Position numbers and translations under genes: made by a program. A DNA stretch of 64,000 nt. Source: Planctomycetota bacterium. GTDB lineage: Bacteria > Planctomycetota > JACOTG01. The stretch is taken from assembly GCA_016178505.1 (NCBI GenBank), contig JACOTG010000201.1, positions 2,413 through 66,412 on the forward strand, given 5' to 3'. Numbering within the stretch: the first letter of the stretch is position 1; the number at the start of each line of letters is the position of its first letter. The notes under the pieces were generated by a model. The model saw nothing but the letters and a program-made list of their open reading frames with translations, did not search any database and was not told the DNA's origin. Positions 1 to 64,000 of this stretch are shown here, one piece after another.

Positions 1-117
1 TTGCCGCAGCCGGACGGGCCGAGCAAGGTCAGGAGTTCTCCCGACTTCGCCTCCAGCGAGAGTCGTTCGATTCCGCCGCCGCTCTCGAAGCGGTGCGTGA
101 TCTCCTCGAAGCGGACG

Positions 118-1281
118 CTAGACATCGTGAAAAACCCGCTGCCTCCGACGAGACGTCGCCCTCGCGATCGCGAGGCCCGGGAGCAACACGACGATGCTTC
201 CCCAAAGCAGCGCTCGAATCCACGTCGGACGGTCGTCCGTTCGGCCGACGCTCCCCTCGGCAGCACCCGTGAATCCGCGCACCTCGGATTCCCAGAACTT
301 CATCCAGCCGGGCTCGAGCTTCGACAGCGTGATCCAATCGATGTCCTGCGGCTCGTAGTGAAGTGCGGCTTGCCAGGCCGGCAGCCGGTCGATCGGGATG
401 TCGCGGCGTGCGGGGATTCGAAAGTGCGCGTTCGCGAGACGCACGCTGGCGTCGATCGAGGTCGCGTACTCGTAGAACTGGCGCGCAAGGTCGGGCGAGG
501 GTCCACCCTTCACGACGGCGAGGCTGTCGGTGATCACGGGAACGTCGCGCTCCGGCACGACGGTCTCGAAGTGGTAGCCGTACCGCTCCCGCTGGAACAC
601 GATGTCCGTGAGATTCCAGACGGTGACCGTCGCTTCACCGCGCTCCATCATCTGATTGAGCAGCGTCGAGTCGGCAGCGTACCCCTTCGTGTTTCGCGCC
701 AGCTCGCGGAGCCAAACGGCCGCGCGCTCCGGTCGTGCCACGGGCCCATCGAGGCGCGCGACCGTCGCGGAAAAAAAGCTGCGCATCGTCCCCGACTCGA
801 TCGGATAGCGAATGACGATTTGGCCGCGGAACCGCGGATCGAGGAGTTCATCGAAAGTGCGGGGTGCATCTTCCGGACGAAGTCGCTCGGAGTTGTAGGC
901 GATGCAGATCGGAAGCGAAAACTGGCCGAACCAGAGATCGTGCGGGTCACGGGCGGCCTTCGGCACGGCATCGGCCCAGCTCGGTCGATAGGAATCGAGG
1001 AGTTTCTCCTCGGCGGCGCGGATGAAAAGGGTCGACGGCCCGCCCCACCAAAGGTCGGCCTGCGGGTTCCCGCGTTCCGCACGAATTCGGTCGAGGCAGG
1101 CCTGCGCACCGAGATCGAGCCAGCGAACGTCGACTCCCGGGTGGGCTTCCTCGAACCCACGTTCGAATTCCTCGAGGATGTCCTTGCCGTGCGGCGAGTA
1201 GATCGTGAGAGTGCGCGCGGGCGCCTCGCGTAGGAGGCTCGCGAAGAGGAATAGACTCGCCAGTGCCGGGAGATCGAGCAT
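118..1281 (-). CDS. ABC transporter periplasmic substrate-binding protein (SBP family 1, Fe3+/thiamine/polyamine type) with an unusual C-terminal TM helix and Arg-rich tail
   Basis: ORF 118..1518(-) trimmed to Met of MLDLPALASLFLFASLL (signal peptide). TLTIYSPHG...DLWWGGP pattern typical of FbpA/TbpA-like SBPs. The longer ORF N-terminus overlaps the neighbouring gene. C-terminus PTWIRALLWGSIVVLLPGLAIARATSRRRQR. Confidence 0.6.
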   Translation of the reverse strand: MLDLPALASLFLFASLLREAPARTLTIYSPHGKDILEEFERGFEEAHPGVDVRWLDLGAQACLDRIRAERGNPQADLWWGGPSTLFIRAAEEKLLDSYRPSWADAVPKAARDPHDLWFGQFSLPICIAYNSERLRPEDAPRTFDELLDPRFRGQIVIRYPIESGTMRSFFSATVARLDGPVARPERAAVWLRELARNTKGYAADSTLLNQMMERGEATVTVWNLTDIVFQRERYGYHFETVVPERDVPVITDSLAVVKGGPSPDLARQFYEYATSIDASVRLANAHFRIPARRDIPIDRLPAWQAALHYEPQDIDWITLSKLEPGWMKFWESEVRGFTGAAEGSVGRTDDRPTWIRALLWGSIVVLLPGLAIARATSRRRQRVFHDV

Positions 1282-1477
1282 CGCGGCCACTCTACCAGTC
1301 ACTTTGTCCCCGGCAAGCGCGCGCCGTCTCACGCTTCGTCGCCGCGGAAGGCTCTGATATGATCTCAAGCCCTTTTCGTCACGGGTCCGATAGCGAACCG
1401 TCGGCGGAAAGTGCGGCGGCCGTTGCGGGCGCGGAGGAGAGGACGGGGGACGCGCAGGAAACGAAAGGACCGTTTTT

Positions 1478-2788
1478 TTGAAGATCGGGATCCTCGGGGC
1501 CGGCGTGACCGGACTCATGACCGGTAATCTTCTCCGGGAGCGCGGCTACTCGGTTCAGCTCTTCGAGTCCGAGTCGAAGCCCGGCGGCCTTTGTCGTAGT
1601 TCCGTCGTCGACGGATTCGTCTTCGACTGGGCGGGCGGCCACATCCTCTACACGAAGGATCGCGAAGTCCACGATCACGTCACGCGCATCATCGGCGCCG
1701 ACCAAATCGTCGAGTCCGAACGGCAGACGAAGATCTTCTATCGCGGAAACTTCGTGAAGTACCCGTTCGAAAACGGACTCGCGGATCTGCCCAAGTCGGA
1801 CAACTTCGATTGTCTCGCCGGCTACATCGAGGCGGCGTTCGCACGACGCAACGGCGCCTCAGCGAAACCGTCGAACTTCAAGGACTGGGTGCTTTGGCGA
1901 TTCGGTCCAGGGATCGCGAAGCACTTCATGTTCCCGTACAACGAGAAGATCTGGAAGGCCGATCTCGCGTCGCTGAGCATCGATTGGGTCGACGGCCGTG
2001 TGCCCGATGCACCGATCGAGGACGTCATTCGATCTTCGATCGGGATTCCCACCGAGGGCTACACGCACCAGGCCCGATTCCGGTATCCCCGTCGCGGCGG
2101 GTTCGGAACGCTCACCGACAGACTCGCCGAGACGCTGGGCGAGGACGTTCGACTTTCAACGCCGGTCCTTCAAGTGCGCCGGCTTGGGAGCGAGTGGGAA
2201 GTCAACGGCGAGCGGTTCGACCGCGTGATCAATACGATTCCGCTACAAGAGCTATATCGTCGTCTCGAGGGCGCCGACCCGACGGCAAGAGCGGCGGCGG
2301 AAGGCCTTCAATTCCGCGGGCTGGTGTCCATTCTCATCGGAGTCGACGGACCGGAGCCAACTCGCCACTCCTGGATTTATCTGCCACACCCCGAGAACGG
2401 ACCAGCGAATCGGATCACTCATCTCGCCAACTACAGCCCAGAGAATGCGCCTCCGGGAAAGCACAGCCTTCTTGCCGAGGTCACGTACGAGGGCGACCTC
2501 CGCGTCGATCAACGTTTCGTCGACGACGTCGTCGACGGACTCCACAGAAGCGGCCTGGTCGACAAGAAGAAGGTCGTGACGACCGCATTTCACAAGAGTC
2601 ATTACGCTTACGTCCTGTTCACGCACGGCTTCCAGCGCAACCTCGACACGGCGACTCACTGGCTCGACTCGATCGGTCTCCACACGGCGGGGAGGTTCGG
2701 GCGGTACGAGTACTTGAACTCCGATCAATGCATGCGCCGGGCGATCGACCTCGTCGACAAGCACTTCCCACCCGTGAAATCGAACTGA
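1478..2788 (+). CDS. FAD-dependent oxidoreductase (amine oxidase / protoporphyrinogen oxidase / UDP-galactopyranose-mutase-like fold)
   Basis: N-terminal Rossmann motif IGILGAGVTGL...ESESKPGG. FPYNEKIW and GRFGRYEYLN motifs typical of this flavoenzyme family. TTG start as given by the ORF track. Confidence 0.6.
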   Translation: MKIGILGAGVTGLMTGNLLRERGYSVQLFESESKPGGLCRSSVVDGFVFDWAGGHILYTKDREVHDHVTRIIGADQIVESERQTKIFYRGNFVKYPFENGLADLPKSDNFDCLAGYIEAAFARRNGASAKPSNFKDWVLWRFGPGIAKHFMFPYNEKIWKADLASLSIDWVDGRVPDAPIEDVIRSSIGIPTEGYTHQARFRYPRRGGFGTLTDRLAETLGEDVRLSTPVLQVRRLGSEWEVNGERFDRVINTIPLQELYRRLEGADPTARAAAEGLQFRGLVSILIGVDGPEPTRHSWIYLPHPENGPANRITHLANYSPENAPPGKHSLLAEVTYEGDLRVDQRFVDDVVDGLHRSGLVDKKKVVTTAFHKSHYAYVLFTHGFQRNLDTATHWLDSIGLHTAGRFGRYEYLNSDQCMRRAIDLVDKHFPPVKSN

Positions 2789-3000
2789 CCTCCCGAGGAC
2801 TCCCGCGGACCGTCGCCTACGGTTACCCAACGAGCCGTGCGTCACGAGTCCGTGACTGCCCACGACGCGGTACACCTGCGATTCCCGCAGTTTCGACGCG
2901 GCACGCGCGGTGCGTCCCGCCCTTGCCGTCCCAGCGCCGGACGCAGGGGCGCGCGATCGACGTGATCGGAGGCGAACCGAGATCAGGGAGGTGACGAGCC

Positions 3001-4776
3001 ATGAACGCGATTCGATTGGCCACAATGATGTCGCTGTCCGTTCTCGGCGGGTTCTCGTCGGCACGCGCGCAGTGCCCTCCGATGCCGTCGAGGCCCGTGC
3101 CGCCGCCGTACGTCAAGCCGCTTCCCGCGAAGCCCAATGCCGGAGTGACGCCGAAGACCGAGGCCGGAGCCGCGCCCGCGCCGACGCCGGAGCCGACTTC
3201 GTGGTGGGGGCTTTGGGCGCGTGTCGGGGCACCATACGTCTTCGATCGGATCGCAGCCACGGAGCCAACGACGTCCGCCGCCGATTTCCTCCTTGGGCGA
3301 TCGGGCGGCCGATCGGCTCCTACGCGAGTGGCTCTCGTCCCCCGCGCAGCCGCCGACGCGTCAATCTCGGCGCTTCTCGACGCGCTCACGGATCCGAGCG
3401 CGGAGGTTCGCGCCGCGGCGGCAATCGCCGTTGGCCGCGCCGGTGATCCATTCGTGCGAGCTCGCCTCGAACGATCGCTCTCCGATTCGAACGACCGCGT
3501 ATGTGCATCGGCAACTCTGGGACTTGGCATGATGGGCGTGAACGACGAAGCCGACGCGCTCCGCCATCTCCTCGCTGACGACGTAGCTGGACGGCGACTC
3601 GCCAGACGGGAATCGGTTCCGACTGCCGCGAGGGCTTCCGCGGCGAGGGCTCTCGGGTTCCTCCGCGATGCGTCGAGCAGCGGTGCGTTGATCGCCGTCC
3701 TCACTGGCCGCGGGAGCGGCGCCCAGGACGACGTTGCACTCGCCGCGCTAGAAGCGCTGGGGTCGATCGATTCGGACGCGTCGACGTCCGCGCTCGTCGG
3801 CATCGCGTCGAGTGGCGGTCAAAGCGACGTGAGGCGTGCGTCTGCACTGGAATCGCTCGGGCGACGTGGAGCCCGCGCCGGTCTGCCATTGGCGATGCGT
3901 GCCTTGCGGGACGGAGGACGCGAGAGCGCGAGGTCTGCCGCTTTGGCGCTCGGTCGGCTTGTCTCGTCGGCCGATTCACGCGTGGTTGCCGAAATCGGGG
4001 TGCTCGCGGAGCGCCACGACCGTGACCCGATCACTCGCGGCATCGCTTGTTTGGCCCTCGGTGCGCTCGGAGGTCGCGACGCGCAGGAGATTCTCGGCCG
4101 AGTGATCCAACGCGACCGTTCCGACGCCGCGCAATTTTCAGCGATTGCGCTCGGGTTCCTCGCTCGAACCACGACGCCAACCGTGACGGCGATGGGCGAG
4201 ACGGCGACGTCGATCCTCCTCGCTTCGATGGCATCGGCAGACCAGCGCGGCGCTGATTTCCGCGCTGCCGTCGCACTGGCCCTTGGTCTCGCGCGGGCCC
4301 ACGATGCGGAAGAGGAACTCCATGTCATGCTGAACTCGCCGGGAGACAAGCTCGTCCGGGTTCGAGGCTCCGCGGCGATCGCGCTCGGCCTCCTCGGTTC
4401 TCACGTCGCTGTCCCCGACATTGCGGCGCTCACCAGGCGATGCGGGATCGAGCAACTGCCCCAGTGCGGCGTGGGGCTCGCACTCCTTTCGAGGCGTCAA
4501 TCTGCGGCCGAGATCGAAGCGCGGCTTTTTTCTGCTGAGACCGACGTCGAGCGCGTCGCGGCCGTCGCAACGCTGGGTTCGATCCGTTCACTGGACTCGG
4601 TCCCGGTTCTCGTTGCCGCCGCACGCGATCGATCCTCGTCCGAATCGCTTCGATCCGCCGCGATCTCGGCGCTAGGCCGCATCGTGGACGCGAGGACCAT
4701 CCCAATCGTGGTCTCGTCGAATTCCGTCGATTCGACCATGGAGCGCGCGGTATCCGATCTGCTTTCTCGACTCTGA
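3001..4776 (+). CDS. secreted HEAT/PBS-lyase-type repeat protein
   Basis: Signal peptide MNAIRLATMMSLSVLGGFSSARAQ. Repeated DP..VRAAAA.ALG..G motifs (HEAT-like). RBS gggagg 7 nt upstream of the ATG. Confidence 0.6.
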   Translation: MNAIRLATMMSLSVLGGFSSARAQCPPMPSRPVPPPYVKPLPAKPNAGVTPKTEAGAAPAPTPEPTSWWGLWARVGAPYVFDRIAATEPTTSAADFLLGRSGGRSAPTRVALVPRAAADASISALLDALTDPSAEVRAAAAIAVGRAGDPFVRARLERSLSDSNDRVCASATLGLGMMGVNDEADALRHLLADDVAGRRLARRESVPTAARASAARALGFLRDASSSGALIAVLTGRGSGAQDDVALAALEALGSIDSDASTSALVGIASSGGQSDVRRASALESLGRRGARAGLPLAMRALRDGGRESARSAALALGRLVSSADSRVVAEIGVLAERHDRDPITRGIACLALGALGGRDAQEILGRVIQRDRSDAAQFSAIALGFLARTTTPTVTAMGETATSILLASMASADQRGADFRAAVALALGLARAHDAEEELHVMLNSPGDKLVRVRGSAAIALGLLGSHVAVPDIAALTRRCGIEQLPQCGVGLALLSRRQSAAEIEARLFSAETDVERVAAVATLGSIRSLDSVPVLVAAARDRSSSESLRSAAISALGRIVDARTIPIVVSSNSVDSTMERAVSDLLSRL

Positions 4777-4781
4777 TTTCA

Positions 4782-4827
4782 CATTGCAGCCCGCCCTCCG
4801 GCACGCGCGGGCTGCAATGTCGTTTTT
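4782..4827 (+). terminator. rho-independent terminator after the HEAT-repeat gene
   Basis: Perfect 13-bp inverted repeat cattgcagcccgc / gcgggctgcaatg with a 12-nt loop, followed by tcgttttt. Confidence 0.6.
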
Positions 4828-4854
4828 GACTTGAGCCACGCCGCCGCCTATACT
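4826..4854 (+). promoter_or_regulatory. sigma-70-like promoter (TTGACT-N17-TATACT) upstream of the kinase-activator fusion gene
   Basis: ttgact at 4826-4831, 17-nt spacer, tatact at 4849-4854, about 70 nt upstream of the ATG at 4926. Confidence 0.45.
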
Positions 4855-4925
4855 CGCGCGCGCGAAGTCGGAGGTAGCCTTTCCTCCCTCCCTAAGTCGA
4901 GCCGAGTGCCGCCACCGAAACACCC

Positions 4926-7900
4926 ATGATCGTCAACGGCCGGTATCGCGTCGCACGCGAGTTGGGGCACGGCTCGTATGCCAAGGTGTATCTGGCATCG
5001 GACAAAGAGCGACCCGGCGCGCACGTAGCTCTCAAGATCCTCGATCTCCCGGCGGACACCGCGGCGCCACGAACCGCCGACACGCGGGACGACGACGCGC
5101 GAACGGCATCACGCGACATCAAGAAGGAATTCCGTCTCCTCACACGCCTCCGCCATCCGAATCTGGAGGAGGTGTACGACTTCGGCGTGGACCGCGACAC
5201 CGGCCATCTCTTCTTCACTGCGGAATTCATCGAAGGGTCGGATTTCGTCACTGCAATCAGGACTGCCACGCCCGACGAGTTCGTGCGATTCGTCGTTCAG
5301 ATCCTCGAAGCTCTCGAGTTCATCCACGGTCGGGACGTCGTTCATGGCGATCTCAAGCCGGAAAACGTGCTTGTCTGTGCCGCGACGGACGACGGCTCCG
5401 TCGCACGGCAAGTCAAGCTCCTCGACTTCGGACTTGCGGGCGCGCGACGACGGCTTGCTTCGGGAGACGGCGGAGCACGTGGCACGCTCGGCTACGCGGC
5501 CCCGGAGGCTGTCATGGGCCGCGAGGTCGATGCACGCTCCGATCTCTACGCGCTCGGGATCCTCCTGTTTCAATCCATCACCGGCGCGTTACCGGCGACG
5601 AAGGCCGCACTCGGTTCGCGCGAGCATTGGAGCGAGATCGAGATGATCGTGCGCGAGAAGTCGACCCAGTTTCCCGAGCCGTTCGCGACGATGCTTCCGA
5701 GGCTCGTCGCCGAAGATCCCAACGCGCGTTGGACCTCTGCGCGCGAAGTTCTCGATCTCCTTCGTCGGGCGCAAGTCGGTTCCGTTCGTGATCCGGCGTC
5801 GTCTCGCATCCCTGCCGAAGTGCCGTTCGTCGGGCGTCGCGAGGAGCTCGCGATCCTCCGACGACTTCACGACGACGTTGCCGAACGGAAGCACGGCCCG
5901 CGAGTCGCGGTCGTCGTCGGCGAGCCGGGCTGCGGCAAGGGGCGACTTCTAGATGAGCTGAAGTACCACGGACAACTGCGCGAAGGGGACGTCGTGTCCG
6001 TGAACGCAGCTGGAGCCGGCGACTCGGCACTGGCCCTGATTCGCCAGATCGTGCGAAGGCTCTCCGAGTCACTCGACCCGTCGGATCTCGCAGCGCACGC
6101 CTCCCTTTTCGCGTCGCTCGGGCTTCGCGACGGGGAGGGTCGGGTCCTGACGCGACCGGTGTTGGGAGCGATGTTCGTTCGCTTTCTGTTGGCGCTCGCG
6201 GATCAACGGCCGCGCACGATCGTAGTGAAGAACGTCGGCGTCGCCGACGCAGCGAGTCGGGACTTGTTGGCTCACGCCGCGTGGCGGCTGTCAGTCGAAG
6301 GTGAGGCCGGTCGAGCGCCGTTGCTCCTCGTCTTCTCTCTCGATCCGGCGATCGCTACACCGGGATTCGAGGCGGACCTTCGCGCCGAGGGAAAAGCGGT
6401 AGAGATCCGCCTTTCGGGTTTCGACGTCACCGAAAGCCGTGCGTTTCTCCAGTCGTTTCTCGGGGGCGGCTCGGCAACGTCGGACCGAGCGGCGTTCGAG
6501 CGATTCGCCGACGAACTTCATGGCGAGTCGAAGGGAAACCCATTGTTCCTTCGTGACCTTCTGCGCTTCGTTGCGGACTCGGGGCGGCTCGCGTGGGACG
6601 CCGGGAACTGGCGGATCCAGCGGACGAAGGGTCGCGGACCGGCGCTTCCGCGTGCGGTATCGGCACTGCTCGAGGCGCGATATCGATCGCTCGACGCGCC
6701 GATGGCATCGGTGTTGGAGGCGTTGTCGGTGGCGAGGCGGCCCATTCATGCTTCGTTGATCGCGACATCGGTAGGCATTCTAGAGCCAGAGGCTCGAGCT
6801 CTCGTCGAGAAGCTTGTCGCGCTCGGAGTCGCTTCACGGGATCCCAAATCGGATCTGTTCTCGACAGGACACCCGCTCATGCAGGCGGTCGTCGAGCGCT
6901 CGCTGGCGGAAGAAAAACGCCAGGCGCTCCATGCTCGCCTCGGCGAAGCCATGTTGGCGACTTTGGGCGATCCGAATGGGCCGGGCGCAGGCGACGTTGC
7001 TCGGCATCTTCTCGCCAGCGCGACTCCGCGTCTGGGGATCAAAATCGCACTTCTCGCGGCGGACGAGGCATTGGAGCGTGGCGATCCGGGCGCGGCAGCC
7101 GACCTCTTTGCGCGCGTCGCCGAAATCGTTGAGTCGCCGGACGCGCGCCCGCCGAGAGGTAAGGGCGTCAATGGGACGCCGCCCGTCAGCGAGATTCACG
7201 TGCGCCACGGCACGGCGGCGTTGCGAGCTGGGCGATTCGAGGAAGCGGAATCTGCCGTTCGTGCCGCGATGCAGGGTGAACGCGACCCCGCGAGGCAAGC
7301 TGCGCTCACTCGCTCGCTCGGCGAAGCACGTCAGCGACGGGGAGATTTCGACGGTGCGCTCGCCGCGTACGAAGAAGCGCTTGCCATGGCGCGCAAGTCG
7401 GACGATCCAGCGACTGAGGCACTCGCACAGAACGCCGTCGGCTATTTGCACTCGCTTTGCGGACGGTACGAGCAGGCGCTTCGTGCGGCTCAGTCCGGGC
7501 TCGATCGACTTCGATCGGCGAGGACGCGCGAGCGCGCACTCTTGCTGAACTTGAAAGCCGTGTGTGAGCTTCGGCTCGGGCGCCACGAGGCGGCCATAGA
7601 ATCGGCGCGGGCAAGCCTATCGCTTTTCGAGGAGCTGTCGGACGAGTCGGGTCAGGCGTCGGCGCTCAACAACCTCGGCATCATCTACGACCGTCGTGGC
7701 GAGACGCCGCTCTCGCTGGAGGCGTATCGAAACGCCGCGCGCCTCTATGAGAAGGCCGGAAACGTCTCCGATCACGCGACGACGTTCAACAACATGGGAA
7801 CGGTTCTCCTTCTTCAGGGTGCGCTCGGTCCAGCTCGGGAACTCTTCGAGAAGAGCCTTGCGATGCGCGAAGAATTGGGAGATCGCTACGGCGTCGCCAC

Positions 7901-10292
7901 GTCCATCGCGAACCTCGGTACGGTGGCACGCGACGCCGGGCGCTTCGCGGACGCCCTCGATCGATACGAGCGAAGTCTCGCGCTGTTCGAACGCGTCGGA
8001 AGTCCGCGCGAGGAAACCATCGTTCGAAACCACCGAGCCGACCTCTTTCTGCAGCTTGGTGACGCCGACGCCGCGCGCTCCGAAATCGCCCGGGCTTCGT
8101 CGATTGCCAAGGCACACAAGCTTGCCACGGAAACCGCGCGATCGACCCTGTTCAGCGCGCGACTCGTGTTGCTGGAGCATGCCGCGACCGGAGATCCGGC
8201 GTGTCTCGCGAAGGCGCGCGAGGCGTTGAGCGCGGCCGATTCGATGTTGCGCGAGATCGGCGACGCACGGCTGCGATGCGAGGTTCTCCTCGATGTCGCT
8301 GACGTCGACTTCGAGCGCGGCGACGCGTCGTCCGCCAGAGAGTCGGCAAACGAAGCAAAACGCATCGCGGACTCGTTGCGCCACGTCGATCTATCCGCGC
8401 GAGCCGCCATGGCGTGCGCGCACGCGAGCGACGACTCCGATGCCCGGCTGAGGCTTCTCGTGTTTGCCGGAGAGCGTGCCGTCGAATCGAGCCGTCCGAT
8501 CGTTTGTGCGCGGGCGTCGTCGGCCCTTGCCGCAGAGTACGGCCGACGCGGAGACGCGAAGTCGGGGGGGGAGTGGCTCGTGCGCGCGGAAAAGGCGATG
8601 GCACAACTCCGCCTTGGCGTACCCGCTGCGCGGCGCGCCGCGTTCGATCGATCGCCCGTCGTCGCCGCCATCGATTTCGCCATGCGTGCGGCGCGGGAAG
8701 TCCCAGCGCCGGCGACCACGACCGCCGCTGGCGCAGACATGGAGCGCGCGGGCCGTGCGTCGATGATTGCGCTTCTGGAGATCAACAAGCGTCTGAACAC
8801 CGAAGGCGACTTCGATCGGCTCCTCGAGTTCATCATAGACTCCGCGATCCGGCTGACGAACGCCGAGCGAGGGTTTCTGGTGTTGACCGGAGACGACGGC
8901 TTGTCGTTCCGCGTGGCTCGCAATTTCAACATGCGCGACATCGATCGCCCCGAATTCGCCGTGAGCCGCTCGATCCTGAATGAGGTGATCGGAAGCGGTC
9001 GGCCGATGATCACCTCGGACGCGCAAGCGGACGCACGGCTTCGCGCATTCACCAGCGTCAGCGACTTGAAGCTGTCTTCGATCCTGTGCACGCCATTCAA
9101 GGCGAAGGATCGCGTGCTCGGGGCCATCTATGTCGACAACCGATTCGAACGAGGACTCTTCGGAGAGGTCGACCTCGAGCTGCTGAAGGCGTTCGCGGAC
9201 CAAGCCGCGATCGCGATCCAAAACTTGCGCCGTACGGCCGAGATCGAGGCGCTGAATCAACGACTCGCCGAGCGCGTGCAGATCCAAGCAACTGAAATCG
9301 AGGGGGCGCGAAAGGAGCGCGAACGGGAAAGCGAGGGGTTCCGACGGCGTTTTGCAGAGATCATCGGCCAAAGCCGGAAGATGCAAGACGTCTATCGACT
9401 CATCGACAAGCTCGCGCCGAGCGACATTCCCGTGTTGATTCTCGGCGAGAGCGGCACGGGAAAGGAACTCGTCGCGAAGGCGATCCACGCGGCGAGCGTG
9501 CGCAAGGACAAGATCTTCTTGTCCGAGAACTGCTCGTCGATTCCAACGACGCTGCTCGAAAGCGAGCTGTTCGGGTATGCAAGGGGCGCTTTCACGGGCG
9601 CCGTCGGCGACAAGAAAGGACTGTTCGAGCTCGCCCACGGCGGAACGATCTTCCTCGACGAAATCGGAGACATGCCGCCGGAGATGCAGATGAAGCTCCT
9701 GCGCGTGTTGCAAGAGCGTGAGTTTCGTCCGCTCGGCGCCAAGGACGTTCGGCACGTCGACGTCCGATTGGTCTCAGCGACCAATCGGGATCTCCCTCGC
9801 GCGGTCGGCGAAGGCTCGTTTCGCAGCGATCTCTACTATCGAATCAATGGAGCAACGATCGTGCTTCCGCCGCTTCGAGAGCGGGCCGAAGACATTCCCC
9901 TGCTGCTAGACCACTTTCTAGCGAAGTTCAGTCGCGAATCGGGCGTGCACCACGAGTTGTCTCCCGATGCGAGAAAGGTGCTTCTCTCGTGGCGTTGGCC
10001 GGGCAACGTTCGCGAACTGGAGAACGAGGTTCGGCGCGCGGTCGCGCTCGGCGATCGCGTCATTGACGTCAATCTGCTGTCGCCCGATATCCGCGAAGCG
10101 CGTGTAGCACTCGTGGATCCGGCGACGTGTGCCAGCCCGCCGATCAAATCGCTCGAGGAGATGGAAAAGCAAGCGATTGCGGTGGCACTCCAGCAATGCT
10201 CCGGCAACAAGCCGGAGGCGGCGCGTCGCCTCGGCATTTCGCTCGCCTCGATCTACGTGAAGATCAAGCGGTACGGGATTCAAACCAAATAG
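4926..10292 (+). CDS. multidomain signalling protein: Ser/Thr protein kinase, STAND (MalT/PknK-like) P-loop NTPase, TPR repeats, GAF, sigma-54 interaction (AAA+) domain and Fis-type HTH (1788 aa)
   Basis: Kinase motifs GHGSYAKVY, HGDLKPENVLV, DFGLA, GTLGYAAPE. P-loop GEPGCGKGRLL (nt ~5921) and GNPLFLRDLL. TPR-like repeats in aa ~750-1100. GAF (LGAIYVDNRF). Sigma-54 AAA+ motifs LILGESGTGKE (nt ~9431), ESELFGY, GAFTGA, ELENEVRRA. C-terminal HTH AARRLGISLASIYVKIKRYGI. Confidence 0.8.
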   Translation: MIVNGRYRVARELGHGSYAKVYLASDKERPGAHVALKILDLPADTAAPRTADTRDDDARTASRDIKKEFRLLTRLRHPNLEEVYDFGVDRDTGHLFFTAEFIEGSDFVTAIRTATPDEFVRFVVQILEALEFIHGRDVVHGDLKPENVLVCAATDDGSVARQVKLLDFGLAGARRRLASGDGGARGTLGYAAPEAVMGREVDARSDLYALGILLFQSITGALPATKAALGSREHWSEIEMIVREKSTQFPEPFATMLPRLVAEDPNARWTSAREVLDLLRRAQVGSVRDPASSRIPAEVPFVGRREELAILRRLHDDVAERKHGPRVAVVVGEPGCGKGRLLDELKYHGQLREGDVVSVNAAGAGDSALALIRQIVRRLSESLDPSDLAAHASLFASLGLRDGEGRVLTRPVLGAMFVRFLLALADQRPRTIVVKNVGVADAASRDLLAHAAWRLSVEGEAGRAPLLLVFSLDPAIATPGFEADLRAEGKAVEIRLSGFDVTESRAFLQSFLGGGSATSDRAAFERFADELHGESKGNPLFLRDLLRFVADSGRLAWDAGNWRIQRTKGRGPALPRAVSALLEARYRSLDAPMASVLEALSVARRPIHASLIATSVGILEPEARALVEKLVALGVASRDPKSDLFSTGHPLMQAVVERSLAEEKRQALHARLGEAMLATLGDPNGPGAGDVARHLLASATPRLGIKIALLAADEALERGDPGAAADLFARVAEIVESPDARPPRGKGVNGTPPVSEIHVRHGTAALRAGRFEEAESAVRAAMQGERDPARQAALTRSLGEARQRRGDFDGALAAYEEALAMARKSDDPATEALAQNAVGYLHSLCGRYEQALRAAQSGLDRLRSARTRERALLLNLKAVCELRLGRHEAAIESARASLSLFEELSDESGQASALNNLGIIYDRRGETPLSLEAYRNAARLYEKAGNVSDHATTFNNMGTVLLLQGALGPARELFEKSLAMREELGDRYGVATSIANLGTVARDAGRFADALDRYERSLALFERVGSPREETIVRNHRADLFLQLGDADAARSEIARASSIAKAHKLATETARSTLFSARLVLLEHAATGDPACLAKAREALSAADSMLREIGDARLRCEVLLDVADVDFERGDASSARESANEAKRIADSLRHVDLSARAAMACAHASDDSDARLRLLVFAGERAVESSRPIVCARASSALAAEYGRRGDAKSGGEWLVRAEKAMAQLRLGVPAARRAAFDRSPVVAAIDFAMRAAREVPAPATTTAAGADMERAGRASMIALLEINKRLNTEGDFDRLLEFIIDSAIRLTNAERGFLVLTGDDGLSFRVARNFNMRDIDRPEFAVSRSILNEVIGSGRPMITSDAQADARLRAFTSVSDLKLSSILCTPFKAKDRVLGAIYVDNRFERGLFGEVDLELLKAFADQAAIAIQNLRRTAEIEALNQRLAERVQIQATEIEGARKERERESEGFRRRFAEIIGQSRKMQDVYRLIDKLAPSDIPVLILGESGTGKELVAKAIHAASVRKDKIFLSENCSSIPTTLLESELFGYARGAFTGAVGDKKGLFELAHGGTIFLDEIGDMPPEMQMKLLRVLQEREFRPLGAKDVRHVDVRLVSATNRDLPRAVGEGSFRSDLYYRINGATIVLPPLRERAEDIPLLLDHFLAKFSRESGVHHELSPDARKVLLSWRWPGNVRELENEVRRAVALGDRVIDVNLLSPDIREARVALVDPATCASPPIKSLEEMEKQAIAVALQQCSGNKPEAARRLGISLASIYVKIKRYGIQTK

Positions 10293-10322
10293 CCTGGGCT
10301 CTACACGGCGGCATCATTTTTG

Positions 10323-10351
10323 TTGCGATGCGCTTTCGTGACGGCTAGATT
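10323..10351 (+). promoter_or_regulatory. possible sigma-70 promoter (TTGCGA-N17-TAGATT) upstream of the Kelch/dockerin gene
   Basis: Hexamers read by eye in the AT-richer intergenic region 10293-10401. Confidence 0.3.
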
Positions 10352-10401
10352 GAATTGCACAACACTAGTGAGTCGGGGCTGTTCGAGGGTCGTTTGAGGG
10401 G

Positions 10402-12444
10402 ATGCCAGACATGGATCGAAGAACATTCTGCTTCAGCATCATCACTGTTAGCATGACAGCGTGGGCGAGTCTGTGCCGGGCTGATCAACCCTTGACAGGA
10501 GATCTGAACTTCGATCGCGTCATCGATGTGTCCGATTTCAGTCTGCTATATGGTTACATCCAGGGAAACAATGGGTTAAGTACGGATCAGCTCGCTGTCG
10601 CCGACATCAATCACGACGGTGTCGTGGATCTGATGGATGTCCGACGCGGGATGACTCGGTATGGCCGCCGTGTTCACTTCGAAGTTCCGCCGTTCGACCC
10701 GTTCGATCCAGCACGTCCAGTTCTCGACAAAGTCATGCCCGGATTCGGGCCAACCCGAACCCTGGTGACCCTGATCGGGTCCGGATTCGACCCGGTCGCA
10801 GCGAACAACGTGGTCCGGTTGGCGGGCGACGTCATGACCGTATTGTCCGCGTCGGCCACAGCGCTCACATTTCGAGTGCCATCGACTGCGCGGACCGGGA
10901 GCATCACGGTCGAGATCGGTGGGCTCGAAAGCTGCGGGGTCCCGTTCCTCGTGGGCGACGCGCCACCGACGACGAACCCCAACTCGGCGACGATCGGAAG
11001 CGAGGACGTCGGCCTCGTCCTTCCCAGCATTGCGGTTGCGCCGGGCTCTCGAATCGAGATTCCGGTGGAGTTCGATTCCGGCAATCATGATTTGGTCGGC
11101 GTCGATTTTCGCATCACGTTCGATCCGACCGTCCTCCATGCCGTCGAGATGGAGCCACTGCCAACGGTTCGGTTCGGCCAGCACTTCTATCGTTGCATCG
11201 ACAACACGACGGGCGTGATCGCGGGAGCGTTCGGATTCGGCCGGACGCCCGGTCGTGCCGTCCAGGTCGCAAATCTGGTGTTCGACGTCGTCGGGACGCC
11301 GGGTCGAATCGGGACCGTCGGCGGTCGCTTGAATGCCATGGCAGACATGGCGCAGCCAACGACTCTTGCCAGCGGTCCGAGATTCCTTTCGTCGAGTCAG
11401 AGCTTCGTTCTGGTTTCGGACGGGACTTTTTCGGAATCGTTGCGCCTTCTCAGCGAGGCAAGGGTTCACGCGACAGCCAACGCCTTGCCGGATGGACGCG
11501 TCCTCATCGCGGGAGGGGACTCGACGAATGGACAGATCCTCTCGAGCGCGACGATATTCGATCCATCGACGGGCGTCGTCACTCCTCATCCCACGGGAAT
11601 GGCCACCTCACGAACCGGTCATTCGGCGACGACGCTCAGCGACGGGCGGATCGTGATCGCGGGTGGCCGCAGCGTCAACGGACCGTTGTCGTCGATCGAG
11701 ATTTTCGAGCCGAGTTCGAACTCGTTCAGAACGGTTTCGCGACAGCTCTCGTCGGCCCGTTCGGATCATGCGGCGGTCCTCATGGCCGACGGGCGAATCG
11801 CTTGGATTGGCGGGCGGGGCGCGTCTGGCGTTCTTGCGAGCGTCGAGGTGTTCGACCCTGCGCTCGAAACGGTTACACGTCTTTCGCTGCCGATGAACGT
11901 TGCTCGATCCGGCCCGTCGGTCGCGCTCCTCTCGACGGGCAACCTCATCGTCACGGGGGGCGTCGGAACGGACGGGCAAGGGGTCCGTTTGGAGTTGACC
12001 GAGATCTACGATCCGATCGGTCTCTCGACGACTTACATCAACGAGAGTTCGGGTCATCGAGTCGGTGCTTTGCATCGGGCGACGCGCCTTCCGTCGGGGA
12101 CGGTAGTGCTCAGCGGAGAAGGTGAAGCCTCACGGTTCGACGTTTCGGATGGCGAATACGAATCGCTGGCAGTGCTCCGCGACTCACGCACCGGACACGT
12201 TGCGGTGCCGCTTCCCGATGGCGCTCTGTTCGTGAGCGCGGGATACGGAGTTGGAGTCCCGGTGCTCCGTACGAGTGAAATCCTCGGCCGAACCTCGGCT
12301 ACGGTCACGTCGCAAGGACCGTTGCTGTTCACCGCGCGAGCGGAGGCGACGGGAGTCGCGTTTCCGGATGGTCGCGTGGTCGTCGTCGGAGGCCTCGATT
12401 GGAACGGGAATCCGATCGCTTCGGTCGAGGTCATGCGACCCTAG
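10402..12444 (+). CDS. secreted protein with N-terminal dockerin-type Ca-binding repeats, an IPT/TIG domain and a Kelch-type beta-propeller
   Basis: Signal peptide. Dockerin-like DLNFDRVIDVSDFSLL...ADINHDGVVDLMDV. IPT-like PVLDKVMPGFGPTRTLVTLIGSGF. Six or more Kelch-like blades (DGRVLIAGG, DGRIVIAGG, DGRIAWIGG, GNLIVTGG, DGRVVVVGG). Confidence 0.7.
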   Translation: MPDMDRRTFCFSIITVSMTAWASLCRADQPLTGDLNFDRVIDVSDFSLLYGYIQGNNGLSTDQLAVADINHDGVVDLMDVRRGMTRYGRRVHFEVPPFDPFDPARPVLDKVMPGFGPTRTLVTLIGSGFDPVAANNVVRLAGDVMTVLSASATALTFRVPSTARTGSITVEIGGLESCGVPFLVGDAPPTTNPNSATIGSEDVGLVLPSIAVAPGSRIEIPVEFDSGNHDLVGVDFRITFDPTVLHAVEMEPLPTVRFGQHFYRCIDNTTGVIAGAFGFGRTPGRAVQVANLVFDVVGTPGRIGTVGGRLNAMADMAQPTTLASGPRFLSSSQSFVLVSDGTFSESLRLLSEARVHATANALPDGRVLIAGGDSTNGQILSSATIFDPSTGVVTPHPTGMATSRTGHSATTLSDGRIVIAGGRSVNGPLSSIEIFEPSSNSFRTVSRQLSSARSDHAAVLMADGRIAWIGGRGASGVLASVEVFDPALETVTRLSLPMNVARSGPSVALLSTGNLIVTGGVGTDGQGVRLELTEIYDPIGLSTTYINESSGHRVGALHRATRLPSGTVVLSGEGEASRFDVSDGEYESLAVLRDSRTGHVAVPLPDGALFVSAGYGVGVPVLRTSEILGRTSATVTSQGPLLFTARAEATGVAFPDGRVVVVGGLDWNGNPIASVEVMRP

Positions 12445-12654
12445 CGCGTTCCCGGCGAATCTGATATCGATCGTCGAGCGCGATGCCGGCGTTCGACGGT
12501 CCTCGGGTCCAATCCAACGGCTAAGCACCGACCTTTGCGCCCATCCGCCGCGGAAGCATTCACTCGGCGAAGGTCGGGCTCCGTTCGACGACGTGTGTCC
12601 ACTGCCGACGGTTCATCTCGATTCAATCCGCGGATTTGCCCCATTGGGGTTCGT

Positions 12655-12682
12655 TTGATTCCGTCGGGGCAGCGGGTATAGT
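12655..12682 (+). promoter_or_regulatory. sigma-70-like promoter TTGATT-N16-TATAGT upstream of the prepilin-type gene
   Basis: ttgatt 12655-12660, tatagt 12677-12682. RBS ggagg 8 nt before the ATG at 12730. Confidence 0.4.
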
Positions 12683-12729
12683 CTGTCGCATTTATTATCG
12701 TCACGCAGGGCAACGTGGAGGCGACTGCC

Positions 12730-13413
12730 ATGAGAATCCGCCGAGGAAACCCGGGTTTCACCATGGTCGAGCTGCTCGTCGTGATTGCGGTGATCGCGAC
12801 GATTTCGTCGATCATCTTGCCGAGTCTGCTCGGCGCACGGATGAGCGCCGCTGAGAGCGCGGCGATGGCGACCCTTCGCACCATCTGTTCAGCGGAGACG
12901 AGCTTCCACGAACGCCAGAGCGCCGACCGCGACGCTGATGGCGAGGGCGAGTACGGATTCCTCGCGGAAATGGCGGGCACCGTGATTCCGCCCCGGGCCG
13001 TGCAAGTCGTCAACCCGCCGATGCTCCCGAACTCCTTCCGCGTGATGAGCTCCGGGTACGTGAGCCGAACGGGCTATCTGTTCCGAGTGGTCCTCCCGGG
13101 CCTCGGCGGCGTTCCCGCCACCGAGGCGGCGACGGGAGGCGAGGACGCGGCGGCGCCGGTCGATTCGAACTTGGCCGAGGCGATCTGGGTCGCCTACTGC
13201 TGGCCGTCCGTCCGCGGCACGACGGGATTCCGAGCGTTCATGGTGAACCAGAGCGGTGCGATCATGCAGACCGACAACGTCGTCCAGGGCTACACCGGGT
13301 ACACGACGCCGATCACACCCGACGCCGCGTTTACGTCGCCGAACAACATCGCGTCGCCGGTCGCATTCAACGCTGCGGGCAACGACGGAGGAATCTGGAA
13401 GCCGGTGCGCTAG
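12730..13413 (+). CDS. prepilin-type N-terminal cleavage/methylation domain protein (type II secretion pseudopilin / type IV pilin-like)
   Basis: MRIRRGNPGFTMVELLVVIAVIATISSIILPSL is the classic prepilin peptidase motif (G|FT.E) followed by a hydrophobic helix. Start moved to the ATG with RBS (ORF track starts at GTG 12715). Confidence 0.65.
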   Translation: MRIRRGNPGFTMVELLVVIAVIATISSIILPSLLGARMSAAESAAMATLRTICSAETSFHERQSADRDADGEGEYGFLAEMAGTVIPPRAVQVVNPPMLPNSFRVMSSGYVSRTGYLFRVVLPGLGGVPATEAATGGEDAAAPVDSNLAEAIWVAYCWPSVRGTTGFRAFMVNQSGAIMQTDNVVQGYTGYTTPITPDAAFTSPNNIASPVAFNAAGNDGGIWKPVR

Positions 13414-13442
13414 ACTTTTCATCGCAGATTGCGAAACGCATA

Positions 13443-13473
13443 ATGCCGAGGTGAACCGCACCTCGGCATTTTT
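13443..13473 (+). terminator. rho-independent terminator after the prepilin-type gene
   Basis: atgccgaggtg / cacctcggcat 11-bp stem with aaccg loop, followed by tttt. Confidence 0.6.
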
Positions 13474-13474
13474 C

Positions 13475-14488
13475 GTGGCCGGAGTCGACGACCTCGTCGA
13501 TGTCATCGTGCGCGCAACGGTGCGCCACGAGTTCACGACCTACCTCATCGGCAGTCGGCTCCCGTCCTCGCTGGAGCCCGGAGCGGCGCGTGAGACCAAG
13601 CGGTTGCTCCACGCGGACATCTCGAGTGCGCTCGATCGGAAGTGGTTCGGACGACGAGTCGATTTCGACGATCCCGAAATTCGAATCCTCGTCGACGTCA
13701 CCCACCGAGAGGCGACGGTTTGGTCAGCGCCGGCGTGGCTGGTTGGTCGCTATCGGAAGTTCGACCGAGAGCTCCCGCAGAGTCGCTGGCCTTGCCGCCG
13801 TTGCCGCGGCTCCGGATGCGAGCGTTGCCTCGGCACCGGCAAGACCTACGTCGAGAGCGTCGAGGAAGCGATCGGCGGTACGGCGCTCCTGGCGTGCGAA
13901 GGTGTGGCGACTCGATTCCACGCCGTCGGCCGCGAGGACGTCGACGCTCGGATGCTGGGGACCGGCCGGCCGTTCGTCCTCGAGATCGTGGAGCCGCTGC
14001 GTCGAGCTGCGGATCTCGACCCCATCCAGCGAGTCGTGACCGAAACGTGGGCGGGGCGAGTCGGCGTCAGCGGACTTCGTTGGGGAAGCGCTCACGACGC
14101 CGAAGCCGTCAAGGCTCGGGAATGCGAGAAGAGCTATCGGGTCGTGATTGCCGCGCCGCGTCCGCTGTGTTCCGAGGATGCGGCTCGCATCGCGGATTTG
14201 ACGTCGGCCGAGCTGAAGCAGGAGACTCCGAATCGGGTTCTTCATCGACGGGGCGACGTGCGTCGACGACGACGAGTCTTTCGAGCGGAAGCACGTTCGA
14301 TCCGCGGAGGTCTCATCGAGGCGCGCTTCCGGGTCCAATCGGGAACCTACGTCAAGGAGCTGGTCTCGGGGGACTCGGGCCGAACGACCCCGAGTGTCTC
14401 GGCGCTTCTCGGCACGGCGTGCCGGGTTCTCTTACTCGACGTCGTCGCCGTTCACGATGACATCACCGCGCTCCCCCACGACTCATGA
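13475..14488 (+). CDS. tRNA pseudouridine synthase Pus10 family (archaeal/eukaryotic-type psi54/psi55 synthase) homologue; start uncertain
   Basis: Zn ribbon CRRCRGSGCERCLGTG. Signature AVGREDVDARMLGTGRPFVLEI (catalytic Asp region of Pus10) and YVKELVSGDSGRTTPSVSALLG. The ORF track N-terminus (from 13256) overlaps the pilin gene and terminator. The first in-frame GTG after the terminator is 13475; 13508 and 13520 are alternatives. Confidence 0.55.
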   Translation: MAGVDDLVDVIVRATVRHEFTTYLIGSRLPSSLEPGAARETKRLLHADISSALDRKWFGRRVDFDDPEIRILVDVTHREATVWSAPAWLVGRYRKFDRELPQSRWPCRRCRGSGCERCLGTGKTYVESVEEAIGGTALLACEGVATRFHAVGREDVDARMLGTGRPFVLEIVEPLRRAADLDPIQRVVTETWAGRVGVSGLRWGSAHDAEAVKARECEKSYRVVIAAPRPLCSEDAARIADLTSAELKQETPNRVLHRRGDVRRRRRVFRAEARSIRGGLIEARFRVQSGTYVKELVSGDSGRTTPSVSALLGTACRVLLLDVVAVHDDITALPHDS

Positions 14489-15033
14489 GCTGGTTTGGCT
14501 TTTTCCTCAACCTCGCTCTCGTCGCAGGGCTTGCGTTCGGCGTCTACTCTTGGTGGAAGTGGCGCCAAGCGGTCCGCGCGCGGCGATTTCGCCTCGATCC
14601 CGTGTCGTCGCCTCCCGGCCCGTGGGTTCGTGCGACGCGATGGTTGTTCGAGTCACTCATCGTGCTCGAAGTCCTGTTGGCGATCGCACACCTTGGCGGC
14701 GGCGTGAGCTCGTTCGCCGACGTCGTTTCCGGCGGAGCGACGAATCGCTTGCTCGTGGCGGTCGACCTCGTTTTCTTCGTTTTTCTGCTGCGATCGGACG
14801 TCGTGTCGAGCGCGGCTCTCTTGTGCGACGACGCGATCCGGATGGGGTGGGGCATTGCTGCGCGTTACGGCGAGGTGGAATCGGTCGAGTGGCTCGGCGC
14901 GGACCTTCTCGTCGTGCGGACGCATTCGGCACGCCTCGCTTTCTCGGTGCGCGAACGCGAGCGCGAGTCGGTTGCCCGATTCATCGGTGAGAAAACCGGA
15001 AAGGTCGTGGCCGTTCGGTCAGATCGCTCCTGA
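14485..15033 (+). CDS. hypothetical membrane protein (4 predicted TM helices), start overlaps the Pus10 stop (ATGA)
   Basis: ORF with hydrophobic segments LNLALVAGLAFGVYSWW, LIVLEVLLAIAHLGG, LLVAVDLVFFVFLL. ATGA overlap suggests co-translation with the upstream gene. Confidence 0.4.
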   Translation: MSWFGFFLNLALVAGLAFGVYSWWKWRQAVRARRFRLDPVSSPPGPWVRATRWLFESLIVLEVLLAIAHLGGGVSSFADVVSGGATNRLLVAVDLVFFVFLLRSDVVSSAALLCDDAIRMGWGIAARYGEVESVEWLGADLLVVRTHSARLAFSVRERERESVARFIGEKTGKVVAVRSDRS

Positions 15034-15541
15034 ACCGGGCGTTCTCGGGCGGGCGAACAGGACGAACACCGCCCATAACACGACCGGGAAGAACAGAATG
15101 CCCATCGTGCTGAAAAACGTGTGAAGGAAACGATAGATCGCCGCCGTTCCGGGAGCGATTGGGGCGAGTCCGAGCGCCGCGTAGTTGAATTGAAGCTCGA
15201 AAAAAACGGCGAGCACTTGAGTGAGCAGTAGCAGGGGAAACGCCAGCGCCGCGCGTACCGATGCGGAGAGAAGTGGTAGGTCGGTAGCCCCGAGAAAGAG
15301 CGCCAAGAACGTCGTCACGTCGAAATGTCCGGCCGTTCCCTTGAACGGAATCACCGACTCGCCGCCGCCCGCGGCGCGAAGGACGATCTGGATCCTGTCG
15401 CCGCGGACTCCGATGCTCTCGAGAAGTCCCTGTGGGTCGATCGGGGGGAGAACGAGGTTCGATGCGCTAGCGAGGAGCCAGTCCAGCAACGGCGAGGCCA
15501 ACCACCACACTCCAAACGCGACGGCGTACGCGAACGCGAAC
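15019..15541 (-). CDS. hypothetical polytopic membrane protein downstream of the exosortase-like gene (start undefined, possibly GTG/TTG or a frameshifted continuation)
   Basis: Hydrophobic, codon-plausible reading FAFAYAVAFGVWWLASPLL...ILFFPVVLWAVFVLFA. No ATG until near the C-terminus. The N-terminal Arg-rich part of the 275-aa ORF overlaps gene 15542..16090 in another frame and is rejected. Confidence 0.3.
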
Positions 15542-16090
15542 CTAGCGAGCCTCCGCCGCCAGGTCGCCGGTCGGGGGACGGAACGTCGTTCGGGCCCAGA
15601 GGGCCCAGACTCCGAAGACGAATGCGATGAAGAACGTTTGCCAGACATACACGTGTATGAACTCGAACGCGGAACTCTCGCGACTCGCCAGGTAGAATAG
15701 CGTGACGACCCGCACCAAGTTGAGCAGGAATATCGCCGGCAAGCCCACCAGGAGACCCAAGCCGCGAGAACGCCACGATGCCGGAAACGCGACGATGGCA
15801 GCAACGAACAGGATCCACTCGTACGTGACGTCGCATCCGTGCGCAATGGTGATCGCCGAGCCGCTCGAGGGAACCAGCGTCAATCCGTTTCGAACGACGG
15901 CTTCGCCGAGGACCTCGAGCACACAGGCCGCACTGGCAGCGGTCGCGCTCATGAACGGCTCGACGACCGCATCCTCGAGCGCGGGAACGAAGAGGAGCGC
16001 GAAGAGCACGATGACGATTCCGCCGAAGCGCAAGCAGAAGCGAAGTGGCGCGGAGCGCGTCCCAATCCGCCCGGATTCGGTCGAAGGCAT
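15542..16090 (-). CDS. putative minimal exosortase/archaeosortase-family membrane protein
   Basis: 5 TM helices. ITIAHGCDVTYEWILF (Cys in a TM helix, cf. the exosortase ACSG motif) followed about 45 aa later by FLLNLVRVVTLF (N-x-x-R motif, conserved Arg). Resemblance judged by eye only. Confidence 0.35.
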   Translation of the reverse strand: MPSTESGRIGTRSAPLRFCLRFGGIVIVLFALLFVPALEDAVVEPFMSATAASAACVLEVLGEAVVRNGLTLVPSSGSAITIAHGCDVTYEWILFVAAIVAFPASWRSRGLGLLVGLPAIFLLNLVRVVTLFYLASRESSAFEFIHVYVWQTFFIAFVFGVWALWARTTFRPPTGDLAAEAR

Positions 16091-16146
16091 GGGCGCAAGC
16101 TAGCGGTGCCGGATTCCAGCGTCAAGGCAAGCCGCGGCGAGATCGC

Positions 16147-17718
16147 GTGACGCGTCGCGTCCGGATCGTCGTCGTCCTTGCGTGCGTCGTGGTCTCTGGT
16201 GGAGTCCTGCGGCACTTCGATCAACACCCGATCGATCTCACGCGCTTTGCGCCCGCCGACGCGAGCGTCGCCCCACACGAGCCACCGCGCGGCATTGCGG
16301 GTGGAGCGCTCCTCGTCGTTTCACCTGAGGTCGTGGCACGCGCGTCGGGCGCGGACGCGAGCTTCGCGTGGCTCGACATCCTGGAGAACGAGTACGGCGC
16401 CACACGTTGGATTCGTGCGGACGAATTGTCCCGCGACGCCGGCGCCGTGACCCTGGCCGTCGTGTCGCGAAGTGCAGCGTCGGACATCGACGCCCGCGCG
16501 CTCGATCGGCTCGCGACACGCGCACTCGTGATCGTCATCGACGTCGACGGATCGGACGCAGCGCGCCCAGCGCATGCCGGGTCCGCGCCGATCATCGCCG
16601 TCGACGACCTGGCAAACCGCGTCGCGCGTCGCCGCCAGGGTCTCCTCGGATCGCGACAGACGATCGACAAGAGACTGGGGCGCTACCCGCAGGTGCGAGA
16701 ACCCGAGGACCTCCTCGAATCGCCAGATTCGCTCGACCGAGAGTTTCCCGACGCCGACCGACTCGTCGCCGACCTCGCCGCTCGAATCGACACGCTCGTG
16801 GCGATTCCGCGCCTAGCGATGCACCCGGCAGGATTCGCGGGAACGTTTCTGATGACGCACGACGAGGACGAACAAGGCGGCGCTTCGACTCTTTCTCTCC
16901 TGCGACGAGAAGCCGAGTGGGGCGGCCGTTCGACGGTGTTCCTCGTTCCGTCGGGCCGACTCTGGGAGTCCTGGTCCGATGCCGAGATCGCCGAGGCCAG
17001 ACGGCTCGGCGCGGATCTCGAGCTCCATTGGAATCGCTTCGCGATGCCCGCGGGCGTGTGGAAGGTCGAGCCGTACAAGACCGTGTACCGCCTCTCGACG
17101 CAGCGCGAGACGTTGCGCCGGCGCGGGCTCGAAGCCACGATGAACCGCACGCACTACCTCCACCTCGGATCGGATCTCTCGGAGTTCTTTCGCACGCTCG
17201 ACGCGGCCGGCATCGAAGTGGACGCGACCTTCGGTCCGAATCGCGCCGGGCGTGGCCACCTGTTCGGAACGGCGCGGCCATTCCATCCGATCGATCGGAC
17301 CGGCCTGCCGTCGCCCGTGATGGAGGTTCCGTTCCAGACGCAGGAAGATTGGGGCGGCGTCGACGAAGCGTTCTTGGCTCGGCTCTTTCGTCAGAGCGCC
17401 GACGTGGATCACTAGACTCTCGCGGCGATCATTCACCCCCACCTCATCGTGCGCGACGATGCCGGCGCCCGCCTTCACCGGCGTCTCTTCGAGCTCGCGC
17501 GCGAGACGCAGCATTGGGTCGCAAACCTCGGGGACTATCTTGCGTTTCGCCGCGCGCGACTCGCGACCGTCATCCGGTTCACCCGTGCGCCGGACGGTCG
17601 CGTTGTCGCTCTCGACGTCGACGTTCCGGATGGCGTGCCACCGATGGCTCTTCGGGTTCCGAAACGCGCGCCTCTGACGCTGCTCGCCGGCCCGCACCAC
17701 GTAACGCTCGAGGACTGA
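16147..17718 (+). pseudogene. membrane-anchored polysaccharide-deacetylase-like / hypothetical protein interrupted by a single in-frame TAG at 17413-17415 (pseudogene, split gene or sequencing error)
   Basis: ORFs 16045..17415 and 17449..17718 are in the same frame with no other stop between them. Sequence continuity across the stop (...SADVDH*TLAAIIHPHLIVRDDAGARLHRRLFELARE...). N-terminal TM anchor VRIVVVLACVVVSGGVL. Likely start GTG ~16147. Confidence 0.4.
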
Positions 17719-17770
17719 TCTCGCCGCGAGTCGATCGAGTGCGAAACGAGTGGGCGAGAGCCGAACGGCT

Positions 17771-19135
17771 TCAGGAAGCGCGACGGAAGAGGAACGCCGT
17801 GTAGAGGGCGATCATTGCTGCCAGCGCCGCGATCCCGAGGGGGCCGATCGCGGAAACCTCCATCGGCGGCGGCGGGGGTGCGGCGAACCGCTGAGCGAAG
17901 ATCCCGTCGGATTCACCGTCGGCGCCGCTTCGATCCTCGAATGCGATGACGGCCTCGCCGGAGTCCGCGACCGCCACCGATGGCGCTGCCTGGTCCAGGT
18001 TCACCGTCGAGTTGACGCGAAACGCGGGACCCATCGCCGCTCCGCTGGCGGCGAAACACCGCGCAAAGATTCCCGAGCCGCTTCCGTCGCGACCGCTCGT
18101 CTCGATCCACGCAACCGTGACGCGGCCCTCGTCGTCGATTCCGACGGGAGACGGAAATTGGTTGCCCGAGACGACGTCGTTCGCGCGCACCTGGCCCGTG
18201 GTCGGTTGACCGAAGCGATCGAACGCGCGGAAGTAGACGCCGGCGCCGTCGCCGTCGAGGCCCGACCAGTCCGTCCATGCAACGACGAACCGGCCGTCTC
18301 GCGTCATCGCGACGTAGGGGTCCTTTTGATCGCCGGCGACGACGACAGGCGCGGCGACATCGCCCGTCCGAGGCGTGCCACCCGCGCCGAACAATCGAAA
18401 GAAGACGCCATGCCCCGAGCCGTCGGCCGCACCACGATCCATCCACGCGATGACGCAGCGCCCGTCCGCGGCCATCGCGATCGCCGGCCCCACCTGGTTG
18501 CTCTGGGTTCGAACGTTGACGAGAACTTGCGGGCCGCGCGGCGTGCCATCGGCCAAGAAGAAACGCGCCCAGACGTCCGGCGTCCCCCCATTCGTGGAGT
18601 CGACCCACGCGATGGCAAAGTTACCGGCGGAATCCATTGCCGCCTGCGGCTGGAACTGGGAGCCGGCGACGATCGACGGCACCACGAACTCGGGACCCGC
18701 GCGTACGCCGTCGCTCGTGTACCGTTGTGCGATCACGCCGAGCGCGTCGCCATCTCGGCCGTTGTAATCGGTCCATGCGACGACGAAGTCACCGGAGTCG
18801 TCGATTGCGACTGTGGGTTCGTTCTGTGTCCCGGCCGTGGTCGCATTGGCCACGTGCTCGCCCGTGATCGGGGCTCCGTCCGCGCCGTATGCGCGCACGG
18901 AAACATTGAGTCCGGTCCCGTTCGACCACGTGACGACGAATTGCCCGATTCGGTTCATCGCGACCTCGGGCTGATTCTGCGCCCCTCGAGTCGTCTCGTT
19001 GACGCGAAATTCGCCGCCCTCAGTGCCTCCCCCCGCCGCGTATGCGACGCGTGACGCCAACGCCAACGCGAGCACGAGCCATTCGATGGACCAGCCACGG
19101 CCCGCACGGTGAGACGGCTCAGGAGCGTGATTCAA
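17771..19135 (-). CDS. secreted seven-repeat (beta-propeller-like) protein with C-terminal PEP-CTERM-like sorting signal
   Basis: Signal peptide. Seven ~48-aa repeats centred on FVVAWTD / G.DGDG.GV. C-terminus PPPPPMEVSAIGPLGIAALAAMIALYTAFLFRRAS (Pro-rich / PME motif, TM helix, basic end). Confidence 0.5.
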   Translation of the reverse strand: MNHAPEPSHRAGRGWSIEWLVLALALASRVAYAAGGGTEGGEFRVNETTRGAQNQPEVAMNRIGQFVVTWSNGTGLNVSVRAYGADGAPITGEHVANATTAGTQNEPTVAIDDSGDFVVAWTDYNGRDGDALGVIAQRYTSDGVRAGPEFVVPSIVAGSQFQPQAAMDSAGNFAIAWVDSTNGGTPDVWARFFLADGTPRGPQVLVNVRTQSNQVGPAIAMAADGRCVIAWMDRGAADGSGHGVFFRLFGAGGTPRTGDVAAPVVVAGDQKDPYVAMTRDGRFVVAWTDWSGLDGDGAGVYFRAFDRFGQPTTGQVRANDVVSGNQFPSPVGIDDEGRVTVAWIETSGRDGSGSGIFARCFAASGAAMGPAFRVNSTVNLDQAAPSVAVADSGEAVIAFEDRSGADGESDGIFAQRFAAPPPPPMEVSAIGPLGIAALAAMIALYTAFLFRRAS

Positions 19136-19403
19136 CGGTCTTCTGGACCCCCTTGGAGGATGCTTGAACGGTCGACAGTCTGTCCGCGCCGTGCGCCACG
19201 GTCAAGCCCGCCTTGCCGGTCCGACGTCGCTCCGTGCCGATGCGAAACGTCGGGTCCGGCTCGGATTGCGCGGCTGTCACGAAGCCCTTACAATCCGAGT
19301 CCGAGAATCGATGAGCGACCGTCCGCGTCGGTCGGGCCGTTGCTCGCTGCGGGGAGTTCTTGGAGACGCCGGCTCGAATCATCGTCGTTTGCGCGTGGAA
19401 ACC

Positions 19404-20306
19404 ATGGAGTCCGTCGAGGAACTTCGCGAGATCTGTCAAAGGCCCGTCGAGACGTTGAACGACCTTCCGGGGCGACTCTACGGGAACCGAATCTCGATCT
19501 ACGTCACGCGCTCGTTCTTGCAACTCGGAATCTCGGCGAACGCGGCAAGCGCTCTCATGGCGATCTTCGGGCTCGCCGGTGCCGGCCTCTTGGTGTTCGG
19601 CCGCGTCGTGGCCATCGCCGGGTTCGCCCTGTTGGAAATCTCATACATCCTCGACTGCGTCGACGGCGAGATCGCGCGCTACCAGCGCCGCACGTCACTG
19701 CTGGCGGCTGCGTACGACTACGTCACGCACCTCCTCATCAAGAGTGCGGCCTACATCTGCCTCGGCATCGGTTTGTTCGGCGAGCTGCACGAACCGTGGG
19801 TCTTGATCGCGGCGTTCGTCGCTCTTCTCGCAACGCTCCTCCAAAAGTTCCTTTGGGATCTCGCATCGATCCTTTTCTGCCGGAAGCTCCTGCTTCTTCC
19901 CGATCGCGAGGAAGCGATGCGATTCATCGAGGAGCTGATGCCCGAGGGCGTGCCGGAGGCGCCGCGCATCGTGCGCCGCGCGGGACTGCGCCGCGTGCTC
20001 GGTGCCGCCCGGTCGCTTTTCCTCAACTTCGACGTTGCGGTGATCTTGCTCCTGTTCGCGTCGGTTGCCGACGCCTTTGGCGCGCGCTGGACTGTCGGCC
20101 ACATCGTTCTCAACGCGAAGGCGACGCTCCTCTTGGCGCTCGCGATCGCGCTGCCCGTTCACTTCGTGGATTCGCTGATCACCTATGTTCGAAAGGGTCA
20201 CCTCCATCGCGACCTCCGACGCCTTACGGTGAGATCTCGGGAGATCGCCTCGCGCGAAGTTCGGCCCGCACGCGGTCGAGAAGCGAGCGCCGCTCCAATC
20301 GCGTGA
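19404..20306 (+). CDS. CDP-alcohol phosphatidyltransferase family protein
   Basis: Motif YILDCVDGEIARYQRRTSLLAAAYDYVTHLL (D-G-x2-A-R...G-x3-D-x3-D). Multiple TM helices. Start set at ATG of METMESVEEL; the upstream part of the ORF is Arg-rich and rejected. Confidence 0.6.
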   Translation: MESVEELREICQRPVETLNDLPGRLYGNRISIYVTRSFLQLGISANAASALMAIFGLAGAGLLVFGRVVAIAGFALLEISYILDCVDGEIARYQRRTSLLAAAYDYVTHLLIKSAAYICLGIGLFGELHEPWVLIAAFVALLATLLQKFLWDLASILFCRKLLLLPDREEAMRFIEELMPEGVPEAPRIVRRAGLRRVLGAARSLFLNFDVAVILLLFASVADAFGARWTVGHIVLNAKATLLLALAIALPVHFVDSLITYVRKGHLHRDLRRLTVRSREIASREVRPARGREASAAPIA

Positions 20307-21765
20307 ACGTCAGGAAGAACGCTGGCAGCCAAAAAAGCAGTAGCGACCCTCCGAAAACGGCGGCCAAACTTCCCCAATCGTCGATCGGCCCGATCCCGCG
20401 CACGGCCGCGAATCCGAGGACGAAGGCCGGCACCGCCGGCGTCATCGCCGGAACGATTGCCTCGCGAACATAGCTCGCCACCGACGTGCCGAGCGCGCGA
20501 CACGCGATGATGGGCAGGACGATGCCATTGGAGATGGCAAGGGGGATCGCCGTCCCGATCGCGACACCGAACAGTCCCATCGATCTCACGAGGGCAATCG
20601 AAAGGGCGAGGTTGGCGACGGCCTCGCCGACGTAGAGGAACGCGACGGCGCGGACGTGCCCGATCCCTTTGAGCACGGCGACGCCGGGCTGCTGCGCGAT
20701 CGCGAGAAACAGAGCGGACGTGAGCACGGCGAGTACCGGATAGGCGTCATCCGCGTAGGCCGCGCCGACCCATCGCCTCAGAAAGTCGTGACCCGCCGCG
20801 ACGAAGAAAAAGATGGCGGGAAGCGCGAGCACGATGACGCCCTTCGTCGCGATGAGATGGAGCCGACGAAGCGATTCTCGCTCCCGCCGAGCCTCGTAGC
20901 TCGCGGCGAGCGGCGTGAGGATCATGACGGCGGCCCACAAGAGGTCGTAGAGCGGGTCGACGAACTTGCGTCCAAAGTCGTAGGGCGTGACCTTCTCCGT
21001 GGAGAGAAACCGTCCGACGACGATGAGGTCCGTCGGTCCGATGACTTGGATCGAGGCGGCGATCAAGAAGGCGTAGACGTTGTACGACGCGATCTCTCGA
21101 AAGGCGGATGGTTCTGCCAGACGCATGCCGACGTCGACGCCCGGGAGGAGCCGTCGTGCGAGAACGGAGAGCCCGAGTCCGCGAAGCGTGCTTTCGATCA
21201 GGGACACGAGTGCGATCGTTCGCACGCCGAAACCCGCTCGTACGAGGAGAACGAGGAATACCGTCTTCACGCCGAGGAGCGCCATCGTCCACGCGTTGAT
21301 CGCGCCGTATCGCTGCAGTCCGACGAGCGATGCGTTCCAGACGGCAAACGCGAAAGTGATCGCGAGATCGATTCCCGCGAGCAGGAAGCAAACGCGCGCC
21401 TTGTCGACGACGTCGTGCGGGACGTGGAAGAGGTTCGGCACGAGCACGGTCCCAACGAGCGTCAGGAGGACGATCACGGCCGACGCGATCGCGAAGAAGA
21501 CTCGGCTCGTCGCTATCGTCCGCGATAGGCCGCCCGTGTTCGCCAATGCCGCATCGCGCGCGGTGAAGCGCACGACACCCGAGTTCATGCCGAGATCGAG
21601 GAGCTTGAAATAAGCGACGGTGCTCAGCAGCTCCGACCACAAACCGTAGTCGAACGGCCCCAGATGGCGGACGAGGAACGGCGAGAGGAAGAACGAGATG
21701 AGGGCGACGGCGAGGAATTTGGACCAGTTGGAGAAAACGCCGGAGAGAAGCCGAGGCTCGGCCAT
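20224..21765 (-). CDS. polysaccharide biosynthesis protein / oligosaccharide flippase (Wzx, MOP superfamily)
   Basis: 513 aa with about 12-14 TM helices. N-terminus FSNWSKFLAVALISFFLSPFLVRHLGPFDYGLW typical of Wzx-like flippases. 3' end overlaps the convergent gene by 83 nt. Confidence 0.7.
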   Translation of the reverse strand: MAEPRLLSGVFSNWSKFLAVALISFFLSPFLVRHLGPFDYGLWSELLSTVAYFKLLDLGMNSGVVRFTARDAALANTGGLSRTIATSRVFFAIASAVIVLLTLVGTVLVPNLFHVPHDVVDKARVCFLLAGIDLAITFAFAVWNASLVGLQRYGAINAWTMALLGVKTVFLVLLVRAGFGVRTIALVSLIESTLRGLGLSVLARRLLPGVDVGMRLAEPSAFREIASYNVYAFLIAASIQVIGPTDLIVVGRFLSTEKVTPYDFGRKFVDPLYDLLWAAVMILTPLAASYEARRERESLRRLHLIATKGVIVLALPAIFFFVAAGHDFLRRWVGAAYADDAYPVLAVLTSALFLAIAQQPGVAVLKGIGHVRAVAFLYVGEAVANLALSIALVRSMGLFGVAIGTAIPLAISNGIVLPIIACRALGTSVASYVREAIVPAMTPAVPAFVLGFAAVRGIGPIDDWGSLAAVFGGSLLLFWLPAFFLTFTRLERRSLLDRVRAELRARRSPEISP

Positions 21766-21801
21766 TCGCGGGGCGAAGGTATCAGACGGCGGGGCGGCGC
21801 G

Positions 21802-22503
21802 CTACGCGATCAACGCCGGAAGCTCCGTGAGGCGTCGGATGCGCAGGCCGTCGAACGGCACCGTGCCCGTGCGATCGAGGAACACGCCGGTCATCCCTTG
21901 AGACTGCGCGGCCCGCGCGTCCTTCTCGGGATGATCGCCGACGTGCATGGCGTCCTTGGCCGCGACGCCGATTCGTTCGAGTCCACGGCGGAAGAACTCG
22001 GGCGCGGGCTTTTCCATCTGTTCGCTGGCGGAGTCGAGCGTCACGGTGAACGCGTCGCCGAATCCGATGCCTCTGAGGATCTGCGGCAAGTCGACGCCCC
22101 AGTTCGACAGCACGCCGAGTCGAAGGCCGCGCTTTCGAAGCGTCGCCACGGCCTCGATCGCATCCGGGAACGCGACGAAGGTCTTGGGGTCGGCGAACGT
22201 CGCGAAGATCTTGGCAACGCACGGCTCGAGCTCGCCCCAGAACCCGACCTCGTCGAGAACGCGCTCGACGTAGCGACGGAACCACGCCGGTGAGAATCGG
22301 TAGCCGCCCTGCCAGACCAGCGGAAACGTTTTGTCCGCCGTTTCCATGACTTTCTTCATCAAGACGACGTCGACGGGATCGCCGAATTCGGAGGCGACGT
22401 GGGCATAGATCTCGTGGCGCGGTTGGCGAAGATCGAAGAGCGTTCCTCGGCCATCGAAGAAAACGGCCTTCACGCTGACGGGCACTTTCGTGGGCGTGGT
22501 CAT
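21802..22503 (-). CDS. HAD-superfamily hydrolase (haloacid dehalogenase-like phosphatase)
   Basis: VKAVFFDGRGTLFD (motif I DxD-type), LGVLSNW, VGDHPEKDARAAQSQGMTGVFL (motif IV). Start set to Met of MTTPTKVPV; the longer ORF N-terminus is Ser/Arg-rich junk. Confidence 0.65.
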   Translation of the reverse strand: MTTPTKVPVSVKAVFFDGRGTLFDLRQPRHEIYAHVASEFGDPVDVVLMKKVMETADKTFPLVWQGGYRFSPAWFRRYVERVLDEVGFWGELEPCVAKIFATFADPKTFVAFPDAIEAVATLRKRGLRLGVLSNWGVDLPQILRGIGFGDAFTVTLDSASEQMEKPAPEFFRRGLERIGVAAKDAMHVGDHPEKDARAAQSQGMTGVFLDRTGTVPFDGLRIRRLTELPALIA

Positions 22504-22549
22504 GGCGGAACTTCCTACCACGGGGTCGCAACGATGGCTACAGCCCCTC

Positions 22550-24988
22550 TCACTTGCCGGTAATGTAGCCCAATGCCCGCAAGCGCCGTCGCAATTCGTC
22601 GTCGAGGAAGCCTCGATTCCTCGGTTGATTCTCGGCGGTCCGATGGAGCCACTCGTCGAGGCGCTGGGACATTTGGCGCTCGACGTCGGGCTCGCTGCCC
22701 GAGACGTCCGTATGCTCGCCCGGGTCCGAGTCGAGGTGGAAGAACCGGAAGAGCGGCTCCAAGAGATCGATCCGCCAGAGCTTGCGGGCGCCCTGCCGGA
22801 TCGCGCTGATGCGGACGCGCTTCTTGAAAGACTCAGCATCTCGAAGCTCGCCGATGCCTTGCTCGGTGGTCGTGAACACCGGGCGGTCGGCGGCGCCGTT
22901 GGCGAGCACGTTGCAGCCCGCGATCGGGACGTCGAGAAGTGCGGCGAGCGTGGGCAGCACGTCTTCGCTTCCTACGGGCGTGTCGCTCTCGCCCGCCGCA
23001 ACCCTGCCAGGCCACCAGAAGACCAACGGCACGTGGACGGTTTCCTCGCTGACGTCGAACTCGTGCCCGAGGAATCCGTGTTCGCAAAATGCCTCACCGT
23101 GGTCGGACGTGAAGACGATCACGGTTCGATCGAGGATGCCGCGCGCGCGCAAGTCGTCGCGGAGCCGGCCGAAGCACTCGTCGAAGTACCCGATCTCCCC
23201 GTCGTAGCGGTCACGAATGAGGTCGATTTCTTCGGGCGTGAGCGCCAGACGTTGTCCTTGTTGGAGCGCTGCGTTGAACGCGTTCACCCGGGAGTTCACC
23301 GTGGCACCGAGACGGGTGGCGACCTCGGGCGACGCGAAGCGGTTGAGCCACGAGCCGGGCGCTCCGTAGGGCTGGTGCGGGTCGAAGTAGTGGAGATAGG
23401 CGAAGAACCGCGACTGAGAGTTTTGGTCGAGCCAATTCTCGAAGGCGCGGTTCACCTCTTCGGCACGAAGGCCGACGAGCTCCTGGAATTCATCGAATCC
23501 GCGGGCATAGCCGCCGTCGCGCGTGATCCACGGGTTCGTCACGAACGCCGCCGTGGAAAAGCCACGAGCTTGGAATCGCTCGGCTCCGTGTTGCACGTCT
23601 TCGGTGATTCGCGCGCGGTCGTAGGCGATTGCGCCGTGCTCGAGCGGCGGGAGAGCGGTGAGGATCGTTGTCGTCGACGGCACCGTCCACGACGACGCGG
23701 CAGTACACCGCCGGAAGAGAAGGCCCTGCGACGCCAGGCGATCGACGTTCGGGCTCGTATGTCGCGTGGACCCGTAGCAGCCGAGATGGTCGGCACGCAG
23801 CGTGTCGACGAGCACGAAGATCACGTTTGGCTTGCCCGAGTCGGCCACGTCCCTAGCGACCGTCCGCTCGCGAATCAGCGCGGCTCGCGTCCAGAAGAGC
23901 GGTGCGTATCCGTTGCGCCCATCGGCCCAGCTCGTCTGGAGAACGACCGGCGCCGGTTCGTTCGATAGTCCTGCGACGCGGAACCGCTTCGAATGCAAGC
24001 GCTGCAACGCGGCTTCCGTCATCGAGACTCGCTCTCGCAATTGCTCGCGGCCCGCGACGGACACGATGAACTCGACGTCGCCCTCAGCCGGGATGACGTC
24101 GTCTGGATGCAGGGCACGCGCGATTTTGGCGAGGGCACCGAATTCCACTTCCAGTGCCGCGCCTGCCGGCAGCGTCACCATCGCCGAGAGTCGCGAATCG
24201 GGCGGCATCTCGAGAAGCGGCTTGCCGTCGCCCTTGCCGACGACGACCGTGTTCGCCTTCAAGTCGTCGTATCCGTCCGTGCGGACGACCGCGCCGGTTG
24301 CCCACTCGGCGCGGAAGTCGCGCACGAGGTCGATCTGTGGAGTGTCGAGGACGATGAGAGCGTCGTCGCCCTCGAGCAGAGTTCCGTTCGAGAGGAAGAG
24401 CGGGTTTGCGAAACCGGCGAGCACGCTCGTGTCGTCGGGATGTCCAAGCCCGGCGGCGCGCATCTCGAGGTCGACCGTCCGGCCGCGAAAGCGCGAAAGG
24501 TCGAGGTCGGGGAGGTCGCGCCATGCGCGGTCCTCGCCGCGCTCGCCGGGGCGAAGTTCGACCACGAGCACCTCTTCGCCGCCCGCGAGAATCGAGAGGC
24601 GCGTCGCCGACGTTGGCTTTCCCCAGGACGCCGGATCGACGGCGGCACCGGCGAGAAGTCGCGCGCCCTCGCCGAGCACGAACGATGGGAACGTGACGCG
24701 CATGCCTTGCTGCAGTCGAATGACCTTTCGTGCTTCCTGGTTCACGAAGAACACAGGCACGCTGCGCAGGTCGGGGACGTCGGGCTCCATGCGGACGCGC
24801 GGGTTGGTGGAGTAGTCGCCTACGAGGTCGCGGGACGTGTTCGATCGGAAATGGGTGTCGCCGTGTTTGCCGTGGCAGCTCCCGGACACCATCGCGCCTG
24901 CAACGCAACACGCGGCGAGAACGACCACCGTCAACACATGGGTCGATCGGCGCGATGCCGGGGTTTTCGGGCCGGGACGGTGTGACAA
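22550..24988 (-). CDS. sulfatase-like hydrolase/transferase (alkaline-phosphatase superfamily) with ~350-aa N-terminal extra domain
   Basis: NVIFVLVDTLRADHLGCYG...NVDRLASQGLLFRRCTAASSWTVPSTTTILTAL matches the sulfatase-family N-terminal core. The canonical C/S-x-P-x-R is replaced by S-W-T-V-P-S. Signal peptide present. Confidence 0.6.
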   Translation of the reverse strand: MSHRPGPKTPASRRSTHVLTVVVLAACCVAGAMVSGSCHGKHGDTHFRSNTSRDLVGDYSTNPRVRMEPDVPDLRSVPVFFVNQEARKVIRLQQGMRVTFPSFVLGEGARLLAGAAVDPASWGKPTSATRLSILAGGEEVLVVELRPGERGEDRAWRDLPDLDLSRFRGRTVDLEMRAAGLGHPDDTSVLAGFANPLFLSNGTLLEGDDALIVLDTPQIDLVRDFRAEWATGAVVRTDGYDDLKANTVVVGKGDGKPLLEMPPDSRLSAMVTLPAGAALEVEFGALAKIARALHPDDVIPAEGDVEFIVSVAGREQLRERVSMTEAALQRLHSKRFRVAGLSNEPAPVVLQTSWADGRNGYAPLFWTRAALIRERTVARDVADSGKPNVIFVLVDTLRADHLGCYGSTRHTSPNVDRLASQGLLFRRCTAASSWTVPSTTTILTALPPLEHGAIAYDRARITEDVQHGAERFQARGFSTAAFVTNPWITRDGGYARGFDEFQELVGLRAEEVNRAFENWLDQNSQSRFFAYLHYFDPHQPYGAPGSWLNRFASPEVATRLGATVNSRVNAFNAALQQGQRLALTPEEIDLIRDRYDGEIGYFDECFGRLRDDLRARGILDRTVIVFTSDHGEAFCEHGFLGHEFDVSEETVHVPLVFWWPGRVAAGESDTPVGSEDVLPTLAALLDVPIAGCNVLANGAADRPVFTTTEQGIGELRDAESFKKRVRISAIRQGARKLWRIDLLEPLFRFFHLDSDPGEHTDVSGSEPDVERQMSQRLDEWLHRTAENQPRNRGFLDDELRRRLRALGYITGK

Positions 24989-25081
24989 GGAGCCTCCAAG
25001 GGTTTGCGCCGCGCCGACATCTTATTCCGAAAGGAGCCGGGCATCATCTGCCGATGGTATCGGACGCGAAAGGAGTCGAGC

Positions 25082-27088
25082 TTGCCCCGAGATCTCCCCA
25101 TCGGAAACGGAACCGTGCTCGTGAACTTCGACACGGTCCACCACGTCGTTCGCGACATCTATTTCCCGAGCGTCGGCCTGGAAAACCACACGATCGGCCA
25201 CCGCCAGGCGTTTGGCGTGTGGGTCGACGGACAGTTCGCTTGGATTTGGGACGGTTGGACGATCACGCGTCGATACGAAACGGACACGCTGGTCACGAAC
25301 GTCGTCGCGCGACACGATGTGCTCGGCATCGAACTGCGGATTCGCGATGCCGTCGACTTCCACCTTTGGGCGTATTTGCGCGAGATCGACGTCACGGATT
25401 TCCACGGTCAGGACCGCGAGGTGCGTCTCTTCTTCCATCTCGACCTGCACATCTCGGGCAGCGAGGTCGGCGACACGGCGCACTACGATCCGGTCACGCA
25501 GTCCGTCGTGCACTACAAGGGCGCGCGCTATTTCCTGCACGGCGCGGCCGTCGAGGGCCGTCCGGGCATTCACCAGTGGGCGTGCGGCGCCAAGGAGATC
25601 AACGGTGCCGAAGGAACGTGGCGGGACGCCGAGGACGGGCGGCTCGAGGGCAATCCGATCGCTCAGGGCGCCGTCGACTCGACGGTTGGCGTCACGGTGC
25701 GCGTGCCCGCGTTCGGCACGTCGCAGGCCCATTACTGGCTCGTCTTCCACAATGAGTATCGGGGCATCGCCAAGCTCGACCAGCTCGTGAAGGAGAAGGG
25801 CCCGAGTGCGCTGATCCATCGCACAGCCGCTTATTGGCGCGTCTGGTTGAATCGCGAGGACTGGAAGCTCGCCGGCCTGCCCGAGCGCGGCGTGCGCCTC
25901 TTCAAGCATAGTCTGCTGGTCCTGCGAACCCAGATCGACAACGGCGGCGCGATCATCGCGGCCAACGATCACGACATCACACAGTTCGCACGCGACACCT
26001 ACTCGTACTGCTGGCCGCGCGACGGGGCGCTCGTCGCTCACGCGCTGTCGATGGCGGGATTTGGCGAGGTTTCGCGCCGGTTCTTCGAGTTCTGCAAGAA
26101 GGTCATTCGCGAGGACGGCTGCTTCCTGCACAAGTACAACCCCGACGGTACACTCGCCTCGTCGTGGCATCCCTGGTATCGAAGCGGCCAGCCGGAGCTC
26201 CCGATCCAGGAAGACGAGACAGCGCTCGTCGTATGGGCACTTTGGAAGCACTTCGAGCGTTATCGCGACACCGAGTTTCTCACGCCGCTCTATCGCCATC
26301 TCGTTCTGAACGCCGGCGACTTCCTCGTTCGTCACCGCGACTCGGCGACCAAGCTTCCGTTGCCATCGCACGACCTGTGGGAGGAGCGATACGGCGTCCA
26401 CCTCTTCACGATCGCGGCGGTGGTCGGCGGACTCCGCGCGGCGGCGAACTTCGCGCGGACCTTCGACGACGTGACGAACGCTCGGCGCTATGCCGCCGCG
26501 GCCGATGAGGTCATCGAGGGACTCGGCCATTTCTTCTGGCACGAGGAGGAGCGTCGCTTCGCACGGATGGGAACCCGCAACGAGCGCGGCTACACCCTCG
26601 ACATGTGCACGGATGCCTCGGCGTACGGACTCTTCGCGTTCGGCGCGCTCCCCGCGAACGACCCGCGAGTCGTCGCGATGATGGAGGCCGTGCGCGAGCG
26701 GCTCACCGTGCGCACGCCGGTCGGTGGCGTTGCCCGCTACGAAAACGACCACTATCACCGCGTAGCGGACGACTCGTCAAAGGTTCCCGGCAACCCGTGG
26801 TTCATCTGCACGCTCTGGCTCGCACAGTTCGAGATCGCGCGCGCGACGAGCATCGACGAGCTGCAGCGTGAAACGCTGCCGATCCTCGAATGGGTGTGCG
26901 ACCACTGCCTTCCGACCGGCATCCTTGCCGAGCAGGTCCACCCGTTCGACAACCGACCGATCTCGGTCTCGCCGCTCACCTGGAGTCACGCGACCTACGT
27001 GACGACCGTCCTCCAGTACGCGGAGAAGCACCGCCGCCTCTCGACCCCGCACCGCCGCGCCAACGACACGCGCATCCCGATCGCGTAA
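25082..27088 (+). CDS. glycoside hydrolase family 15 (glucoamylase/glucodextranase-like)
   Basis: RDLPIGNGTVLVNFD N-terminus and (alpha/alpha)6 barrel-region motifs (WPRDGA, HLFT.AAVVGGL) characteristic of GH15. TTG start chosen at 25082. Confidence 0.65.
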   Translation: MPRDLPIGNGTVLVNFDTVHHVVRDIYFPSVGLENHTIGHRQAFGVWVDGQFAWIWDGWTITRRYETDTLVTNVVARHDVLGIELRIRDAVDFHLWAYLREIDVTDFHGQDREVRLFFHLDLHISGSEVGDTAHYDPVTQSVVHYKGARYFLHGAAVEGRPGIHQWACGAKEINGAEGTWRDAEDGRLEGNPIAQGAVDSTVGVTVRVPAFGTSQAHYWLVFHNEYRGIAKLDQLVKEKGPSALIHRTAAYWRVWLNREDWKLAGLPERGVRLFKHSLLVLRTQIDNGGAIIAANDHDITQFARDTYSYCWPRDGALVAHALSMAGFGEVSRRFFEFCKKVIREDGCFLHKYNPDGTLASSWHPWYRSGQPELPIQEDETALVVWALWKHFERYRDTEFLTPLYRHLVLNAGDFLVRHRDSATKLPLPSHDLWEERYGVHLFTIAAVVGGLRAAANFARTFDDVTNARRYAAAADEVIEGLGHFFWHEEERRFARMGTRNERGYTLDMCTDASAYGLFAFGALPANDPRVVAMMEAVRERLTVRTPVGGVARYENDHYHRVADDSSKVPGNPWFICTLWLAQFEIARATSIDELQRETLPILEWVCDHCLPTGILAEQVHPFDNRPISVSPLTWSHATYVTTVLQYAEKHRRLSTPHRRANDTRIPIA

Positions 27089-27094
27089 GGGTTC

Positions 27095-28537
27095 TCAAGG
27101 ATGCCGAAGGTCCGAGCCGGCGATCTTGCGGCGCAACCGCGCGAGGTATGCTCGCGCGATTCGCTGGCGGAGGGGAGCGTCGGGAAAGGTGATCGTCGGA
27201 TCAGAGAATCCAGCCCAGCCAAAGCGCACGTCGGCGGCCTCCGTGCGAAATGCAAGCGAGATCGTGCGACCGGCGAAGGGCCCGAGGTCGACCTCGACGG
27301 GATGCCAGCGACGATCGGCGGCAATGTTCTTCGGATCGACGAACTGGGAGCGAAGATCCGTGCGCTTGCCCCCCGCGAACGCGGCGATCGTGAACGTGAC
27401 GCCGGCGCCTTTGTCGGGGCTCCAGACGTCTGGGTTGAGCGCGAACGCGGTGCGCAGCGTCGCCGCGCGCGGCACGCGCACGCGAAACCGCACCTCGCTC
27501 ACCGGATGCACCAGCAGCGTCGGTCGTGGGTCGCCGCCGACCGTGAACACCGTTTCATAAACGCTCGTGCGATCTCCTGCGACCACCTGCGCTCGCGCGA
27601 GTCGACGCAAGAGCCGAAACGTTCCGCCCGTTTCGTACGGATCGTATGCGGCGAGCGCCGCGCCAATCACCCCTGCGCCGGCGATGAGCGGCGCCTTCAC
27701 GCCCCACCCGAATCGCTTTCCTTCGTCGATCGGACTTTCGGCGACGACGCGCTCGTTCTCGCGCCACTCGTAGCGGAACGACGCCACCATGTCGGCGACG
27801 GTGTGGAAGTACACGAGCCCGAACCAATCCCGCGCGCACCACTGGTCGAGGTAGAGACGCCGAAACGTATGGCGGATCGTCGGCCGGTGCGAGTGATAGA
27901 CGAGCGAGCGCGGCTCGAAGACGACGCGATGTCCCGCTAGAATCGCCTTCCGGCTCCAGTCGACGTCCTCGGCCCACAAGTTCTCTGCAATCGGAATCCG
28001 CTCCCACACGGATCGGCGCCGCGCGGACGACACGTCGTCGAAATTGCAAAGCATCCGGCGCTGCTTCGGCGTGAGCTCGGCGAACGCTTCCGGCGAAGCG
28101 ATCTCGGAGACCCGCGGCTCTGCCGCCGACGTCATCCACGCGAGCAGCTGGCGGCGCTCGACGGGGTCCGCCGCTTCTCTCGGGAGCTGGCGGCTGTAGG
28201 CGCCGGCCACGCGCGGGTCGCGATCGAAGTTCTCGACGAGCATCGAGAGCCACGCCGAATCGGCCGGCATCGCGTCCGCGACGAGACAGACCAAGATCTC
28301 GCCCGTGGCCGCCTGGCATCCGAGGTTTCGCGTGGCGCCGTGGTTGAACTGAGTGGGCCGGATCTCGATGAGGCGAGCCGGCGTGCGGCGCACGATCTCC
28401 TGCGAGCCGTCGGTGGATCCGGAATCGATGACGATCACCTCGAACGGGGCGGGGAAGTCCTGCGAAAAGACGGCGTCGAGGAGTCGCGGCAAGTTTGCCG
28501 CCTCGTTCTTCGCCGGGATGACGATCGAGACTTTCAG
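27095..28537 (-). CDS. glycosyltransferase family 2 with C-terminal TM and extra domain (start codon uncertain, overlaps the upstream stop)
   Basis: KVSIVIPAKNEAANLPRLLDAVFSQDF...EVIVIDSGSTDGS (GT2 motifs). No in-frame ATG near the domain start. The upstream ORF portion overlaps the epimerase gene in another frame. Confidence 0.5.
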   Translation of the reverse strand: MKVSIVIPAKNEAANLPRLLDAVFSQDFPAPFEVIVIDSGSTDGSQEIVRRTPARLIEIRPTQFNHGATRNLGCQAATGEILVCLVADAMPADSAWLSMLVENFDRDPRVAGAYSRQLPREAADPVERRQLLAWMTSAAEPRVSEIASPEAFAELTPKQRRMLCNFDDVSSARRRSVWERIPIAENLWAEDVDWSRKAILAGHRVVFEPRSLVYHSHRPTIRHTFRRLYLDQWCARDWFGLVYFHTVADMVASFRYEWRENERVVAESPIDEGKRFGWGVKAPLIAGAGVIGAALAAYDPYETGGTFRLLRRLARAQVVAGDRTSVYETVFTVGGDPRPTLLVHPVSEVRFRVRVPRAATLRTAFALNPDVWSPDKGAGVTFTIAAFAGGKRTDLRSQFVDPKNIAADRRWHPVEVDLGPFAGRTISLAFRTEAADVRFGWAGFSDPTITFPDAPLRQRIARAYLARLRRKIAGSDLRHP

Positions 28538-29661
28538 TGCGTGAGGCCTCGGGCGTCCAGTTCCTTCTTCGCCGAGTCGAACCGGTCGGCTGCGGTCTGC
28601 GTCCGCACCCAGCCGAGGAGATCGTCGACGCCTTTCTCGAACGCGACTTTTGGCCGGAATCCGAGGAGCTGGGTCGCTCGTGAGATGTCGGCGGCGCAGT
28701 GGCGGATGTCGCCCTCTCGGAACTTGTGCTCGACCGACGGCGTCAGCCCGCGCCCCGGCTGCAGCTTCGAGATGAGCAAGTTCGACAGCTCGAGCACCGA
28801 GAAACGGCGACCCGTGCCGATGTTCACCGGTTCGTAATCGGCGCCGCTCGTCTCGAGCGCGAGCACGTTCGCCTGCGCGATGTCCGAGACGTGCACGAAG
28901 TCCCTCGTCTGCAAACCGTCCTCGAACACGACGGGTCGTTGCCCGTTCAGCAAGCGTCCCGAAAAGATCGCCGCGACGCCGGTGTACGGGTTCGAGAGCG
29001 CTTGGCGCGGGCCGTAGACGTTGAAGTACCGCAGCGCGATGGTGGGGATGCGGTACGACCATCCCACCGACAGGCACAGCTCCTCCTGATCACGCTTCGT
29101 CACGGCGTAGACCGACGTCGGTACGAGCGGCTTCTGCTCGTCGGTCCCCACGGGCTCGAGCGTGCCGTGGCCGTTCGGGCACTCCACTTCCCAACGACGC
29201 GCTTCGAGCTGTGCGCGCGGCCGCAGCTTCGGCGCGAGATCGCCGCACGTCTTGCATCGGTAGCGGCCCTCGCCGTAAATCGACATCGACGACGCGACGA
29301 CGAGCTTCTTGATCCGGTCGCGACGCTTCACGATCGCTTCGAGCAGACGCGCGGTGCCCACGCAGTTCGCTTCGGTGTAGGCATCGATTTGGTACATCGA
29401 CTGCCCGACACCAACCTTCGCCGCGAGGTGCAGCACCCAGTCGATTCCGTCGAGCGCGCGCTCGACGGCGGTGCGATCGAGCACGTCACCGCGCTGGAAC
29501 TCGACCTTCTTCGAGAGGTAGTCGGGCGGCCCCGAGAGGGAGCCGTGGACTTGAGGATCCAGGCTGTCGAGCACGCGGATCACGTGCCCGCGAGGCAAGA
29601 GCGCGTCGATCGTGTGCGAGCCGATGAACCCGGCGCCGCCCGTGACGAGAACGTGTGCCAT
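28534..29661 (-). CDS. NAD-dependent epimerase/dehydratase (SDR; UDP-glucuronate decarboxylase / dTDP-glucose dehydratase-like) with a ~35-aa Zn-ribbon insertion
   Basis: VLVTGGAGFIGSH. Catalytic YAVTK. Insertion YRCKTCGDLAPKLRPRAQLEARRWEVECPNGHG (C-x2-C...C-x3-H) between the Ser and Tyr-x3-Lys regions. Confidence 0.75.
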   Translation of the reverse strand: MAHVLVTGGAGFIGSHTIDALLPRGHVIRVLDSLDPQVHGSLSGPPDYLSKKVEFQRGDVLDRTAVERALDGIDWVLHLAAKVGVGQSMYQIDAYTEANCVGTARLLEAIVKRRDRIKKLVVASSMSIYGEGRYRCKTCGDLAPKLRPRAQLEARRWEVECPNGHGTLEPVGTDEQKPLVPTSVYAVTKRDQEELCLSVGWSYRIPTIALRYFNVYGPRQALSNPYTGVAAIFSGRLLNGQRPVVFEDGLQTRDFVHVSDIAQANVLALETSGADYEPVNIGTGRRFSVLELSNLLISKLQPGRGLTPSVEHKFREGDIRHCAADISRATQLLGFRPKVAFEKGVDDLLGWVRTQTAADRFDSAKKELDARGLTH

Positions 29662-29664
29662 CCG

Positions 29665-31209
29665 CTACGCTCCCACGGCCAGGTCATGGCCGATGGGGCT
29701 CGGGCTCGGCTGGAACGGCGCCCCCGGCAACTTGATCTCGATTCCGCTCCAACGCTCGATTCCGATCGCTTGCTTCAAGTTCGGCATCTCGGCCTCCACC
29801 CGGTTGGTCGTGAGGCTGTCGAGGAACGCGTCGCGGCGACCGGCCGCGAGGTGGTCGAATTGGTAGTTGAGGAAGAATCGCACGTACTGGCGGACCGCGT
29901 TCTCATAGGTCATCCGATAGAGCCAATCCGTCTCGACTTCGCTCACGTTCGCGCCGATCCCCGTGCGCGACGCCTCGACCCACTCTTCGAGCGACGCCGG
30001 CGGGACGAAGTCGCCGCGCCGCACGCTGAGATCGAAGAGCGGCGTTCCCGGCACGGGCTGGTAGACCTGGATGCAGTTGAGCGTGGAGGGAATGAACCGC
30101 ATGAGGTCCATCGTCTGCTCCATTTCTTCGCGCGTTTCCGTCGGGAAGCCGAACACGTACGAGGCGATCGAGTAGATCCCGGCCTTCGACAACGAGCGCG
30201 TCACTGCAGCGACCACCTTGCGATCGATTTCCTTGTCGAGCATTTCGAGGATTCGGTTCGACCCGGACTCGACCCCGAAGAAGAGCATCTCGCAGCCGGC
30301 GCGCGCCAGGAGTTGGATCAACTCGTCGTCGAGCATCGACTGGCGACCGGACGCGTACCACTTCGCATCGAGGCCGCGGCCGATGAAGTAATCGCAGTAC
30401 TCGCGCGTCACGCGCCGATTGAAGATCGTCAACATGTCGATGAAGTCGAATGCCGTCACGTCGTGCCGCGACAGGCTGCGGATGAACTCGATCTCGCGGA
30501 CGATCCGCTCGGGGTGCGTGTAGCGGTACTTGCCGAGGTAGTCGCGCACGTTGTCATTGGCCTGGAAGCAGAACGTGCAGCGGTAGATGCAGGACCGCGA
30601 CGTGTTCATCTTGATGCGCCAGCGGTCCGAGAGACGCAAGTCCTCGCCGATGCGCGTCGCGTAACGGTCGATGTCGGGTAGGAGGTCCCACGCCGGAAGG
30701 GGCAGCTCGTTGAGGTCGACGCCGTCACCGTGCGGCGGGAAGACCTCGATGCGCCCGCCGTCCTTTCGCTTGATCGCGACGTTGTGGAGCCGCACGCCGT
30801 CGCGCCGGCCTTGAAAGTGTCGCAAGAGGTCTCGCGTCGCGTGCTCGCCTTCTCCGATGACGACGGCGTCGATCGCCGGATGCTCGAGCGTTTGTTCCGG
30901 CAAGATCGTGGGATGGGGACCGCCCCATATCACCGTCGCACCCAGCTCCTTCGCGACCTTCGAGATGAGGAGCGCGCGCCCGAGCTGCGGTCCGGTGAGC
31001 GCGCTGACGCCAACGACGTCGGGGGTGTGGCGCTGGAGCGCGGCCTCGACCGTGGCCCGATCGAGCGGACGCCGGTCGTAGTCCTCGATCGCGACCTCAT
31101 GCCCGTCTTCACGAAGCACGGCCGCGAGGGCGATCGCCCATAGGGGCGGGTAGGTGGTGTCGTATCCGCAGACGTCGTCCTTGCCGGGATTGAGGAACAG
31201 CACCCGCAT
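29665..31209 (-). CDS. B12-binding-domain radical SAM enzyme (class B radical SAM, probable C-methyltransferase)
   Basis: N-terminal cobalamin-binding-like domain (MRVLFLNPGKDD...). Radical SAM cluster motif CIYRCTFC (CxxxCxxC). Confidence 0.75.
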   Translation of the reverse strand: MRVLFLNPGKDDVCGYDTTYPPLWAIALAAVLREDGHEVAIEDYDRRPLDRATVEAALQRHTPDVVGVSALTGPQLGRALLISKVAKELGATVIWGGPHPTILPEQTLEHPAIDAVVIGEGEHATRDLLRHFQGRRDGVRLHNVAIKRKDGGRIEVFPPHGDGVDLNELPLPAWDLLPDIDRYATRIGEDLRLSDRWRIKMNTSRSCIYRCTFCFQANDNVRDYLGKYRYTHPERIVREIEFIRSLSRHDVTAFDFIDMLTIFNRRVTREYCDYFIGRGLDAKWYASGRQSMLDDELIQLLARAGCEMLFFGVESGSNRILEMLDKEIDRKVVAAVTRSLSKAGIYSIASYVFGFPTETREEMEQTMDLMRFIPSTLNCIQVYQPVPGTPLFDLSVRRGDFVPPASLEEWVEASRTGIGANVSEVETDWLYRMTYENAVRQYVRFFLNYQFDHLAAGRRDAFLDSLTTNRVEAEMPNLKQAIGIERWSGIEIKLPGAPFQPSPSPIGHDLAVGA

Positions 31210-31261
31210 GTGGTCGAGCTCCGGGACGTGAAGCCGAGGTTACCGCCGCCGATCGGCCGTT

Positions 31262-31368
31262 CGTGACGCCGGGATCACCGCCGACCGTGGCGCGGGCGTG
31301 ATGCCGGGATCACTACCGACGATGGGGCGGGCGTGATGCCGGGATCACTACCGACAATGGGGCGGGAT
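31262..31368. repeat. three tandem ~35-37-bp direct repeats, each containing a GTGAT-N6-ATCAC inverted repeat, in the divergent promoter region between the radical SAM gene and wzm
   Basis: Units cgtgacgccgggatcaccgccgaccgtggcgcgggcg / tgatgccgggatcactaccgacgatggggcgggcg / tgatgccgggatcactaccgacaatggggcgggat. Copies 2 and 3 are 33/35 identical. Confidence 0.7.
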
Positions 31369-31491
31369 TATAGCGCAGCAGGGTGCAGATTCAATCGTGG
31401 CGCACTGGACGGTCCCGCGGCACGCCATTACACTCAGTCGCTCTTTTTGTTCTGTGCCTCGTCGAACTGCGGCCCCGCATCTGGAAACGCC

Positions 31492-32331
31492 ATGTTATCT
31501 GGGCTCGCGCGCATCGCCGGTTTCCCGGCAGAGCTGTACCGCTATCGCGGCCTGATCTCGACGCTCGTGCGGCGCGAGATCAAGGGGCGGTATCTCCAGT
31601 CGGCATTCGGGGGGATCTGGGCCGTCGTCAACCCACTGTTCATGCTGGTCGTGTACACGTTCGTCTTCTCGGGGATTTTCCACGTCGAGGCACCGGCGAC
31701 GGCGGCGCTGAAGACGGAGGGGCAGAAGACCGTCGCGGCCGCTCTCTACATCTTCTGCGGGATGATCCCCTGGATGGCGTTCGCCGAAGGCCTCCATCGC
31801 TCGACGATGATCGTGATGGAGAACGCCAACCTCATCAAGAAGGTTGCGTTCCCGTCCGAGATCCTGCCGGTGTACGTCGTTCTCTATACGGTCGTGAACG
31901 AGCTGATCGGGCTCGGCCTGCTCGTCATCGCGACCGCCATCCTGCTCCATACCGTGTCGCCGTTCCTGTTCATGTATCCGGTCCTGCTGGCGATGCGGAT
32001 CCTGTTCTCGTTCGGCATCTCTTACTTCTTCGCCGGCTTCAACGTCTTCGTGCGCGACTTCGGGCACGTGGTCGGCCTCGTGGTCACGATGTGGATGTTC
32101 CTGACGCCGATCTTCTACTTCCGCGAGAAGATCGGGGAGGAGTGGGTGCGCACCGTTCTCGGGTTCAACCCGATGTATCACCTCATCAACTCGTATCGAG
32201 ACGTGTTCTTGAACGGGCGAATGCCGGCACTCGACAGCCTCGGCATCTTCCTCGCGTTCGCCCTCGTGTTCTTCACCGTGGGGTATCTCTTCTTCATGTC
32301 TTCCAAGCACAAGTTCGCGGACGAGATTTAG
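31492..32331 (+). CDS. wzm: ABC-2 type polysaccharide/O-antigen export permease (Wzm/KpsM-like)
   Basis: 6 TM ABC-2 permease, LYRYRGLISTLVRREIKGRY N-terminus typical of Wzm/TagG. Start moved from the ORF-track 31333 (inside the repeats) to ATG 31492. Confidence 0.7.
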   Translation: MLSGLARIAGFPAELYRYRGLISTLVRREIKGRYLQSAFGGIWAVVNPLFMLVVYTFVFSGIFHVEAPATAALKTEGQKTVAAALYIFCGMIPWMAFAEGLHRSTMIVMENANLIKKVAFPSEILPVYVVLYTVVNELIGLGLLVIATAILLHTVSPFLFMYPVLLAMRILFSFGISYFFAGFNVFVRDFGHVVGLVVTMWMFLTPIFYFREKIGEEWVRTVLGFNPMYHLINSYRDVFLNGRMPALDSLGIFLAFALVFFTVGYLFFMSSKHKFADEI

Positions 32332-32334
32332 CGC

Positions 32335-33585
32335 GTGAGCGACGACTTCGCCGTCAAGACCTGGGACCTCAGCAAGAAGTACAAGCTCTACAAGAAGTCC
32401 TACCACCGCGTCCTGGAAGCGCTCTCCGGTCAACGCAAGCGGTACCACGAGGAGCTGTGGGCGCTGCGCGACGTGAACATCGAAGTGGCGAAGGGGTCGG
32501 TGCTCGGCATCGTGGGATCGAACGGCGCCGGCAAGTCCACGTTGCTGAAGCTCCTCACCGGGACGTCGTACCCGACCACCGGCCGGATGCAGGTGAACGG
32601 CAAGATATCCGCGCTCCTCGAGCTCGGCGCCGGCTTCCATCCCGACTTCACGGGTCACGACAACATCTACATGAACGCGTCGATCCTCGGTTTCACGCAC
32701 GACGAGATCGACGAGAAGTACGAAGACATCGTCCGGTTCTCCGAGCTCGGCGACTTCATTCAACAGCCGGTCCGCATCTACTCGTCGGGCATGGTGATGC
32801 GCCTCGGCTTCTCGGTCGCGATCTCGATGGACCCGGACGTGATGATCATCGACGAGATCCTCGCGGTCGGGGACCAGCACTTCCAGAAGAAGTGCATCGA
32901 CCGGATTCATTCGTTCAAAGAGCGCGGGAAGACGATCCTCTTCTGCTCGCACACCCTCTATCACGTGCGCCAGATCTGCGACCGCGCGATCTGGATCAAG
33001 CAGGGTCGCGTCGAGATGGACGGCAATCCGATCGACGTCACGAACGAGTACGGCAACTTCGAGAGGCGGCTCTTCAAGGAGGCGATGACGCACGAGGCGA
33101 AGCACTACGCTTACGTCTCGGGCACGGAAAAGAAGGAGCTGCCGTTCATCGAGTCGGTGGAGCTGTCGCCGGCGGGAAAGAACGCGCCGATCCGGACTCT
33201 GCGCACGGGACAGGACTTCGACGTGACCGTGCGCTACACCATCCCGGACCGAAAGATGAAGGTGAACGTCGGCGTCGCGATCAACCGCGCAGACGGCATC
33301 TTCTGTTTCGGCTCGTCGATCGACCACGACAAGATCGATTTCGAATCGCAGGGAGGCATCGCCGTCTATCGAGTCCAGAATCTGCGGCTTCTCGCCGGCG
33401 AATACAACGTTTCTGTCTACCTCGCGGACGACAAGTCCCTCGTCGTCTACGATCAGAAACCCGAAGAGCTCGAGTTCAAGGTCGAGTACTCGGGCTACCA
33501 CATCGGTCTCTTCCTCCCGGATAGCCAGTGGGTCTTCCCCAAGAACTCTCAGAACGGCCGCAGCGAAACGAAGAAAGGCGAGTGA
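32335..33585 (+). CDS. wzt: ABC transporter ATP-binding protein (Wzt/TagH-like) with a C-terminal ~160-aa substrate-recognition extension
   Basis: Walker A GSNGAGKSTLLKLL, signature YSSGMVMRLGF, Walker B MIIDEILAVGD, H-loop. Extra C-terminal beta-rich domain as in O-antigen Wzt. Confidence 0.8.
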   Translation: MSDDFAVKTWDLSKKYKLYKKSYHRVLEALSGQRKRYHEELWALRDVNIEVAKGSVLGIVGSNGAGKSTLLKLLTGTSYPTTGRMQVNGKISALLELGAGFHPDFTGHDNIYMNASILGFTHDEIDEKYEDIVRFSELGDFIQQPVRIYSSGMVMRLGFSVAISMDPDVMIIDEILAVGDQHFQKKCIDRIHSFKERGKTILFCSHTLYHVRQICDRAIWIKQGRVEMDGNPIDVTNEYGNFERRLFKEAMTHEAKHYAYVSGTEKKELPFIESVELSPAGKNAPIRTLRTGQDFDVTVRYTIPDRKMKVNVGVAINRADGIFCFGSSIDHDKIDFESQGGIAVYRVQNLRLLAGEYNVSVYLADDKSLVVYDQKPEELEFKVEYSGYHIGLFLPDSQWVFPKNSQNGRSETKKGE

Positions 33586-33595
33586 GCGCGCGACG

Positions 33596-35416
33596 ATGAG
33601 CCACCCTTCCAGCGAGGGCGAGAACTTCCTCGGGCCGGTCTACCCGACGGCGAACGCGGCGCGCATGGTCGAGCGGTTCGGCATCCGAGAAACCGACCGC
33701 GTGCTCGACGTCGGGGGCGGCTTCTATCCATTCAAGCGTGCCGACGTGATCACCGACCTTTCGTTCAGCGACACGACGAACCGCAACGGCGCGCAGATGC
33801 TCTTCACCGAGGGCAAGCGCTACGTCGAGTGCCCGGCCGAGACGCTGCCGTTTCGCGACAAGGAGTTCGACTTCGTCTTCTGCTCGCACGTACTCGAGCA
33901 CACGGTCGACCCGGCCGCCGCGTGCGGGGAGATCCAGCGCGTCGGCAAGCGCGGGTACATCGAAGTGCCGCACAAGTTCTCCGAGTACCTGACGGGGAAT
34001 CCGACGCACCGGTGGCTGGTGACGCCGAAGGACGGCGGCCTTCGCTTCGAGGCGAAGAACTTCATCGAATCACCGTTCCAGAACGTGCTTCACAGTCACA
34101 TCGTGAACGACCCCGAGTTCCAGGGAGTGGCGGCGGGCTCGTTCCGCAACCTGCTCAACATCCAGCTCGCGTGGACGGGCTCGTTCCCGGTGGAGGTCGT
34201 GCGAACCGTGGAGCGCGGCGAGCGCTTCGACTACGACGACCCGCGTCAAGCCGGGCTCGCGCATCTCCTGTTCGCGTTCAACAACCTCAAGTGGGACGCC
34301 AACTGCGAATATGCGCTGTGCGATGCCATCGAGGCGACGCGCTTCCTTCCCGACGATGCGGACGCCTGGCACGTGCTCGGGATCTACTACTTGCGGCTCC
34401 TGATGCTGCGCGAGGGGCGAGACTGCCTCGTGCGCGCGCGAGAGCTGCGGTCCGGCGACGCGACGATCGAGCACAACCTCGCACTCGCGGAGCGTTTTCT
34501 CGCGGAGCATCGATGCGATCTCCGCCAGGTCGCGTTGCCGAAGATCCGCCGCGCGATCGACGGCGCGAAGCCGCGAGCATCTCTGGCATCTGCTGCATCG
34601 CCTCTCGTCAGCATCTTGTACCGCGCGCCGGCGACCGCGGACGCGATCCGCGAAGGGTTCTCCAGCATCGCGGCGCAGCGATATCCGAACCGCGAGACGA
34701 TCATCGTGAGCGAGGCCCCCGACGACGCCCGGCGCGCGCTCGCCGGTTTGTCCACCGAGATGTCCGTGCGATACGTGGCGACGCCGCGCGGGTCGTCGCC
34801 CGGCGTCGCGTTCAACTCGGCGCTTCGCGACGCGAAAGGGGAGATCGTCGCATACCTCGACCCGGACCAGCTCTATCAGGTCTACCACTTGCCGCGCCTC
34901 GTCGGCTTCCTGAACGCGTCGGGCGAGTCGGTTGCGTACTCGGATGCGCTCCGCGTTGGCTTCTCCGAGTCCGCAGGATCGCCGCGTCGCTACGCTTGGG
35001 ACTCCCAGGTCGTCCTCTCGACCGAGTTCGATCCGCGCGACCTCGAGGGGCGGCCGAGCGCTGCCGTGCCGATCGGCGCGATCGTCCACCGGAGGTCGTG
35101 CGCGGACGCCGTCGGCGGGCTCGACCCCGTGATGCGCGACCTGCTCGGGCGTGATCTCCTTACGCGCCTGTCGCGAGGCTTCCGGATCCACCACGTTCGC
35201 GAAATCACCCTCGAGTGGCGAGTGCCGTCGGCCGGCGCGGCGACCAGCGCCGACCCCGGCGCGGTTCCGGCGGAAGGCCAGCGATTGCTCGACCGATACT
35301 CGCACTTCGAGCCGCTCGAGCTCATGCGCAAGGTCGTCGAGCTCTACAACATGAACGAGTACTTGCGGCACGAGCTGGAGCGAACGAAATCGGGCTCGTC
35401 GGCGAAGACGCCGTGA
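33596..35416 (+). CDS. bifunctional SAM-dependent methyltransferase / glycosyltransferase family 2 protein (chain-terminator-like)
   Basis: Class I MTase motifs VLDVGGGFYPF and FDFVFCSHVLEH in aa 1-200. TPR-like linker. C-terminal GT2 region SILYRAPATADAIREGF...YLDPDQ. Confidence 0.6.
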   Translation: MSHPSSEGENFLGPVYPTANAARMVERFGIRETDRVLDVGGGFYPFKRADVITDLSFSDTTNRNGAQMLFTEGKRYVECPAETLPFRDKEFDFVFCSHVLEHTVDPAAACGEIQRVGKRGYIEVPHKFSEYLTGNPTHRWLVTPKDGGLRFEAKNFIESPFQNVLHSHIVNDPEFQGVAAGSFRNLLNIQLAWTGSFPVEVVRTVERGERFDYDDPRQAGLAHLLFAFNNLKWDANCEYALCDAIEATRFLPDDADAWHVLGIYYLRLLMLREGRDCLVRARELRSGDATIEHNLALAERFLAEHRCDLRQVALPKIRRAIDGAKPRASLASAASPLVSILYRAPATADAIREGFSSIAAQRYPNRETIIVSEAPDDARRALAGLSTEMSVRYVATPRGSSPGVAFNSALRDAKGEIVAYLDPDQLYQVYHLPRLVGFLNASGESVAYSDALRVGFSESAGSPRRYAWDSQVVLSTEFDPRDLEGRPSAAVPIGAIVHRRSCADAVGGLDPVMRDLLGRDLLTRLSRGFRIHHVREITLEWRVPSAGAATSADPGAVPAEGQRLLDRYSHFEPLELMRKVVELYNMNEYLRHELERTKSGSSAKTP

Positions 35417-35432
35417 CCCTGGGCGCGACATA

Positions 35433-36530
35433 GTGGCCGACCTCGCCGTCGTCGTCGTCAACTACAACTCCGCGGACTTCTTGCGGGGATGCGTGGAGTC
35501 TCTTGGTCAAGCGGGCGGCGGATCTCTCGAGATCGTGATCGTAGACAACGGCTCGGAGCCGGACGACCGCGCCGCCGCGCACGCGCTCGCGGGACCTCAC
35601 GTGCACGTCATCGACGCGCCGGACAACCCGGGGTACGGCGGCGGGCTCAACCGCGGGATTGCGCTCACGACGGCGCCGTTTCTCGCGCTGATGAATCCCG
35701 ATGTTCGCGTCTGCCCGGGCGCGTTCGACGAGCTGCGTCGTTGGGTCGAGGCCGACGCGCTGATCGGCGCGGCGGGTCCGCGCACGTTCATGGACGAGGG
35801 TCTTCTGATCCAGCACCCGATGAATCGTCTCCTCACGCCGGGGCGATTCCGAGCGGCCGCGCGGGCGCTCGACGATCCTTCGACCGCTCGTCGATTCGTC
35901 GGAGGCTACACGCGCTATGCACTGCGGTACTGGGCGTCGGTCTTTCCGAGGCCGATCGAAATGCTCTCCGGCGCGTGCCTCTTCACCCGGCGCGACGTCA
36001 TCGAGAAGGTCGGCGTCTTCGACGAATCGTTTCCGCTCTACTTCGAGGACGCGGATTGGTGCGCTCGAGTCCGCGAGTTCGGTTACCGCCTCGAGTACGT
36101 TCCGGCGGCGCGCATCCTCCATTTCCACAACATCAGCGGCTCGCGATCACCCGAGGTCGCGGCGAAGCGCTACGCGGTCGCGGAAGCGCGATTCGCTACA
36201 AAGCACTTCGGCCGCCTCGGGCAGTGGCGATACCGTCGTGAGTCGGCACGTCGAGCCGAGCGACTCGCCGCCGGCCCACCCTTGTCGCCCTGGCCGCTGA
36301 TCGACCTCGGGGCCCTCGGCGAGCCGCCGGCGTTTCCAGCACGCGGGCCCGCGCTCGCGGAGGTCGCGGGAACGCCTCTCTTCGACTACCCGGTTGCGAG
36401 CTTCGTCGGCGCCGAACCGTTCAGCATCCCCGACGACGTGTGGGCACGAATGGGAAGCGGGCCGTGGTTCGTGCGCGTGGTGCTCCTTGACGCGACGACG
36501 GTGGTCCGCGCGTGGACGTTTAGAAAATGA
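35433..36530 (+). CDS. glycosyltransferase family 2
   Basis: LAVVVVNYNSADFLRGCVESL...VIVDNGS...DNPGYGGGLNRG (GT2 A-type motifs). GTG start. Confidence 0.65.
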   Translation: MADLAVVVVNYNSADFLRGCVESLGQAGGGSLEIVIVDNGSEPDDRAAAHALAGPHVHVIDAPDNPGYGGGLNRGIALTTAPFLALMNPDVRVCPGAFDELRRWVEADALIGAAGPRTFMDEGLLIQHPMNRLLTPGRFRAAARALDDPSTARRFVGGYTRYALRYWASVFPRPIEMLSGACLFTRRDVIEKVGVFDESFPLYFEDADWCARVREFGYRLEYVPAARILHFHNISGSRSPEVAAKRYAVAEARFATKHFGRLGQWRYRRESARRAERLAAGPPLSPWPLIDLGALGEPPAFPARGPALAEVAGTPLFDYPVASFVGAEPFSIPDDVWARMGSGPWFVRVVLLDATTVVRAWTFRK

Positions 36531-37393
36531 GCAGCATGCAGCGGAAGATCGCGGATCCGACGACGCTCGGCGAGTGCGTGCGGACGATGTTTCCGGAATC
36601 GTCGGGTCGGACGCGCAAGCAGTTCCTGGAAGCCGGGCGAGTGCGGGTGAACGGCGTCACGCAAAAGATCGCCCGCACGCCCCTCGCGGCCGGTGACGTC
36701 GTCGAGGTAGGCGATGGTGAGGTGTCGACGAAACTGCCGCGCGGCGTCGAGATCATCCACGAAGACGACGACCTCCTGGTGATCGTGAAGGGGCCGAACC
36801 TCCTCACCGTCGCCAGCGATCGCGTGCGCGACCGCACCGTTTATGCGTTCCTGACGGACTACGTCCAGAAGCGCGCGCCCGAGGCACGGGTCTTCATCGT
36901 TCATCGCCTCGACCGCCTCGCCTCTGGGCTGCTCGTGTTCGCGAAGACTCCGGAGATGAAGATCGCGCTCCAAGCGCAGTTCGAGGCGCACACGGCCGAG
37001 CGCGTCTACGTGGCCGTCGTCGAAGGCCGCCCCGAACGGCGAGAAGGGGTGATCGACAAGCGGCTGGCTGAAGATCCGACGTCGGGGAAAATGCGCGCAG
37101 CGCGCGCGACCGACGTCGAAGCGCGCGACGCCATCACCCGCTGGCGCGTGCTGCGCGAAGGCACACGTACGACCACCCTCGAAGTGCGCCTCGAGACGGG
37201 ACGCAAGAATCAGATCCGTGTCCACCTCGCGTCGGTCGGCCACCCGATCGTCGGCGACGAAACGTACGGCAGCCGCGTCGATCCCATTGGGCGCCTCGCG
37301 CTCCACGCACGGACGCTGGCGTTCGATCATCCGCGAACCGGCGCGAGACTCCGCTTCGAGTCTCCGCCGCCGAGCGCGTTCCAGAAGATCTGA
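36527..37393 (+). CDS. RluA-family 23S rRNA/tRNA pseudouridine synthase (RluC/RluD-like, S4 domain N-terminal)
   Basis: Catalytic motif HRLDRLASGLLVFAKT. S4-like RVRVNG. ATGA overlap with the upstream GT2 stop. Confidence 0.8.
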   Translation: MSSMQRKIADPTTLGECVRTMFPESSGRTRKQFLEAGRVRVNGVTQKIARTPLAAGDVVEVGDGEVSTKLPRGVEIIHEDDDLLVIVKGPNLLTVASDRVRDRTVYAFLTDYVQKRAPEARVFIVHRLDRLASGLLVFAKTPEMKIALQAQFEAHTAERVYVAVVEGRPERREGVIDKRLAEDPTSGKMRAARATDVEARDAITRWRVLREGTRTTTLEVRLETGRKNQIRVHLASVGHPIVGDETYGSRVDPIGRLALHARTLAFDHPRTGARLRFESPPPSAFQKI

Positions 37394-37505
37394 AGCCGCA
37401 CTCGAGGGTGCGAGCGGTTAGAATCCGGCGTGCCTCGGCGCCGGGAGAATCGGTTCTCCTGGCACGGCCGACACGGGAAACGCAGTCACCAACGAGGTGC
37501 TCGTC

Positions 37506-38543
37506 ATGAGAAAGTCGCTTCCGATCTTCCTCGCGTGCAGCGCACTCGCACTGACCAGCGGTCGCGCGCTCGCGACCTTTTCCATCGTGGCCGTCGACAA
37601 GAACACCGGCGAGGTCGGCTGCGCCGGGGCATCGTGCATCAGCTCGGTTTACATCATAGGCGACCCGATCCAGGGGCTCGGCGCCATCAACACGCAGGCG
37701 CAGTACGATCGGGCCAACCAGAACGTAGCGCACTCACGAATGCTCGCCGGCGACACGCCGCAGCAGATCGTCGACTACATGCATGCGTACGATAGCAGCC
37801 CCGAGATCCGCCAGTACGGAATCGTCGATCTGTCGTTCGGGGGACGCTCTGCGGCGTTCACCGGCAATCAGGATCTCTACTGGGCCGGCCATCGCACGGG
37901 GCCCGGATACTCGATCCAGGGAAACATCCTCCTCGGTCCGCAAGTCGTCAGCGACATGGAACGAGCGTTCCTCGCGAGCGAGGGGCTGCCGCTCGCCGAT
38001 CGCCTGATGCAGATGCTCGAGGCCGCTGCATACCGCGGCGCCGACCGTCGCTGCACGAACACGTCGTCGCTTTCCGCGTTCATCAAGATCGCGCGCATCG
38101 GCGACGGCGACTCGCCTTACCTCTACATCGCGGCCGGCAGCAACCGCGGCGAAGAGCCGATCGTTGCGCTTCGTCGACGCTACAACGAGTGGAAGACGTC
38201 GGTTAGCACGCACGTCGACCCGTACCTGACCGAAGTTTCCGTTCGCCCGCCGGTGCGCCTGGCCGACGGCCGCGACTTCGGTTACCTCATCGTCGTGCCG
38301 CGAAACGTCGCGCGCGTGAAGCTCGGCACCGGGATGACGATCGCCGTGACGAACACCGGCGGCGGGACGATCGGCGCATTCCAAGAGATCCGCCCAGGCG
38401 TCTACGCCGCGCCGATCACGTCGCCGCGAACGACCGGCCTCGACGTCTTCACGGTGACGGTGGACGACGGCAGCGGTGCCGGCCCGATCGAGATGGCCAA
38501 CGCCTCCGTGTGCCGCTACATCCCGGCTCCCGCGGGCCGCTGA
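37506..38543 (+). CDS. DUF1028-family secreted protein (Ntn-hydrolase-like fold, N-terminal Thr after signal peptide)
   Basis: Signal peptide then TFSIVAVDKNTGEVGCAGAS, the hallmark N-terminus of DUF1028. RBS gagg 8 nt before the ATG at 37506. Confidence 0.6.
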   Translation: MRKSLPIFLACSALALTSGRALATFSIVAVDKNTGEVGCAGASCISSVYIIGDPIQGLGAINTQAQYDRANQNVAHSRMLAGDTPQQIVDYMHAYDSSPEIRQYGIVDLSFGGRSAAFTGNQDLYWAGHRTGPGYSIQGNILLGPQVVSDMERAFLASEGLPLADRLMQMLEAAAYRGADRRCTNTSSLSAFIKIARIGDGDSPYLYIAAGSNRGEEPIVALRRRYNEWKTSVSTHVDPYLTEVSVRPPVRLADGRDFGYLIVVPRNVARVKLGTGMTIAVTNTGGGTIGAFQEIRPGVYAAPITSPRTTGLDVFTVTVDDGSGAGPIEMANASVCRYIPAPAGR

Positions 38544-38683
38544 CCGCGAAACTCCATCTCAGAGGACGATTCGAGGCCACCCGAGTCAAAGTGGAATTCC
38601 GCCCTCGTGCGGAGCCAGCGACGTGGCGATTCAGATTCTGACGAAGCCAAGCCCTCCGTGGGGGGGATTACGGCGACATCCTC

Positions 38684-39259
38684 GTGCACGGAATGAAGGG
38701 CGATTCCATCGGGCCGAACGACGATCGGATTCCACTGGAGCGAACGGGACCGTTCGTGCCACCGATCACGTTTCCATTTTTCTATCCGAACGCCGGATTC
38801 GTCGTGACCGACGCATTGCGAAAAGAAATCGAACGCGCCGGGCTTGCTGGATTCGAGTTTCGTCCCGTCCTCAAGGTCCGAATCGTTCGGGTCGACTGGC
38901 AGCTATGGGATTCGACCTCGGATGAACCGGAGGAGTGGCCGGAGAGCGGCGAGCCCGAAGACTACCTCGCGGAACGACCCCATTCTCCTGAGCTCGCGGA
39001 ACGAATGGGCGAGCTGTGGATGGTCAACATCTTGGCCAAGGCCAAGGTCAATCGAGTGCCCAAGGTTCACCGCAAAGGAGCATCGCTCACCGAACGGCTC
39101 GAGGACGTCGACATCTACCTGCGCTCCGACACGATCCCCGACGCAGACCTGTTCAGCGCGGAAACCGTGCTGCACATCTATGCGTCCGAGCTCGCGCAAG
39201 ACTTCTTCCGCCGAACGGTGCCGGACTTCGTGAGCTTCCGACGCACACTCTCGTGTTGA
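38684..39259 (+). CDS. hypothetical protein (orphan, lower-GC segment)
   Basis: 191-aa ORF with no motif I recognise. Local GC content visibly lower (~58%) than flanks. Confidence 0.35.
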   Translation: MHGMKGDSIGPNDDRIPLERTGPFVPPITFPFFYPNAGFVVTDALRKEIERAGLAGFEFRPVLKVRIVRVDWQLWDSTSDEPEEWPESGEPEDYLAERPHSPELAERMGELWMVNILAKAKVNRVPKVHRKGASLTERLEDVDIYLRSDTIPDADLFSAETVLHIYASELAQDFFRRTVPDFVSFRRTLSC

Positions 39260-39582
39260 TCGGCGTTACGTGACGGCGCAAGCGTCACTTCAATCAACGG
39301 AACTCGATTCGACGGATGGGCGATGCTCCCTTTGGAACTTCTTTGGAAATGCTGAGCGTTGGTGCGAAACGCCGCGACGCGTTTCTCGCGCGGGTTGATT
39401 CGAACCGCGCGACGGTTTCCGCTGCGGTGATCCTCGCGCGCGCCACGCGAGCGTTCGTGTGACCACTCGCGAGAAATGCGTTACATCGACTCGCCACGCG
39501 GCGTCGCATTCCCAATGAGGATTGTCGACCGCGCTGCGACTCAGAGCGTTGTGGGCGGCCGAAGTGCGCGTGACGCGCAAAG

Positions 39583-39620
39583 GAAAAGGAGCCCGGCAAT
39601 CGTGACCGCCGGGCTCCTTC
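39583..39620. terminator. bidirectional hairpin / rho-independent terminator downstream of groEL
   Basis: ggagcccggc-N9-gccgggctcc hairpin. On the minus strand it is followed by ttttccttt. Confidence 0.5.
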
Positions 39621-39645
39621 GTTTGGTCTGAGACTTCGCGGACTA

Positions 39646-41274
39646 TTACATGCCCATGCCGCCGCCGTGCGGCATCGCGGGCATCTTTTCCTTCTCTTCC
39701 GGGATCTCGCTGATGAGAGCCTCGGTGGTGAGGAGGAGCGACGCGATTGACGCGGCGTTCTGGAGCGCCGAGCGCGTGACCTTCGTCGGATCGATGATGC
39801 CTTCCTTGACGAGGTCGAGGTATTGTCCGGTTCGCGCGTCGAAGCCCTCGTTGGCGTTCTTGGCCTCCTTGACGCGCTGGACGACGATCGCGCCGTCCAC
39901 GCCCGCATTGACCGCGATCTGGCGCAGGGGCGCCTCGACCGCGCGGCGAACGATGTCGACGCCGACCTTCTCGTCGCCGGTGAGCTTCAGCTTGTCGAGC
40001 GCCTTGCTCGCGCGAATGAGCGCGACGCCGCCGCCCGGCAGGATGCCTTCCTCGACGGCCGCGCGGGTCGCATGGAGCGCGTCTTCGACGCGCGCCTTCT
40101 TCTCCTTCATTTCGGTCTCGGTCGCTGCGCCGACGTTGATCTGCGCGACTCCGCCCGAGAGCTTCGCCAGGCGCTCCTGGAACTTCTCGCGATCGTAGTC
40201 GGACGTCGTGGCGTCGATCTCGCGCTTGATCTGGGCGATGCGGCCCTGGATGGCCGCGGTCTCGCCGGCGCCCTCGACGATCGTGGTGTTCTCTTTGTCG
40301 ACGACGATCTTCTTCGCTTGGCCGAGGTCCTCGATCTTCACGTTGGCGAGCTCGATCCCGAGATCCTCGAAGATCGCCTTGCCGCCCGTGCGGACGGCGA
40401 TGTCCTCGAGCATGGCCTTGCGGCGATCGCCGAACCCGGGAGCCTTCACGGCGCAGCACTCGAACGTGCCGCGCAGGCGGTTCACGACGAGCGTCGCGAG
40501 CGCTTCGCCTTCGACGTCTTCGGCGATGATGACGAGCGGCTTGCCCGCGCGGTGGATCTTCTCGAGCAGCGGCACGAGGTCCTTCACCGACGAGATCTTC
40601 TTCTCGTGGATGAGGACGTACGGCTTGTCGAGAACGGCCTCCATCGAGTCGTTCTTGTTCACGAAGTAGGGCGAGATGTAGCCCTTGTCGAACTGCATGC
40701 CCTCGACCCACTCGACGTTGGTCTCGAGCCCCTTTCCTTCTTCGACGGTGATGACGCCGTCCTTGCCGACCTTTTCCATGGCGTCGGCGATCTGCTTGCC
40801 GATCTCCTCGTCGTTGTTCGAGGCGATGGCGCCGACCTGCGCGATCTCCTTCTTGCCCTTCACTTCCTTGCTCATCGACTTCAGCTCGTCGATGATCGCC
40901 CCGACCGCCGCCTCGATGCCGCGCTTCAGCGAGATCGGATTCGCGCCTGCGGTGACGTTGCGCAATCCTTCCTCGAAGATGGCCTCTGCAAGAACGGTGG
41001 CCGTCGTCGTGCCGTCGCCGGCGATTTCCGACGTCTTGCTGGCGACTTCCTTCACCATCTGCGCGCCCATGTTCTCGTAGGCGTCCTGCAGCTCGATCTC
41101 CTTCGCGACGGTGACGCCGTCCTTGGTGACGGTCGGCGACCCGAAGCTCTTCTCGAGGATGACGTTTCGGCCGCGCGGGCCGAGCGTCACCTTCACGGCG
41201 CGGCTGAGCTTGCGCACGCCGCTGCGAATGGCTTCACGCGCTTCCTGGTCGAAGGCGATTTTCTTGGCGCTCAT
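39646..41274 (-). CDS. groL: chaperonin GroEL (60-kDa)
   Basis: [20 protein letters not shown]...GGGMGM C-terminus. Full-length unmistakable GroEL. Confidence 0.95.
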
Positions 41275-41347
41275 GGTTTCTCTATCTCCTGGTTTCTCGT
41301 TGATTTCTCATGTGGCGGACTCGGCGCCGAGCCGGCGTCGAAGTGCG

Positions 41348-41653
41348 CTACTGGACGATGGCGAGGATGTCCTCTTCGGCCATGATCAAATAGCCTTCGC
41401 CGCCATGGCGAACTTCGGTGCCCGCGTACGAGTTGAAGATGACGCGGTCGTTCACCTTCACTTGGAACTCGACGCGCCGGCCGTTGTCGAGGACTCGACC
41501 TTCGCCGACGGCGACGACCTTGCCCTCGCGCGGCTTTTCCTTCGCCGTGTCGGGCAGGACGATTCCGCCCTTCGTGCGTTCCTCGGCCTCGAGGCGCTTG
41601 ATGAGGACCTTGTCGTTCAACGGTCGGATCTTCTCCGTCGCCATCTCGATCAC
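41348..41653 (-). CDS. groS: co-chaperonin GroES (10-kDa)
   Basis: [26 protein letters not shown]...[13 protein letters not shown]. Alternative start at ATG 41644 (MATEKIRPL). Confidence 0.9.
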
Positions 41654-42084
41654 TCCCTTCTATCTGGGTTCCTGTAGTAGCGTTCCAGTAGCATCTGGAC
41701 GCTGATTTTCACGACTTCCGCTTCGAACGGCTTCAAGATGATGGTGAACGCGCCCGCATCGAGCGCTTCGAGCTGCAGCTCCTTCGACTTGTCCGCGGTG
41801 AGGAAAATTGTCGGTGGCAGCGGATTGCGCACCTGATCGATCAGGCGCAGCGTCGCGAGCCCTGTGAGGTCGCGCATGTACATGTCGAGGATCAAGAGGT
41901 GCAGCGCCTCGATTCTTGCGATCTCGATGGCTTGCTTCCCGCAGTCCGCCTGCAGGACACGATGGCCTTCGCGATCGAGCAATCCTGTGACGGTTCGCCG
42001 GCACGCCGCGTCGTCGTCGGCGACGAGAATCGTGAACCGTTCGTGTGCCTCGTCTCGGCCCGGTAGCGTCGTTCGTATGGACAT
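41650..42084 (-). CDS. single-domain response regulator (CheY-like receiver), stop overlaps the groES start
   Basis: [20 protein letters not shown]...[13 protein letters not shown]...[29 protein letters not shown] (phospho-acceptor Asp in LILD, Thr/Lys motifs). The N-terminal extension of the ORF is rejected. Confidence 0.7.
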
Positions 42085-42381
42085 GACTTCGCCGATCCTA
42101 TCCGAGTGCGTGCGTCTTCGTATGGGGCCAGTATCAAACGCAGTGCCGATTCGACGCGGTCGTGGCGAGCATTCATAAACCCCAAAGAACAAAATGCTAA
42201 GAAGGTCGTGCCCAAGTTTCGTTCCAGGGCGTCGATGGGCCGCGTGCCAATCTGGCAGCCAACTCACGGTACCTCAGAAGGATTCTGTCAGAGTGTCAGT
42301 CGCCGATTCGCCGGCGGCTTGAAAGGACCGTGCGCGACGGTTAACGTCTGCGCGCACGTTCGGAGGGATGGAGTCAGAAGG

Positions 42382-43350
42382 GTGTCGATCATCGATCTTC
42401 GAAGACGCTGCCGCCGATGCATCGCGGTGTCCGTCGCGTTCGCGATGGTTGCCGCAGCTCCGTTGATTCTCGCGTCCGGCTGCGGCCGCGTCTCGCCGCG
42501 CGCGGCTGACGACGACGAGCCCACGGACGATCGGCCGGAGCTGGTTCGACGGTACGACATCCTCCGGAATCGGAATCCGATCGAATCGGAGCCCGTGCGG
42601 GAGACGCTTTCCGACGGATGGCGCCGCGCTCGATTCACGTTTCGTGGACAGAACCGGCGGGTGCTCACCGCGGAACTCGTGACGCCGCCGGCGACCGCGG
42701 GCGACGGCCCGGGCGCGATGGCGGTCGCCGTGTATCTCCTGCGAGCCGTCGAGACTCCGGACGTCGCACTCGAAGTCGCGCGCGGACTGCAACCCTTGCG
42801 CGTGGCGGTGCTGTCCTTTTCGCCCGAGAGCAGCGCGGGCTCGGCCTCTGCAAACGAGAAGCGAGAGACGCTCGAGAGAGATCGCCTCGCCGCACTCGAT
42901 GCACGGTTCGCGCTCGATGCGCTCGCCGCGTTTCCCGAGATCGATCGCGGTCGGATCGTCGTGATCGGCGCGAGTCAGGGCGCCGCACCCGCGTGCATCG
43001 TCGGGGGAGTCGACCCGCACGTGAACGGCGTCGTTTCCATCGTCGGAGGCGGCGACATCGCCGCCACGATGCGCGAGCGCTTCGCGGCGGATCCGGGCGA
43101 GCGCGCGGCCGAGATCAAGTCGGCGCTCAAGCGCATCGACCCGCGCGCCTACTTGCCATTTCTCGGGCCTCGTCCGATCCTGTTCGTTCAAGCGGAGCGC
43201 GACACGACTCCGCGTCCGCACGTGGAGTCGCTGATCGCGGCAGCGACGTCGAACAAGCACGTGGTCTGGCTCGACGAGGAGCATCGTTTTCCGTTCGACC
43301 GCGCAGCCCCTGCCGTGCGAGAGTGGCTGCGCACTCAACTGGGTTGGTGA
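42382..43350 (+). CDS. alpha/beta-hydrolase lipoprotein (dienelactone hydrolase / peptidase S9-like)
   Basis: Lipobox LILASGC. Nucleophile elbow VVIGASQGA. His near the C-terminus (DEEHRFPF). GTG start. Confidence 0.5.
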   Translation: MSIIDLRRRCRRCIAVSVAFAMVAAAPLILASGCGRVSPRAADDDEPTDDRPELVRRYDILRNRNPIESEPVRETLSDGWRRARFTFRGQNRRVLTAELVTPPATAGDGPGAMAVAVYLLRAVETPDVALEVARGLQPLRVAVLSFSPESSAGSASANEKRETLERDRLAALDARFALDALAAFPEIDRGRIVVIGASQGAAPACIVGGVDPHVNGVVSIVGGGDIAATMRERFAADPGERAAEIKSALKRIDPRAYLPFLGPRPILFVQAERDTTPRPHVESLIAAATSNKHVVWLDEEHRFPFDRAAPAVREWLRTQLGW

Positions 43351-43373
43351 CGTCGGCTGGAATGTCTGAGAAC

Positions 43374-43389
43374 GAGCGATCGCTCGCGA
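43374..43389. promoter_or_regulatory. perfect 12-bp palindrome GAGCGATCGCTC (plus TCGCGA) about 45 nt upstream of the FHA-activator gene, possible operator
   Basis: Read directly. Lies between the stop of the hydrolase gene and the RBS gagggagg of the next gene. Confidence 0.25.
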
Positions 43390-43428
43390 GAGCGACGGAC
43401 TCGGAATCCTGCGTGTGAGGGAGGTGGA

Positions 43429-45381
43429 ATGGCGCGTCTGATCCAACTTTCGGGGCCGTCGATCACGCCGGCGACCACCCGCAAGGCGGAGGTCACGTTC
43501 GGTCGCGATCGCACCAACGACTATCAACTCGGCGATCCGTCGACGTCGCGGACGCACGCCAAGATCGCGTTCGAGGGGGGGCGTTACACGCTCGTCGATC
43601 TCGGGAGCCGCAACGGGACCTATCACAACGGGGCGAAAGTGACGAAGGCCACGCCGTTGTCGAACGGCGACCTCGTGAAATTCGGCTACCCCGAATTCCG
43701 GTTCGAGTGCGCGACGCGCGAGCACGTGCCGGTGATCGAGCTCACGCGCGACAGCGCGACGGTGACCTCGATGCCGCAGGCGCCGCGGCCCGTGGCGTCC
43801 ACGCAAGAACGTTCGATCGGACCGGACGCCGCCGAGCTGACTGCGTTGCGCCGCGATCACGAGAAGCTGATGCTGCTTTACGAGATCGGCAAGGACGTGC
43901 ACACGGCGCTCGACGATCCAACCGCGCTCCTCAAGAAATCGCTCGAGATCGTGTTCAAGGTGCTCGACGCCGAACGGGCGTTCGTCGCCACGGTGGACCG
44001 CGACTCGGGCGCGCTCGTCTACGAGGAAGTGCGCGACCGCGACGGGAAAGACCTGGACGTCGAGAAGGAGATCCCGGTCAGCAAGACGATCACCCACGAC
44101 GTCGTGAAGAACAAGCGCGCGATCCTCACGCGCGATGCCGTGGCGGAGGAACAGTACCGGGGCATTCAGTCGATCGCGGACATGAAGCTGCTCTCGGCAA
44201 TGTGCGTTCCGCTGATGTATCGAGACCAGGCGCTCGGGATCCTCTATGCCGACAATCACGCGCAGCGAAATTGCTTTTCGCCTGCGGATCTCGAGTTCTT
44301 CGCATCGCTCGGACATCTCGTCGGCATCGCGCTCGGAAACGCGACGCTCTTCCGGCGCGAGCGCGAGGAGAAGGCCGCACTGATCGAGATCCTCGGCCAG
44401 GAAGTCGGCATGGTCGGGCGAAAGAGCGCGAGCATGCAGGCAGTCTTCGAGCAGATCGATCGCGTTGCGCCGAGCGAGGCAAACGTGATCATCACGGGCG
44501 AGTCGGGCGCGGGCAAAGAGCTCGTTGCACGCGCCATTCACAATCAATCGCATCGCAAGGCGAAGGCATTCGTCCCGGTCAACTGTGCGGCGATTCCGGA
44601 CACGCTCCTGGAGAGCGAGCTCTTCGGCTACGCGCCGAACTCGGGCATCTCGGGTGCGTCGCCGAAGGGCAAGCCGGGCAAGTTCGAGCTCGCGCACGGC
44701 GGGACGATCTTCCTCGACGAAATCGGCGACATGCCTCCGGCGACACAGGCGAAGATCTTGCGCGTCGTGCAGGATCGCCGCGTCGAGCGCCTGTCCGCGA
44801 CCGAACCGACCCAGGTCGACGTGCGCATCCTCTCGGCGACGAACCGAGACCTTTCGGAGGAGATCAAGGCCGGGCGCTTTCGGGAGGATCTCTTCTACCG
44901 GCTCAAGGTCGTGCAGGTCCACGTGCCGCCCTTGCGCGAACGCCGCGAGGACATTCCGGAGTTGGTCGAGTACTTCGTCCGCCGTGCGTGCGCGCGCAAC
45001 AACCGCTTCATCCGCGAGGTCCAGCAGAAGGCGATGGACCTCCTCCAGGGATATCCGTGGCCGGGCAACGTGCGAGAACTCGAGAACGCGATCGAAGCCG
45101 CGGTGGTCATGAGCGGCGGCCCGGTCGTCACGACCGACGTCCTGAGCGAACGGGTGCGGCAAGGACGCAAAGGAATCCCGTCACACTTGCCGACCTGGGA
45201 CGAAGAGGAGCGCCAGTATCTCCTTCGCGTGTTGCGTCACTGCAAGGGAGTGAAGTCGCACGCGGCCGACGTCACGGGGTTGGCCCGAAAGACGATCCAC
45301 GAGAAGATCAAGCAGCACAATCTGAAGCCGTCCGACTGGGGAGGCGCCGGGGACGACGAGCCCGAGGCCGGCTCGGATTGA
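43429..45381 (+). CDS. sigma-54-dependent transcriptional activator with N-terminal FHA domain and central GAF domain (FHA-GAF-AAA+-HTH)
   Basis: FHA: TFGRDRTNDYQLGDPSTSRTHAKIAFEGGRYTLVDLGSRNGTYHNG. GAF. Sigma-54 AAA+: IITGESGAGKELVARAIH, ESELFGY, ELENAIEAAV. C-terminal Fis-type HTH. Confidence 0.8.
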   Translation: MARLIQLSGPSITPATTRKAEVTFGRDRTNDYQLGDPSTSRTHAKIAFEGGRYTLVDLGSRNGTYHNGAKVTKATPLSNGDLVKFGYPEFRFECATREHVPVIELTRDSATVTSMPQAPRPVASTQERSIGPDAAELTALRRDHEKLMLLYEIGKDVHTALDDPTALLKKSLEIVFKVLDAERAFVATVDRDSGALVYEEVRDRDGKDLDVEKEIPVSKTITHDVVKNKRAILTRDAVAEEQYRGIQSIADMKLLSAMCVPLMYRDQALGILYADNHAQRNCFSPADLEFFASLGHLVGIALGNATLFRREREEKAALIEILGQEVGMVGRKSASMQAVFEQIDRVAPSEANVIITGESGAGKELVARAIHNQSHRKAKAFVPVNCAAIPDTLLESELFGYAPNSGISGASPKGKPGKFELAHGGTIFLDEIGDMPPATQAKILRVVQDRRVERLSATEPTQVDVRILSATNRDLSEEIKAGRFREDLFYRLKVVQVHVPPLRERREDIPELVEYFVRRACARNNRFIREVQQKAMDLLQGYPWPGNVRELENAIEAAVVMSGGPVVTTDVLSERVRQGRKGIPSHLPTWDEEERQYLLRVLRHCKGVKSHAADVTGLARKTIHEKIKQHNLKPSDWGGAGDDEPEAGSD

Positions 45382-45385
45382 CGTC

Positions 45386-46030
45386 CTATTTCTTCGGTTT
45401 GACCTGCACCCAGTTTTCCTTCTCGTCCTGGTACCAATAGCCGACGGGCGCCTCTTCGACCCACTTCTTCGCGAAGATCGATTGGATGCGCGGCACGTCG
45501 GCGGCCGAAATGTCGTTGGCGACGGCGAGCTCTCGGTAGAGCGCACTGCGATCGGCGTTTTCGGCGTCGACGAGCCGTCGCGCCTCCGTCTTGTCCTTCA
45601 GAGTGACGCCGTCGATCTCGCGAACCCCGAGGTTGCCGTTCTTGAGGATTCCGACGAGGCCCTTCTCGTAGAGCGGCTTCAACTTCTCGAGTCGCTCCTT
45701 CTGCGAGGCCTGGATCTTCTTCACGGCCGGGCTCGAAGCGTTCAAGTTGATCGGCTTGTCTTGGAGAGCAAGCTCCGCCGCATACACCGGGCGATCGAAC
45801 AGCGAGGCGAGGAAGCCCGTCTTCGGCGGCTCCTTTGCATCGGTCGATTCGGGTGACGGCACCGTCGAGTTGGGGTCGGCGGTCTCGACCGAGCTCTGGT
45901 AGTACTCGCGAGCCATCTTCCTCGCCAAGGCTTCCAACTCGGTCGCCGGGAAATTGACGGTCACGTAGAAGCAGCCAGTCACGATCGCCAGGAGGGCGAG
46001 GCACGCCGGTCTAGTCGTCATGCGGTTCAT
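45386..46030 (-). CDS. YdbL-like lipoprotein (DUF1318 family)
   Basis: Lipobox LAIVTGC. C-terminal region ADRSALYRELAVANDISAADVPRIQSIFAKKWVEEAPVGYWYQDEKENWVQV resembles E. coli YdbL (ERKASYQQLAKQNNVSVDDIAKLAGQKLV...GEYVQGINGKWVRK). Confidence 0.6.
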   Translation of the reverse strand: MNRMTTRPACLALLAIVTGCFYVTVNFPATELEALARKMAREYYQSSVETADPNSTVPSPESTDAKEPPKTGFLASLFDRPVYAAELALQDKPINLNASSPAVKKIQASQKERLEKLKPLYEKGLVGILKNGNLGVREIDGVTLKDKTEARRLVDAENADRSALYRELAVANDISAADVPRIQSIFAKKWVEEAPVGYWYQDEKENWVQVKPKK

Positions 46031-46105
46031 GGTTCGTTTGCTCCTGTTGTTCGAGATGCCGCAATCGTGGACGACATTCTAGCACTCGCCTCGAGATCAT
46101 CCGGG

Positions 46106-49100
46106 TCAGTCGGTTTTCTTGGCGTGCGCGCTTCGGATCTCCGCGATGAACTCGTCGAACGAAACGCCGAAGACCGCCGGATTGATCTTGATCGCGAGCC
46201 GAGGAAGCAAGCCAGCGGGGAGCAGTAGATACTCCTGCACTCCTTCCAGTTGTCGGAGCGGCCACGTGAATCGATCGGGCGTTCCGAACAGATCGTTGCC
46301 GTCCGCATCGAATCGACCGTGAAACTGGAAGATCCCGTTTTGGAGTGCGATCGCTGCGCCGATCTTCGAGTAGCGGAATGCGCCGAGGAAGTTCGCAAGA
46401 TGGCCCTGCAGAGTCAGGCGTCCTTCGGTGCTCAGATACGGGATCTGTTGCAGCGCTTTCAGGCCGACGATCTGCTTCGAGCGACCGTCGACGGTTCGAA
46501 ACCGCGCGAGGAATCGCTCGAGCTCGCCGGCGCCGATCCAGACGTACGGGACGTCGGCCTCGACGATTCCACGGACTTCGCCGTAGTCGAAGATCGTGGA
46601 CACGCGCTCGAGATCGACGTCCCACGCGGTCAGCGAGGTCTTGAATCGAGCGAGAGAACTGAACGGATGGTCGCCGGAGACGTCGCCGATCTTCACGTGA
46701 CCGCCGAATGCGCTGACGATCGTGTCGCCGCGCACGCGCAGCTGCGCCACCGAAGCGGATACCGCCAGTTCTGTCGGCGTGAGCATCGTCGCGTCGAACG
46801 GATACTTCGCTGCGAGTTCGGGAATCATTTGCGAGACCCGAAGACCGGAGAATCCGACGTCGGCGACGAGCATCACGCGATTGGCGACGTCGTCGAGCGT
46901 GTCCTCGGCGCGGATGCCGACGCGCTGAAGGGAGATGTCTCCGCCGAATCCCGAAAGGCGGATCGGCTCGAGGGACGTCTCGTTCTGCCATCCGCCTTCG
47001 GCTGGGCGAAACACGAGCCGCAGATGATCGCCGTGCACGGAACCGACGCGAAGCGATGAGACCGCGACCGTCGCGGTGTCGGCGGGCGCGGGCACGCCAA
47101 TCCCGAGCGGGACGTCGGCGTCGAGCATTTCCAAGTCGAGCGATTCGCCGTGCACGGCGACGTCGTGGAGACGGACTCGGCCGTTCATCGTCGTCGGCGC
47201 GTCGTGACGCAGGCGTGCGTCGACGTTCGCCTCGGCGCGGCCCGAGACGCGCAGCGCGGCGATCTTGGGCTCGGAGTCCTGCACGTTCGGCACGACGAGC
47301 GCTCGAAACGCCGCATCGAAATCGGGAACCGATGCGTGCAGTGCGATCGCCGCGTCGGGGGCCGTTCGTAGCCCCGTCGCCGATCCGGAGACGTCGGCGT
47401 CGACGAGCCCACCGAACGAAACGCGCGACGAGCGAAGCTCGAGTCGATCGGCGTCGAGGTCGTAGCTGCCGCCGGAGTCGAGCGACAGGGCGGTGATCGT
47501 GGCGTCGATGCTGTACTTCTTCGCAACGCCGAAGAAGCCGGTCGCGTTCCCGCGAACCGCGAGGTCGAGCCGCCGGCGGTCGGAGAGCGTCCCGTCGATC
47601 GAGAGAGTAGCCGCGACGCCGTCGGCTTCGACGTCGGCGAGTGCGAAGCCGATGCCGCCGAGGGTGACGTCGCCCGCGAGCCGGTGAGCGTTCGCTTCGT
47701 CCGATCGGTCATAGGCCAGCCGACAACCGAGCGTCCCGCGCATGGACGGAACGACGTGCGCGAGGGAGACGTCGCTGGCCGTAAGCGTTCCCGTGCGGAC
47801 GGCGCGATCGACGATGCGAAGACGAGTTTCGAGGCGGCCGAGCGTCGGCGACGTGATCGTGACGCCGGCCTCGACGTCTCCCGCTGCCGAGGCACTGCGC
47901 GCGGTTGCGTCCACGGTCGCGTCGGCGGTGCCGCCGCCCAGTGCGGCCGCGAGCTCGACGCCGTGTACGTCGCCTTTCGCGGTCGCACGCCAGCCTCCGT
48001 CGACCGCGCGCGCGAGGTTGGCGACCAGCGATGCACGGCCGTTCACGAGCCGTGCGGGGGCTTCCGGCGAATTCATGCCCGTGAGATCGACGTGCATTTC
48101 CGCGGCGACGTCGCCGTCGCGAGACGTTTCGAATCGATCGACCCGAATCGTCGCGTGCCCGGCGACGGGCGAGCCCCAGGGCGCGAGGTCGGTCTCGATC
48201 GTCGTGGGACGCGTGAGAATCGCTCGGGCATCGGCGACGTTCAGTGAGACGGAGGCGTCGCGCAGCTCCACGAGGCGGATCTGGGCGCGTTCGATCCCGG
48301 CGCTGACGACCTCGTTAACCACGGACACGTCGGCCACGACGTCGACGGGTGTTCGACCGATCGGCTCCGGAAACGTCGCAGAATCGATGTGAATGCGAAC
48401 GTGACCCGCGACTCCAGAGCCTTCGAGGGTCGCATCCGCCTCGATCTCCGACGCGCCGCCGACGGTGCCCGAGGGCACGCCGAGTGCATCGAGGAGCTCG
48501 AGCGGTGGGTTCGCCGCACGCGCGACGAGATGGAGTCGTCGCTGCGCGTCGACCGCGATGTCGAGTCGACACGGGCCGATCGATCCGCTCAGGGTGGCGC
48601 TCGTGAGTCCCGACCCGCCGAGCGTCGCCTCCCCGCGAACGTCCGAAAGCCGAATGGTTCGTCCTCGCCTCACGAAATTCACGACGCCGCTCTCGACCTC
48701 GACCCGATCGACGCGTGCGCCAGCGTTGCCCGTCCTACCCTTGCCGAGGCGAGAGAAAACGTCCGCGAGGTCATGCGTGCGGTCGAGATCGACGGCGACT
48801 TCGAGTCCCCGTACGACGATGCTCTCCACGTGGGGCGAGCCGGACGCGAGGGTGCGGGTATCGAATCGAGCGTCCACGAGTTCCGCACGCGCGGCAATGG
48901 CGTCGCCTGAATTGCCGAGCTCGACGTTTCCGATCGATGCGCGGCCCGGCGAGACGCCGAGGCCGCGAAGCTCGCCGGCGACGCGAAGTCCGGTGGCGTC
49001 CGAGGCCCGTCGAAGCAGGGACGGCCAAGCGAACGTGCGCACGAGCTGCGGGAGGAAGGCCCACGCTGCGGTCAAGAGCGCGACGATTGCCGCCGCAGCG

Positions 49101-49138
49101 ACGATGGTCCGGCGAGGCCAGCGTCTCGTTTTGGGCAT
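46106..49138 (-). CDS. large AsmA/YdbH-family inner-membrane-anchored protein (1010 aa)
   Basis: N-terminal TM anchor RRTIVAAAAIVALLTAAWAF, long repetitive beta-rich body. Synteny with the ydbL-like gene immediately downstream, as in the E. coli ydbH-ynbE-ydbL operon. Confidence 0.55.
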   Translation of the reverse strand: MPKTRRWPRRTIVAAAAIVALLTAAWAFLPQLVRTFAWPSLLRRASDATGLRVAGELRGLGVSPGRASIGNVELGNSGDAIAARAELVDARFDTRTLASGSPHVESIVVRGLEVAVDLDRTHDLADVFSRLGKGRTGNAGARVDRVEVESGVVNFVRRGRTIRLSDVRGEATLGGSGLTSATLSGSIGPCRLDIAVDAQRRLHLVARAANPPLELLDALGVPSGTVGGASEIEADATLEGSGVAGHVRIHIDSATFPEPIGRTPVDVVADVSVVNEVVSAGIERAQIRLVELRDASVSLNVADARAILTRPTTIETDLAPWGSPVAGHATIRVDRFETSRDGDVAAEMHVDLTGMNSPEAPARLVNGRASLVANLARAVDGGWRATAKGDVHGVELAAALGGGTADATVDATARSASAAGDVEAGVTITSPTLGRLETRLRIVDRAVRTGTLTASDVSLAHVVPSMRGTLGCRLAYDRSDEANAHRLAGDVTLGGIGFALADVEADGVAATLSIDGTLSDRRRLDLAVRGNATGFFGVAKKYSIDATITALSLDSGGSYDLDADRLELRSSRVSFGGLVDADVSGSATGLRTAPDAAIALHASVPDFDAAFRALVVPNVQDSEPKIAALRVSGRAEANVDARLRHDAPTTMNGRVRLHDVAVHGESLDLEMLDADVPLGIGVPAPADTATVAVSSLRVGSVHGDHLRLVFRPAEGGWQNETSLEPIRLSGFGGDISLQRVGIRAEDTLDDVANRVMLVADVGFSGLRVSQMIPELAAKYPFDATMLTPTELAVSASVAQLRVRGDTIVSAFGGHVKIGDVSGDHPFSSLARFKTSLTAWDVDLERVSTIFDYGEVRGIVEADVPYVWIGAGELERFLARFRTVDGRSKQIVGLKALQQIPYLSTEGRLTLQGHLANFLGAFRYSKIGAAIALQNGIFQFHGRFDADGNDLFGTPDRFTWPLRQLEGVQEYLLLPAGLLPRLAIKINPAVFGVSFDEFIAEIRSAHAKKTD

Positions 49139-49142
49139 TCGC

Positions 49143-50252
49143 TCAACTCGCCGGCGCGACCAGCGCGGCGCAACACGCCGTCATCGCCGCGTCGACGGTC
49201 ACGAAGTCGAGGCAAACCGCGCGTGGACACGCGCGCCTCCGGCACGGGCTGCAGGGAACGTTCGCGCTGACCGCCGAACTGCCCGGCAGTCGCGGGCCGT
49301 AGACGTCGGGATCCTTCGGGCCAAAGAGAATGACGACCCGGGTCCCGGCCGCTTCTGCGAGGTGCAGCGGTCCGGTGTCGCCGCCGACCACGAGGTCGGC
49401 CTCACCGAGGATCGCAGCCAACTCGACGAGCGCCTCGGCTCTCGGCGCCAGCCACGACTCTTCGCGCATGTGACGCCGGACGGACTCGGCGAGGGCGCGC
49501 TCGCCGGGGCCGTACGTGACGACGATCGTCGCGTCGTGCTCGCGCCGGAGCCGATCGCCGAGCTCCGCGAGCCGCTCGACTCCCCAGCGCTTGAAAGCCC
49601 CGTACGCCGACGTGCTCGGATGGATCACGATGCGCGGGCCGGCGCCGGGGAGCGCTCCCCAAAAGGCGCGGGCGGCGCCGATCGCCGCATCGGGGACGTC
49701 GAGGTGCAAGTCGAGCGTCGCGGGCGGCGCGACCCCGAGCGGCGCCAGCAGCGAGAGGTCCTTGTCCATCCGGTGGCGAATGCCGGGCGGGACGATCACC
49801 CGATCCGTTTGAAAGCGACTGTTTCCCTCGCGACCGCTGCGGGAAGCGAATCCGATTCGCCGGGGCGCGGCCGCCGCGACGACCGCGAGCGCGCTCTTGG
49901 CATTCGATTGAAAGTCGAGCGTGACGTCGAATCGGCGGCGCCGGAGCGAACGGTAGAAGCGAAACATCTCGACGAGCGTCGGCACGAATCGAATCGGCGA
50001 GCGAAGTCCGGCGACGAATCGACGCCGCGGAAAAACGATTCGGTCATCCACTTCCAGAACGCGATCCACGATTGCCGCGGCGCGATCTTCGGTGAGCCAG
50101 GTCAAGTGGGCATCGGGGTAGGCTCGACGGAGCGCGCGGACCGCCGGCAACGCGAACAGCACGTCGCCGATCGCGCTGAGCCGGATCACGAGGATTCGCG
50201 GACCCGACCGAGCGGCCGGATTGCCGGTGGAGCGAGCATCGAGCGAGATCAC
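49143..50252 (-). CDS. glycosyltransferase family 9 (ADP-heptose:LPS heptosyltransferase-like)
   Basis: RILVIRLSAIGDVLFALPAVRALRRAYPDAHLTWL N-terminus and C-terminal GGDTGPLHLAEAAGTRVVILFGP, both diagnostic for GT9. Start set at GTG (residue 40 of the ORF). Confidence 0.65.
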   Translation of the reverse strand: MISLDARSTGNPAARSGPRILVIRLSAIGDVLFALPAVRALRRAYPDAHLTWLTEDRAAAIVDRVLEVDDRIVFPRRRFVAGLRSPIRFVPTLVEMFRFYRSLRRRRFDVTLDFQSNAKSALAVVAAAAPRRIGFASRSGREGNSRFQTDRVIVPPGIRHRMDKDLSLLAPLGVAPPATLDLHLDVPDAAIGAARAFWGALPGAGPRIVIHPSTSAYGAFKRWGVERLAELGDRLRREHDATIVVTYGPGERALAESVRRHMREESWLAPRAEALVELAAILGEADLVVGGDTGPLHLAEAAGTRVVILFGPKDPDVYGPRLPGSSAVSANVPCSPCRRRACPRAVCLDFVTVDAAMTACCAALVAPAS

Positions 50253-50419
50253 GAGGACGGGATTATATGAAAGAAGCCGCGCCGGGATGTTCGAGTGCCG
50301 ATTCTGCGGTCGAAGGTCGCCGATCCGGGGCAGCGGCGTCTTGCTGCGCTCCGGACGTCGGTGCGACAATCGCGCGCCGCACGGCTGGAGGATTTCGAAT
50401 CTATTCGGAGCGGGTGTTC

Positions 50420-51031
50420 ATGACGAACCCCACTCGAGGCGACGTGACGCGGCTCCTCGACTCGGCCGAGCGCGGCGACGAAACCGCGGCGACGTTGCTT
50501 CTTCCGATCGTCTACGACGAGCTTCGGCGGCTTGCTCGCAGTCGCCTCGCGCGTGAGCCGGCGGGGCAGACGCTTCAAGCAACGGCGCTCGTCCACGAGG
50601 CCTACGTGCGGCTCGTCGGCGAGGAGGGGGCACGATTCGATGGCCGGGCGCACTTCTTTGCCGCTGCGGCCCGTGCGATGCGTCGAATTCTCGTCGAGCG
50701 GGCACGTCACCACGGACGGCGGAAGCGCGGCGGCGGGCGCGATCGGCTGTCTCTTTCGGACGTGGCGCTTTCGTCGGGCGACGACGCATCGTCCGTCGAC
50801 GTCCTCGACCTCAACGAGGCGCTCGAGCGGCTCGCCCGCTACGACGAGCGAAAGTGCGACGTCGTGTCGCTGCGTTTCTTCGCCGGCCTCGATATCGACG
50901 AGATCGCGCGAGCGCTCGGCGTCTCACGGGCGACGATCAAGGCCGACTGGAGCTATGCGCGAGCATGGCTGCACCGCGAGCTGACGAAGGGCGACACGCG
51001 CTTCGACGCCGGGGCAAACGATGAGTGCTGA
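50420..51031 (+). CDS. ECF-type RNA polymerase sigma factor of the Ser/Thr-kinase-associated family (TIGR02999-like)
   Basis: DVTRLLDSAERGDETAATLLLPIVYDELRRLA N-terminus typical of this ECF group. Region 2/4 helices. Overlaps the downstream kinase gene by 11 nt. Confidence 0.75.
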   Translation: MTNPTRGDVTRLLDSAERGDETAATLLLPIVYDELRRLARSRLAREPAGQTLQATALVHEAYVRLVGEEGARFDGRAHFFAAAARAMRRILVERARHHGRRKRGGGRDRLSLSDVALSSGDDASSVDVLDLNEALERLARYDERKCDVVSLRFFAGLDIDEIARALGVSRATIKADWSYARAWLHRELTKGDTRFDAGANDEC

Positions 51032-53690
51032 GGGTGCGCGACGAGCCGAGGATCTCTTCCTCGCGGCGTTGGATGTGTCTGCGGCCGAGCGCCCCGGGTT
51101 TCTCCGCGAGCGATGCGGCGACGACGACGAGCTTCGCGTGGAAGTCGAGTCGCTTCTCGCCCATCACGTCGAGTCGACGGGATTCCTCGAGACGCCGATC
51201 GCCGAAGCGATCTCACCGCCGGTTCCCGAGCGCATCGGCGACTACGCGATTCGCGGCATGGTCGGCGAGGGGGGCATGGGCGTCGTCTATCTCGCCGAGC
51301 AGGAGAACCCACGCCGGACGGTCGCGCTGAAGATGATTCGTCCGGGTCTTGCCTCCCGAGAAACGCTTCGTCGATTCGAGCGAGAGGCCCGGCTCATCGG
51401 CCGACTCCAGCATCCCGGGATCGCGCAGATCTTCGAGGCGGGAACTGCGGATGCCGGTCTCGGCCCGCAGCCGTTCTTCGCAATGGAGCTGATCCGTGGA
51501 CGCACGCTCATCGAGCACGCCGAATCGGAGAGGCTCGGCATCCGAGAGCGACTTTCGCTCTTCGTCAGAGTGTGCGTCGCCGTGGAGCACGCGCACCGAG
51601 CGGGCGTGATCCACCGCGACCTGAAGCCGAGCAACGTCCTCGTCGATGCGACCGGTCAACCGAAGGTGATCGACTTCGGGGTGGCGCGCGCGACGGACTC
51701 GGGCGTCGAAGGGACGACGCTGCGAACGGACGTCGGCCGGCTCATGGGCACGTTGCCGTACATGAGCCCCGAGCAGTGCGCGGCGAGCCCGGAGTCGATC
51801 GATGCGCGTTCGGACGTCTATGCGCTAGGCGTGATCGGCTACGAGCTGCTCACGGGCAAGCTGCCGCTCGACGTCGGCGAACGGCCTCTCCTGGAGGCCG
51901 CTCGAATCGTTCGGGAGGACGATGCGACGCCGCTGTCGTCCTACGGCGCGATCTTCCGCGGCGACCTCGAGACGATCTTCGCGAAAGCGCTCGAGAAGGA
52001 TCGCGCCCGGCGATACGCGAGCGCCGGTGAGCTGGCTCGGGACGTCGATCGTTTTCTGAGGGACGAGCCGATCTTCGCGCGCCCCGCGAGCACCTTCTAC
52101 CACCTCGACAAGTTCGCGCGCCGAAACCGGGCTCTCGTCGCCGGCGTCGCCGCTGCTTTCGTCACGCTCGCGTCCGGAATCGTCGGAACGACGTGGCAAT
52201 GGCGTGCCTCGGTGAAAGAACGCCGGCGCGCCGAATCCGCCGAGACGCTGGCCACGAGACGTCTCGAGGAGGTGACGAAGGCAAAGGACCTGGCACAGGC
52301 ACGCGCCGACGAGTCGACGACGATGTTCGACTTCCTGCGTGACATGCTCGTGGCCGTCGATCCGAAGGCACTCGGGCGCGACGTCAAGGTCGTCGACGTC
52401 CTCGACGCCGCCTCGAAGAAGGTCGACTCGGCGGTCGCCGGGCATCCCGTGATCCAGGCAAAGCTCGATCAAGCGATCGGCGTGACGTACGACGGGTTGG
52501 GCCGGTTCGACGAGGCCGAGGCTCGCCTGCGAGCGGCGCTCGCGCTTCGACGCGGTCTCGGAACCGACGACGATCGCGACCTTCTCGCCGTGAAAAACGA
52601 TCTCGGCCAGGTGCTCACGGACAAGGGCGAACCCGGAAAAGGAGAGGAGGTGCTGCGTCCCATTCTCGCAAGACTGCTCGCTCGATACGGCGAGTCGGAC
52701 GCCCTCACGCTCGCCGCGATGAACAATCTCACGCTCGCGCTGTTTCTCCAAAAGAAGCTCGACGAGGCGGAGTCGCTGGGCCGGCGTGCGCTGGAGCTCC
52801 GTCGCCGCCATCTCGGCGACCGCGACGCGGAAACGCTCGTCTCGATGGAGACCCTTGCAGAGATCTTGCAGGCGAGCGGCAGGTTTCGCGACGCCGAGAC
52901 GCTGTTCAAGGCGGCGCTCGCAGGGCAGTACGAGGTGTCGGGCGCCGACGACCCCTACACGATCGCCGCGACGAACAACCTGTCGGCGCTTTACGAGGAC
53001 ATGGATCTTCCCGATCGCACCGAGCCCCTCATTCGCCGAGCGCTCGATGCCGCACGACGAGTGTTCGGCCCCCAGCACGTGAACACGTGCCGATCGATGC
53101 ACGGGCTCGCATTGCACCTCTACCAAAAGGGAAGCTACGCCGAAGCCGCGGATCTCGAGCGTCGTGCTCTGCCCGGTTTTCGCCTCGCTCTCGGCGACGA
53201 TCACGAGGACACCCGCTTCGCCATGCGACTCCTCGCCAGAGCGCTGCGGGCGCTGAACCAACTCGACGAGTGCGAGGAACGCTATCGCGAGGTGCTTGCG
53301 GCGTATCGTCGTGCTGAAGGGGATGACTCGCGGACGACCATCGCCGTGAAGTTCCAGCTCGCCGTCTGCCTGATGTCGGAGGGCAAATTTGCGGAGGCCA
53401 ATGGGCTCTTCTCGGAGACGTTGGAGTCAGGCCGGCACGTGCTGCCGCCCGCATCGGACGACCTCGCGCTGTACGAGCAATTCTATGGACGATGCCTGCG
53501 GTTCGAAGAGCGATTCGACGAAGCCGAGCCCCATCTGCTCGAAGGGTACCGCCGGCTGAACGAGGCGTACGGAGCGCGCCATGACCGCGTCGTCGACGCG
53601 ATCGGCGACCTTGTCAACCTGTACGAGAAGTGGGGCAAACCCGAAAAGGCAGCGGAGTATCGAGTGCTCGTGCCCGCCGAGCCGAAGTGA
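51021..53690 (+). CDS. Ser/Thr protein kinase with single TM helix and extracytoplasmic TPR domain
   Basis: GEGGMGVVYLA, HRDLKPSNVLV, DFGVA, GTLPYMSPEQ. TM LVAGVAAAFVTLASGIVG. More than 10 TPR-like repeats C-terminal. Confidence 0.8.
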   Translation: MSAEGARRAEDLFLAALDVSAAERPGFLRERCGDDDELRVEVESLLAHHVESTGFLETPIAEAISPPVPERIGDYAIRGMVGEGGMGVVYLAEQENPRRTVALKMIRPGLASRETLRRFEREARLIGRLQHPGIAQIFEAGTADAGLGPQPFFAMELIRGRTLIEHAESERLGIRERLSLFVRVCVAVEHAHRAGVIHRDLKPSNVLVDATGQPKVIDFGVARATDSGVEGTTLRTDVGRLMGTLPYMSPEQCAASPESIDARSDVYALGVIGYELLTGKLPLDVGERPLLEAARIVREDDATPLSSYGAIFRGDLETIFAKALEKDRARRYASAGELARDVDRFLRDEPIFARPASTFYHLDKFARRNRALVAGVAAAFVTLASGIVGTTWQWRASVKERRRAESAETLATRRLEEVTKAKDLAQARADESTTMFDFLRDMLVAVDPKALGRDVKVVDVLDAASKKVDSAVAGHPVIQAKLDQAIGVTYDGLGRFDEAEARLRAALALRRGLGTDDDRDLLAVKNDLGQVLTDKGEPGKGEEVLRPILARLLARYGESDALTLAAMNNLTLALFLQKKLDEAESLGRRALELRRRHLGDRDAETLVSMETLAEILQASGRFRDAETLFKAALAGQYEVSGADDPYTIAATNNLSALYEDMDLPDRTEPLIRRALDAARRVFGPQHVNTCRSMHGLALHLYQKGSYAEAADLERRALPGFRLALGDDHEDTRFAMRLLARALRALNQLDECEERYREVLAAYRRAEGDDSRTTIAVKFQLAVCLMSEGKFAEANGLFSETLESGRHVLPPASDDLALYEQFYGRCLRFEERFDEAEPHLLEGYRRLNEAYGARHDRVVDAIGDLVNLYEKWGKPEKAAEYRVLVPAEPK

Positions 53691-53698
53691 TGAAGGGG

Positions 53699-54499
53699 CT
53701 ACCGCCCGGAAGCGTTCGGCGCTTGCGGCTCTTCTGAGGACCACATCGCCGGCTTCCATTTTTGCGGATCGAGGGCCACGCGGTCCAGCGCATCGAGGAT
53801 TTGCTGCGGCTTCGCCAGCGCGAGGATCCTCGACCAACGTCCGATCGCGCCGTTGCCGAGGAGGATCACGCCGGCGTGCTGCGTCTTGTCGGCATCGACG
53901 ACCGGATCCGGATCGAACAGGCCGAGCCGGTGACGGAGTCCTTCGATGTCGCTGCGGTTTCCGGTGAGGAAGGACCAGCCCGGCCGCGCCCCGTACCGCT
54001 CGGCGTATTGCTTCAGCACTGTCGGAGTGTCTTTTTCGGGGTCGAGCGAAATCGACAAGATAAAAACGTCACGCCCGACGCGATCGCCGAGTGCGTCCTG
54101 CACTTTCGCGAGTTTGGCGGACGTCCCGGGACACGAGCCCTGACACATCGTGAACATGAAGTTGATCATGACGACCTTTCCCTTCACGAGGTCGTCGTAG
54201 AAGCGGACGGGCTTGTCGTCCTGCGTCAGGAGGGGAATGTTCGGGAGCTTTCCCGATTGGATCTCGTCGACGCTCGGCGACCGCGGCGTCTCCTCGTCGT
54301 CGAGGTCGTTCGACTCGATGTCGCCATCGAGTGCCACCTCGGTCCCACTCGTCGTCGAGTCGACTTGGGCAAGCGAATCGGGACGACCTTTCCGAGCGCT
54401 CGACCCCGAACACGCAGCGAGGCAGACCACGCACGACGCGAGCACTGCGCGTATGCCCGCTCGCGCCGTAGCCCACTCTTTCATCGATTCGATCTTCAT
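53699..54499 (-). CDS. SCO1/SenC-family copper chaperone lipoprotein (thioredoxin fold)
   Basis: Lipobox LAAC. CxxxC motif MCQGSCP with downstream conserved His region, typical of SCO1. Confidence 0.65.
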   Translation of the reverse strand: MKIESMKEWATARAGIRAVLASCVVCLAACSGSSARKGRPDSLAQVDSTTSGTEVALDGDIESNDLDDEETPRSPSVDEIQSGKLPNIPLLTQDDKPVRFYDDLVKGKVVMINFMFTMCQGSCPGTSAKLAKVQDALGDRVGRDVFILSISLDPEKDTPTVLKQYAERYGARPGWSFLTGNRSDIEGLRHRLGLFDPDPVVDADKTQHAGVILLGNGAIGRWSRILALAKPQQILDALDRVALDPQKWKPAMWSSEEPQAPNASGR

Positions 54500-54536
54500 C
54501 TACCTTCTCCGATCCCGGCCCGAGCTCGAATCTCGA

Positions 54537-56126
54537 TCACAGAATCGTGTCGAACCGGCCCATCATCGCCACGTCCTCGTGCTCGATGTTGTGGCAGTGG
54601 AACACGTACTGGCCGGCGAACTGACGGAACTCGATGTAGATCCGAACTTCCTCGCTCGGGTTGAGGACGACCGTGTCCTTTCGCCCCTGTTCCCAAGCCG
54701 GGGGGATGCGTCCGTTTCGAGTCAGGATCCGGTGCGACTCGAGGTGGATGTGGATCGGGTGGAACCACCCTCCACCTCCGTTCTTGAGCGTCCAGATCTC
54801 CGGAACGCCGAGGCGCGGCCTCGCCAGCACGCGGTTCGGATCGAAGAACTCTCCGTTGACGACCCAACCTCCGTGGCTTCGCGCGAACTCGAAACGCCGC
54901 TGGACGGTGACGGCGCCGGGGTTGATCGGAGGGAGCTCACGCAGGTTGTTCGGCACCTGGCTCGGATCGGCCGCGGGTCCGTCGACGATGAACTTAAGGA
55001 CTTGCGTCCCGTGGGACACGACTCGATCCGGACCCCGGCCGCTCGTTTGCTGCAATCGGTTCTCGAGGAAGATCGCGGTGCCCGTCGGAATGCCGTTGAA
55101 GTCGAGGACGACGTCGATGCGCTCGGCCGGCGCGATCCGGATGCTCGTGCGCGTGATCGGGTGCGGCAGCAGGTTGTCGTCCGCGCCGATTTGCACGAAG
55201 GATCGACCGTTGCTCAAGAAGAACTCGAAGAAGCGCGCGTTCGAGCCGTTGAGGAATCGGAAGCGGTACTTGCGCTGCTTGACGCTGAAGAACGGCTGAA
55301 TGGCGCCGTTGACGCAGAACTTGTCGCCGAGGAAACCGTTGTGGCTGAAGGAGTCGTAGACGAGCTCCCCGTTGCCCGCGAACAGCTTGTCTTGGACGAC
55401 CATCGGCACGTCGAAGTCTCCGCTCGGGAGACGGAGCGCATTTGGATTCGGGTCGTTTTCGTTGCCCGAATCCACGTCGTCGAACATGAGGTGGAAGCCG
55501 GCGAGCCCTCGGTAGACGTTCTGCGCCGTGAAGTCCACGAGGTGGTCGTGGTACCAGAGCGTCGATTCGCCTTCCCTCGGATCGTTGTCGGGGTTGGAGT
55601 TCGGCCAGCAGTAGTCGTATGACTCGCCCGGGCGGAAGAACAGCGTGGGAATTCCGTCGGACAGGTCCTCCTGGAATCCACCGTGTCGATGGACCGTGGT
55701 GTTCGGAACGCCGAATGAACGCGGCGCCGTCGGCAGATCGTTCACGAATCGAGCGACCGCCGGAACGTTCACGCGGCCGATGAAGGTCGGTCCCGGGGTG
55801 AGCGGCGCGTTCGGAGCGTTCACGTCTTGATATCCCCACACGGTGGCGGGGGGTAGATCCGGATGGAAGCTATGCAGTCCTTCCTTCTCGTGGATCTCGT
55901 AGAAGACGGTGCCGCCCGGCGTCGCACACCGGGTCGAGAATGCAGCGACCGGCTGAACGGTTGCCGGCAGTGGGAGCGATCGCAGAAAGGGTGTAGTCGC
56001 CGGGCTGCCGCCGTTGCCTCCGCCGGGAAGTCGGAGCAAGTTTCGGCCGAGCGCCTGTTCGAGCGGCAACATCGCCGATCCACCCGCGAGCAGACCCATC
56101 TTCAGCAGATCCCGTCTCGTCAGCAT
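54537..56126 (-). CDS. multicopper oxidase (Tat-secreted; CueO/bilirubin-oxidase-like)
   Basis: Tat signal MLTRRDLLKMGLLAGGSAMLP. Copper-binding motifs HDH, HPIHIHL, HCHNIEHED. Start set to the Met of the Tat signal. Confidence 0.75.
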   Translation of the reverse strand: MLTRRDLLKMGLLAGGSAMLPLEQALGRNLLRLPGGGNGGSPATTPFLRSLPLPATVQPVAAFSTRCATPGGTVFYEIHEKEGLHSFHPDLPPATVWGYQDVNAPNAPLTPGPTFIGRVNVPAVARFVNDLPTAPRSFGVPNTTVHRHGGFQEDLSDGIPTLFFRPGESYDYCWPNSNPDNDPREGESTLWYHDHLVDFTAQNVYRGLAGFHLMFDDVDSGNENDPNPNALRLPSGDFDVPMVVQDKLFAGNGELVYDSFSHNGFLGDKFCVNGAIQPFFSVKQRKYRFRFLNGSNARFFEFFLSNGRSFVQIGADDNLLPHPITRTSIRIAPAERIDVVLDFNGIPTGTAIFLENRLQQTSGRGPDRVVSHGTQVLKFIVDGPAADPSQVPNNLRELPPINPGAVTVQRRFEFARSHGGWVVNGEFFDPNRVLARPRLGVPEIWTLKNGGGGWFHPIHIHLESHRILTRNGRIPPAWEQGRKDTVVLNPSEEVRIYIEFRQFAGQYVFHCHNIEHEDVAMMGRFDTIL

Positions 56127-56436
56127 GATCCACTCTCCTGTTTCTCGCATGCGAATCCGCGATCGTGTCGAGTTCCGCCTGACTCGATCGCTGTTCGCAT
56201 CGATGCCAGTACCATCCCCGTCACTGCGGACGACGCCAGTCGTCGAATTCAGAGCAGAGAAAAGGCGACTGCCGAGGGATGTGGCCGAAGTTCCACTCGA
56301 GTGCCCCTCTGTGCTCCCCAAGAACGTCACGCCTGTCATCGCACCCCGTATGTCGCGTGACAGTGCTGTGCATGATGTCGCAGCGATGGCATCGGCGCAA
56401 TAGTCAGCCTCGATTTTCCCTCGTCAACGGCCGACA

Positions 56437-57420
56437 TTGACGCTCGAGCAACGAGGTCTTAAGATCGCCGCGACCTTGTTTGCAAATGCAGGAGACGCGT
56501 TCGTGACCCTCGCCAACTCGGCCGTTGTCCCCGGCCGTTTCCGAATCGTGGAGGGCGATCGGGGGCGGAAACTCCTCATCGTTCGCGACGGGTATGAGGA
56601 CGCGCTCGGGCCGCTGCTCGACCTTCCCTACGAGAATTTGCTGGCGCTGCCGTCGTCAGGACCGATCCGGCGATTCCGCGGGCGTGGTGCGCCGATCTCG
56701 TTCGCGATTCCAGGCCATCCAGGCGAGCGCGCGTTCGTTCGAACTTACCGCCGCGGCGGCTTGCTCCGGCACGTCCTCCCCAATTGTTTCCATGGAAGTG
56801 CGCGACCGATGCGCGAGCTCGGCGCGGTCGAGCGAGCGTGCGAGGGTGGGGTCGCGACGGCCCGGGCGCTGGCCCTGCTCGGCGAGCGCCGATGGTTCGG
56901 GTTCTTCTCGTGGCGGATCGCGCTCGTCGAGATCCCCGGGTCAATCGACCTCGAACGGTTCTTCCGAGCGCGCAGAACGGCCCCCGGAGCGCGTCGCGTC
57001 CGATCGGTGATTCGCGAGGCGTCGCGAACGGTTGCGGCGCTGCATGCCGCCGGCCTCGACCACGCGGATCTGCACTTGAAGAACTTGTTGGTCGACGAGA
57101 GCGGCGAGGGCCCAGTCTTCGTCGTCGACCTCGACAAGGCGACACACCACGATCCGCTTCCGCTCCGCCGTGTGGAGGCGAACCTGTTGCGGCTCGATCG
57201 CTCCGTCGAAAAGCAAAGGCGTCGAGGAGTGATTCTGTCGCGCTGTGATCGCTTGCGCTTCCTGCGCGATTACGGGAAGGCCGGCTTGCCTCCGCGCGCG
57301 GCCCTTCGACGATTGCTCCGTCGTCGGGCGCGCACGCTCTGGTGGCATCGGCTCGGGTGGTCGCTCTCGGAACTCGTCCGCGGCGGCGCATCGCACGCCG
57401 GGGTGGATGTCGATGCGTGA
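56437..57420 (+). CDS. lipopolysaccharide kinase family protein (Kdo/WaaP-like)
   Basis: Catalytic loop LDHADLHLKNLLVD and FVVDLDKA typical of the Kdo / LPS core kinase family. TTG start as in the ORF track. Confidence 0.55.
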   Translation: MTLEQRGLKIAATLFANAGDAFVTLANSAVVPGRFRIVEGDRGRKLLIVRDGYEDALGPLLDLPYENLLALPSSGPIRRFRGRGAPISFAIPGHPGERAFVRTYRRGGLLRHVLPNCFHGSARPMRELGAVERACEGGVATARALALLGERRWFGFFSWRIALVEIPGSIDLERFFRARRTAPGARRVRSVIREASRTVAALHAAGLDHADLHLKNLLVDESGEGPVFVVDLDKATHHDPLPLRRVEANLLRLDRSVEKQRRRGVILSRCDRLRFLRDYGKAGLPPRAALRRLLRRRARTLWWHRLGWSLSELVRGGASHAGVDVDA

Positions 57421-57467
57421 GTCGCTCGTCGCTTCGAGCGGGGCCGGAAGTTCGGCGGGACTCGTGC

Positions 57468-58244
57468 ATGGCTGATCGCCCACGCATCACCGCATGCATC
57501 ATCACCCTGAACGAAGAGGCCAACATCCAGGAGTGCCTCGAGAGCATCAAGTGGGTCGACGAAATCGTGGTCATCGACTCCGAGAGCACGGACCGCACGG
57601 TCGAGATCTGCGACAGATACGGCGCGCGGGTGGAACGTCGGCCGTTCCCCGGTCACATCGAGCAGAAGAACCATGCCGTGCGTTCCGCCACGAGCCCGTG
57701 GGTACTGTGCATCGATGCCGACGAGCGGCTATCGCCCGCTCTGTCGACGGAGATCCAACGCGAGCTGGAGACGAACGGTGATACGCTCGACGGATACTAC
57801 ATGCCCCGCCACACGTTCTATCTCGGTCGATGGATCGACCACGGTGGATGGTATCCGGACTATAAGCTGCGCCTCTTCAAAAAGGAGAAAGGTGCGTGGG
57901 GCGGGACCAATCCGCACGACCGGGTCGTGCTCGAAGGCGAGACGAGAGTGCTGAGAAGCGATCTCTTGCACTTCACGTACCGTGACATCTCGCACCACGT
58001 GCGCACGATCAACTCGTTCACGACGATCATGGCCGAAGAGCGACACCGGCAAGGTCGGCGCTTTGGTCTGCCGGTTCTGGTGCTGAAACCGTTCTTCAAG
58101 TTCTTCAAGATGTACGTTTGGCAGAAAGGCTTCTTGGACGGGCTCCCCGGTTTCGTGATCGCAGTCAGCGGAGCGTACTACGTGTTCCTCGCGGACGCGA
58201 AGTTGTGGGAGATCCAACGGCTCGGCGAGCGAGCGAAATCGTGA
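57468..58244 (+). CDS. glycosyltransferase family 2 (LPS core WaaE/KdtX-like)
   Basis: ITACIITLNEEANIQECLESIKWVDEIVVIDSESTDRT...CIDADERL. Highly characteristic of WaaE-like LPS core glucosyltransferases. Confidence 0.7.
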   Translation: MADRPRITACIITLNEEANIQECLESIKWVDEIVVIDSESTDRTVEICDRYGARVERRPFPGHIEQKNHAVRSATSPWVLCIDADERLSPALSTEIQRELETNGDTLDGYYMPRHTFYLGRWIDHGGWYPDYKLRLFKKEKGAWGGTNPHDRVVLEGETRVLRSDLLHFTYRDISHHVRTINSFTTIMAEERHRQGRRFGLPVLVLKPFFKFFKMYVWQKGFLDGLPGFVIAVSGAYYVFLADAKLWEIQRLGERAKS

Positions 58245-59950
58245 GCGAGGCGACGGCGATGGTCGACGTTCCGATCGACATCGAAGGGACGCGATGCCGC
58301 GCCGTCGACGTGATTCGCGATGGTCTCGCGTGGCGCGTCGACGCCGATTGGCGCGACGTCGTCGTCCGCGATGTCATCGACCGGCTGCCGGCAATTCGCG
58401 AGGGCGCCGCGCTGGGCACCGTCGTCAAGCAGAACCTCATGCGCACCGTTTATCGCATCGCGGTGGAGGGTGCGCCCGGTCGTTGCGTCTATCTCAAAGT
58501 TCATCGCGTTCCGACTTTGATCGAGAAGCTGAAGTCGCTCGTCCGTGCGAGCCGCGCGGAAACCGAATGGCGGATGATGACGATCTTCCGCGAGTCGGGG
58601 CTTCCGACCGCACGCCCGCTTGCGGTTGCCGAGCGCCGCGCAGGAGCCGTGCTTCGCGACGCGTACTTCGTGACGGAGGGGATCGCCGACGCGACCGATC
58701 TGGTGCCGTACTTGAATCGCGCATTCCCCGTGCGATTGCGCGGTGGCGTGCGCGGGGCAAAGCGCGCTTTGCTCGCCCGGCTGGCTCGTCTCGTTCGTTC
58801 GATGCACGAGCGCGGGATCTACTACAGCGATCTCCACAGCGGGAACATCCTCGTCACCGGCGATCCGCCGGACGAGGCCCGCATCCACTTCATCGATCTC
58901 CACACGGGCCATCGTGTCTCGAAGCTCGGCGTCAGGAGGCGCCTTCGGAATCTGGCGCGGTTGAGCCACTCGCTGCTCGAGGCGACGACTCGGACCGACC
59001 GACTGCGATTCTTCCTCGATTACGCGGCCGGCGATGCGGTCCTCGGACCGGCGCTGCGTTCGGCATTTCGGCGATTGGAGGCCCGTGTGGCGCGGCTCGA
59101 GCGGCGCCGGCTGCGAAGCCGTGCGCTGCGCTGCGTCATGGAGAGCAGTCGATTCACGCGGCTGCGCAGTGACGGACTTCGCGGGTTCGCCCAGCGACGT
59201 TTTTCTGCTGGGGTTTGGCGCGAGGTGATCACCGGACATGCTCGGGCGCTTCGAGGAGACGTTGGCAGGAAGTTCAAGGACGGCCGCAGCACTCGCGTGA
59301 CGGGATTCGAAACGTCCGCGGGCGAATGTGTGTGCGTCAAGGAATACCGATGCCCGTCGCCGCTGGATCGACTGAAGCGCGCGCTCGGGTATCGAAAGGC
59401 ATTGCGTTCATGGCGCGCGGGAAACGCGCTTCTCGTCCGCGGAATCGAGGTCGCCGAGCCGCTCGCGTTCCTGCGGGCGGCGGGTCCCGGCGGCGCGGAT
59501 TTGCTCGTCATGCGCGACGTGTCTGATCTCTCGCGACTCGATCATTTCGTTTTCGAGCGCATGGCGGGGACGAGGAATCGAGAGCGGCGCCGGCTGGAAC
59601 GCGAGATGGCGACCTTCGTCGCCGACCTGCATCGTCGCGGCGCTTACCACAATGATCTGAAGGCGTGCAACGTGCTCGTCGCCGGAACCGACGCAGCGCG
59701 GAGGTTCCTGCTGATCGATTTCGACGGCGCGCGCACCGTGCGCGGAGGGGTGAGCGTGCGCCGGCGCATCAAGAACCTCGCGCAGCTGTCGGCGAGCATT
59801 CCGACGTTCGTGTCGCTATCGGAGCGGTTTCGGTTCCTTCGCGACTACTCGCAGGGCCGAATGTCGCGAGCCGAGCGGCGGCGGTACTACGTGGGTGTGA
59901 TTCGCGCGTGCCGGCGCAAGACGACCGTCGGAGAGAGGCCGATCGAGTGA
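58243..59950 (+). CDS. tandem two-domain lipopolysaccharide-kinase-like protein (two Kdo/WaaP-type kinase domains)
   Basis: First domain YYSDLHSGNILV...FIDLHTG. Second domain AYHNDLKACNVLVAG...LIDFDGAR. GTGA overlap with the upstream GT2 stop. Confidence 0.55.
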
Positions 59951-59999
59951 TCGAGGTCTTGCGAAAGATCGACGTGGCGAAGCGGTGGATCGAGGTCAC

Positions 60000-61208
60000 A
60001 TGAGAATTCTGCATCTCTTCTCGAACTGGAAGTGGACCGGGCCTGCGGAGCCTGCCCTGAATCTCGCCGCAGAGCTTCGCCGCGCCGGGCACGACGTGCT
60101 CTTCGCGTGCGGACGACCGGTGAAGGGATGTGAGAACTTCGTCGCACGCGAGGCGCGCGCGCGGGGAATCGAGCCGATTCTCCAGTTTCGACTGAACAAG
60201 CATCGACGTCCGCTCGACAACCTCCACGATCAGCGCCGATTGCCGAAATTCATCGAACGAGAACAGATCGACATCGTTCATGCCCATCTCGACAACGATC
60301 ACCTGCTCGCGGCGCGCGCCGTGAGATCGCTTTCGCGTGCGGTTCCGGTGGTGCGCACGTACTACGGCGGCGAGCCGCCGTCGCGTCGATCGATCACGCG
60401 AAAGCTCCTCGAGGGCTCGAGCGACGCCATCATCGTGATCTCGGACCGCGTCCGCGACGCGCTCGTGGCCGAGCTCGGAGTGCCCGTCGGGACTCTCTTC
60501 CGGCTCGAGGGGACGGTCGATCTCGCGCGATTCGACCCGGCACGACGAGTGAAGTCGATCCGCGAGCGGCTCGACGTCGCGGGAGATGCGCCCTGTTTCG
60601 GCATCGTCGCTCGCATGCAGCGACACCGTCGGTTCGACCTCTTGCTCGACACGATCAGCCGAGTCGTGGCGCGCGAGCCTCGTGCGCGATTCGTGTTCGT
60701 CGGTCGCGGAACGCGGATGGAAGAAGTCCTCCGAAAGCCGGCCCGAGAGCGGTCAATCGAAGCGTTTCTGAGATTCCCCGGATACCTGGAGGGGGACGAG
60801 TTCGTGGCGGCCCTCGCGTCGATGGATGCGCTCCTGTTCACGGTGCCCGGTTCGGACGGATCGTGCCGTGCCGTCCGGGAAGCGATGGCGATGGGGCTTC
60901 CCATCGTTGCGTCGAAGCGCGGCATCCTCCCGGAGCTCGTGAAGGACGACGAGACCGGGTTTTCGCTCGACGAGGAGCCGGGGGCGTGGGCATCGGCGGT
61001 GCTGCGCCTCGCGTCGGATCGCGCGCTTCGATCCCGGATTTCGCAGGGCGCTCGGCGACATGCGGCCCGGTTCGCGATCGCCGACCATGCTCGCGAGGTC
61101 GCACGAATCTATCGGTTCCTGTCGCGTCGCGTCGCGTCGAGGGCGCGACTGGGTTCGACGGAGTCGGGCGTCGCCGCCGTCAATTGGAAGCGGAGGAGTC
61201 GCGTCTGA
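60000..61208 (+). CDS. glycosyltransferase family 4 (GT-B, group 1)
   Basis: MRILHLFSNWKWTGP N-terminus and C-terminal E-x7-E-like region (AVREAMAMGLPIVASKRGILPELV). Confidence 0.7.
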   Translation: MRILHLFSNWKWTGPAEPALNLAAELRRAGHDVLFACGRPVKGCENFVAREARARGIEPILQFRLNKHRRPLDNLHDQRRLPKFIEREQIDIVHAHLDNDHLLAARAVRSLSRAVPVVRTYYGGEPPSRRSITRKLLEGSSDAIIVISDRVRDALVAELGVPVGTLFRLEGTVDLARFDPARRVKSIRERLDVAGDAPCFGIVARMQRHRRFDLLLDTISRVVAREPRARFVFVGRGTRMEEVLRKPARERSIEAFLRFPGYLEGDEFVAALASMDALLFTVPGSDGSCRAVREAMAMGLPIVASKRGILPELVKDDETGFSLDEEPGAWASAVLRLASDRALRSRISQGARRHAARFAIADHAREVARIYRFLSRRVASRARLGSTESGVAAVNWKRRSRV

Positions 61209-61267
61209 CGCGAGGTTTCGACGGCCCGGAGGTTGCGGTGGGGACGCGAGTCGGTTTGTCGTCGCAT

Positions 61268-61296
61268 TGACTTCGACAAGGACCCGCCATAGGATG
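61268..61296 (+). promoter_or_regulatory. sigma-70-like promoter TTGACT-N17-TAGGAT upstream of the GluRS-like gene
   Basis: ttgacttcgacaaggacccgccataggat read by eye. Confidence 0.35.
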
Positions 61297-61382
61297 CGGG
61301 CCTCACGGCATTCGGAGCAGGCGGTGCTCCGAGGCCCACGAAAGCGACTCGCTCAGACGTTCTCTTGGGGATTCCGAGGCCG

Positions 61383-62846
61383 ATGAACACCAGCGGCTCC
61401 GATGGCGTGCGGGTCGGCATCGCACCCGTCGTCACGCCGCCGATCGCCGTCTCGGGACTTCGCGCTGCGCTGTTCGCGTGGCTTTACGTTCGCGCGCACG
61501 GCGGCACGCTCGTGCTTCGCGTGGCGGACGCGCAAGGCCCGAGGATTCGCGACGAGCTGACCTCGCTCTTGCTGGAGAACCTGCGCTGGATCGGAATCGA
61601 TTGGCAGGAAGGGCCCGATGTCGGCGGGCCGCATGCCCCGTATCTGACGTCTCGCCGCGTCGATCACTATCGGGACGGCGCGCAACGGCTCCTCGACGAC
61701 GGGATCGCGTTTCGCTGCTTCTGCACTCCAGAGGAGATCGAGGCCCGAGCGCAGAAGGAGAAGCGCGGTCGGAGCTCGCAGAAGCCGACGGGGCATCGGT
61801 GCGCTTCGATTTCAGCGGCTGAAGCCGAGCGCCGCGCTCGCGCGGGAGCGCGAACGTTCGTCCGACTTCGCGGCGACGCGTGCGGGCGTGTGGCCTCGGA
61901 CGACGTCGTGCGCGGGCGAATCTTCGTCGAGCCGCCAGCGGAGGCGTTTCTGGTCGATCCCGACGGCGCGCCGTTCGACGGATTCGCGTCCGCGATCGAC
62001 GAGGTCACGATGCGGATCGACGTGTCCTTTCGCGACGACGAATCCATGCCCGAAACGGCGGTTCAGATTCGGGTGGCACGCGCGCTGGGTCTGTCCGTGC
62101 CGCGAATCGCGCACGTGGGGGAGATCGTGGGACCCGATGGAGCGAGATTCGGCAAACGACACGGTGCGGCGACGGCTCAGTCGTTCCGGCGACTTGGCTA
62201 CCACCCGAGGGCGCTCGCGAATTTCCTCGTGGCGTTGTCGTGGTCGCATCCCGACGGACTCGAGCGATTCGATCCGGCGACTCTCGATCGAGATTTCGCG
62301 CGGTCGCCGATTCGCCGCGAGCCCGCCGTCTTCGATTTCAAGGCGCTGAATCGCATCTCAGCGCAGACGATTCGCGAGGAAAGTCCTGACTTCTTGCTCG
62401 ATCGCGTCTACCCCTACCTCCTCGAAGGAGGATTCATCGACGAAGGAGGCGACCGAGCACGTTTGCGAGAGGTGGTTGCCGTTTGTCGCGAGCACTTGAG
62501 CTGCCTTTCGGAGATCGTGAAGTACGCGGACATCTTCTTTGGCGAGACGTTCATCGAGGTCAAAGAACGCAAACTCCTCAAGCGCGAGTCGTCCCGGCAG
62601 ATCCTCGTCGCCTTCCGGGAGCGCGTCGAAAGGATGAGCGATCTCGATGCGGAAGGATTTCGTCGGACCATCACTGAAGTGCAAGGCGCGACGCGGGCGA
62701 CTCGCGAAACGGTCTTGCTCACGCTGCGAGTCGCGCTCACCGGGCAGACCGCGGGGCCCGACGTGTCGGACGTGGCGCCGGTCCTCGGTCCGCGCGCCTG
62801 TGCCGAAAAAGTCGAGCGGGCCCTTCACCTAGCCCATCAGTCGTAG
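61383..62846 (+). CDS. glutamyl-tRNA synthetase paralogue with degenerate HIGH and KMSKS motifs (full length incl. anticodon-binding domain)
   Basis: Colinear with GluRS (GIAPVVTPPIAVSGLRAALFAWLYVRAHGGTLVLRVADAQ vs E. coli [40 protein letters not shown]). HIGH is replaced by IAVS, KLSKR by RFGKR. C-terminal LRVALTG motif retained. Confidence 0.6.
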   Translation: MNTSGSDGVRVGIAPVVTPPIAVSGLRAALFAWLYVRAHGGTLVLRVADAQGPRIRDELTSLLLENLRWIGIDWQEGPDVGGPHAPYLTSRRVDHYRDGAQRLLDDGIAFRCFCTPEEIEARAQKEKRGRSSQKPTGHRCASISAAEAERRARAGARTFVRLRGDACGRVASDDVVRGRIFVEPPAEAFLVDPDGAPFDGFASAIDEVTMRIDVSFRDDESMPETAVQIRVARALGLSVPRIAHVGEIVGPDGARFGKRHGAATAQSFRRLGYHPRALANFLVALSWSHPDGLERFDPATLDRDFARSPIRREPAVFDFKALNRISAQTIREESPDFLLDRVYPYLLEGGFIDEGGDRARLREVVAVCREHLSCLSEIVKYADIFFGETFIEVKERKLLKRESSRQILVAFRERVERMSDLDAEGFRRTITEVQGATRATRETVLLTLRVALTGQTAGPDVSDVAPVLGPRACAEKVERALHLAHQS

Positions 62847-62915
62847 TAGATATTTCGCTTTTCCCCGGCCGGCGCATCCTGCCGGCAGCAGCCCGAAGGC
62901 GAAGGAGACCACGGC

Positions 62916-64000
62916 GTGGCGATCCAGCTCTACAACACGCTCACCAAGCAGAAAGAGCCGTTCGTCCCGCTCGAGCCCGGCAAAGTCCGCATGTACAACT
63001 GCGGACCGACGGTCTACAACTTCGCGCACGTCGGCAACTTTCGGTCGTTCCTGCTCGCGGATCTGCTTCGTCGATACTTCGACTACCGCGGATTCGACGT
63101 CCGCCAAGTCATGAACATCACCGACGTCGGTCACTTGCTCGCGGACGCCGATGCGGGCGTCGACAAAGTCGAGGAGGAAGCCCGCAAACAGAAAAAGGAC
63201 CCTTACGCGATCGTCGCGTTCTACCTCGATGCGTTCATGCGAGACGTCGAGGCGTTGAATCTGCGGCCGGCTCACCACTATCCGCGTGCGACCGAGCACG
63301 TCCCGGAGATGCTGGCGCTCGTCGAGAAGCTCTTGAAAGGCGGGTACGCATACGTCGCGAAGGGTGCCGTCTACTTCGACGTTTCTCGGTTCCCGGCGTA
63401 CGGTCGGCTGTCAGGCAACTCGCTCGAGGCGCTCAAGGCCGGTGCGCGCATCGAGATCAACCCAGACAAGAAGCAACCTTACGATTTTGCCCTGTGGAAG
63501 CAGGATCCATTGCACCTGATGCAATGGGATTCGCCGTGGGGTCGTGGCTTCCCCGGGTGGCACATCGAGTGCAGCGCGATGGCGATGAAGTATCTCGGCG
63601 AATCGATCGACGTGCACACCGGGGGAGAAGACAACATCTTCCCGCACCACGAATGCGAGATCGCGCAATCGGAAGCCGCCACGGGGCGACCGTTCGTCAA
63701 GTACTGGGTGCACACACGACACCTGCTCGTCGAAGGCGAGAAGATGTCGAAGTCAGTCGGGAACTTCTACACGATCCGCGATCTCGTGAAGATGGGGTAC
63801 AGCGGCAAGGCAATTCGATACCTGCTGCTGTCGACGCATTATCGTCAGAACGCAAACCTCACGTTCGACGGCCTCGAGGCCGCGAAGAAGACGGTCGATC
63901 GGATCAATGCGTTCGCGCAGAACCTCCGCGACGTTTCGGCGGAGAAGCCCAACCCCGAGTTGATGGATACCATCAAGCGTGCTCGCTCCCAATTCGTCGA
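62916..64000 (+). CDS. cysS: cysteinyl-tRNA synthetase (3' partial, runs off window)
   Basis: YNCGPTVYNFAHVGNFRSFLLADLL (HIGH motif), Zn-binding Cys. RBS aaggag 10 nt upstream of the GTG. Confidence 0.85.
   Translation, partial: MAIQLYNTLTKQKEPFVPLEPGKVRMYNCGPTVYNFAHVGNFRSFLLADLLRRYFDYRGFDVRQVMNITDVGHLLADADAGVDKVEEEARKQKKDPYAIVAFYLDAFMRDVEALNLRPAHHYPRATEHVPEMLALVEKLLKGGYAYVAKGAVYFDVSRFPAYGRLSGNSLEALKAGARIEINPDKKQPYDFALWKQDPLHLMQWDSPWGRGFPGWHIECSAMAMKYLGESIDVHTGGEDNIFPHHECEIAQSEAATGRPFVKYWVHTRHLLVEGEKMSKSVGNFYTIRDLVKMGYSGKAIRYLLLSTHYRQNANLTFDGLEAAKKTVDRINAFAQNLRDVSAEKPNPELMDTIKRARSQFV

Follow-up and report, generated by a model that had tools for sequence, protein, structure and literature searches.

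A B12-dependent radical SAM enzyme encoded beside a putative glycan exporter in a Planctomycetota bacterium

Introduction

The closest described relatives of the locus reported here are pathways in which a methyl group closes a growing glycan before an ABC transporter exports it. In the S-layer glycan pathway of Geobacillus stearothermophilus NRS 2004/3a, the N-terminal methyltransferase of WsaE makes a 2-O-methyl cap, which the Wzt protein is predicted to bind (PMC2943079). ORF6 of Klebsiella pneumoniae O7 is a terminator and polymerase built as methyltransferase, coiled coil and GT2 glycosyltransferase, and in the characterised systems the Wzt proteins with a carbohydrate-binding domain export capped chains only (PMC11231755). 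Cobalamin-binding (class B) radical SAM enzymes are recognized by the GxSxL, GG and GE motifs (PMC9204698), and one of them, ApyD, is a proven C-methylase (PMC10635010).

The locus lies in a 64,000-nucleotide stretch of DNA from a Planctomycetota bacterium, hereafter the window. It combines the two types of component in a five-gene module, formed by a B12-radical SAM enzyme (rSAM1), Wzm, Wzt, a methyltransferase-GT2 fusion and the glycosyltransferase GT2b. The module is conserved in at least four lineages and is described here for the first time.

Results

The locus (27095-36530) consists of two divergent and densely packed operons, whose genuine reading frames were chosen by GC3 and whose domains were assigned with Pfam/NCBIfam. 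The minus-strand operon encodes rSAM1, a short-chain dehydrogenase/reductase with a zinc ribbon (SDR) and GT2a, a GT2 glycosyltransferase with an extra C-terminal domain. The plus-strand operon has the order wzm-wzt-MT/GT2-GT2b. Within the operons the genes are 3-16 nt apart, and the locus includes three GT-A glycosyltransferase domains, one of them fused to a SAM methyltransferase domain. An earlier sequence-only reading had named these genes, and all of them are present where it placed them. They are not split by internal terminators, none of which was found within either operon. Its statement that Wzm and Wzt flank the fusion was wrong, as both genes precede it.

The five module genes keep the divergent layout in three other contigs (L001, L058 and L059), in which the identity of the radical SAM enzyme is 77% and about 47-49%; the arrangement is thus more than chance. 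These three related loci also carry a long glycosyltransferase extension (a second radical SAM enzyme, rSAM2, with a GT2, a PIG-L, three GT2 and two GT4). The extension is missing from the window, so that the product may be simpler there or the pathway incomplete.

The divergent promoter region contains a tandem repeat (31221-31366, no strand) with a 35-bp unit in 3-3.6 copies (TRF score 161, 90% matches). Every unit holds the palindrome GTGAT-N6-ATCAC (found 3 times, where chance predicts 0), which makes the array a candidate operator. The repeat is not conserved in L001.

Wzm (31489-32331, plus strand; PF01061, 92 bits) is an ABC-2 permease of 280 aa counted from the Met at 31489, in an ORF that opens at 31333. 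It has six hydrophobic segments and 46-69% identity to the Wzm of the three related loci. Wzt (32335-33585, plus strand; PF00005 and PF14524) is an ABC ATPase of 416 aa with a C-terminal carbohydrate-binding domain. Its nucleotide-binding domain (residues 7-253) matches the Wzt of Aquifex aeolicus (8dku, 6an5) with an E value of 7e-77. The Wzt_C domain, for which an HMM check had been proposed, was found at residues 272-384 with 47.9 bits, above the 30.4 cutoff, and this part of the protein is 49-66% conserved in the related loci. Both matches bear out the assignment of the locus as an ABC-transporter-dependent glycan cluster.

The third gene of the operon (33596-35416, plus strand; PF08241, PF00535) encodes a 606-aa fusion of a methyltransferase, a TPR-like linker and a GT-A (GT2) domain. 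The predicted model places the linker at residues 216-304 and a single 28-residue C-terminal helix at residues 573-600. The sequence-only reading had suggested a chain-terminating methylation module of the WbdD type. Membership of the WbdD family does not hold: the long coiled coil of the characterised terminators is absent from the model, Pfam matches no kinase domain in the fusion, and a WbdD chain is not among the PDB sequence matches up to E = 1. The chain-terminating role fares better. The gene order wzm-wzt-MT/GT mirrors WsaE and resembles O7 ORF6, which makes a methyl-capping terminator, read by the C-terminal domain of Wzt, plausible. Across the lineages the methyltransferase domain (57-63%) is conserved together with the Wzt carbohydrate-binding domain (49-51%), and the GT-A domain drifts (37-39%). 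By analogy with these precedents, the fusion is a putative capping and elongating enzyme. Its GT-A domain is perhaps no conventional transferase, because the DXD motif is not kept throughout the family. The methyltransferase module recurs in proteins of 1000-2100 aa with several methyltransferase, GT1 and GT2 modules.

GT2b (35433-36530, plus strand; PF00535, 68 bits) has 365 aa and, as read from its translation, the canonical motifs (VVDNGS..., NPD) and about 100 additional C-terminal residues. Its orthologues occupy the equivalent position in the three related loci (38-66% identity), from which GT2a is absent. GT2a (27095-28533, minus strand; PF00535, 83 bits at residues 3-112) has about 479 aa. 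Its GT2 domain covers residues 1-226, and the large C-terminal domain noted earlier is present as ~230 further residues that lack a Pfam match, with one hydrophobic segment (residues 278-296) and then a beta-rich domain of ~180 aa. Two N-terminal repeats of the neighbouring sulfatase-like protein show weak similarity to this C-terminal domain. A 660-aa ORF listed earlier for GT2a was inflated by a spurious upstream extension, since the GC3 signal begins only at ~28530. No ATG, GTG or TTG precedes the first strand; the stop codon of the SDR gene overlaps with a CTG.

rSAM1 (29665-31209, minus strand; 514 aa) matches PF02310 with 89 bits and PF04055 with 60 bits, and its predicted model has the radical SAM barrel fold. 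The cysteines of the CxxxCxxC motif (C207, C211 and C214) are invariant in the family alignment, and the three cobalamin motifs, G67-V-S69-A-L71 (GxSxL), G96-G97 (GG) and G119-E120 (GE), are invariant or nearly so across the family. The enzyme is accordingly of class B, as had been proposed. Its specific family is less clear. rSAM1 reaches no curated family cutoff, and the best NCBIfam match scores 162 bits against a cutoff of 750. The best curated HMM match, covering both domains, is ApyD; the cyclase BchE comes second (129 bits) and HpnJ reaches 84 bits, both far under their cutoffs. The nearest characterised relatives are mixed, including C-methylases (ApyD, TsrM and MgmA), a dehydratase (AprD4) and a cyclase (BchE). 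The closest solved structure, by profile and by fold, is the non-methylating dehydratase AprD4. GenK, GenD1, Fom3 and MoeK5 are not among the 25 NCBIfam matches listed, whose families all score far below their cutoffs. The TokK-type Trp after the Cys motif is absent in rSAM1, which has C214-F-Q there. The earlier suggestion of a C-methylated sugar is therefore kept in part: the intact cobalamin motifs and the ApyD match speak for it, but known sugar C-methylases do not appear among the listed matches and AprD4 is its closest structure, so that sugar C-methylation stays only the leading guess, still unproven. Clustering with non-methylating families, which the sequence-only reading had named as a ground for rejection, is thus seen in part.

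The SDR (28534-29661, minus strand; PF01370, 179 bits) is an extended SDR of 375 aa resembling GalE-type NDP-hexose 4-epimerases. The GxxGxxG motif (G8-G-A-G-F-I-G14), the active-site Ser (S124-127) and the YxxxK motif (Y185-x3-K189) are invariant in the family. The best solved relatives are the epimerases PelX, WbpP, WbgU and GalE (E 1e-39 to 1e-42), none of which has the zinc-ribbon insert. Subfamily membership is unproven because the GalE model TIGR01179 scores 154 bits, below its cutoff of 262; the protein is best termed GalE-like from its motifs and relatives. The catalytic motif of the 4,6-dehydratases is S/T-D-E-V-Y-G in RmlB. The SDR lacks this Asp-Glu pair and has S124-S-M-S-I-Y-G at the site. 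A role as NDP-hexose 4,6-dehydratase was rejected on this ground and on the score of the dTDP-glucose dehydratase model (132 against 365 bits). The deoxy sugar that had been suggested is thus not indicated.

The ~35-residue insert itself (about 133-170; C136-K-T-C139...C161-P-N-G-H165) is of the Cys4 type, has the CxxC...CxxxH pattern described earlier and separates the SSMS motif from the YAVTK motif. In the family alignment C136, C139 and C161 are conserved; as fourth ligand, most members have Cys and the clade of the window has Gly-His. The ribbon is no peculiarity of this locus but a family-wide trait (CxxC...CxxC) of thousands of SDRs in gene clusters without any radical SAM partner.

The only close relatives of rSAM1 are found in DPANN archaea, within cassettes of glycosylation genes. 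They form its sister clade, in fixed GT2-rSAM-SDR-SPASM rSAM-GT2-GT-C cassettes that are also reported here for the first time. Of 24 loci, 22 have a GT-C gene within 7 kb and 19 have GT2dn. This placement ties the enzyme family to sugars in both bacteria and archaea.

The accessory genes on the minus strand (20224-24988, assigned with Pfam) encode a MatE/MOP-family membrane protein (20224-21765), a HAD hydrolase (within 21802-22839) and an exported protein of the sulfatase superfamily with 812 aa (22550-24988). Their counterparts follow the SDR gene in L001 (55-73% identity), and L058 has a HAD gene near rSAM1. At a distance of 13-25 kb, the window also has LPS-core-type genes (GT9, WaaP-like kinases). 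The scanned proteins of the window include no initiating phosphoglycosyl transferase (polyprenyl-phosphate glycosyl-1-phosphate transferase), no WaaL ligase or other acceptor enzyme and, apart from the SDR, no protein of nucleotide-sugar synthesis. An initiating transferase can be encoded elsewhere in a genome, as wecA is in enterobacteria, and the genes for this transferase and for the ligase may likewise lie elsewhere in this genome.

Discussion

The reading that we prefer, with a probability of about 0.5, is that the locus is an ABC-transporter-dependent assembly module for a surface glycan of the O-antigen type, with capping, export and a sugar modification by rSAM1. GT2b and the fusion's GT-A domain would assemble the chain on a polyprenyl carrier in the cytoplasm, with GT2a as a lineage-specific addition. 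The SDR would provide a C4-epimerised NDP-hexose or NDP-HexNAc. rSAM1 would use cobalamin for a radical modification of one sugar, most likely by methylating an unactivated carbon, whether the sugar is nucleotide-linked, lipid-linked or part of a polymer. The N-terminal methyltransferase of the fusion would O-methylate the non-reducing end, as WsaE does, and growth would stop. Subsequently, the C-terminal domain of Wzt would recognise the cap and Wzm/Wzt would export the finished chain. In the DPANN cassettes, the same enzyme family would do an equivalent job.

Another reading, which we hold to be unlikely, takes AprD4 as the model. Here rSAM1 and the adjacent SDR would work as AprD4 does with its partner, the reductase AprD3 (PMC5461906): a vicinal diol would be converted to a keto-deoxy intermediate, which an NAD(P)H-dependent SDR reduces, giving a deoxy sugar without a 4,6-dehydratase. 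The SDR gene starts 3 nt downstream of the rSAM1 stop and the two genes overlap by 1 nt in L001; a short SDR also directly follows the radical SAM gene in 26 of 35 loci of the DPANN sister clade. This archaeal SDR, however, belongs to a different family from that of the window and is similar only in its Rossmann part. The window SDR comes from a huge GalE-like family that occurs without radical SAM enzymes, and no SDR adjoins rSAM1 in L058 and L059 (two of the four bacterial loci) or in contig P0003. AprD4 is not known to need cobalamin. The family profile of rSAM1 does not match the N-terminal domain of AprD4 (9 bits), and rSAM1 keeps three invariant cobalamin motifs; the NCBIfam AprD4 model (NF033070) gives it 78 bits against a cutoff of 500.

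It is equally improbable, in our judgement, that rSAM1 uses its cobalamin for a non-methylating rearrangement (a contraction of the ring or the formation of a carbocycle, as OxsB and HpnJ do, or a cyclisation like that of BchE) and so places an unusual residue, cyclitol-like or branched, in the glycan. The BchE and HpnJ matches point in this direction, but lie far below the family cutoffs, and the nearest characterised relatives include more methylases than rearrangement enzymes. In each of L001, L058 and L059, rSAM2 adjoins a GT2 and a PIG-L deacetylase, a trio reminiscent of the HpnI/HpnK/HpnJ cyclitol pathway of hopanoids. The enzyme of this trio is, however, a paralogue of rSAM1 with about 26% identity, and is missing from the window.

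The least probable reading is that the operons are unrelated neighbours and that rSAM-SDR-GT2a belongs to a pathway of its own, such as one for a lipid or for a second glycan that leaves through the MatE/MOP protein. In its favour, the two operons are transcribed separately from opposite strands, the gene content downstream of rSAM1 differs by locus (SDR, GT2a, acylphosphatase or HAD) and synteny on the side of rSAM1 includes the MatE/MOP protein and the sulfatase-like exoenzyme. Against it, the divergent rSAM1/wzm junction is retained in four loci diverged to 47-49% identity while all other surroundings change, and rSAM1 of the bacterial clade is never seen away from Wzm/Wzt on contigs showing both flanks (P0003 and P0004 are too short to tell).

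Comparison with known systems

The preferred reading, capped-chain export with a sugar modification, places the locus near several described systems. Of the solved structures, the O-antigen transporter Wzm/Wzt of Aquifex aeolicus (6an5, 7k2t, 8dku) is nearest to the Wzt of the window, with a PDB match limited to the nucleotide-binding domain (residues 7-253). Both Wzt proteins (404 aa in Aquifex, 416 aa in the window) extend past this domain, and in the window protein the extension includes the Wzt_C match.

In the apramycin pathway, AprD4 is a radical SAM diol dehydratase that acts on a sugar together with a reductase (PMC5461906). It is the nearest solved structure to rSAM1, whose SDR partner is not conserved. 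Compared with the class B C-methyltransferases (ApyD, TsrM, MgmA, CysS and TokK, and the sugar-active GenK and Fom3 types), rSAM1 reaches none of the family cutoffs, and its substrate is presumably a sugar, not a peptide or an antibiotic.

The likeness to K. pneumoniae O7 ORF6 and E. coli O9a WbdD consists in the coupling of a methyltransferase module with the polymerase machinery and in a Wzt with a carbohydrate-binding domain (PMC11231755); the fusion of the window differs in having neither the kinase domain nor the extended coiled-coil ruler. WsaE shares with the window the wzm-wzt-MT/GT order, nearly overlapping genes and the fusion of a SAM methyltransferase, at the N-terminus, with a transferase of the GT2 type (PMC2943079). 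The WsaE pathway is ABC-transporter-dependent and its chain ends with a methyl cap (PMC2943079), as is proposed for the window. WsaE has two rhamnosyltransferase domains, whereas the window fusion has one divergent GT-A domain and a TPR-like linker, and the window has no rml genes. The account of the WsaE cluster (PMC2943079) describes no radical SAM partner. In an otherwise ordinary cluster for the assembly and export of a surface polysaccharide, the unusual element of the present locus is an uncharacterised B12-dependent radical enzyme linked to the exporter.

Gene content and operon structure

The window has a G+C content of 61-70%, and most of its listed open reading frames are therefore spurious; the true frames were chosen by their coding signature (high GC3, GC1 above GC2). 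The minus-strand operon begins with rSAM1, a 514-residue cobalamin-binding radical SAM enzyme (29665-31209) that matches the B12-binding (PF02310, 89 bits) and radical SAM (PF04055, 60 bits) families. An extended SDR of 375 residues (28534-29661, minus strand; PF01370, 179 bits) begins 3 nt past the rSAM1 stop and is followed by the glycosyltransferase GT2a (about 28533 to 27095, minus strand). The 660-residue frame listed for GT2a is inflated, since the coding signal starts only at about 28530. The plus strand encodes Wzm (31489-32331; PF01061), Wzt (32335-33585; PF00005 and PF14524), a methyltransferase-GT2 fusion of 606 residues (33596-35416) and a second GT2, GT2b (35433-36530). The divergent region between the two operons measures 280 bp and the intergenic gaps within the cluster 3-16 nt. 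The sequence-only reading had this gene content correct and correctly placed; it had Wzm and Wzt flanking the fusion, whereas both precede it. In the source MAG the cluster genes are annotated with generic names only.

A terminator and promoter scan of 24.5-39.5 kb returned zero terminator-like sites between cluster genes, and such sites were fewer in this stretch than in shuffled sequence. The objection that the genes belong to split operons is thereby ruled out, and the expectation that no strong internal terminators divide the cluster was borne out. Neither Rfam nor tRNA searches across the entire window gave a match, and no B12 riboswitch was found.

Two features of the non-coding sequence were observed in addition. 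Between the SDR stop and the first conserved beta-strand of GT2a (28528-28536) there is no ATG, GTG or TTG. The sole start candidate is a CTG that overlaps the SDR TGA (C-TGA / CTG-A); it is likely the GT2a start codon, a rare one, and the overlap suggests that translation of GT2a is coupled to that of the SDR. The divergent rSAM1/wzm promoter region contains a 35-bp tandem repeat (31221-31366, 3-3.6 copies), every unit of which holds the palindrome GTGAT-N6-ATCAC. The repeat looks like an operator array and is a candidate for one. It is not kept in the related locus L001, whose rSAM1 is 77% identical and which shares only a short TACACT...CTCTTTTT stretch 5' of wzm.

The exporter and the methyltransferase-glycosyltransferase fusion

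The nucleotide-binding domain of Wzt matches the O-antigen Wzt of Aquifex aeolicus with an E-value of 7e-77. The extra C-terminal domain noticed earlier proved to be the carbohydrate-binding Wzt_C domain (PF14524), with 47.9 bits against a cutoff of 30.4. Among characterised systems, Wzt proteins with such a C-terminal module export solely terminally capped chains (PMC11231755).

In its AF2 model (pLDDT 84.4) the fusion divides into four parts, which are a class I methyltransferase (residues 1-205), TPR-like helical repeats (216-304), the GT-A domain and a single C-terminal helix of 28 residues. The sequence-only reading had suggested a chain-terminating methylation module, to be compared with WbdD-like terminators. 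Since a kinase, a long coiled coil and a WbdD sequence match are all missing, it is not a member of the WbdD family and was rejected as a WbdD homologue. The methyltransferase module (residues ~9-300) was scanned against 1.8 billion representative proteins and occurs in three settings: alone, in fusions of ~550-640 residues like that of the window, and inside proteins of 1000-2100 residues that bear further methyltransferase, GT1, GT2 and TPR modules. Such a modular mix is typical of polymerase/terminator proteins of ABC-transporter-dependent systems, and the terminator-like fusion is an ordinary member of a large family.

Across the related loci, conservation of the fusion is highest in the methyltransferase (57-63%, with 37-39% for the GT-A domain), and the carbohydrate-binding domain of Wzt is conserved at 49-51%. 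These values fit a putative conserved pairing of a cap with its reader. In the window protein the fused GT-A domain has a DXD motif (L-D-P-D), but this motif is not conserved family-wide.

The cobalamin radical SAM enzyme

The CxxxCxxC motif of rSAM1 is formed by C207, C211 and C214. The three cobalamin signatures derived from the structures of OxsB, TsrM and TokK are all present, namely GxSxL (G67-V-S-A-L71), GG (96-97) and GE (119-120). These motifs are invariant in a 26-sequence alignment of the rSAM1 family, and the enzyme very probably binds cobalamin. rSAM1 reaches no curated NCBIfam family cutoff. Its best matches are ApyD (162 bits, cutoff 750), BchE (129) and PhpK (105), followed by MgmA (94), HpnJ (84) and AprD4 (78 bits). 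For ApyD, cobalamin-dependent C-methylation has been proven (PMC10635010).

The proposal that rSAM1 is a C-methylating enzyme is backed by its complete set of cobalamin motifs and by the methylases that form the majority of its neighbours, and on these grounds C-methylation is the leading guess. The neighbours are nevertheless mixed and no curated family takes the protein in, which speaks in part against it. Less likely rivals are an AprD4/AprD3-like dehydratase-reductase pair in place of a methylase and a cobalamin-dependent rearrangement by rSAM1; the latter has the methylase majority against it.

The zinc-ribbon SDR

The SDR insert (C136-K-T-C139 ... C161-P-N-G-H165) lies after the active-site Ser region and before Y185-x3-K189. 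The zinc ribbon remarked on in the sequence-only reading is real but not special to this locus, since it is standard across a large SDR family. At least 8000 database entries of ~374 residues each share 60-65% identity with the SDR; many of these relatives bear the JGI label 'dTDP-L-rhamnose 4-epimerase', and several carry the name Pyrinomonadaceae (Acidobacteria). Across the aligned family the insert is a standard CxxC...CxxC ribbon, whose fourth Cys is replaced by Gly-His only in the window clade. On three long contigs of the family the gene stands among GT1, GT2, PMT_2 and asparagine-synthase genes, with zero radical SAM genes nearby. The SDR was rejected as a dedicated partner of rSAM1 because of this huge family in rSAM-free clusters, and also because it is not beside rSAM1 in the related loci L058 and L059; it is an ordinary member of its family.

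The best solved relatives are the UDP-hexose/UDP-HexNAc 4-epimerases PelX, WbpP, WbgU and GalE, all of which, unlike the window SDR, lack the insert. The window SDR reads S-S-M-S-I-Y-G where 4,6-dehydratases hold an Asp-Glu pair, which points to an epimerase rather than a deoxy-sugar-forming dehydratase. The missing pair and the 4-epimerase relatives tell against the earlier suggestion of deoxy-sugar synthesis through this enzyme.

Conservation of the bacterial module

rSAM1 is rare, and its relatives with at least 46% identity are a handful. The long contigs repeat one layout, in which rSAM1 is divergent from Wzm-Wzt(Wzt_C)-MT/GT2-GT2b. This layout is kept in L001/L002 (77% rSAM1 identity) and in L058 and L059 (47-49%). 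The counts refer to four loci and short contigs; of the latter, P0003 and P0004 (50%-identity relatives) end before the wzm side. That the two operons are adjacent by chance, as their opposite strands might allow, is improbable beside this repeated layout.

The genes past rSAM1 vary. The window has the SDR, GT2a, a convergent GH15 and then a sulfatase-like gene, HAD and MatE; L001 has the SDR, the sulfatase-like gene, HAD and MatE. An acylphosphatase gene is found past rSAM1 in L058, L059 and the P0003 contig, with HAD next in L058. From these variable genes it follows that the conserved unit comprises five genes, with the SDR outside.

The plus-strand operon of L001, L058 and L059 extends into rSAM2 (a second B12-rSAM, ~26% identical to its paralogue rSAM1), GT2, a PIG-L deacetylase, three GT2 and two GT4. 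The positions are 3003-4358 in L001, 13232-16574 in L058 and 13409-16719 in L059, with rSAM2 next to the GT2 and PIG-L genes. The trio of rSAM2, GT2 and PIG-L recalls the cyclitol-forming HpnI/HpnK/HpnJ set of hopanoids. The window cluster is without this extension, and the site is occupied by a gene for an RluA-type pseudouridine synthase (36527-37393, plus strand; S4 and PseudoU_synth_2) that shares 4 nt (ATGA) with the stop of GT2b. Beside the related loci, the window cluster looks truncated.

A scan of GTDB genomes with the rSAM family alignment gave 43 loci, none of the bacterial clade; the top matches (31-39% identity) were DPANN loci and one locus binned as Paceibacterota, and the remainder were distant paralogues. 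None of the 80 loci from a JGI metagenome scan with the bacterial-clade alignment belonged to the bacterial clade. The bacterial module appears rare in these collections.

The archaeal sister clade

The GTDB and JGI metagenome scans gave many loci of a clade at 33-40% identity which, where the organisms are named, are nearly all DPANN (Nanoarchaeia, Pacearchaeota, Woesearchaeota). In a rough neighbour-joining tree the bacterial rSAM1 clade and the DPANN clade are sisters, far from other B12-rSAMs. The DPANN gene stands in a fixed cassette at 49 non-redundant loci. Counted over those loci whose flanks are long enough for a judgement, a GT2 is immediately 5' of the rSAM gene in 25/36 and a short SDR immediately 3' in 26/35; a SPASM radical SAM enzyme (20/30), a second GT2 (19/24) and a PMT_2-type GT-C (22/24) complete the set. 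In both Pfam-annotated DPANN loci the cassette adjoins AglB/STT3, a GT4-family initiating transferase and a flippase. The SDR and SPASM genes are missing from some variants, which retain rSAM-GT2-GT-C. No description of the cassette was found in the literature searched, and a search for B12-rSAM enzymes in archaeal glycan clusters returned nothing specific. The contexts of the bacterial module and the DPANN cassette tie the rSAM family to glycan assembly in both domains.

On an uncultured Planctomycetia contig (L022, 3475-21170), seven B12-binding radical SAM paralogues lie within ~18 kb, interspersed with one GT2, an extreme case of a glycan or lipid locus rich in rSAM genes.

Other genes of the window

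The 812-residue 'sulfatase' (22550-24988, minus strand; PF00884) appears to have Thr at the formylglycine Cys/Ser site (S-W-T-V-P-S-T versus C-x-P-S-R), which would place it with LtaS/EptA-like proteins and not with genuine sulfatases. Its N-terminus bears a signal or anchor, and a beta-rich domain occurs in it twice. Both copies weakly resemble the C-terminal domain of GT2a (pairwise E 3e-5 and 1e-3), a hint that GT2a and this protein bind the same polymer. Between this gene and the rSAM operon, a GH15 of glucoamylase or oligosaccharide amylase type (25004-27088, plus strand) is convergent with GT2a; both are missing at the corresponding position in L001.

An LPS-core-like region (49143-61208) contains a GT9 heptosyltransferase (49143-50369), two Kdo/WaaP-family kinases (56437-57420 and the apparently tandem 58118-59950), a GT2 (57342-58244) and a GT4 (59985-61208). 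A short exosortase (EpsH) fragment (15542-16090, minus strand) is near the gene of a 454-residue repeat-rich secreted protein (17771-19135, minus strand). At its C-terminus this protein has a Pro-rich stretch, a hydrophobic helix and basic residues, an arrangement resembling a PEP-CTERM-type sorting signal, and its gene is kept beside the cluster in L001 (65% identity). Two regulators were also observed: a 1788-residue protein combining Ser/Thr kinase, AAA_16, TPR, GAF, sigma-54 activator and HTH modules (4926-10292, plus strand), and a second sigma-54 activator with FHA and GAF input domains (43429-45381, plus strand).

Proposed pathway and comparison with known systems

GT2b and the fused GT-A domain would polymerise the chain in the cytoplasm on a polyprenyl carrier, GT2a would be a lineage-specific addition to this step and the SDR would provide a 4-epimerised NDP-sugar. 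rSAM1 would make a cobalamin-dependent radical change on a sugar, most likely C-methylation. The fused methyltransferase would cap the chain by O-methylation, Wzt_C would recognise the cap and Wzm/Wzt would export the chain. An O-antigen-like destination is plausible because LPS-core-type genes lie 13-25 kb downstream; neither an initiating transferase nor a ligase was found in the window.

The boldest reading is tentative, with a probability of roughly one in four. It holds that rSAM1 belongs to a glycan-specific cobalamin rSAM family of Planctomycetota and DPANN archaea that would modify the carbon skeleton of a polymeric or carrier-linked sugar by a radical reaction, through C-methylation or in another way. 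The enzyme would be an obligatory fifth component of the ABC pathway, and the terminal epitope read by the carbohydrate-binding domain of Wzt might even be its product or depend on it.

The part worth following is the rSAM family and its cross-domain distribution. Uncultured bacteria and archaea have large numbers of unassigned B12-rSAM genes in their glycan loci, and the small conserved five-gene module is a tractable system for learning how these enzymes act on sugar. The DPANN cassette with its GT-C enzymes suggests the same chemistry on archaeal surface glycans. Should the enzyme C-methylate an unactivated carbon of a sugar in a polymeric or lipid-linked substrate, class B radical SAM chemistry would extend from antibiotics and cofactors to cell envelopes.

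The assembly of capped chains by ABC-transporter-dependent pathways is well understood in enterobacteria and Geobacillus. In the literature searched, no cobalamin radical SAM enzyme was described in such a pathway, or in an O-antigen or Wzm context. The closest experimental precedent for the fusion is WsaE of Geobacillus stearothermophilus, where the gene order is wzm-wzt-wsaE with overlapping codons, the N-terminal methyltransferase of WsaE adds a chain-ending 2-O-methyl cap and this cap is the predicted ligand of Wzt (PMC2943079). ORF6 of K. pneumoniae O7 is a larger version of the same methyltransferase/glycosyltransferase capping idea (PMC11231755). The observations of the sequence-only reading are confirmed, and its interpretation has partial support. 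The window cluster would be a WsaE-like capped ABC-transporter-dependent glycan pathway with a conserved B12-radical SAM partner.

Follow-up and report, generated by a model that had tools for sequence, protein, structure and literature searches.

A predicted sigma-54-type promoter and upstream enhancer-like sites, in place of recognisable CIRCE or sigma-32 elements, at a conserved receiver-groES-groEL operon of Planctomycetota

Regulation by sigma-32 and by HrcA/CIRCE is the textbook account of how chaperonin genes are controlled, and for Planctomycetota we know of essentially no experimental characterisation of the heat-shock circuitry. Other modes of control have been described. The groESL3 operon of Bradyrhizobium japonicum depends on NifA and RpoN (PMC4842269), and an in-silico survey of the sigma-54 regulon of Planctomycetota (PLoS One 2025) found predicted promoters to be enriched, in Planctomycetia and Phycisphaerae, upstream of genes of the GroEL, GroES, IbpA, GrpE, DnaJ and DnaK COGs as well as of CheY-like receivers (PMC12316311). 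The relevant passages of that survey give COG statistics, and describe no operon made of receiver, groES and groEL, name no particular activator and give no motif for an enhancer (PMC12316311). No description of such a receiver-groESL operon was found in the literature searched.

The operon considered here, which recurs in a group of uncultured Planctomycetota, lies on a 64,000-nt stretch of DNA from a member of the Planctomycetota (the whole of which is called the window below; Table 1). It has in common with B. japonicum groESL3 that CIRCE and sigma-32 give way to a -24/-12 promoter served by an activator of the GAF-AAA+-HTH type (PMC4842269), although in the present case this is predicted from sequence. 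The two systems differ in that the window operon opens with a conserved stand-alone receiver and belongs to another lineage, the Planctomycetota, and in that the candidate activator has FHA at its N-terminus and departs from the canonical GAFTGA in its loop. Systems of the HrcA-CIRCE or sigma-32 type share with the window operon the regulated groES-groEL pair and a function that is presumably stress-related, but the window operon is devoid of CIRCE and of any sigma-32-type motif. Expression appears to be driven instead from a promoter of the sigma-54 type that has enhancer sites upstream, and we consider it fairly probable that the three genes form a sigma-54-type, activator-dependent operon for which the neighbouring FHA-GAF protein is the likeliest activator.

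Table 1. Coordinates of the genes and of the observed or predicted control elements in the window.
Feature	Position	Strand	Basis or remark
Intrinsic terminator past groEL: 16-bp G+C-rich stem followed by UUUUCCUUU	39576..39620	-	direct folding
groEL, 542 aa, GGM-type C-terminal tail	39646..41274	-	TIGR02348
groES, 98 aa	41348..41644	-	Cpn10, 123 bits; junctions compared across loci
CheY-like response regulator, a lone receiver of 144 aa; first cistron	41650..42084	-	PF00072
Sigma-54-type -24/-12 promoter (predicted), CGGCAC-TGCG-TTTGAT	42133..42148	-	conservation across loci
Spacer with AT-rich core, between enhancer-like sites and promoter	42149..42243	-	GC averaged over 13 loci
Enhancer-like site 2, CTGCCAGATTGGCAC	42244..42258	-	centre ~129 nt upstream of predicted transcription start
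Enhancer-like site 1, CTGACACTCTGACAG	42285..42299	-	centre ~170 nt upstream of predicted transcription start
Divergent sigma-70-like promoter, TTGAAA-N17-TAACGT, facing lipoprotein and activator genes	42319..42347	+	conservation
Esterase-like (AXE1 / alpha-beta hydrolase) lipoprotein gene, first of divergent unit	42382..43350	+	weak AXE1 match
FHA-GAF-AAA+(sigma-54 interaction)-HTH_8 enhancer-binding protein, candidate operon activator	43429..45381	+	domain assignment
Second activator in window, canonical GAFTGA	4926-10292		domain scan

The identity of the three genes is clear. The preliminary description of this DNA had proposed that the first cistron encodes a stand-alone receiver of 144 aa, and this is indeed the case, Response_reg (PF00072) being the sole domain of the protein (80 bits, residues 19-125), with no output domain. 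Its start at ATG 42084 is backed by homologues that begin at the same 'M[SA]IR[ST]T', and also by the conserved promoter-like motif found upstream of this ATG. The groES product scores 133.7 against the NCBIfam equivalog GroES NF001534 (cut-off 120), and that of groEL reaches 855.7 bits against the GroEL equivalog TIGR02348 (cut-off 582). The terminator past groEL folds with an energy of -35.6 kcal/mol (z = -4.9), which none of 200 shuffled sequences equalled, while folding of the leader and of the groES-groEL spacer revealed no significant structure. Searching Rfam over 39300-42600, with E values up to 1, gave no match, be it to thermometers of the ROSE or FourU type or to any other RNA family.

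The junction between receiver and groES had been described as an ATGA-type overlap. The two genes are indeed closely spaced, but not in this form: the receiver stop TGA occupies 41652-41650, the junction reads AGA AGG GAG TGA tcgag ATG, and relatives keep as groES start the ATG that lies 5 nt past the stop, at 41644. An alternative in-frame start exists at GTG 41653, and would create a GTGA overlap with the receiver stop; GTA replaces this GTG in L008, and gene calls in L005, L007, and L008 take the ATG. In the window, the Shine-Dalgarno sequence of groES, AGGGAG, is formed by the last codons of the receiver gene. The gap between the two genes is 3-5 nt in 6 of the 13 distinct loci that were compared, and 21-105 nt in the other seven, where the spacer often contains a G+C-rich hairpin.

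About 95 clusters make up the family of this receiver, whose limits are sharp, and the order receiver, groES, groEL is found in all 13 distinct family loci examined, with receiver identities ranging from 29 to 100%. As a control, 79 other response-regulator loci were taken from the same metagenome scan, in which the receiver had retrieved a single true family member (L012) in addition to these generic regulators, and none of the 79 shows a groES match; the adjacency of receiver and groESL is therefore not a matter of chance. A scan of genome contigs with the receiver gave two unrelated regulators and nothing else, and the profile search of representatives was dominated in score by proteins with several receiver domains. 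The operon that had been suggested from the gene arrangement is thus a conserved unit and, given this synteny and the lack of an internal promoter motif, apparently a co-transcribed one. Among 91 aligned family members, D23-D25, D67, T96, and K118 are invariant or nearly so (position 96 is Ser in 2 of them), and the phosphorylation residues are present in all 91. No histidine kinase was seen among the scanned genes of the window, nor is one conserved in the flanks of the related loci. NCBIfam matches of the receiver are generic and far below family cut-offs; they include activators of the NtrC, AtoC and ZraR types and, weakly, RssB.

Upstream of the receiver, a -24/-12 block is the sole invariant block near the start codon in an alignment of five loci. 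Compared with the consensus TGGCAC-N5-TTGCW, the window reads CGGCAC-N5-TTGAT, so that it keeps the GG (42147-42146), its distance to the -12 element, TTG and the -13 G, and has A for C at -12 (-13/-12 'GA' at 42135-42134). Transcription is predicted to start near 42122, which would leave a leader of about 38 nt. The pattern GG[CT]A[CT]-N5-TTG[ACT] has exactly one match per locus, on the operon strand and upstream of the receiver, in 13/13 loci (chance rate ~0.01 per region), a count to be read knowing that this pattern and that of the enhancer-like sites were partly defined on loci later counted, L092, L094, L095, L096, L098, and L099 having been added afterwards. At the orthologous position, 8 of the 13 loci, more distant from the window, have a canonical GG-N10-GC, for instance TGGCACCGCAGTTGCG, TGGCATGACCATTGCT, or CGGCACAGGGGTTGCT, and the form in the window's own subclade is GG-N10-G(A/T). 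Matches to the sigma-54 consensus with up to 2 mismatches are found in the window at chance frequency (14 versus 13.7 expected) and the -12 position is GA instead of the near-invariant GC; the case for this promoter consequently rests on its comparative conservation. Two other candidates on this strip were discarded for wrong spacing, one at 'TGGCAC' 42243-42248, which is part of enhancer-like site 2, and one at 'GGGCAC...TTAGCA' (~42210-42190). The gene for sigma-54 itself, rpoN, is not among the window genes, but its presence in the genome is implied by the two activator genes of the window; R. baltica has rpoN (PMC2754498).

Further upstream, one or two conserved sites of the form CTGNCA-NN-CTGNCAG are found ~80-150 nt from the promoter motif in every one of the same 13 loci. 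This motif is absent from 845 kb of control DNA and would be expected by chance 0.003 times per region. Its geometry is also preserved: sites 1 and 2 are 41-42 nt apart in the window, L008, L005, L003, and L094, where both match the pattern, and 42 nt apart in L096 as well, and in four of the five close loci 152 nt separate site 1 from the -24 GG downstream of it. Activator-binding sites of sigma-54 promoters are expected about 80-200 bp upstream, and the present sites are regarded as putative activator-binding, or enhancer-like, sites. They do not resemble the binding motif of NifA, which is TGT-N10-ACA. The DNA that separates them from the promoter is comparatively AT-rich, with a mean GC of 0.48-0.49 between -50 and -20 from the GG as against ~0.66 in the flanks (13 loci), and may act as a bending or IHF-type region.

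On the other side of the enhancer-like sites, a divergent unit is preceded by a sigma-70-like promoter kept as TTGAA(A/C)-N17/18-TAA(C/G)GT in the window, L003, L005, L007, and L008. The second gene of this unit encodes the FHA-GAF candidate activator, whose central domain matches Sigma54_activat (PF00158) with 216 bits and whose best NCBIfam match is NifA, below the cut-off of that family. The L1 loop, YAPNSGISGASPKGKPGKFE, is a variant that has SGISGA in place of GAFTGA, i.e., Phe changed to Ile, Thr to Ser, and a 2-residue insertion; in PspF, the Phe and the Thr of GAFTGA contact sigma-54 (PMC3467059). The variant is not an oddity of a single protein, as YAPxSGI[SA]G[AS]xPxGKPGKFE is strongly conserved over many FHA-GAF proteins, but no description of the SGISGA loop was found in the literature searched. 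The recognition helix, SRKT[ILV]HEK[IV]K, is likewise conserved in orthologues of the activator. Orthologues with 45-84% identity are encoded within 5 kb of receiver-groESL in 6/6 loci checked, and no activator gene occurs within 6 kb in L092, L094, and L095. Since Glyco_transf_9, Kdo kinases, gltX, and rluA are further neighbours common to the loci, the proximity of activator and operon could in part reflect inherited macro-synteny. The FHA and GAF domains suggest that the inputs are phospho-threonine, i.e., Ser/Thr-kinase signals, and a small ligand, and not a His-Asp phosphorelay. Two Ser/Thr kinases encoded in the window, at 51021-53690 and 4926-10292, are candidates in this connection.

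Elements of the classical systems were looked for in parallel. The lack of a canonical CIRCE had been pointed out before and is corroborated here: TTAGCACTC-N9-GAGTGCTAA does not occur in the 64-kb window with up to 3 mismatches, nor in the 95 retrieved loci with 0 mismatches, and hrcA is not among the scanned window genes. The weak half-site-like pair mentioned on that occasion does exist, with 'ttagcattt' at 42200-42192, 'gaatgctcg' at 42174-42166 and a wrong spacer of 17 nt, but it lies inside the AT-rich spacer between enhancer-like sites and promoter and, as an inverted repeat, is not kept in relatives. As to RpoH-type promoters, of the form CTTGAAA-N13-15-CCCCATNT, none was found on the operon strand either upstream of the receiver or between it and groES. 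A CCCCAT at ~42126-42121, downstream of the -12 element, stands alone, with no -35 partner and no counterpart in relatives, and the sole CTTGAAA upstream of the receiver (~42318-42324) is on the opposite strand, paired at 17 nt with the TAACGT of the divergent promoter. Within the operon, between the starts of receiver and groES, sigma-32 promoters (CTTGAA-N12-18-CCYYAT) were searched for with no match in 13 loci, and the same result, 0/13, was obtained for sigma-70- and sigma-54-like motifs; neither CIRCE nor a sigma-32 promoter that would make groESL independent of the receiver gene was thus found in this interval. A sigma-70 consensus scan of 39300-42800 predicted no promoter, and it also missed the divergent one, whose -10 has 3/6 matches.

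These data bear on several ways of explaining the control of the chaperonin genes. In the preliminary description, chaperonin expression was thought to be wired to phosphorelay signalling, the receiver being a regulator through which a His-Asp phosphorelay would govern transcription instead of HrcA. The absence of CIRCE, the linkage of receiver and groESL in all 13 loci, the strict maintenance of phospho-acceptor chemistry in the 91 members and the similarity of the domain to those of NtrC-, AtoC-, and ZraR-type activators, among others, all agree with such a role. However, the receiver has neither a DNA-binding nor any other output domain, it is encoded downstream of the conserved promoter and is thus itself a product of the operon, no conserved histidine kinase is found nearby, what is conserved in cis is a sigma-54-type promoter motif with enhancer-like sites, and the neighbouring regulator is an FHA-GAF protein. 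Phosphorelay control in this form is accordingly judged unlikely, and a modulatory His-Asp input through the receiver is possible. Alternatively, groES and groEL could be expressed mainly from a housekeeping-type promoter of their own, unrecognised within the receiver gene or the spacer, with the sigma-54 promoter serving the receiver and perhaps some read-through. High basal levels of chaperonin are usually needed, the 21-105 nt spacers of seven loci, with their frequent G+C-rich hairpins, offer room for it, and planctomycete housekeeping promoters are poorly defined, as illustrated by the divergent promoter that escaped the consensus scan. We nonetheless hold this to be quite improbable: sigma-70-, sigma-32-, and sigma-54-like motifs are all lacking between the two starts in the 13 loci, six loci have gaps of only 3-5 nt, the groES Shine-Dalgarno sequence is embedded in the last receiver codons, and the order and orientation of the genes are unchanged over deep divergence. 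A weak internal or constitutive promoter may still be present in the operon.

It is conceivable, if doubtful, that the promoter is of the sigma-54 type but that an activator encoded elsewhere binds the CTGNCA sites, and that the FHA-GAF protein may not engage sigma-54. Its SGISGA loop would fit with this, as would the three loci (L092, L094, L095) that keep enhancer-like sites with no activator gene nearby, and common macro-synteny could account for the proximity seen elsewhere. On the other hand, the variant loop is so strongly conserved that it probably serves as a contact surface, conservation of the recognition helix goes hand in hand with that of the enhancer-like sites, the gene stays within 5 kb in the 6 loci checked despite local rearrangements, and the window's subclade displays the classic divergent layout of activator, enhancer, and promoter. 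The idea that the loop variant co-evolved with the variant -12 element (GA/GT) was also considered and dropped, as L096, L098, and L099 pair SGI(S/A)G loops with a canonical TTGC, and a second GT-type promoter of the window lies beside an activator with canonical GAFTGA.

In the explanation that we favour, the sigma-54-type operon with the FHA-GAF protein as activator, transcription would proceed from the -24/-12 promoter, which precedes the start codon of the receiver by ~60 nt, to the terminator past groEL. Activation would require an enhancer-binding ATPase at the two tandem CTGNCA-NN-CTGNCAG sites, located ~130 and ~170 nt ahead of the transcription start, from which the promoter is separated by an AT-rich, presumably bendable spacer. 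This ATPase would most likely be the neighbouring FHA-GAF-AAA+-HTH protein, made divergently from the sigma-70-like promoter and controlled via phospho-threonine binding by FHA and/or via a ligand of GAF. The receiver would be translated just before GroES, for which it supplies the ribosome-binding site in its last codons, and could be phosphorylated by an unlinked kinase. As it has no output or DNA-binding domain, this operon product would be at most a possible feedback modulator, which might act back on the activator or on the chaperonin by analogy with PspA and PspF.

This analogy comes from the pspF/pspABCDE system of E. coli, where the activator is expressed divergently from a sigma-70-type promoter, enhancers lie in the shared intergenic region and PspA feeds back on PspF. 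The layout in the window's subclade is alike, with a divergent activator, putative intergenic enhancer sites and a first operon product that might exert feedback. Nevertheless, a receiver stands where psp has a PspA/IM30 protein, the activator, in contrast to PspF with its lack of sensory domains, is equipped with FHA and GAF, and psp-type feedback by the receiver is purely hypothetical here. CpdR and RssB are phosphorylatable receivers that contact quality-control machinery from protein to protein; the window receiver has no specific sequence relationship with either, its generic receiver matches being below cut-offs. A bolder scheme would make the receiver a dedicated, phosphorylation-controlled chaperonin partner (a PspA-like anti- or co-activator in a feedback loop, or a direct modulator of GroEL/GroES), and SGISGA a planctomycete-specific contact with sigma-54; along with the CTGNCA-NN-CTGNCAG enhancer, these would lie at the heart of a sigma-54 heat-shock regulon, common to the lineage, in which Ser/Thr-kinase and His-Asp signals are joined and which replaces HrcA and sigma-32. 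We regard this combination as improbable. Should the receiver exert feedback on the activator, or work on GroEL, two-component signalling would be tied to the capacity for protein folding in a new way.

The locus offers a concrete module: candidate promoter and enhancer motif are defined, the candidate activator is named and has FHA and GAF for its inputs, and a conserved phospho-receiver is produced along with GroES and GroEL. Attention is also drawn to enhancer-binding proteins that form a large subfamily and conserve a loop other than GAFTGA, a kind of protein that motif-filtered surveys drop. The sigma-54 survey of Planctomycetota kept only GAFTGA-bearing activators, according to its relevant passages, and would therefore have left out the SGISGA subfamily (PMC12316311). 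In one lineage, promoters with GA or GT at -12 may be functional. The window holds two copies of the exact variant GGCAY-N4-TTTGWT (0.00 expected), the second of which, of the GT type, adjoins the other activator gene. As for the lipoprotein gene that opens the divergent unit, its likely start is the GTG at 42382, its product has a signal peptide and the lipobox LASGC, and orthologues occupy the same position in L005 and L096.

The receiver gene, groES and groEL share the minus strand of the window (65% G+C) and end at a terminator whose hairpin has a fold energy of -35.6 kcal/mol (z = -4.9). The preliminary description was right to place a real, stand-alone 144-aa receiver ahead of the chaperonin genes: PF00072 is the only domain in this protein, its two neighbors match Cpn10 and TIGR02348, and the receiver itself is 100% identical to a protein annotated 'response regulator [Planctomycetes/Planctomycetota bacterium]'. 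The ATGA-type overlap between the receiver stop and the groES start, proposed at the same time, is not borne out, as the junction reads ...AGA AGG GAG TGA tcgag ATG GCG..., with the stop codon at 41652-41650 and the groES start kept in relatives being the ATG at 41644, 5 nt past that stop. An alternative in-frame GTG at 41653 would overlap the stop as GTGA, not ATGA; at this position the related locus L008 reads GTA, and the gene calls of L005, L007, and L008 use the ATG. Close translational linkage still holds, because the groES ribosome-binding site, AGGGAG, consists of the last codons of the receiver.

Features of the receiver-groES-groEL region and related elements in the window
Feature	Position	Strand	Basis or remark
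Receiver, 144 aa	42084-41650	minus	Lone Response_reg domain, PF00072, 80 bits, residues 19-125
groES	41644-41348	minus	Cpn10, 123 bits; NCBIfam GroES equivalog above cut-off
groEL	41274-39646	minus	TIGR02348, 856 bits against a cut-off of 582
Terminator	39620-39576	minus	16-bp G+C-rich hairpin followed by UUUUCCUUU; closes the three-gene unit
Sigma-54-type promoter, CGGCACTGCGTTTGAT	42148-42133	minus	Conserved block in the five-locus alignment
Enhancer-like site 1	42299-42285	minus	CTGNCA-NN-CTGNCAG match
Enhancer-like site 2	42258-42244	minus	CTGNCA-NN-CTGNCAG match
Sigma-70-like promoter, TTGAAA-N17-TAA(C/G)GT	42319-42347	plus	Conserved block; faces the divergent genes
Esterase-like lipoprotein	likely start GTG 42382	plus	First gene of the divergent unit
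Activator, 650 aa	43429-45381	plus	FHA-GAF-AAA+-HTH_8; Sigma54_activat, 216 bits
Second variant promoter copy, GGCATCATTTTTGTT	10310-10324	plus	Exact motif match, intergenic

A profile search sets sharp limits to the receiver family: about 95 clusters score between E = 1e-73 and 1e-33, and the next match is at 1e-20. Its members are single-domain proteins of 126-157 aa, except for a few longer gene calls. Thirteen distinct loci were inspected (the window, L003, L005, L007, L008, L009, L012, L092, L094, L095, L096, L098, and L099), across which receiver identity falls from 100% to 29%; all 13 carry receiver, groES, and groEL in this order on one strand, while a groES match occurs at none of 79 other response-regulator loci from the same metagenome scan. 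Residues D23-D25 of the acidic pocket, the phospho-accepting D67, T/S96, and K118 are kept in 91 of 91 aligned members, which argues that the receiver is under selection as a phosphorylatable protein. An output domain is lacking, and databases return only generic receiver hits for it. At residue 71 (41872-41874, minus strand), the window subclade has Arg (DMYMR), the family norm (93% of members) being the Pro of the DxxMP motif that follows the phospho-acceptor Asp.

The gap between receiver and groES is 3-5 nt in six of these loci and 21-105 nt in the other seven. The C-terminal R-R-E of the window receiver (AGA AGG GAG; 41650-41664, minus strand) doubles as the groES Shine-Dalgarno sequence, and relatives with 3-5-nt gaps have similar tails (RRE, GRE, RRQ, RRRP). 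The long spacers (57-105 nt; L012, L092, L095, L096) contain a G+C-rich hairpin without a U tract, such as GGCCGCCcgtcaaGGCGGCC in L012, which could set the receiver/chaperonin expression ratio via processing or partial termination.

Classical heat-shock elements are absent from these regions. As initially reported, there is no canonical CIRCE: none was found in the whole window at up to three mismatches, nor, at zero mismatches, in 95 loci retrieved for comparison. The half-sites 'ttagcattt...gaatgctcg' do exist at 42200-42166, but they do not form a conserved inverted repeat. Between the receiver and groES starts, no sigma-32, sigma-70, or sigma-54-like motif was detected in any of the 13 loci, and no sigma-70 consensus promoter in 39300-42800. 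An Rfam scan of the region gave no family at E up to 1, folding gave no significant structure in the leader or the groES-groEL spacer, and hrcA, rpoH, and rpoN are not among the window's genes.

What is conserved lies upstream of the receiver. In an alignment of the five closest loci (57% mean identity), conservation is confined to three blocks, the one nearest the gene being tCGGCAY-N4-TTTGWT, which begins 61-71 nt 5' of the start codon. Compared with the sigma-54 consensus TGGCAC-N5-TTGCW, the window element matches at the GG, the 10-nt spacing, the TTG, and the G at -13; in the close loci, A or T replaces the C at -12. The equivalent position is canonical in eight more distant loci: TGGTATGGCCTTTGCC (L012), TGGTATGGACTTTGCC (L092), CGGCACGGACGTTGCG (L009), CGGCACAGACCTTGCG (L094), CGGCACAGGGGTTGCT (L095), TGGCATGACCATTGCT (L096), TGGCACCGCAGTTGCG (L098), and TGGCATCGTCTTTGCT (L099). 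The sigma-54 pattern matches exactly once per locus in the 330 nt 5' of the receiver in 11 loci, and once each in the corresponding 420 nt of L098 and L099, against a chance rate of about 0.01 per region. The promoter and enhancer patterns were refined on some of the loci counted; L092, L094, L095, L096, L098, and L099 were fetched after pattern definition, and all fit. Within the window alone, a loose sigma-54 consensus occurs at chance frequency, and the variant GGCAY-N4-TTTGWT occurs twice in 64 kb against 0.00 expected (100 shuffles). The -12 variant is probably a normal promoter form in this organism.

Farther upstream, a second block consists of one or two copies of CTGNCA-NN-CTGNCAG, a pattern with a chance rate of 0.003 per region that does not occur in 845 kb of control loci. 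The two sites are 41-42 nt apart in the window, L008, L005, L003, L094, and L096, and in four of the five close loci the distance between site 1 and the -24 GG is exactly 152 nt, the intervening sequence not being conserved. The spacer separating the enhancer-like sites from the promoter, into which the half-sites mentioned above fall, has a mean G+C of 0.48-0.49, versus about 0.66 in the flanks. A bending or IHF-type site is often present at this position in sigma-54 promoters. A long AT-rich inverted repeat, aactaagtaactaactcggg...cccgagttagttacttagtt, is found 5' of the receiver at 45-150 of L009, and also in L010 and L011, all three on contigs that stop about 300-320 nt 5' of the receiver start; in L094, a similar palindrome, gtaactacttatttaacaagtagttac, falls in the spacer between enhancer-like sites and promoter. 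These may be repeat elements, or bending or binding sites. The -10 element of the divergent promoter has three of six matches to TATAAT and was missed by the consensus scan, and this promoter may show the form of the lineage's housekeeping promoters.

The divergent two-gene unit, beginning about 300 nt from the receiver start, encodes a candidate activator. Its orthologs (45-84% identity) have the recognition helix SRKT[ILV]HEK[IV]K in common and lie within 5 kb of receiver-groESL in six of six loci examined, with varying orientation and intervening genes. Some of this proximity may reflect inherited macro-synteny, since rluA, Glyco_transf_9, Kdo kinase, and gltX neighbors are likewise shared. 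L092, L094, and L095 lack any activator gene within 6 kb and nonetheless carry the enhancer-like motif. The macro-synteny links 49143-50369 and 56437-62846 of the window to the distant relatives L098 and L099 (9885-15391), and comprises a heptosyltransferase (Glyco_transf_9), two or three Kdo/WaaP-family kinases, glutamyl-tRNA synthetase, and an RluA-type pseudouridine synthase adjoining groEL. A DUF1318 (YdbL-like) gene after a 1010-aa DUF748/YhdP-like (AsmA-family-like) gene, at 45386-49138 (minus strand), also flanks the activator in L003 and L005 and is possibly an envelope lipid-transport module.

The activator's FHA domain keeps GR...SxxH...NG, the signature of phospho-threonine binders. 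Its L1 loop is YAPNSGISGASPKGKPGKFE instead of ...GAFTGA..., with Phe changed to Ile, Thr to Ser, and a two-residue insertion, and is identical or nearly so among orthologs. As F85 and T86 of PspF contact sigma-54 (PMC3467059), this variant calls for caution and is at the same time of interest. It is widespread in FHA-GAF activators, several of them annotated Planctomycetes, GAFTGA being retained in others, e.g., one annotated Aminicenantaceae. In a large subfamily (proteins P0137-P0230), 'YAPxSGI[SA]G[AS]xPxGKPGKFE' replaces GAFTGA; one member, P0199, is encoded on a 7.87-Mb contig. Surveys filtered on GAFTGA would miss this subfamily, including a 2025 one that retained only activators with this motif (PMC12316311). 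Co-evolution of the loop and -12 variants was considered and rejected because loci with SGI(S/A)G activators carry canonical TTGC promoters.

The analysis shows directly the gene identities and their invariant order, the close junction, the terminator, promoter-like and enhancer-like elements at conserved distances, and the lack of classical heat-shock elements. On this basis a model is proposed in which the sigma-54 holoenzyme would bind the -24/-12 element, placing the transcription start near 42122 and leaving a leader of about 38 nt. The activator, supplied from the divergent sigma-70-like promoter, would occupy both CTGNCA-NN-CTGNCAG sites, at about -129 and -170, and reach the closed complex through a DNA loop across the AT-rich spacer, thereby driving a single receiver-groES-groEL transcript. 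Phospho-threonine recognition, a GAF ligand, or both would control its activity; numerous Ser/Thr kinases are encoded nearby. The idea that chaperonin expression is wired to phosphorelay signaling rather than HrcA survives in part: control appears to be non-HrcA and tied to signaling, but sigma-54 together with the enhancer-binding protein is most likely the main regulator, and the receiver most likely cargo or a modulator, not the switch. The receiver cannot bind DNA and is co-produced with GroES and GroEL. The layout resembles pspF/pspA, where the first product of a sigma-54 operon controls the activator; by analogy only, the receiver would most plausibly serve in feedback or as a modulator.

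A chaperonin operon under the control of sigma-54 and an activator is known from the classical case of B. japonicum groESL3 (PMC4842269), and R. baltica has rpoN plus several heat-induced cpn10/cpn60 copies (PMC2754498). An in silico survey of Planctomycetota reports sigma-54 promoters enriched 5' of the GroEL, GroES, DnaK, GrpE, and IbpA COGs, and likewise of CheY-like receivers (PMC12316311). Our literature search found no description of a receiver as conserved first cistron of groESL, of the CTGNCA-NN-CTGNCAG enhancer motif and architecture, of a link between a chaperonin operon and a specific FHA-GAF activator, or of the SGISGA loop subfamily.

The second variant promoter copy lies between 4926-10292 and 10402-12444, about 78 nt 5' of a secreted-protein ORF (680 aa) with a signal-peptide-like start and a dockerin-like 'GDLNFDRVIDVSD'. 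It is just 3' of the gene (4926-10292, plus strand) for a 1788-aa Ser/Thr kinase-AAA_16-TPR-GAF-sigma-54 interaction-HTH_8 fusion, which has a canonical GAFTGA and forms, within a single polypeptide, an uncommon route from kinase to enhancer-binding protein. Farther along, a protein with a prepilin-type N-terminal methylation motif (12715-13413, plus strand) and an exosortase (EpsH) fragment-like ORF (15542-16090, minus strand) are hints that a PEP-CTERM/exosortase system lies upstream of the cluster of polysaccharide genes at 28-36 kb.

Follow-up and report, generated by a model that had tools for sequence, protein, structure and literature searches.

A planctomycete FHA-GAF enhancer-binding protein with a variant L1 loop as a candidate activator of a neighbouring REC-groESL operon

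The gene at positions 43429-45381 of a 64-kb stretch of planctomycete DNA (hereafter the window, 64,000 nucleotides analysed as a whole) encodes a transcriptional activator whose most likely target is the neighbouring chaperonin operon. We give even chances to a model in which the protein is an activator of a sigma-54 chaperone regulon gated by Ser/Thr phosphorylation, and in which it is not the dedicated partner of the kinase fusion encoded at 4926. In the proposed mechanism, its Fis-type HTH would bind two dyads that lie 41 nt from each other within the divergent region, about 1.2 kb upstream, as suggested by synteny and phylogenetic footprints, and the AAA+ ring, placed about 104 nt upstream, would activate the sigma-54 -24/-12 promoter of an operon comprising a REC gene and groES-groEL. 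The FHA domain, whose contact residues are intact, would read Ser/Thr phosphorylation and thereby gate the activity. The most economical ligand would be its own disordered linker at T125, phosphorylated by some Hanks kinase, and binding of pT125 could take place in cis, on the model of GarA/OdhI, or across protomers, on that of Rad53/Chk2 or Rv1747, and might either relieve a GAF-mediated repression or promote ring assembly. To contact sigma-54 the protein would use a non-canonical L1 loop, SGISGA, which is itself seen in the sequence. Rather doubtful, and put forward only tentatively, is the broader proposal of a Planctomycetota lineage with a sigma-54-run groESL (in relatives also dnaK and hsp20), an FHA-GAF activator switched by linker phosphorylation and a functional SGISGA loop.

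The gene and the parts of its product are:
43429-45381, plus strand, FHA-GAF-AAA+-HTH activator gene, an ORF of 650 aa
43492-43686, plus strand, FHA domain, residues 22-86 (Pfam PF00498, E 2.9e-20)
43750-43827, plus strand, disordered FHA-GAF linker, residues 108-133
43801-43803, plus strand, codon of T125 in this linker
43915-44334, plus strand, GAF domain, residues 163-302 (Pfam, E 7e-15)
44422-44919, plus strand, Sigma54_activat AAA+ domain (PF00158), residues 332-497 (Pfam, E 3.1e-64)
44641-44658, plus strand, L1 loop motif S405-G-I-S-G-A410, replacing GAFTGA
residues 503-581, AAA_lid_14 (Pfam, E 5.7e-26)
45202-45315, plus strand, Fis-type HTH_8, residues 592-629 (Pfam)

As judged from this domain order, the product is a bacterial enhancer-binding protein of the widespread, uncharacterised FHA-GAF-AAA+-HTH architecture, and it matches to 100% an NCBI protein named 'MAG: sigma 54-interacting transcriptional regulator [Planctomycetes bacterium]'. 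The FHA-GAF activator architecture as such is already known and common in metagenomes; more than 90 clusters were found in a protein search. An overlapping minus-strand ORF of 962 aa (42274-45162) was set aside as a high-GC shadow ORF because of its Arg-rich composition and a codon-position GC of 0.66/0.44/0.84, which favours the plus frame. In the AF2 model the FHA beta sandwich extends over residues 1-107 (pLDDT 83-92), linker residues 112-130 are disordered (pLDDT below 50), and the GAF domain is followed by a helix (285-326) running into the AAA+ domain. In the GAF domain, Cys259 shows at least 90% conservation across 150 homologs.

The N-terminal FHA domain announced in a preliminary description of this DNA is confirmed as canonical by Pfam and by alignment, and the Arg/Ser/His/Asn pattern of pThr binding is complete, with every contact residue present (G25-R26, S40-R41-T42-H43, N62-G63-T64). 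In an alignment with GarA, Rv0020c, EmbR and Rad53, these residues line up with GR / SRRH / NGT of mycobacterial FHA domains, among them GarA (Rv1827), and they are invariant in 10 orthologs. With a canonical FHA domain and intact contact residues, the term pThr reader on a sigma-54-type activator is a fair description. Within the linker the motif P-V-A-S-T125-Q-E-R-S-I is conserved, A123 and T125 being invariant and I130 nearly so in the 10 orthologs, and the invariant T125 is a candidate phospho-acceptor. Linker motifs of the form T....[ILV] occur in 84 of 130 FHA-GAF activators vs 51 +/- 5 in shuffles, an enrichment inflated by the kinship of the 130 sequences. The T-Q-E-R at T125 departs from the classic pT+3 hydrophobic rule, and the conservation of T125 could have a cause other than phosphorylation.

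Aligned with ZraR (E 5e-76), NifA and NtrC1, the AAA+ domain has Walker A (GESGAGKE, 357-364), Walker B (TIFLDEI, 426-432), the arginine finger region and sensor II intact, and E453-R454, R485/D487/R491 and W544-P-G-N-x-R-E-L-E552 are invariant in the orthologs. The canonical GAFTGA is missing from the same alignment; in SGISGA the F is changed to I and the T to S, and one residue is added on each side, so that the loop is two residues longer. This type of loop is conserved in about 40 related clusters, and the 10 orthologs show no change at S405, G406, I407, G409, P412 and GKPGK. A representative search with the AAA+ domain found the variant in 9 of the 150 best clusters; the group is modest in size and the AAA+ domain otherwise ordinary. 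Monophyly of the SGISG-loop proteins was recovered in 57 of 100 bootstraps with the loop columns and in 0 of 100 with these columns masked, where all ten SGISG representatives fell into a 12-taxon split with just two canonical-loop sequences. The SGISG-loop proteins are near relatives, with strict monophyly rejected and a single origin not proven. The genes of a second sub-clade (P0063, P0064, P0076) keep a ClpC-like gene and a TPR operon as syntenic neighbours, and neither a -24/-12 element nor a dyad was found conserved near them. A literature search found no paper on an SGISGA/SGISGS loop in the context of sigma-54 activators, and the reading of the loop variant given here appears to be new. 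According to the literature summary of Francke et al. 2011 (PMC3162934), the Phe of GAFTGA is replaced by Y, other replacements being inactive; F to I thus counts as inactivating there, and the protein might not activate sigma-54 at all. No rpoN gene lies within the 64-kb window, and the presence of sigma-54 is implied by the canonical GAFTGA of the kinase fusion in the same window.

The putative target operon and its candidate cis elements are:
41650-42084, minus strand, REC single-domain response regulator gene (144 aa), first gene of the operon
41348-41653, minus strand, groES (Cpn10)
39646-41274, minus strand, groEL (Cpn60)
42133-42148, minus strand, sigma-54-like -24/-12 element CGGCAC-TGCGT-TTGAT, 49-64 nt upstream of the REC start codon
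42244-42258, minus strand, proximal dyad CTGCCAGATTGGCAC, candidate upstream activator site
42285-42299, minus strand, distal dyad CTGACACTCTGACAG, candidate upstream activator site, centred 41 nt away from the proximal dyad

The operon starts about 1.3 kb upstream of the activator gene and in divergent orientation. In all six orthologous loci examined (the window, L001, L002, L003, L088 and L089) the activator gene lies within 5 kb of REC-groES-groEL, being divergent from it in L001 (75% identity) and L002 (47%) and 5 kb away in L003, L088 and L089 (46-47%). Two copies of a dyad of the type CTGCCAG-N-CTGGCAG precede REC-groES-groEL, and 104 nt separate the centre of the proximal one from the GG of the -24 element downstream. 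Such a tandem dyad with a -24/-12 element, both as candidate sites only, adjoins the activator gene in 6/6 loci, with an inter-dyad spacing of 41-42 nt and a distance from proximal dyad to GG of 104-105 nt (95 nt in L002). The core TGCCA-N3-TGGCA of the proximal dyad is unique in the 64-kb window, occurs once each in L001, L002 and L003, always upstream of REC, and has a one-mismatch version in L088 and L089. Four of the six loci match the consensus TGGCAY-N5-TTGC (TGGCAC/T-N5-TTGC in L002, L003, L088 and L089), the -12 element being TTGA, not TTGC, in the window and L001. A sigma-54 promoter scan of the whole window is uninformative on its own, because it gave 14 matches (<=2 mismatches) vs 13.7 expected; only the site at 42133-42148 is conserved among them. 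Neither a CIRCE/HrcA operator nor a sigma-70 consensus was found upstream of REC-groESL. Of 150 aligned homologs, only the ten orthologs linked to groESL have the recognition helix A-R-K-T-I-H-E-K-I-K, of the type (S/A)RKT(I/L/V)HEK. The proposed link between activator and groESL promoter, which we regard as new, is drawn from proximity and co-conservation, and another activator could serve the promoter. The L1 variant, T125 and the REC-groESL linkage were all absent from the preliminary description. A profile search of genome contigs with the ortholog alignment mostly returned unrelated activators via generic peptides (ESELFGYA, VNCAAIP[DE]T).

The full dyad was also found in 3 among the 120 metagenome-contig matches listed vs about 0.06 expected by our own estimate; this search used a shorter pattern, and most of the 120 matches listed were random and filtered afterwards. 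Two of the three precede Hsp20 and Hsp70 (dnaK) genes, with both dyad and promoter in place, on short contigs without assigned taxonomy and without the activator gene. The occurrence of the dyad-plus-promoter module before hsp20 and dnaK would point to a chaperone or proteostasis regulon.

Two further features lie directly upstream of the activator gene:
43374-43385, palindrome GAGCGATCGCTC, a chance occurrence outside the proposed system
42106-43350, plus strand, esterase/peptidase_S9-like lipoprotein gene, probable start ATG 42445

The perfect palindrome GAGCGATCGCTC, to which attention had been drawn earlier, does exist 44 nt before the ATG and is really the 14-mer CGAGCGATCGCTCG; it is at chance level and not conserved. 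The window contains 49 perfect 12-nt palindromes vs 46 +/- 7 expected and 18 perfect 14-mers vs 12.6 +/- 4.1, and the upstream regions of the 84%, 75% and 47% orthologs lack GAGCGATCGCTC, which ruled it out as an operator. The esterase/peptidase_S9-like gene stands on the same strand as the activator gene, likewise in L002 and L006, and may be co-transcribed with it. Downstream, the activator gene is followed by DUF1318/YdbL and a 1010-aa YhdP/DUF748-like gene in the window, L001, L006 and L007, and by a GT9 heptosyltransferase gene in L003, L088 and L089.

There is little probability, in our judgement, that the FHA domain is a phosphorylation-independent module for protein-protein contact or oligomerisation and that the GAF domain alone regulates the protein, through a small ligand or Cys259 redox. 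Such a role has been proposed for some secretion-system FHA-like domains, and the secondary Pfam match of the activator FHA to Yop-YscD_cpl, the high conservation of Cys259 and the existence of SGISG-loop relatives without FHA (P0086-P0094) are consistent with it. However, the invariance of the pThr-contact residues in 10 orthologs would be unexpected if phosphate binding had been lost, and the conserved Thr in the disordered linker also argues for phospho-reading. Somewhat more weight is due to the reading that the protein is not sigma-54-type but a sigma-70 AAA+ regulator or a repressor, with another, canonical activator serving REC-groESL, which we nevertheless consider unlikely. In its favour are the SGISGA loop with its longer span, the statement that only Tyr replaces Phe (PMC3162934), and the lack of a sigma-54 consensus near the members of other SGISG sub-clades. 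But whereas TyrR and VpsR have deleted or degenerate loops, this one is lengthened and strongly conserved, and the invariant S405, G406, I407, G409, P412 and GKPGK argue for a constrained contact surface. Moreover, Ile retains the hydrophobic character of Phe, the remaining sigma-54 AAA+ motifs are all intact, and no regulatory feature near the orthologs is conserved except the consensus -24/-12 element, accompanied by dyads at enhancer distance. Hardly probable is a control of the envelope genes (DUF1318/YdbL, YhdP/DUF748-like, GT9), with the groESL link as mere lineage synteny. The recurrence of these genes next to the activator and the frequent linkage of sigma-54 with envelope functions (PMC3162934) would favour it, whereas the genes are convergent with the activator, have no -24/-12 match or dyad upstream in any locus, and vary between two locus types while REC-groESL and the cis module stay constant.

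It had also been suggested that the activator and the kinases of the window form a matched writer/reader pair. The proteins in question are:
4926-10292, plus strand, kinase fusion Pkinase-AAA_16-TPR-GAF-Sigma54-HTH with canonical GAFTGA (Pfam)
51021-53690, Pkinase-TPR protein (Pfam)

Both indeed carry Pkinase domains by Pfam. That the fusion at 4926 and/or the kinase at 51021 is the writer, and the FHA activator its dedicated, EmbR-PknH-like reader, nevertheless seems very unlikely to us. In its favour, both proteins with a GAF-AAA+-HTH module lie in one 64-kb window, the FHA residues are intact, and the sister genome GCA_973473515.1 carries both genes. The modules are, however, not as clearly paralogous as had been stated: identity is 39% over 523 aa (38-40%), with 31% in GAF and 56% in AAA+, which is the level of GAF activators from other phyla and gives no sign of a special paralogy. 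The linker is not similar either, since the one between GAF and AAA+ has about 47 aa in the fusion vs 27-30 aa in the FHA activator, with 29 gap positions in the BLAST alignment. When 183 sequences were compared, the fusion came 93rd among the neighbours of the FHA activator and the latter 147th among those of the fusion, and the two were never sisters in 100 bootstraps; they are distant relatives and not close paralogs. Further points against a dedicated pair are the different recognition helices (ARKTIHEKIK in the FHA activator vs SLASIYVKIK in the fusion) and L1 loops, the distance of 33 kb between the genes and their location on different contigs in the sister assembly, and the different orthology, with FHA activator orthologs at 45-47% and full-length matches of the fusion at about 30% after one 60% ortholog. 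Nor is a Hanks kinase a conserved neighbour, as none lies within 10 kb of the ortholog in L001, L002, L003, L088 or L089, the five other loci with flanking DNA on both sides. Kinase fusions form more than 120 clusters, and Planctomycetota are rich in kinases, with about 100 in Gemmataceae (PMC11032199); hence, two kinases in 64 kb carry no information. The idea of a shared chassis survives at family level, where the GAF-AAA+-HTH module of the fusion is most like FHA-GAF activators, and fails for this pair, since its closest relatives (45-51%) belong to a different FHA-GAF clade of Planctomycetota. An exchange of FHA and kinase-STAND-TPR heads has evidently taken place on this type of GAF-AAA+-HTH chassis, and this interchangeability is the remaining point in favour of a pair.

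Returning to the model of a phosphorylation-gated chaperone activator, its implications would be twofold. For sigma-54 specialists GAFTGA, and its Phe above all, defines the contact and is essential to it, and proteins lacking the motif are dropped from genome surveys (PMC3162934, PMC12316311). If the SGISGA group beside consensus -24/-12 promoters is functional, such filters would miss real activators, and SGISGA would be a natural variant for probing the engagement of sigma-54 region I by L1. Moreover, heat-shock control in Planctomycetota is essentially uncharted, and an enhancer with a sigma-54 promoter before REC-groESL, dnaK and hsp20 would provide a concrete regulon, which suggests that Hanks-kinase signalling could be tied to proteostasis. 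Collectively, the heat-shock response would then have a eukaryote-like kinase input and a natural alternative interface between activator and sigma-54.

Knowledge of sigma-54 activators with an FHA domain goes back to 2005, when Jelsbak, Givskov and Kaiser reportedly described FHA-domain enhancer-binding proteins of Myxococcus xanthus. The planctomycete activator shares with them the N-terminal FHA, the sigma-54 AAA+ and the C-terminal HTH, as well as a presumed Hanks-type Ser/Thr kinase input in a kinase-rich organism, and differs by the GAF domain between FHA and AAA+, the non-canonical L1 and the candidate chaperone target. In GarA/OdhI, Rv1747 and Rad53/Chk2 the FHA domain binds pThr on its own disordered extension. 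GarA is the best sequence match of the activator FHA (E 2.5e-10), and by analogy the conserved Thr within a disordered segment of the activator's own chain might play a similar role; however, this segment is C-terminal to the FHA domain, not N-terminal as in GarA, T-Q-E-R-S-I is unlike ETTS, and the output would be an AAA+ ring instead of enzyme inhibition, so that the comparison is entirely inferential. EmbR of Mycobacterium is an FHA-containing regulator that docks on the phosphorylated kinase PknH, and its FHA matches that of the activator at E 3.9e-6. Here, too, an FHA domain may couple a DNA-binding regulator to a Hanks kinase, although EmbR is a SARP/OmpR-type sigma-70 activator and no cognate kinase is identifiable for the planctomycete protein.

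A functional precedent for sigma-54-dependent chaperonin genes is provided by Bradyrhizobium, where NifA/sigma-54 controls one groESL copy (groESL3). The GAF-helical linker-AAA+-HTH layout of the activator is that of NifA, NorR and FhlA, and NifA (structure 9qq6) is the second-best PDB match to its AAA+ domain (E 1.2e-71); the extra FHA head and the SGISGA loop set it apart. NorR uses its GAF domain to repress the AAA+ domain, the GAFTGA surface being the target (PMC2941729). Sigma-54-family AAA+ domains without canonical GAFTGA are likewise present in TyrR, DhaR, HupR, VpsR (structure 7v2b) and Rhodobacter NtrC, which have deleted or degenerate loops and act with sigma-70 (PMC3162934). Unlike these proteins, the activator has a longer and highly conserved loop that keeps G-x-x-G-A, and its gene adjoins a consensus sigma-54 promoter. 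Finally, the kinase-STAND-TPR-GAF-sigma54 fusions ('PknK-like' in the JGI annotation) share the type of chassis and a Ser/Thr-kinase signalling input, and differ by their 38-40% identity, canonical GAFTGA, longer GAF-AAA+ linker and other recognition helix, their chassis being nearest to another FHA-GAF clade and not to that of the activator.

The activator is encoded by an ORF of 650 aa at 43429-45381 (+), whose codon-position GC of 0.66/0.44/0.84 singles it out as the true coding frame from several high-GC shadow ORFs that overlap it, and the identical NCBI protein is named 'MAG: sigma 54-interacting transcriptional regulator [Planctomycetes bacterium]'. Its architecture is a common and known one, with the following Pfam domains:

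Residues 22-86: FHA
Residues 163-302: GAF
Residues 332-497: Sigma54_activat
Residues 503-581: AAA_lid_14
Residues 592-629: HTH_8

The AF2 model (150-sequence alignment, mean pLDDT 87.6) contains a confident FHA sandwich at residues 1-107, followed by the GAF domain, a long helix (285-326), the AAA+ domain, the lid and the HTH. The full set of phospho-threonine-contact residues (G25-R26, S40-R41-x-H43, N62-G63-T64) is present in the FHA domain, matches GarA/Rv1827 and other mycobacterial FHA domains residue by residue in the alignment, and is invariant in all ten orthologs. The previous reading of the protein as a phospho-threonine reader on a sigma-54-type activator is hence retained. According to tblastn, the window contains one FHA domain, two GAF-sigma54 modules and two Hanks kinases. 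The GAF domain also carries Cys259 (SAMC259VPL; codon 44203-44205), which is conserved in at least 90% of 150 FHA-GAF activators, has an equivalent in the kinase-fused activator (LC-TPF) and might serve as a redox or ligand site.

What is new in this protein is a conserved L1 loop that is not GAFTGA. The region reads FGYAPN-SGISGA-SPKGKPGKFE, and HMMER alignments to ZraR, NifA and NtrC1 place S-G-I-S-G-A opposite G-A-F-T-G-A, with one additional residue on each side; the kinase fusion has RGAFTGA. S405, G406, I407, G409, P412 and G414-K-P-G-K418 are invariant in the ten orthologs, and of 240 retrieved homolog clusters some 40 have the motif FGY-x-x-x-SGI(S/A)G-x-x-P-x-GKPGKFE, with FHA-GAF, GAF-only or REC N-termini. 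The group is of modest size, because only 9 of the best 150 representatives (50%-identity clusters) in an AAA+ search have the variant loop. It was monophyletic in 57 of 100 bootstraps with the loop columns and in none of 100 with them masked; in the latter case all ten SGISG representatives fell within a 12-taxon split that included only two canonical sequences. These proteins are close relatives that may or may not share a single origin. Regarding function, mutational work summarized by Francke et al. 2011 states that 'F3 is replaced by Y ... (other replacements inactive)', and GAFTGA integrity served as filter for true activators in that study (PMC3162934) as well as in a 2025 survey (PMC12316311). 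The SGISGA loop was not mentioned in the literature searched. On the present reading, the target would activate sigma-54 despite the absent Phe. Two side observations concern related proteins. The top-scoring AAA+ representatives P0241-P0256 have two to three sigma-54 AAA+ stretches per polypeptide of 580-1027 aa and are tandem activator domains. A second SGISG-loop FHA-GAF sub-clade (P0063, P0064, P0076; loci L004, L210, L211) has the recognition helix NRSTLYEKIR and its own conserved synteny: a ClpC-like AAA+ chaperone is encoded 6-8 kb upstream, a SIS-domain gene lies downstream, and a divergent operon of three genes includes one for a TPR protein; a sigma-54 consensus was not found at these three loci.

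The second new feature is the strong and conserved association of the activator with a sigma-54/enhancer module that precedes a REC-groES-groEL operon. The gene order in the window is:

39646-41274 (-), groEL
41348-41653 (-), groES
41650-42084 (-), single-domain REC gene
42106-43350 (+), esterase-like lipoprotein gene
43429-45381 (+), activator
45386-46030 (-), DUF1318/YdbL gene
46106-49138 (-), 1010-aa DUF748/YhdP-like (AsmA-like) gene
49143-50369 (-), GT9 heptosyltransferase gene

The orthologs in L001 (75% identity) and L002 (47%) are likewise divergent from REC-groES-groEL, and in L003, L088 and L089 (46-47%) the operon lies 5 kb upstream of the ortholog with GT9 downstream; in L006 and L007 (84%) the available sequence is too short on the REC-groESL side. 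The single-domain CheY-like response-regulator gene opens the operon in 6/6 loci. The minus-strand genes at 45386-50369 are convergent with the activator and syntenic in L001, L006 and L007, with GT9 alone also found in L003, L088 and L089; the cluster resembles the E. coli ydbH-ynbE-ydbL envelope-lipid system. Further away, a polysaccharide/O-antigen-type cluster (28534-37393; epimerase, B12-radical SAM enzyme, ABC-2/Wzt pair, GT2 glycosyltransferases) is followed by a pseudouridine synthase gene, whose synteny with groESL extends to L002, L003, L088 and L089.

The DNA upstream of REC is diverged among the loci except for conserved blocks. One of them is a CTGCCAG-N-CTGGCAG-type dyad. A single copy of its core, TGCCA-N3-TGGCA, is present in the 64-kb window (at 42245-42257) and likewise a single one in each of L001, L002 and L003, always upstream of REC, while L088 and L089 have CTGTCAGACTGGCAG; with one mismatch allowed, 0.73 copies of the core are expected per window. 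A second, weaker dyad or half-site is centred 41-42 nt from the first in 6/6 loci. Downstream of the proximal dyad centre, at 104-105 nt (95 nt in L002), follows a -24/-12 element, which in the window is situated 49-64 nt before the REC ATG. Taken together, the six loci (159 kb) contain eight matches to GGCAY-N5-TTG[CA], and six of these matches are the sites upstream of REC; neither a CIRCE element nor a sigma-70 consensus was found upstream of REC-groESL. Judged from the sequence, the arrangement has the layout that textbooks give for an enhancer-dependent promoter.

REC genes (coordinates in the respective locus) and upstream -24/-12 elements
Window: REC 41650-42084 (-); CGGCAC-N5-TTGAT
L001: REC 9108-9527; CGGCAC-N5-TTGAT
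L002: REC 6845-7393; TGGCAT-N5-TTGCT
L003: REC 4637-5035; TGGCAC-N5-TTGCG
L088: REC 3861-4334; TGGCAC-N5-TTGCG
L089: REC 4473-4871; TGGCAT-N5-TTGCT

Some other activator could use the site upstream of REC. However, the target is the sole regulator gene that is constantly near the dyad/promoter module across two locus layouts, and among 150 aligned homologs the recognition helix (S/A)RKT(I/L/V)HEK(I/V)K is found in exactly the ten groESL-linked orthologs, while other sub-clades have NRSTLYEKIR, SKPTLYEKIR or TRQTLDNKIK and the fusion SLASIYVKIK. Activators are also usually encoded beside the genes that they control (PMC3162934), and from these three observations we infer that the target would bind the dyads upstream of REC. 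The same module also precedes dnaK and hsp20 on other metagenome contigs. A metagenome scan with a short dyad pattern gave at least 120 matches, mostly random. Three of the 120 listed also had the full dyad, whereas by our own estimate, based on the 5.5 additional bases that it specifies, about 0.06 would be expected. All three have the same dyad and a consensus sigma-54 promoter at a dyad-to-GG distance of 96-97 nt, with no distal dyad evident; downstream are an Hsp20 gene in L136 (4361-5045; Pfam E 2e-22), a DnaK/Hsp70 gene in L152 (minus strand; E 2.5e-48) and a secreted-protein gene in L209 (minus strand). Hence, the module marks chaperone genes beyond groESL. The regulon would answer to proteotoxic stress.

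The preliminary description had regarded the activator as matched reader to the kinase fusion at 4926-10292, with 'clearly paralogous' modules and similar GAF sequence and linker. The kinases themselves were correctly described, the fusion being Pkinase-AAA_16(STAND)-TPR-GAF-Sigma54-HTH and the protein at 51021-53690 Pkinase-TPR. However, the target and the fusion share only 39% identity over 523 aa (BLASTP; GAF 31%, AAA+ 56%), and the GAF-AAA+ linker of about 47 aa in the fusion versus 27-30 aa in the target produces 29 gap positions. Compared with the target, full-length FHA-GAF activators of other lineages reach 40-47% identity and GAF-only ones labelled Bacteroidota or Caldithrix about 40%, so that 39% is, in these comparisons, background level. 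In an alignment of 183 module sequences the fusion came 93rd when neighbours were ranked from the target, and the target 147th when they were ranked from the fusion; in neighbour-joining of 57 thinned sequences (100 bootstraps) the smallest split with both always comprised at least 23 taxa. The similarity thus does not exceed generic EBP conservation, an outcome that the preliminary description had itself named as refuting, and the specific pairing has to be abandoned. With the fusion module as query, at least the best 100 matches were other FHA-GAF activators from Planctomycetota (45-51%), all with canonical GAFTGA, which points to an exchange of FHA and kinase-STAND-TPR heads; what survives at family level is that both heads sit on the same kind of GAF-activator chassis. 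The FHA-GAF activators form more than 90 clusters and the kinase fusions more than 120, from Planctomycetota, Polyangia/'Deltaproteobacteria' and Acidobacteria, with fusion-family proteins of 1600-1800 aa. The sole clear ortholog of the fusion, P0388 (60%), belongs to the same sister assembly as the 75% ortholog of the target, on a different contig. Moreover, a Hanks kinase was not a conserved neighbour in L001, L002, L003, L088 or L089, a PP2C phosphatase was absent from the 64-kb window, and two nearby kinases are no evidence of pairing because Gemmataceae have about 100 kinases (PMC11032199). A weak tblastn match to the 51021 kinase domain at 59618-59803 (37% over 62 aa, E 6e-5) may represent a third, diverged or partial kinase, and the fusion has a T-rich stretch, APATTTAAG, directly before its GAF helix.

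The palindrome reported upstream of the activator, GAGCGATCGCTC, does exist at 43374-43385 and is in fact the 14-mer CGAGCGATCGCTCG. Its occurrence is attributed to chance, since the window holds 49 perfect 12-nt palindromes versus 46 +/- 7 expected (14-mers, 18 versus 12.6 +/- 4.1; first-order Markov model) and the segment of about 55 nt bearing it is missing upstream of the 84%, 75% and 47% orthologs. Five perfect 16-nt palindromes are located at 160, 2520, 29450, 47145 and 58757.

A candidate input to the FHA domain lies within the activator itself. Residues 112-130, in the FHA-GAF linker, have pLDDT below 50. Orthologs with no other linker sequence in common all keep A123 and T125, and nearly all keep I130 (VAS-T-QERSI, CAQ-T-IEFSL, LAA-T-QVGTI, VAT-T-RVGSI). 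Linkers of other FHA-GAF clades carry different conserved Thr motifs, for example K-T-R-R-I-P-I-L and R-T-I/M-R/E-L/I; of 130 linkers, 84 contain T....[ILV] (shuffles, 51 +/- 5) and 77 contain T..[ILVM] (shuffles, 58 +/- 5), counts that are inflated by kinship. It might well be that T125 becomes phosphorylated and is then read by the FHA domain, which would be a natural means to control AAA+ ring assembly. A conserved Thr in a disordered segment beside an intact FHA domain suggests, by analogy, recognition of the linker by the protein's own FHA, after phosphorylation and either by self-recognition, the GarA/OdhI mode, or from one protomer to another, the mode of Rv1747, Rad53 and Chk2.
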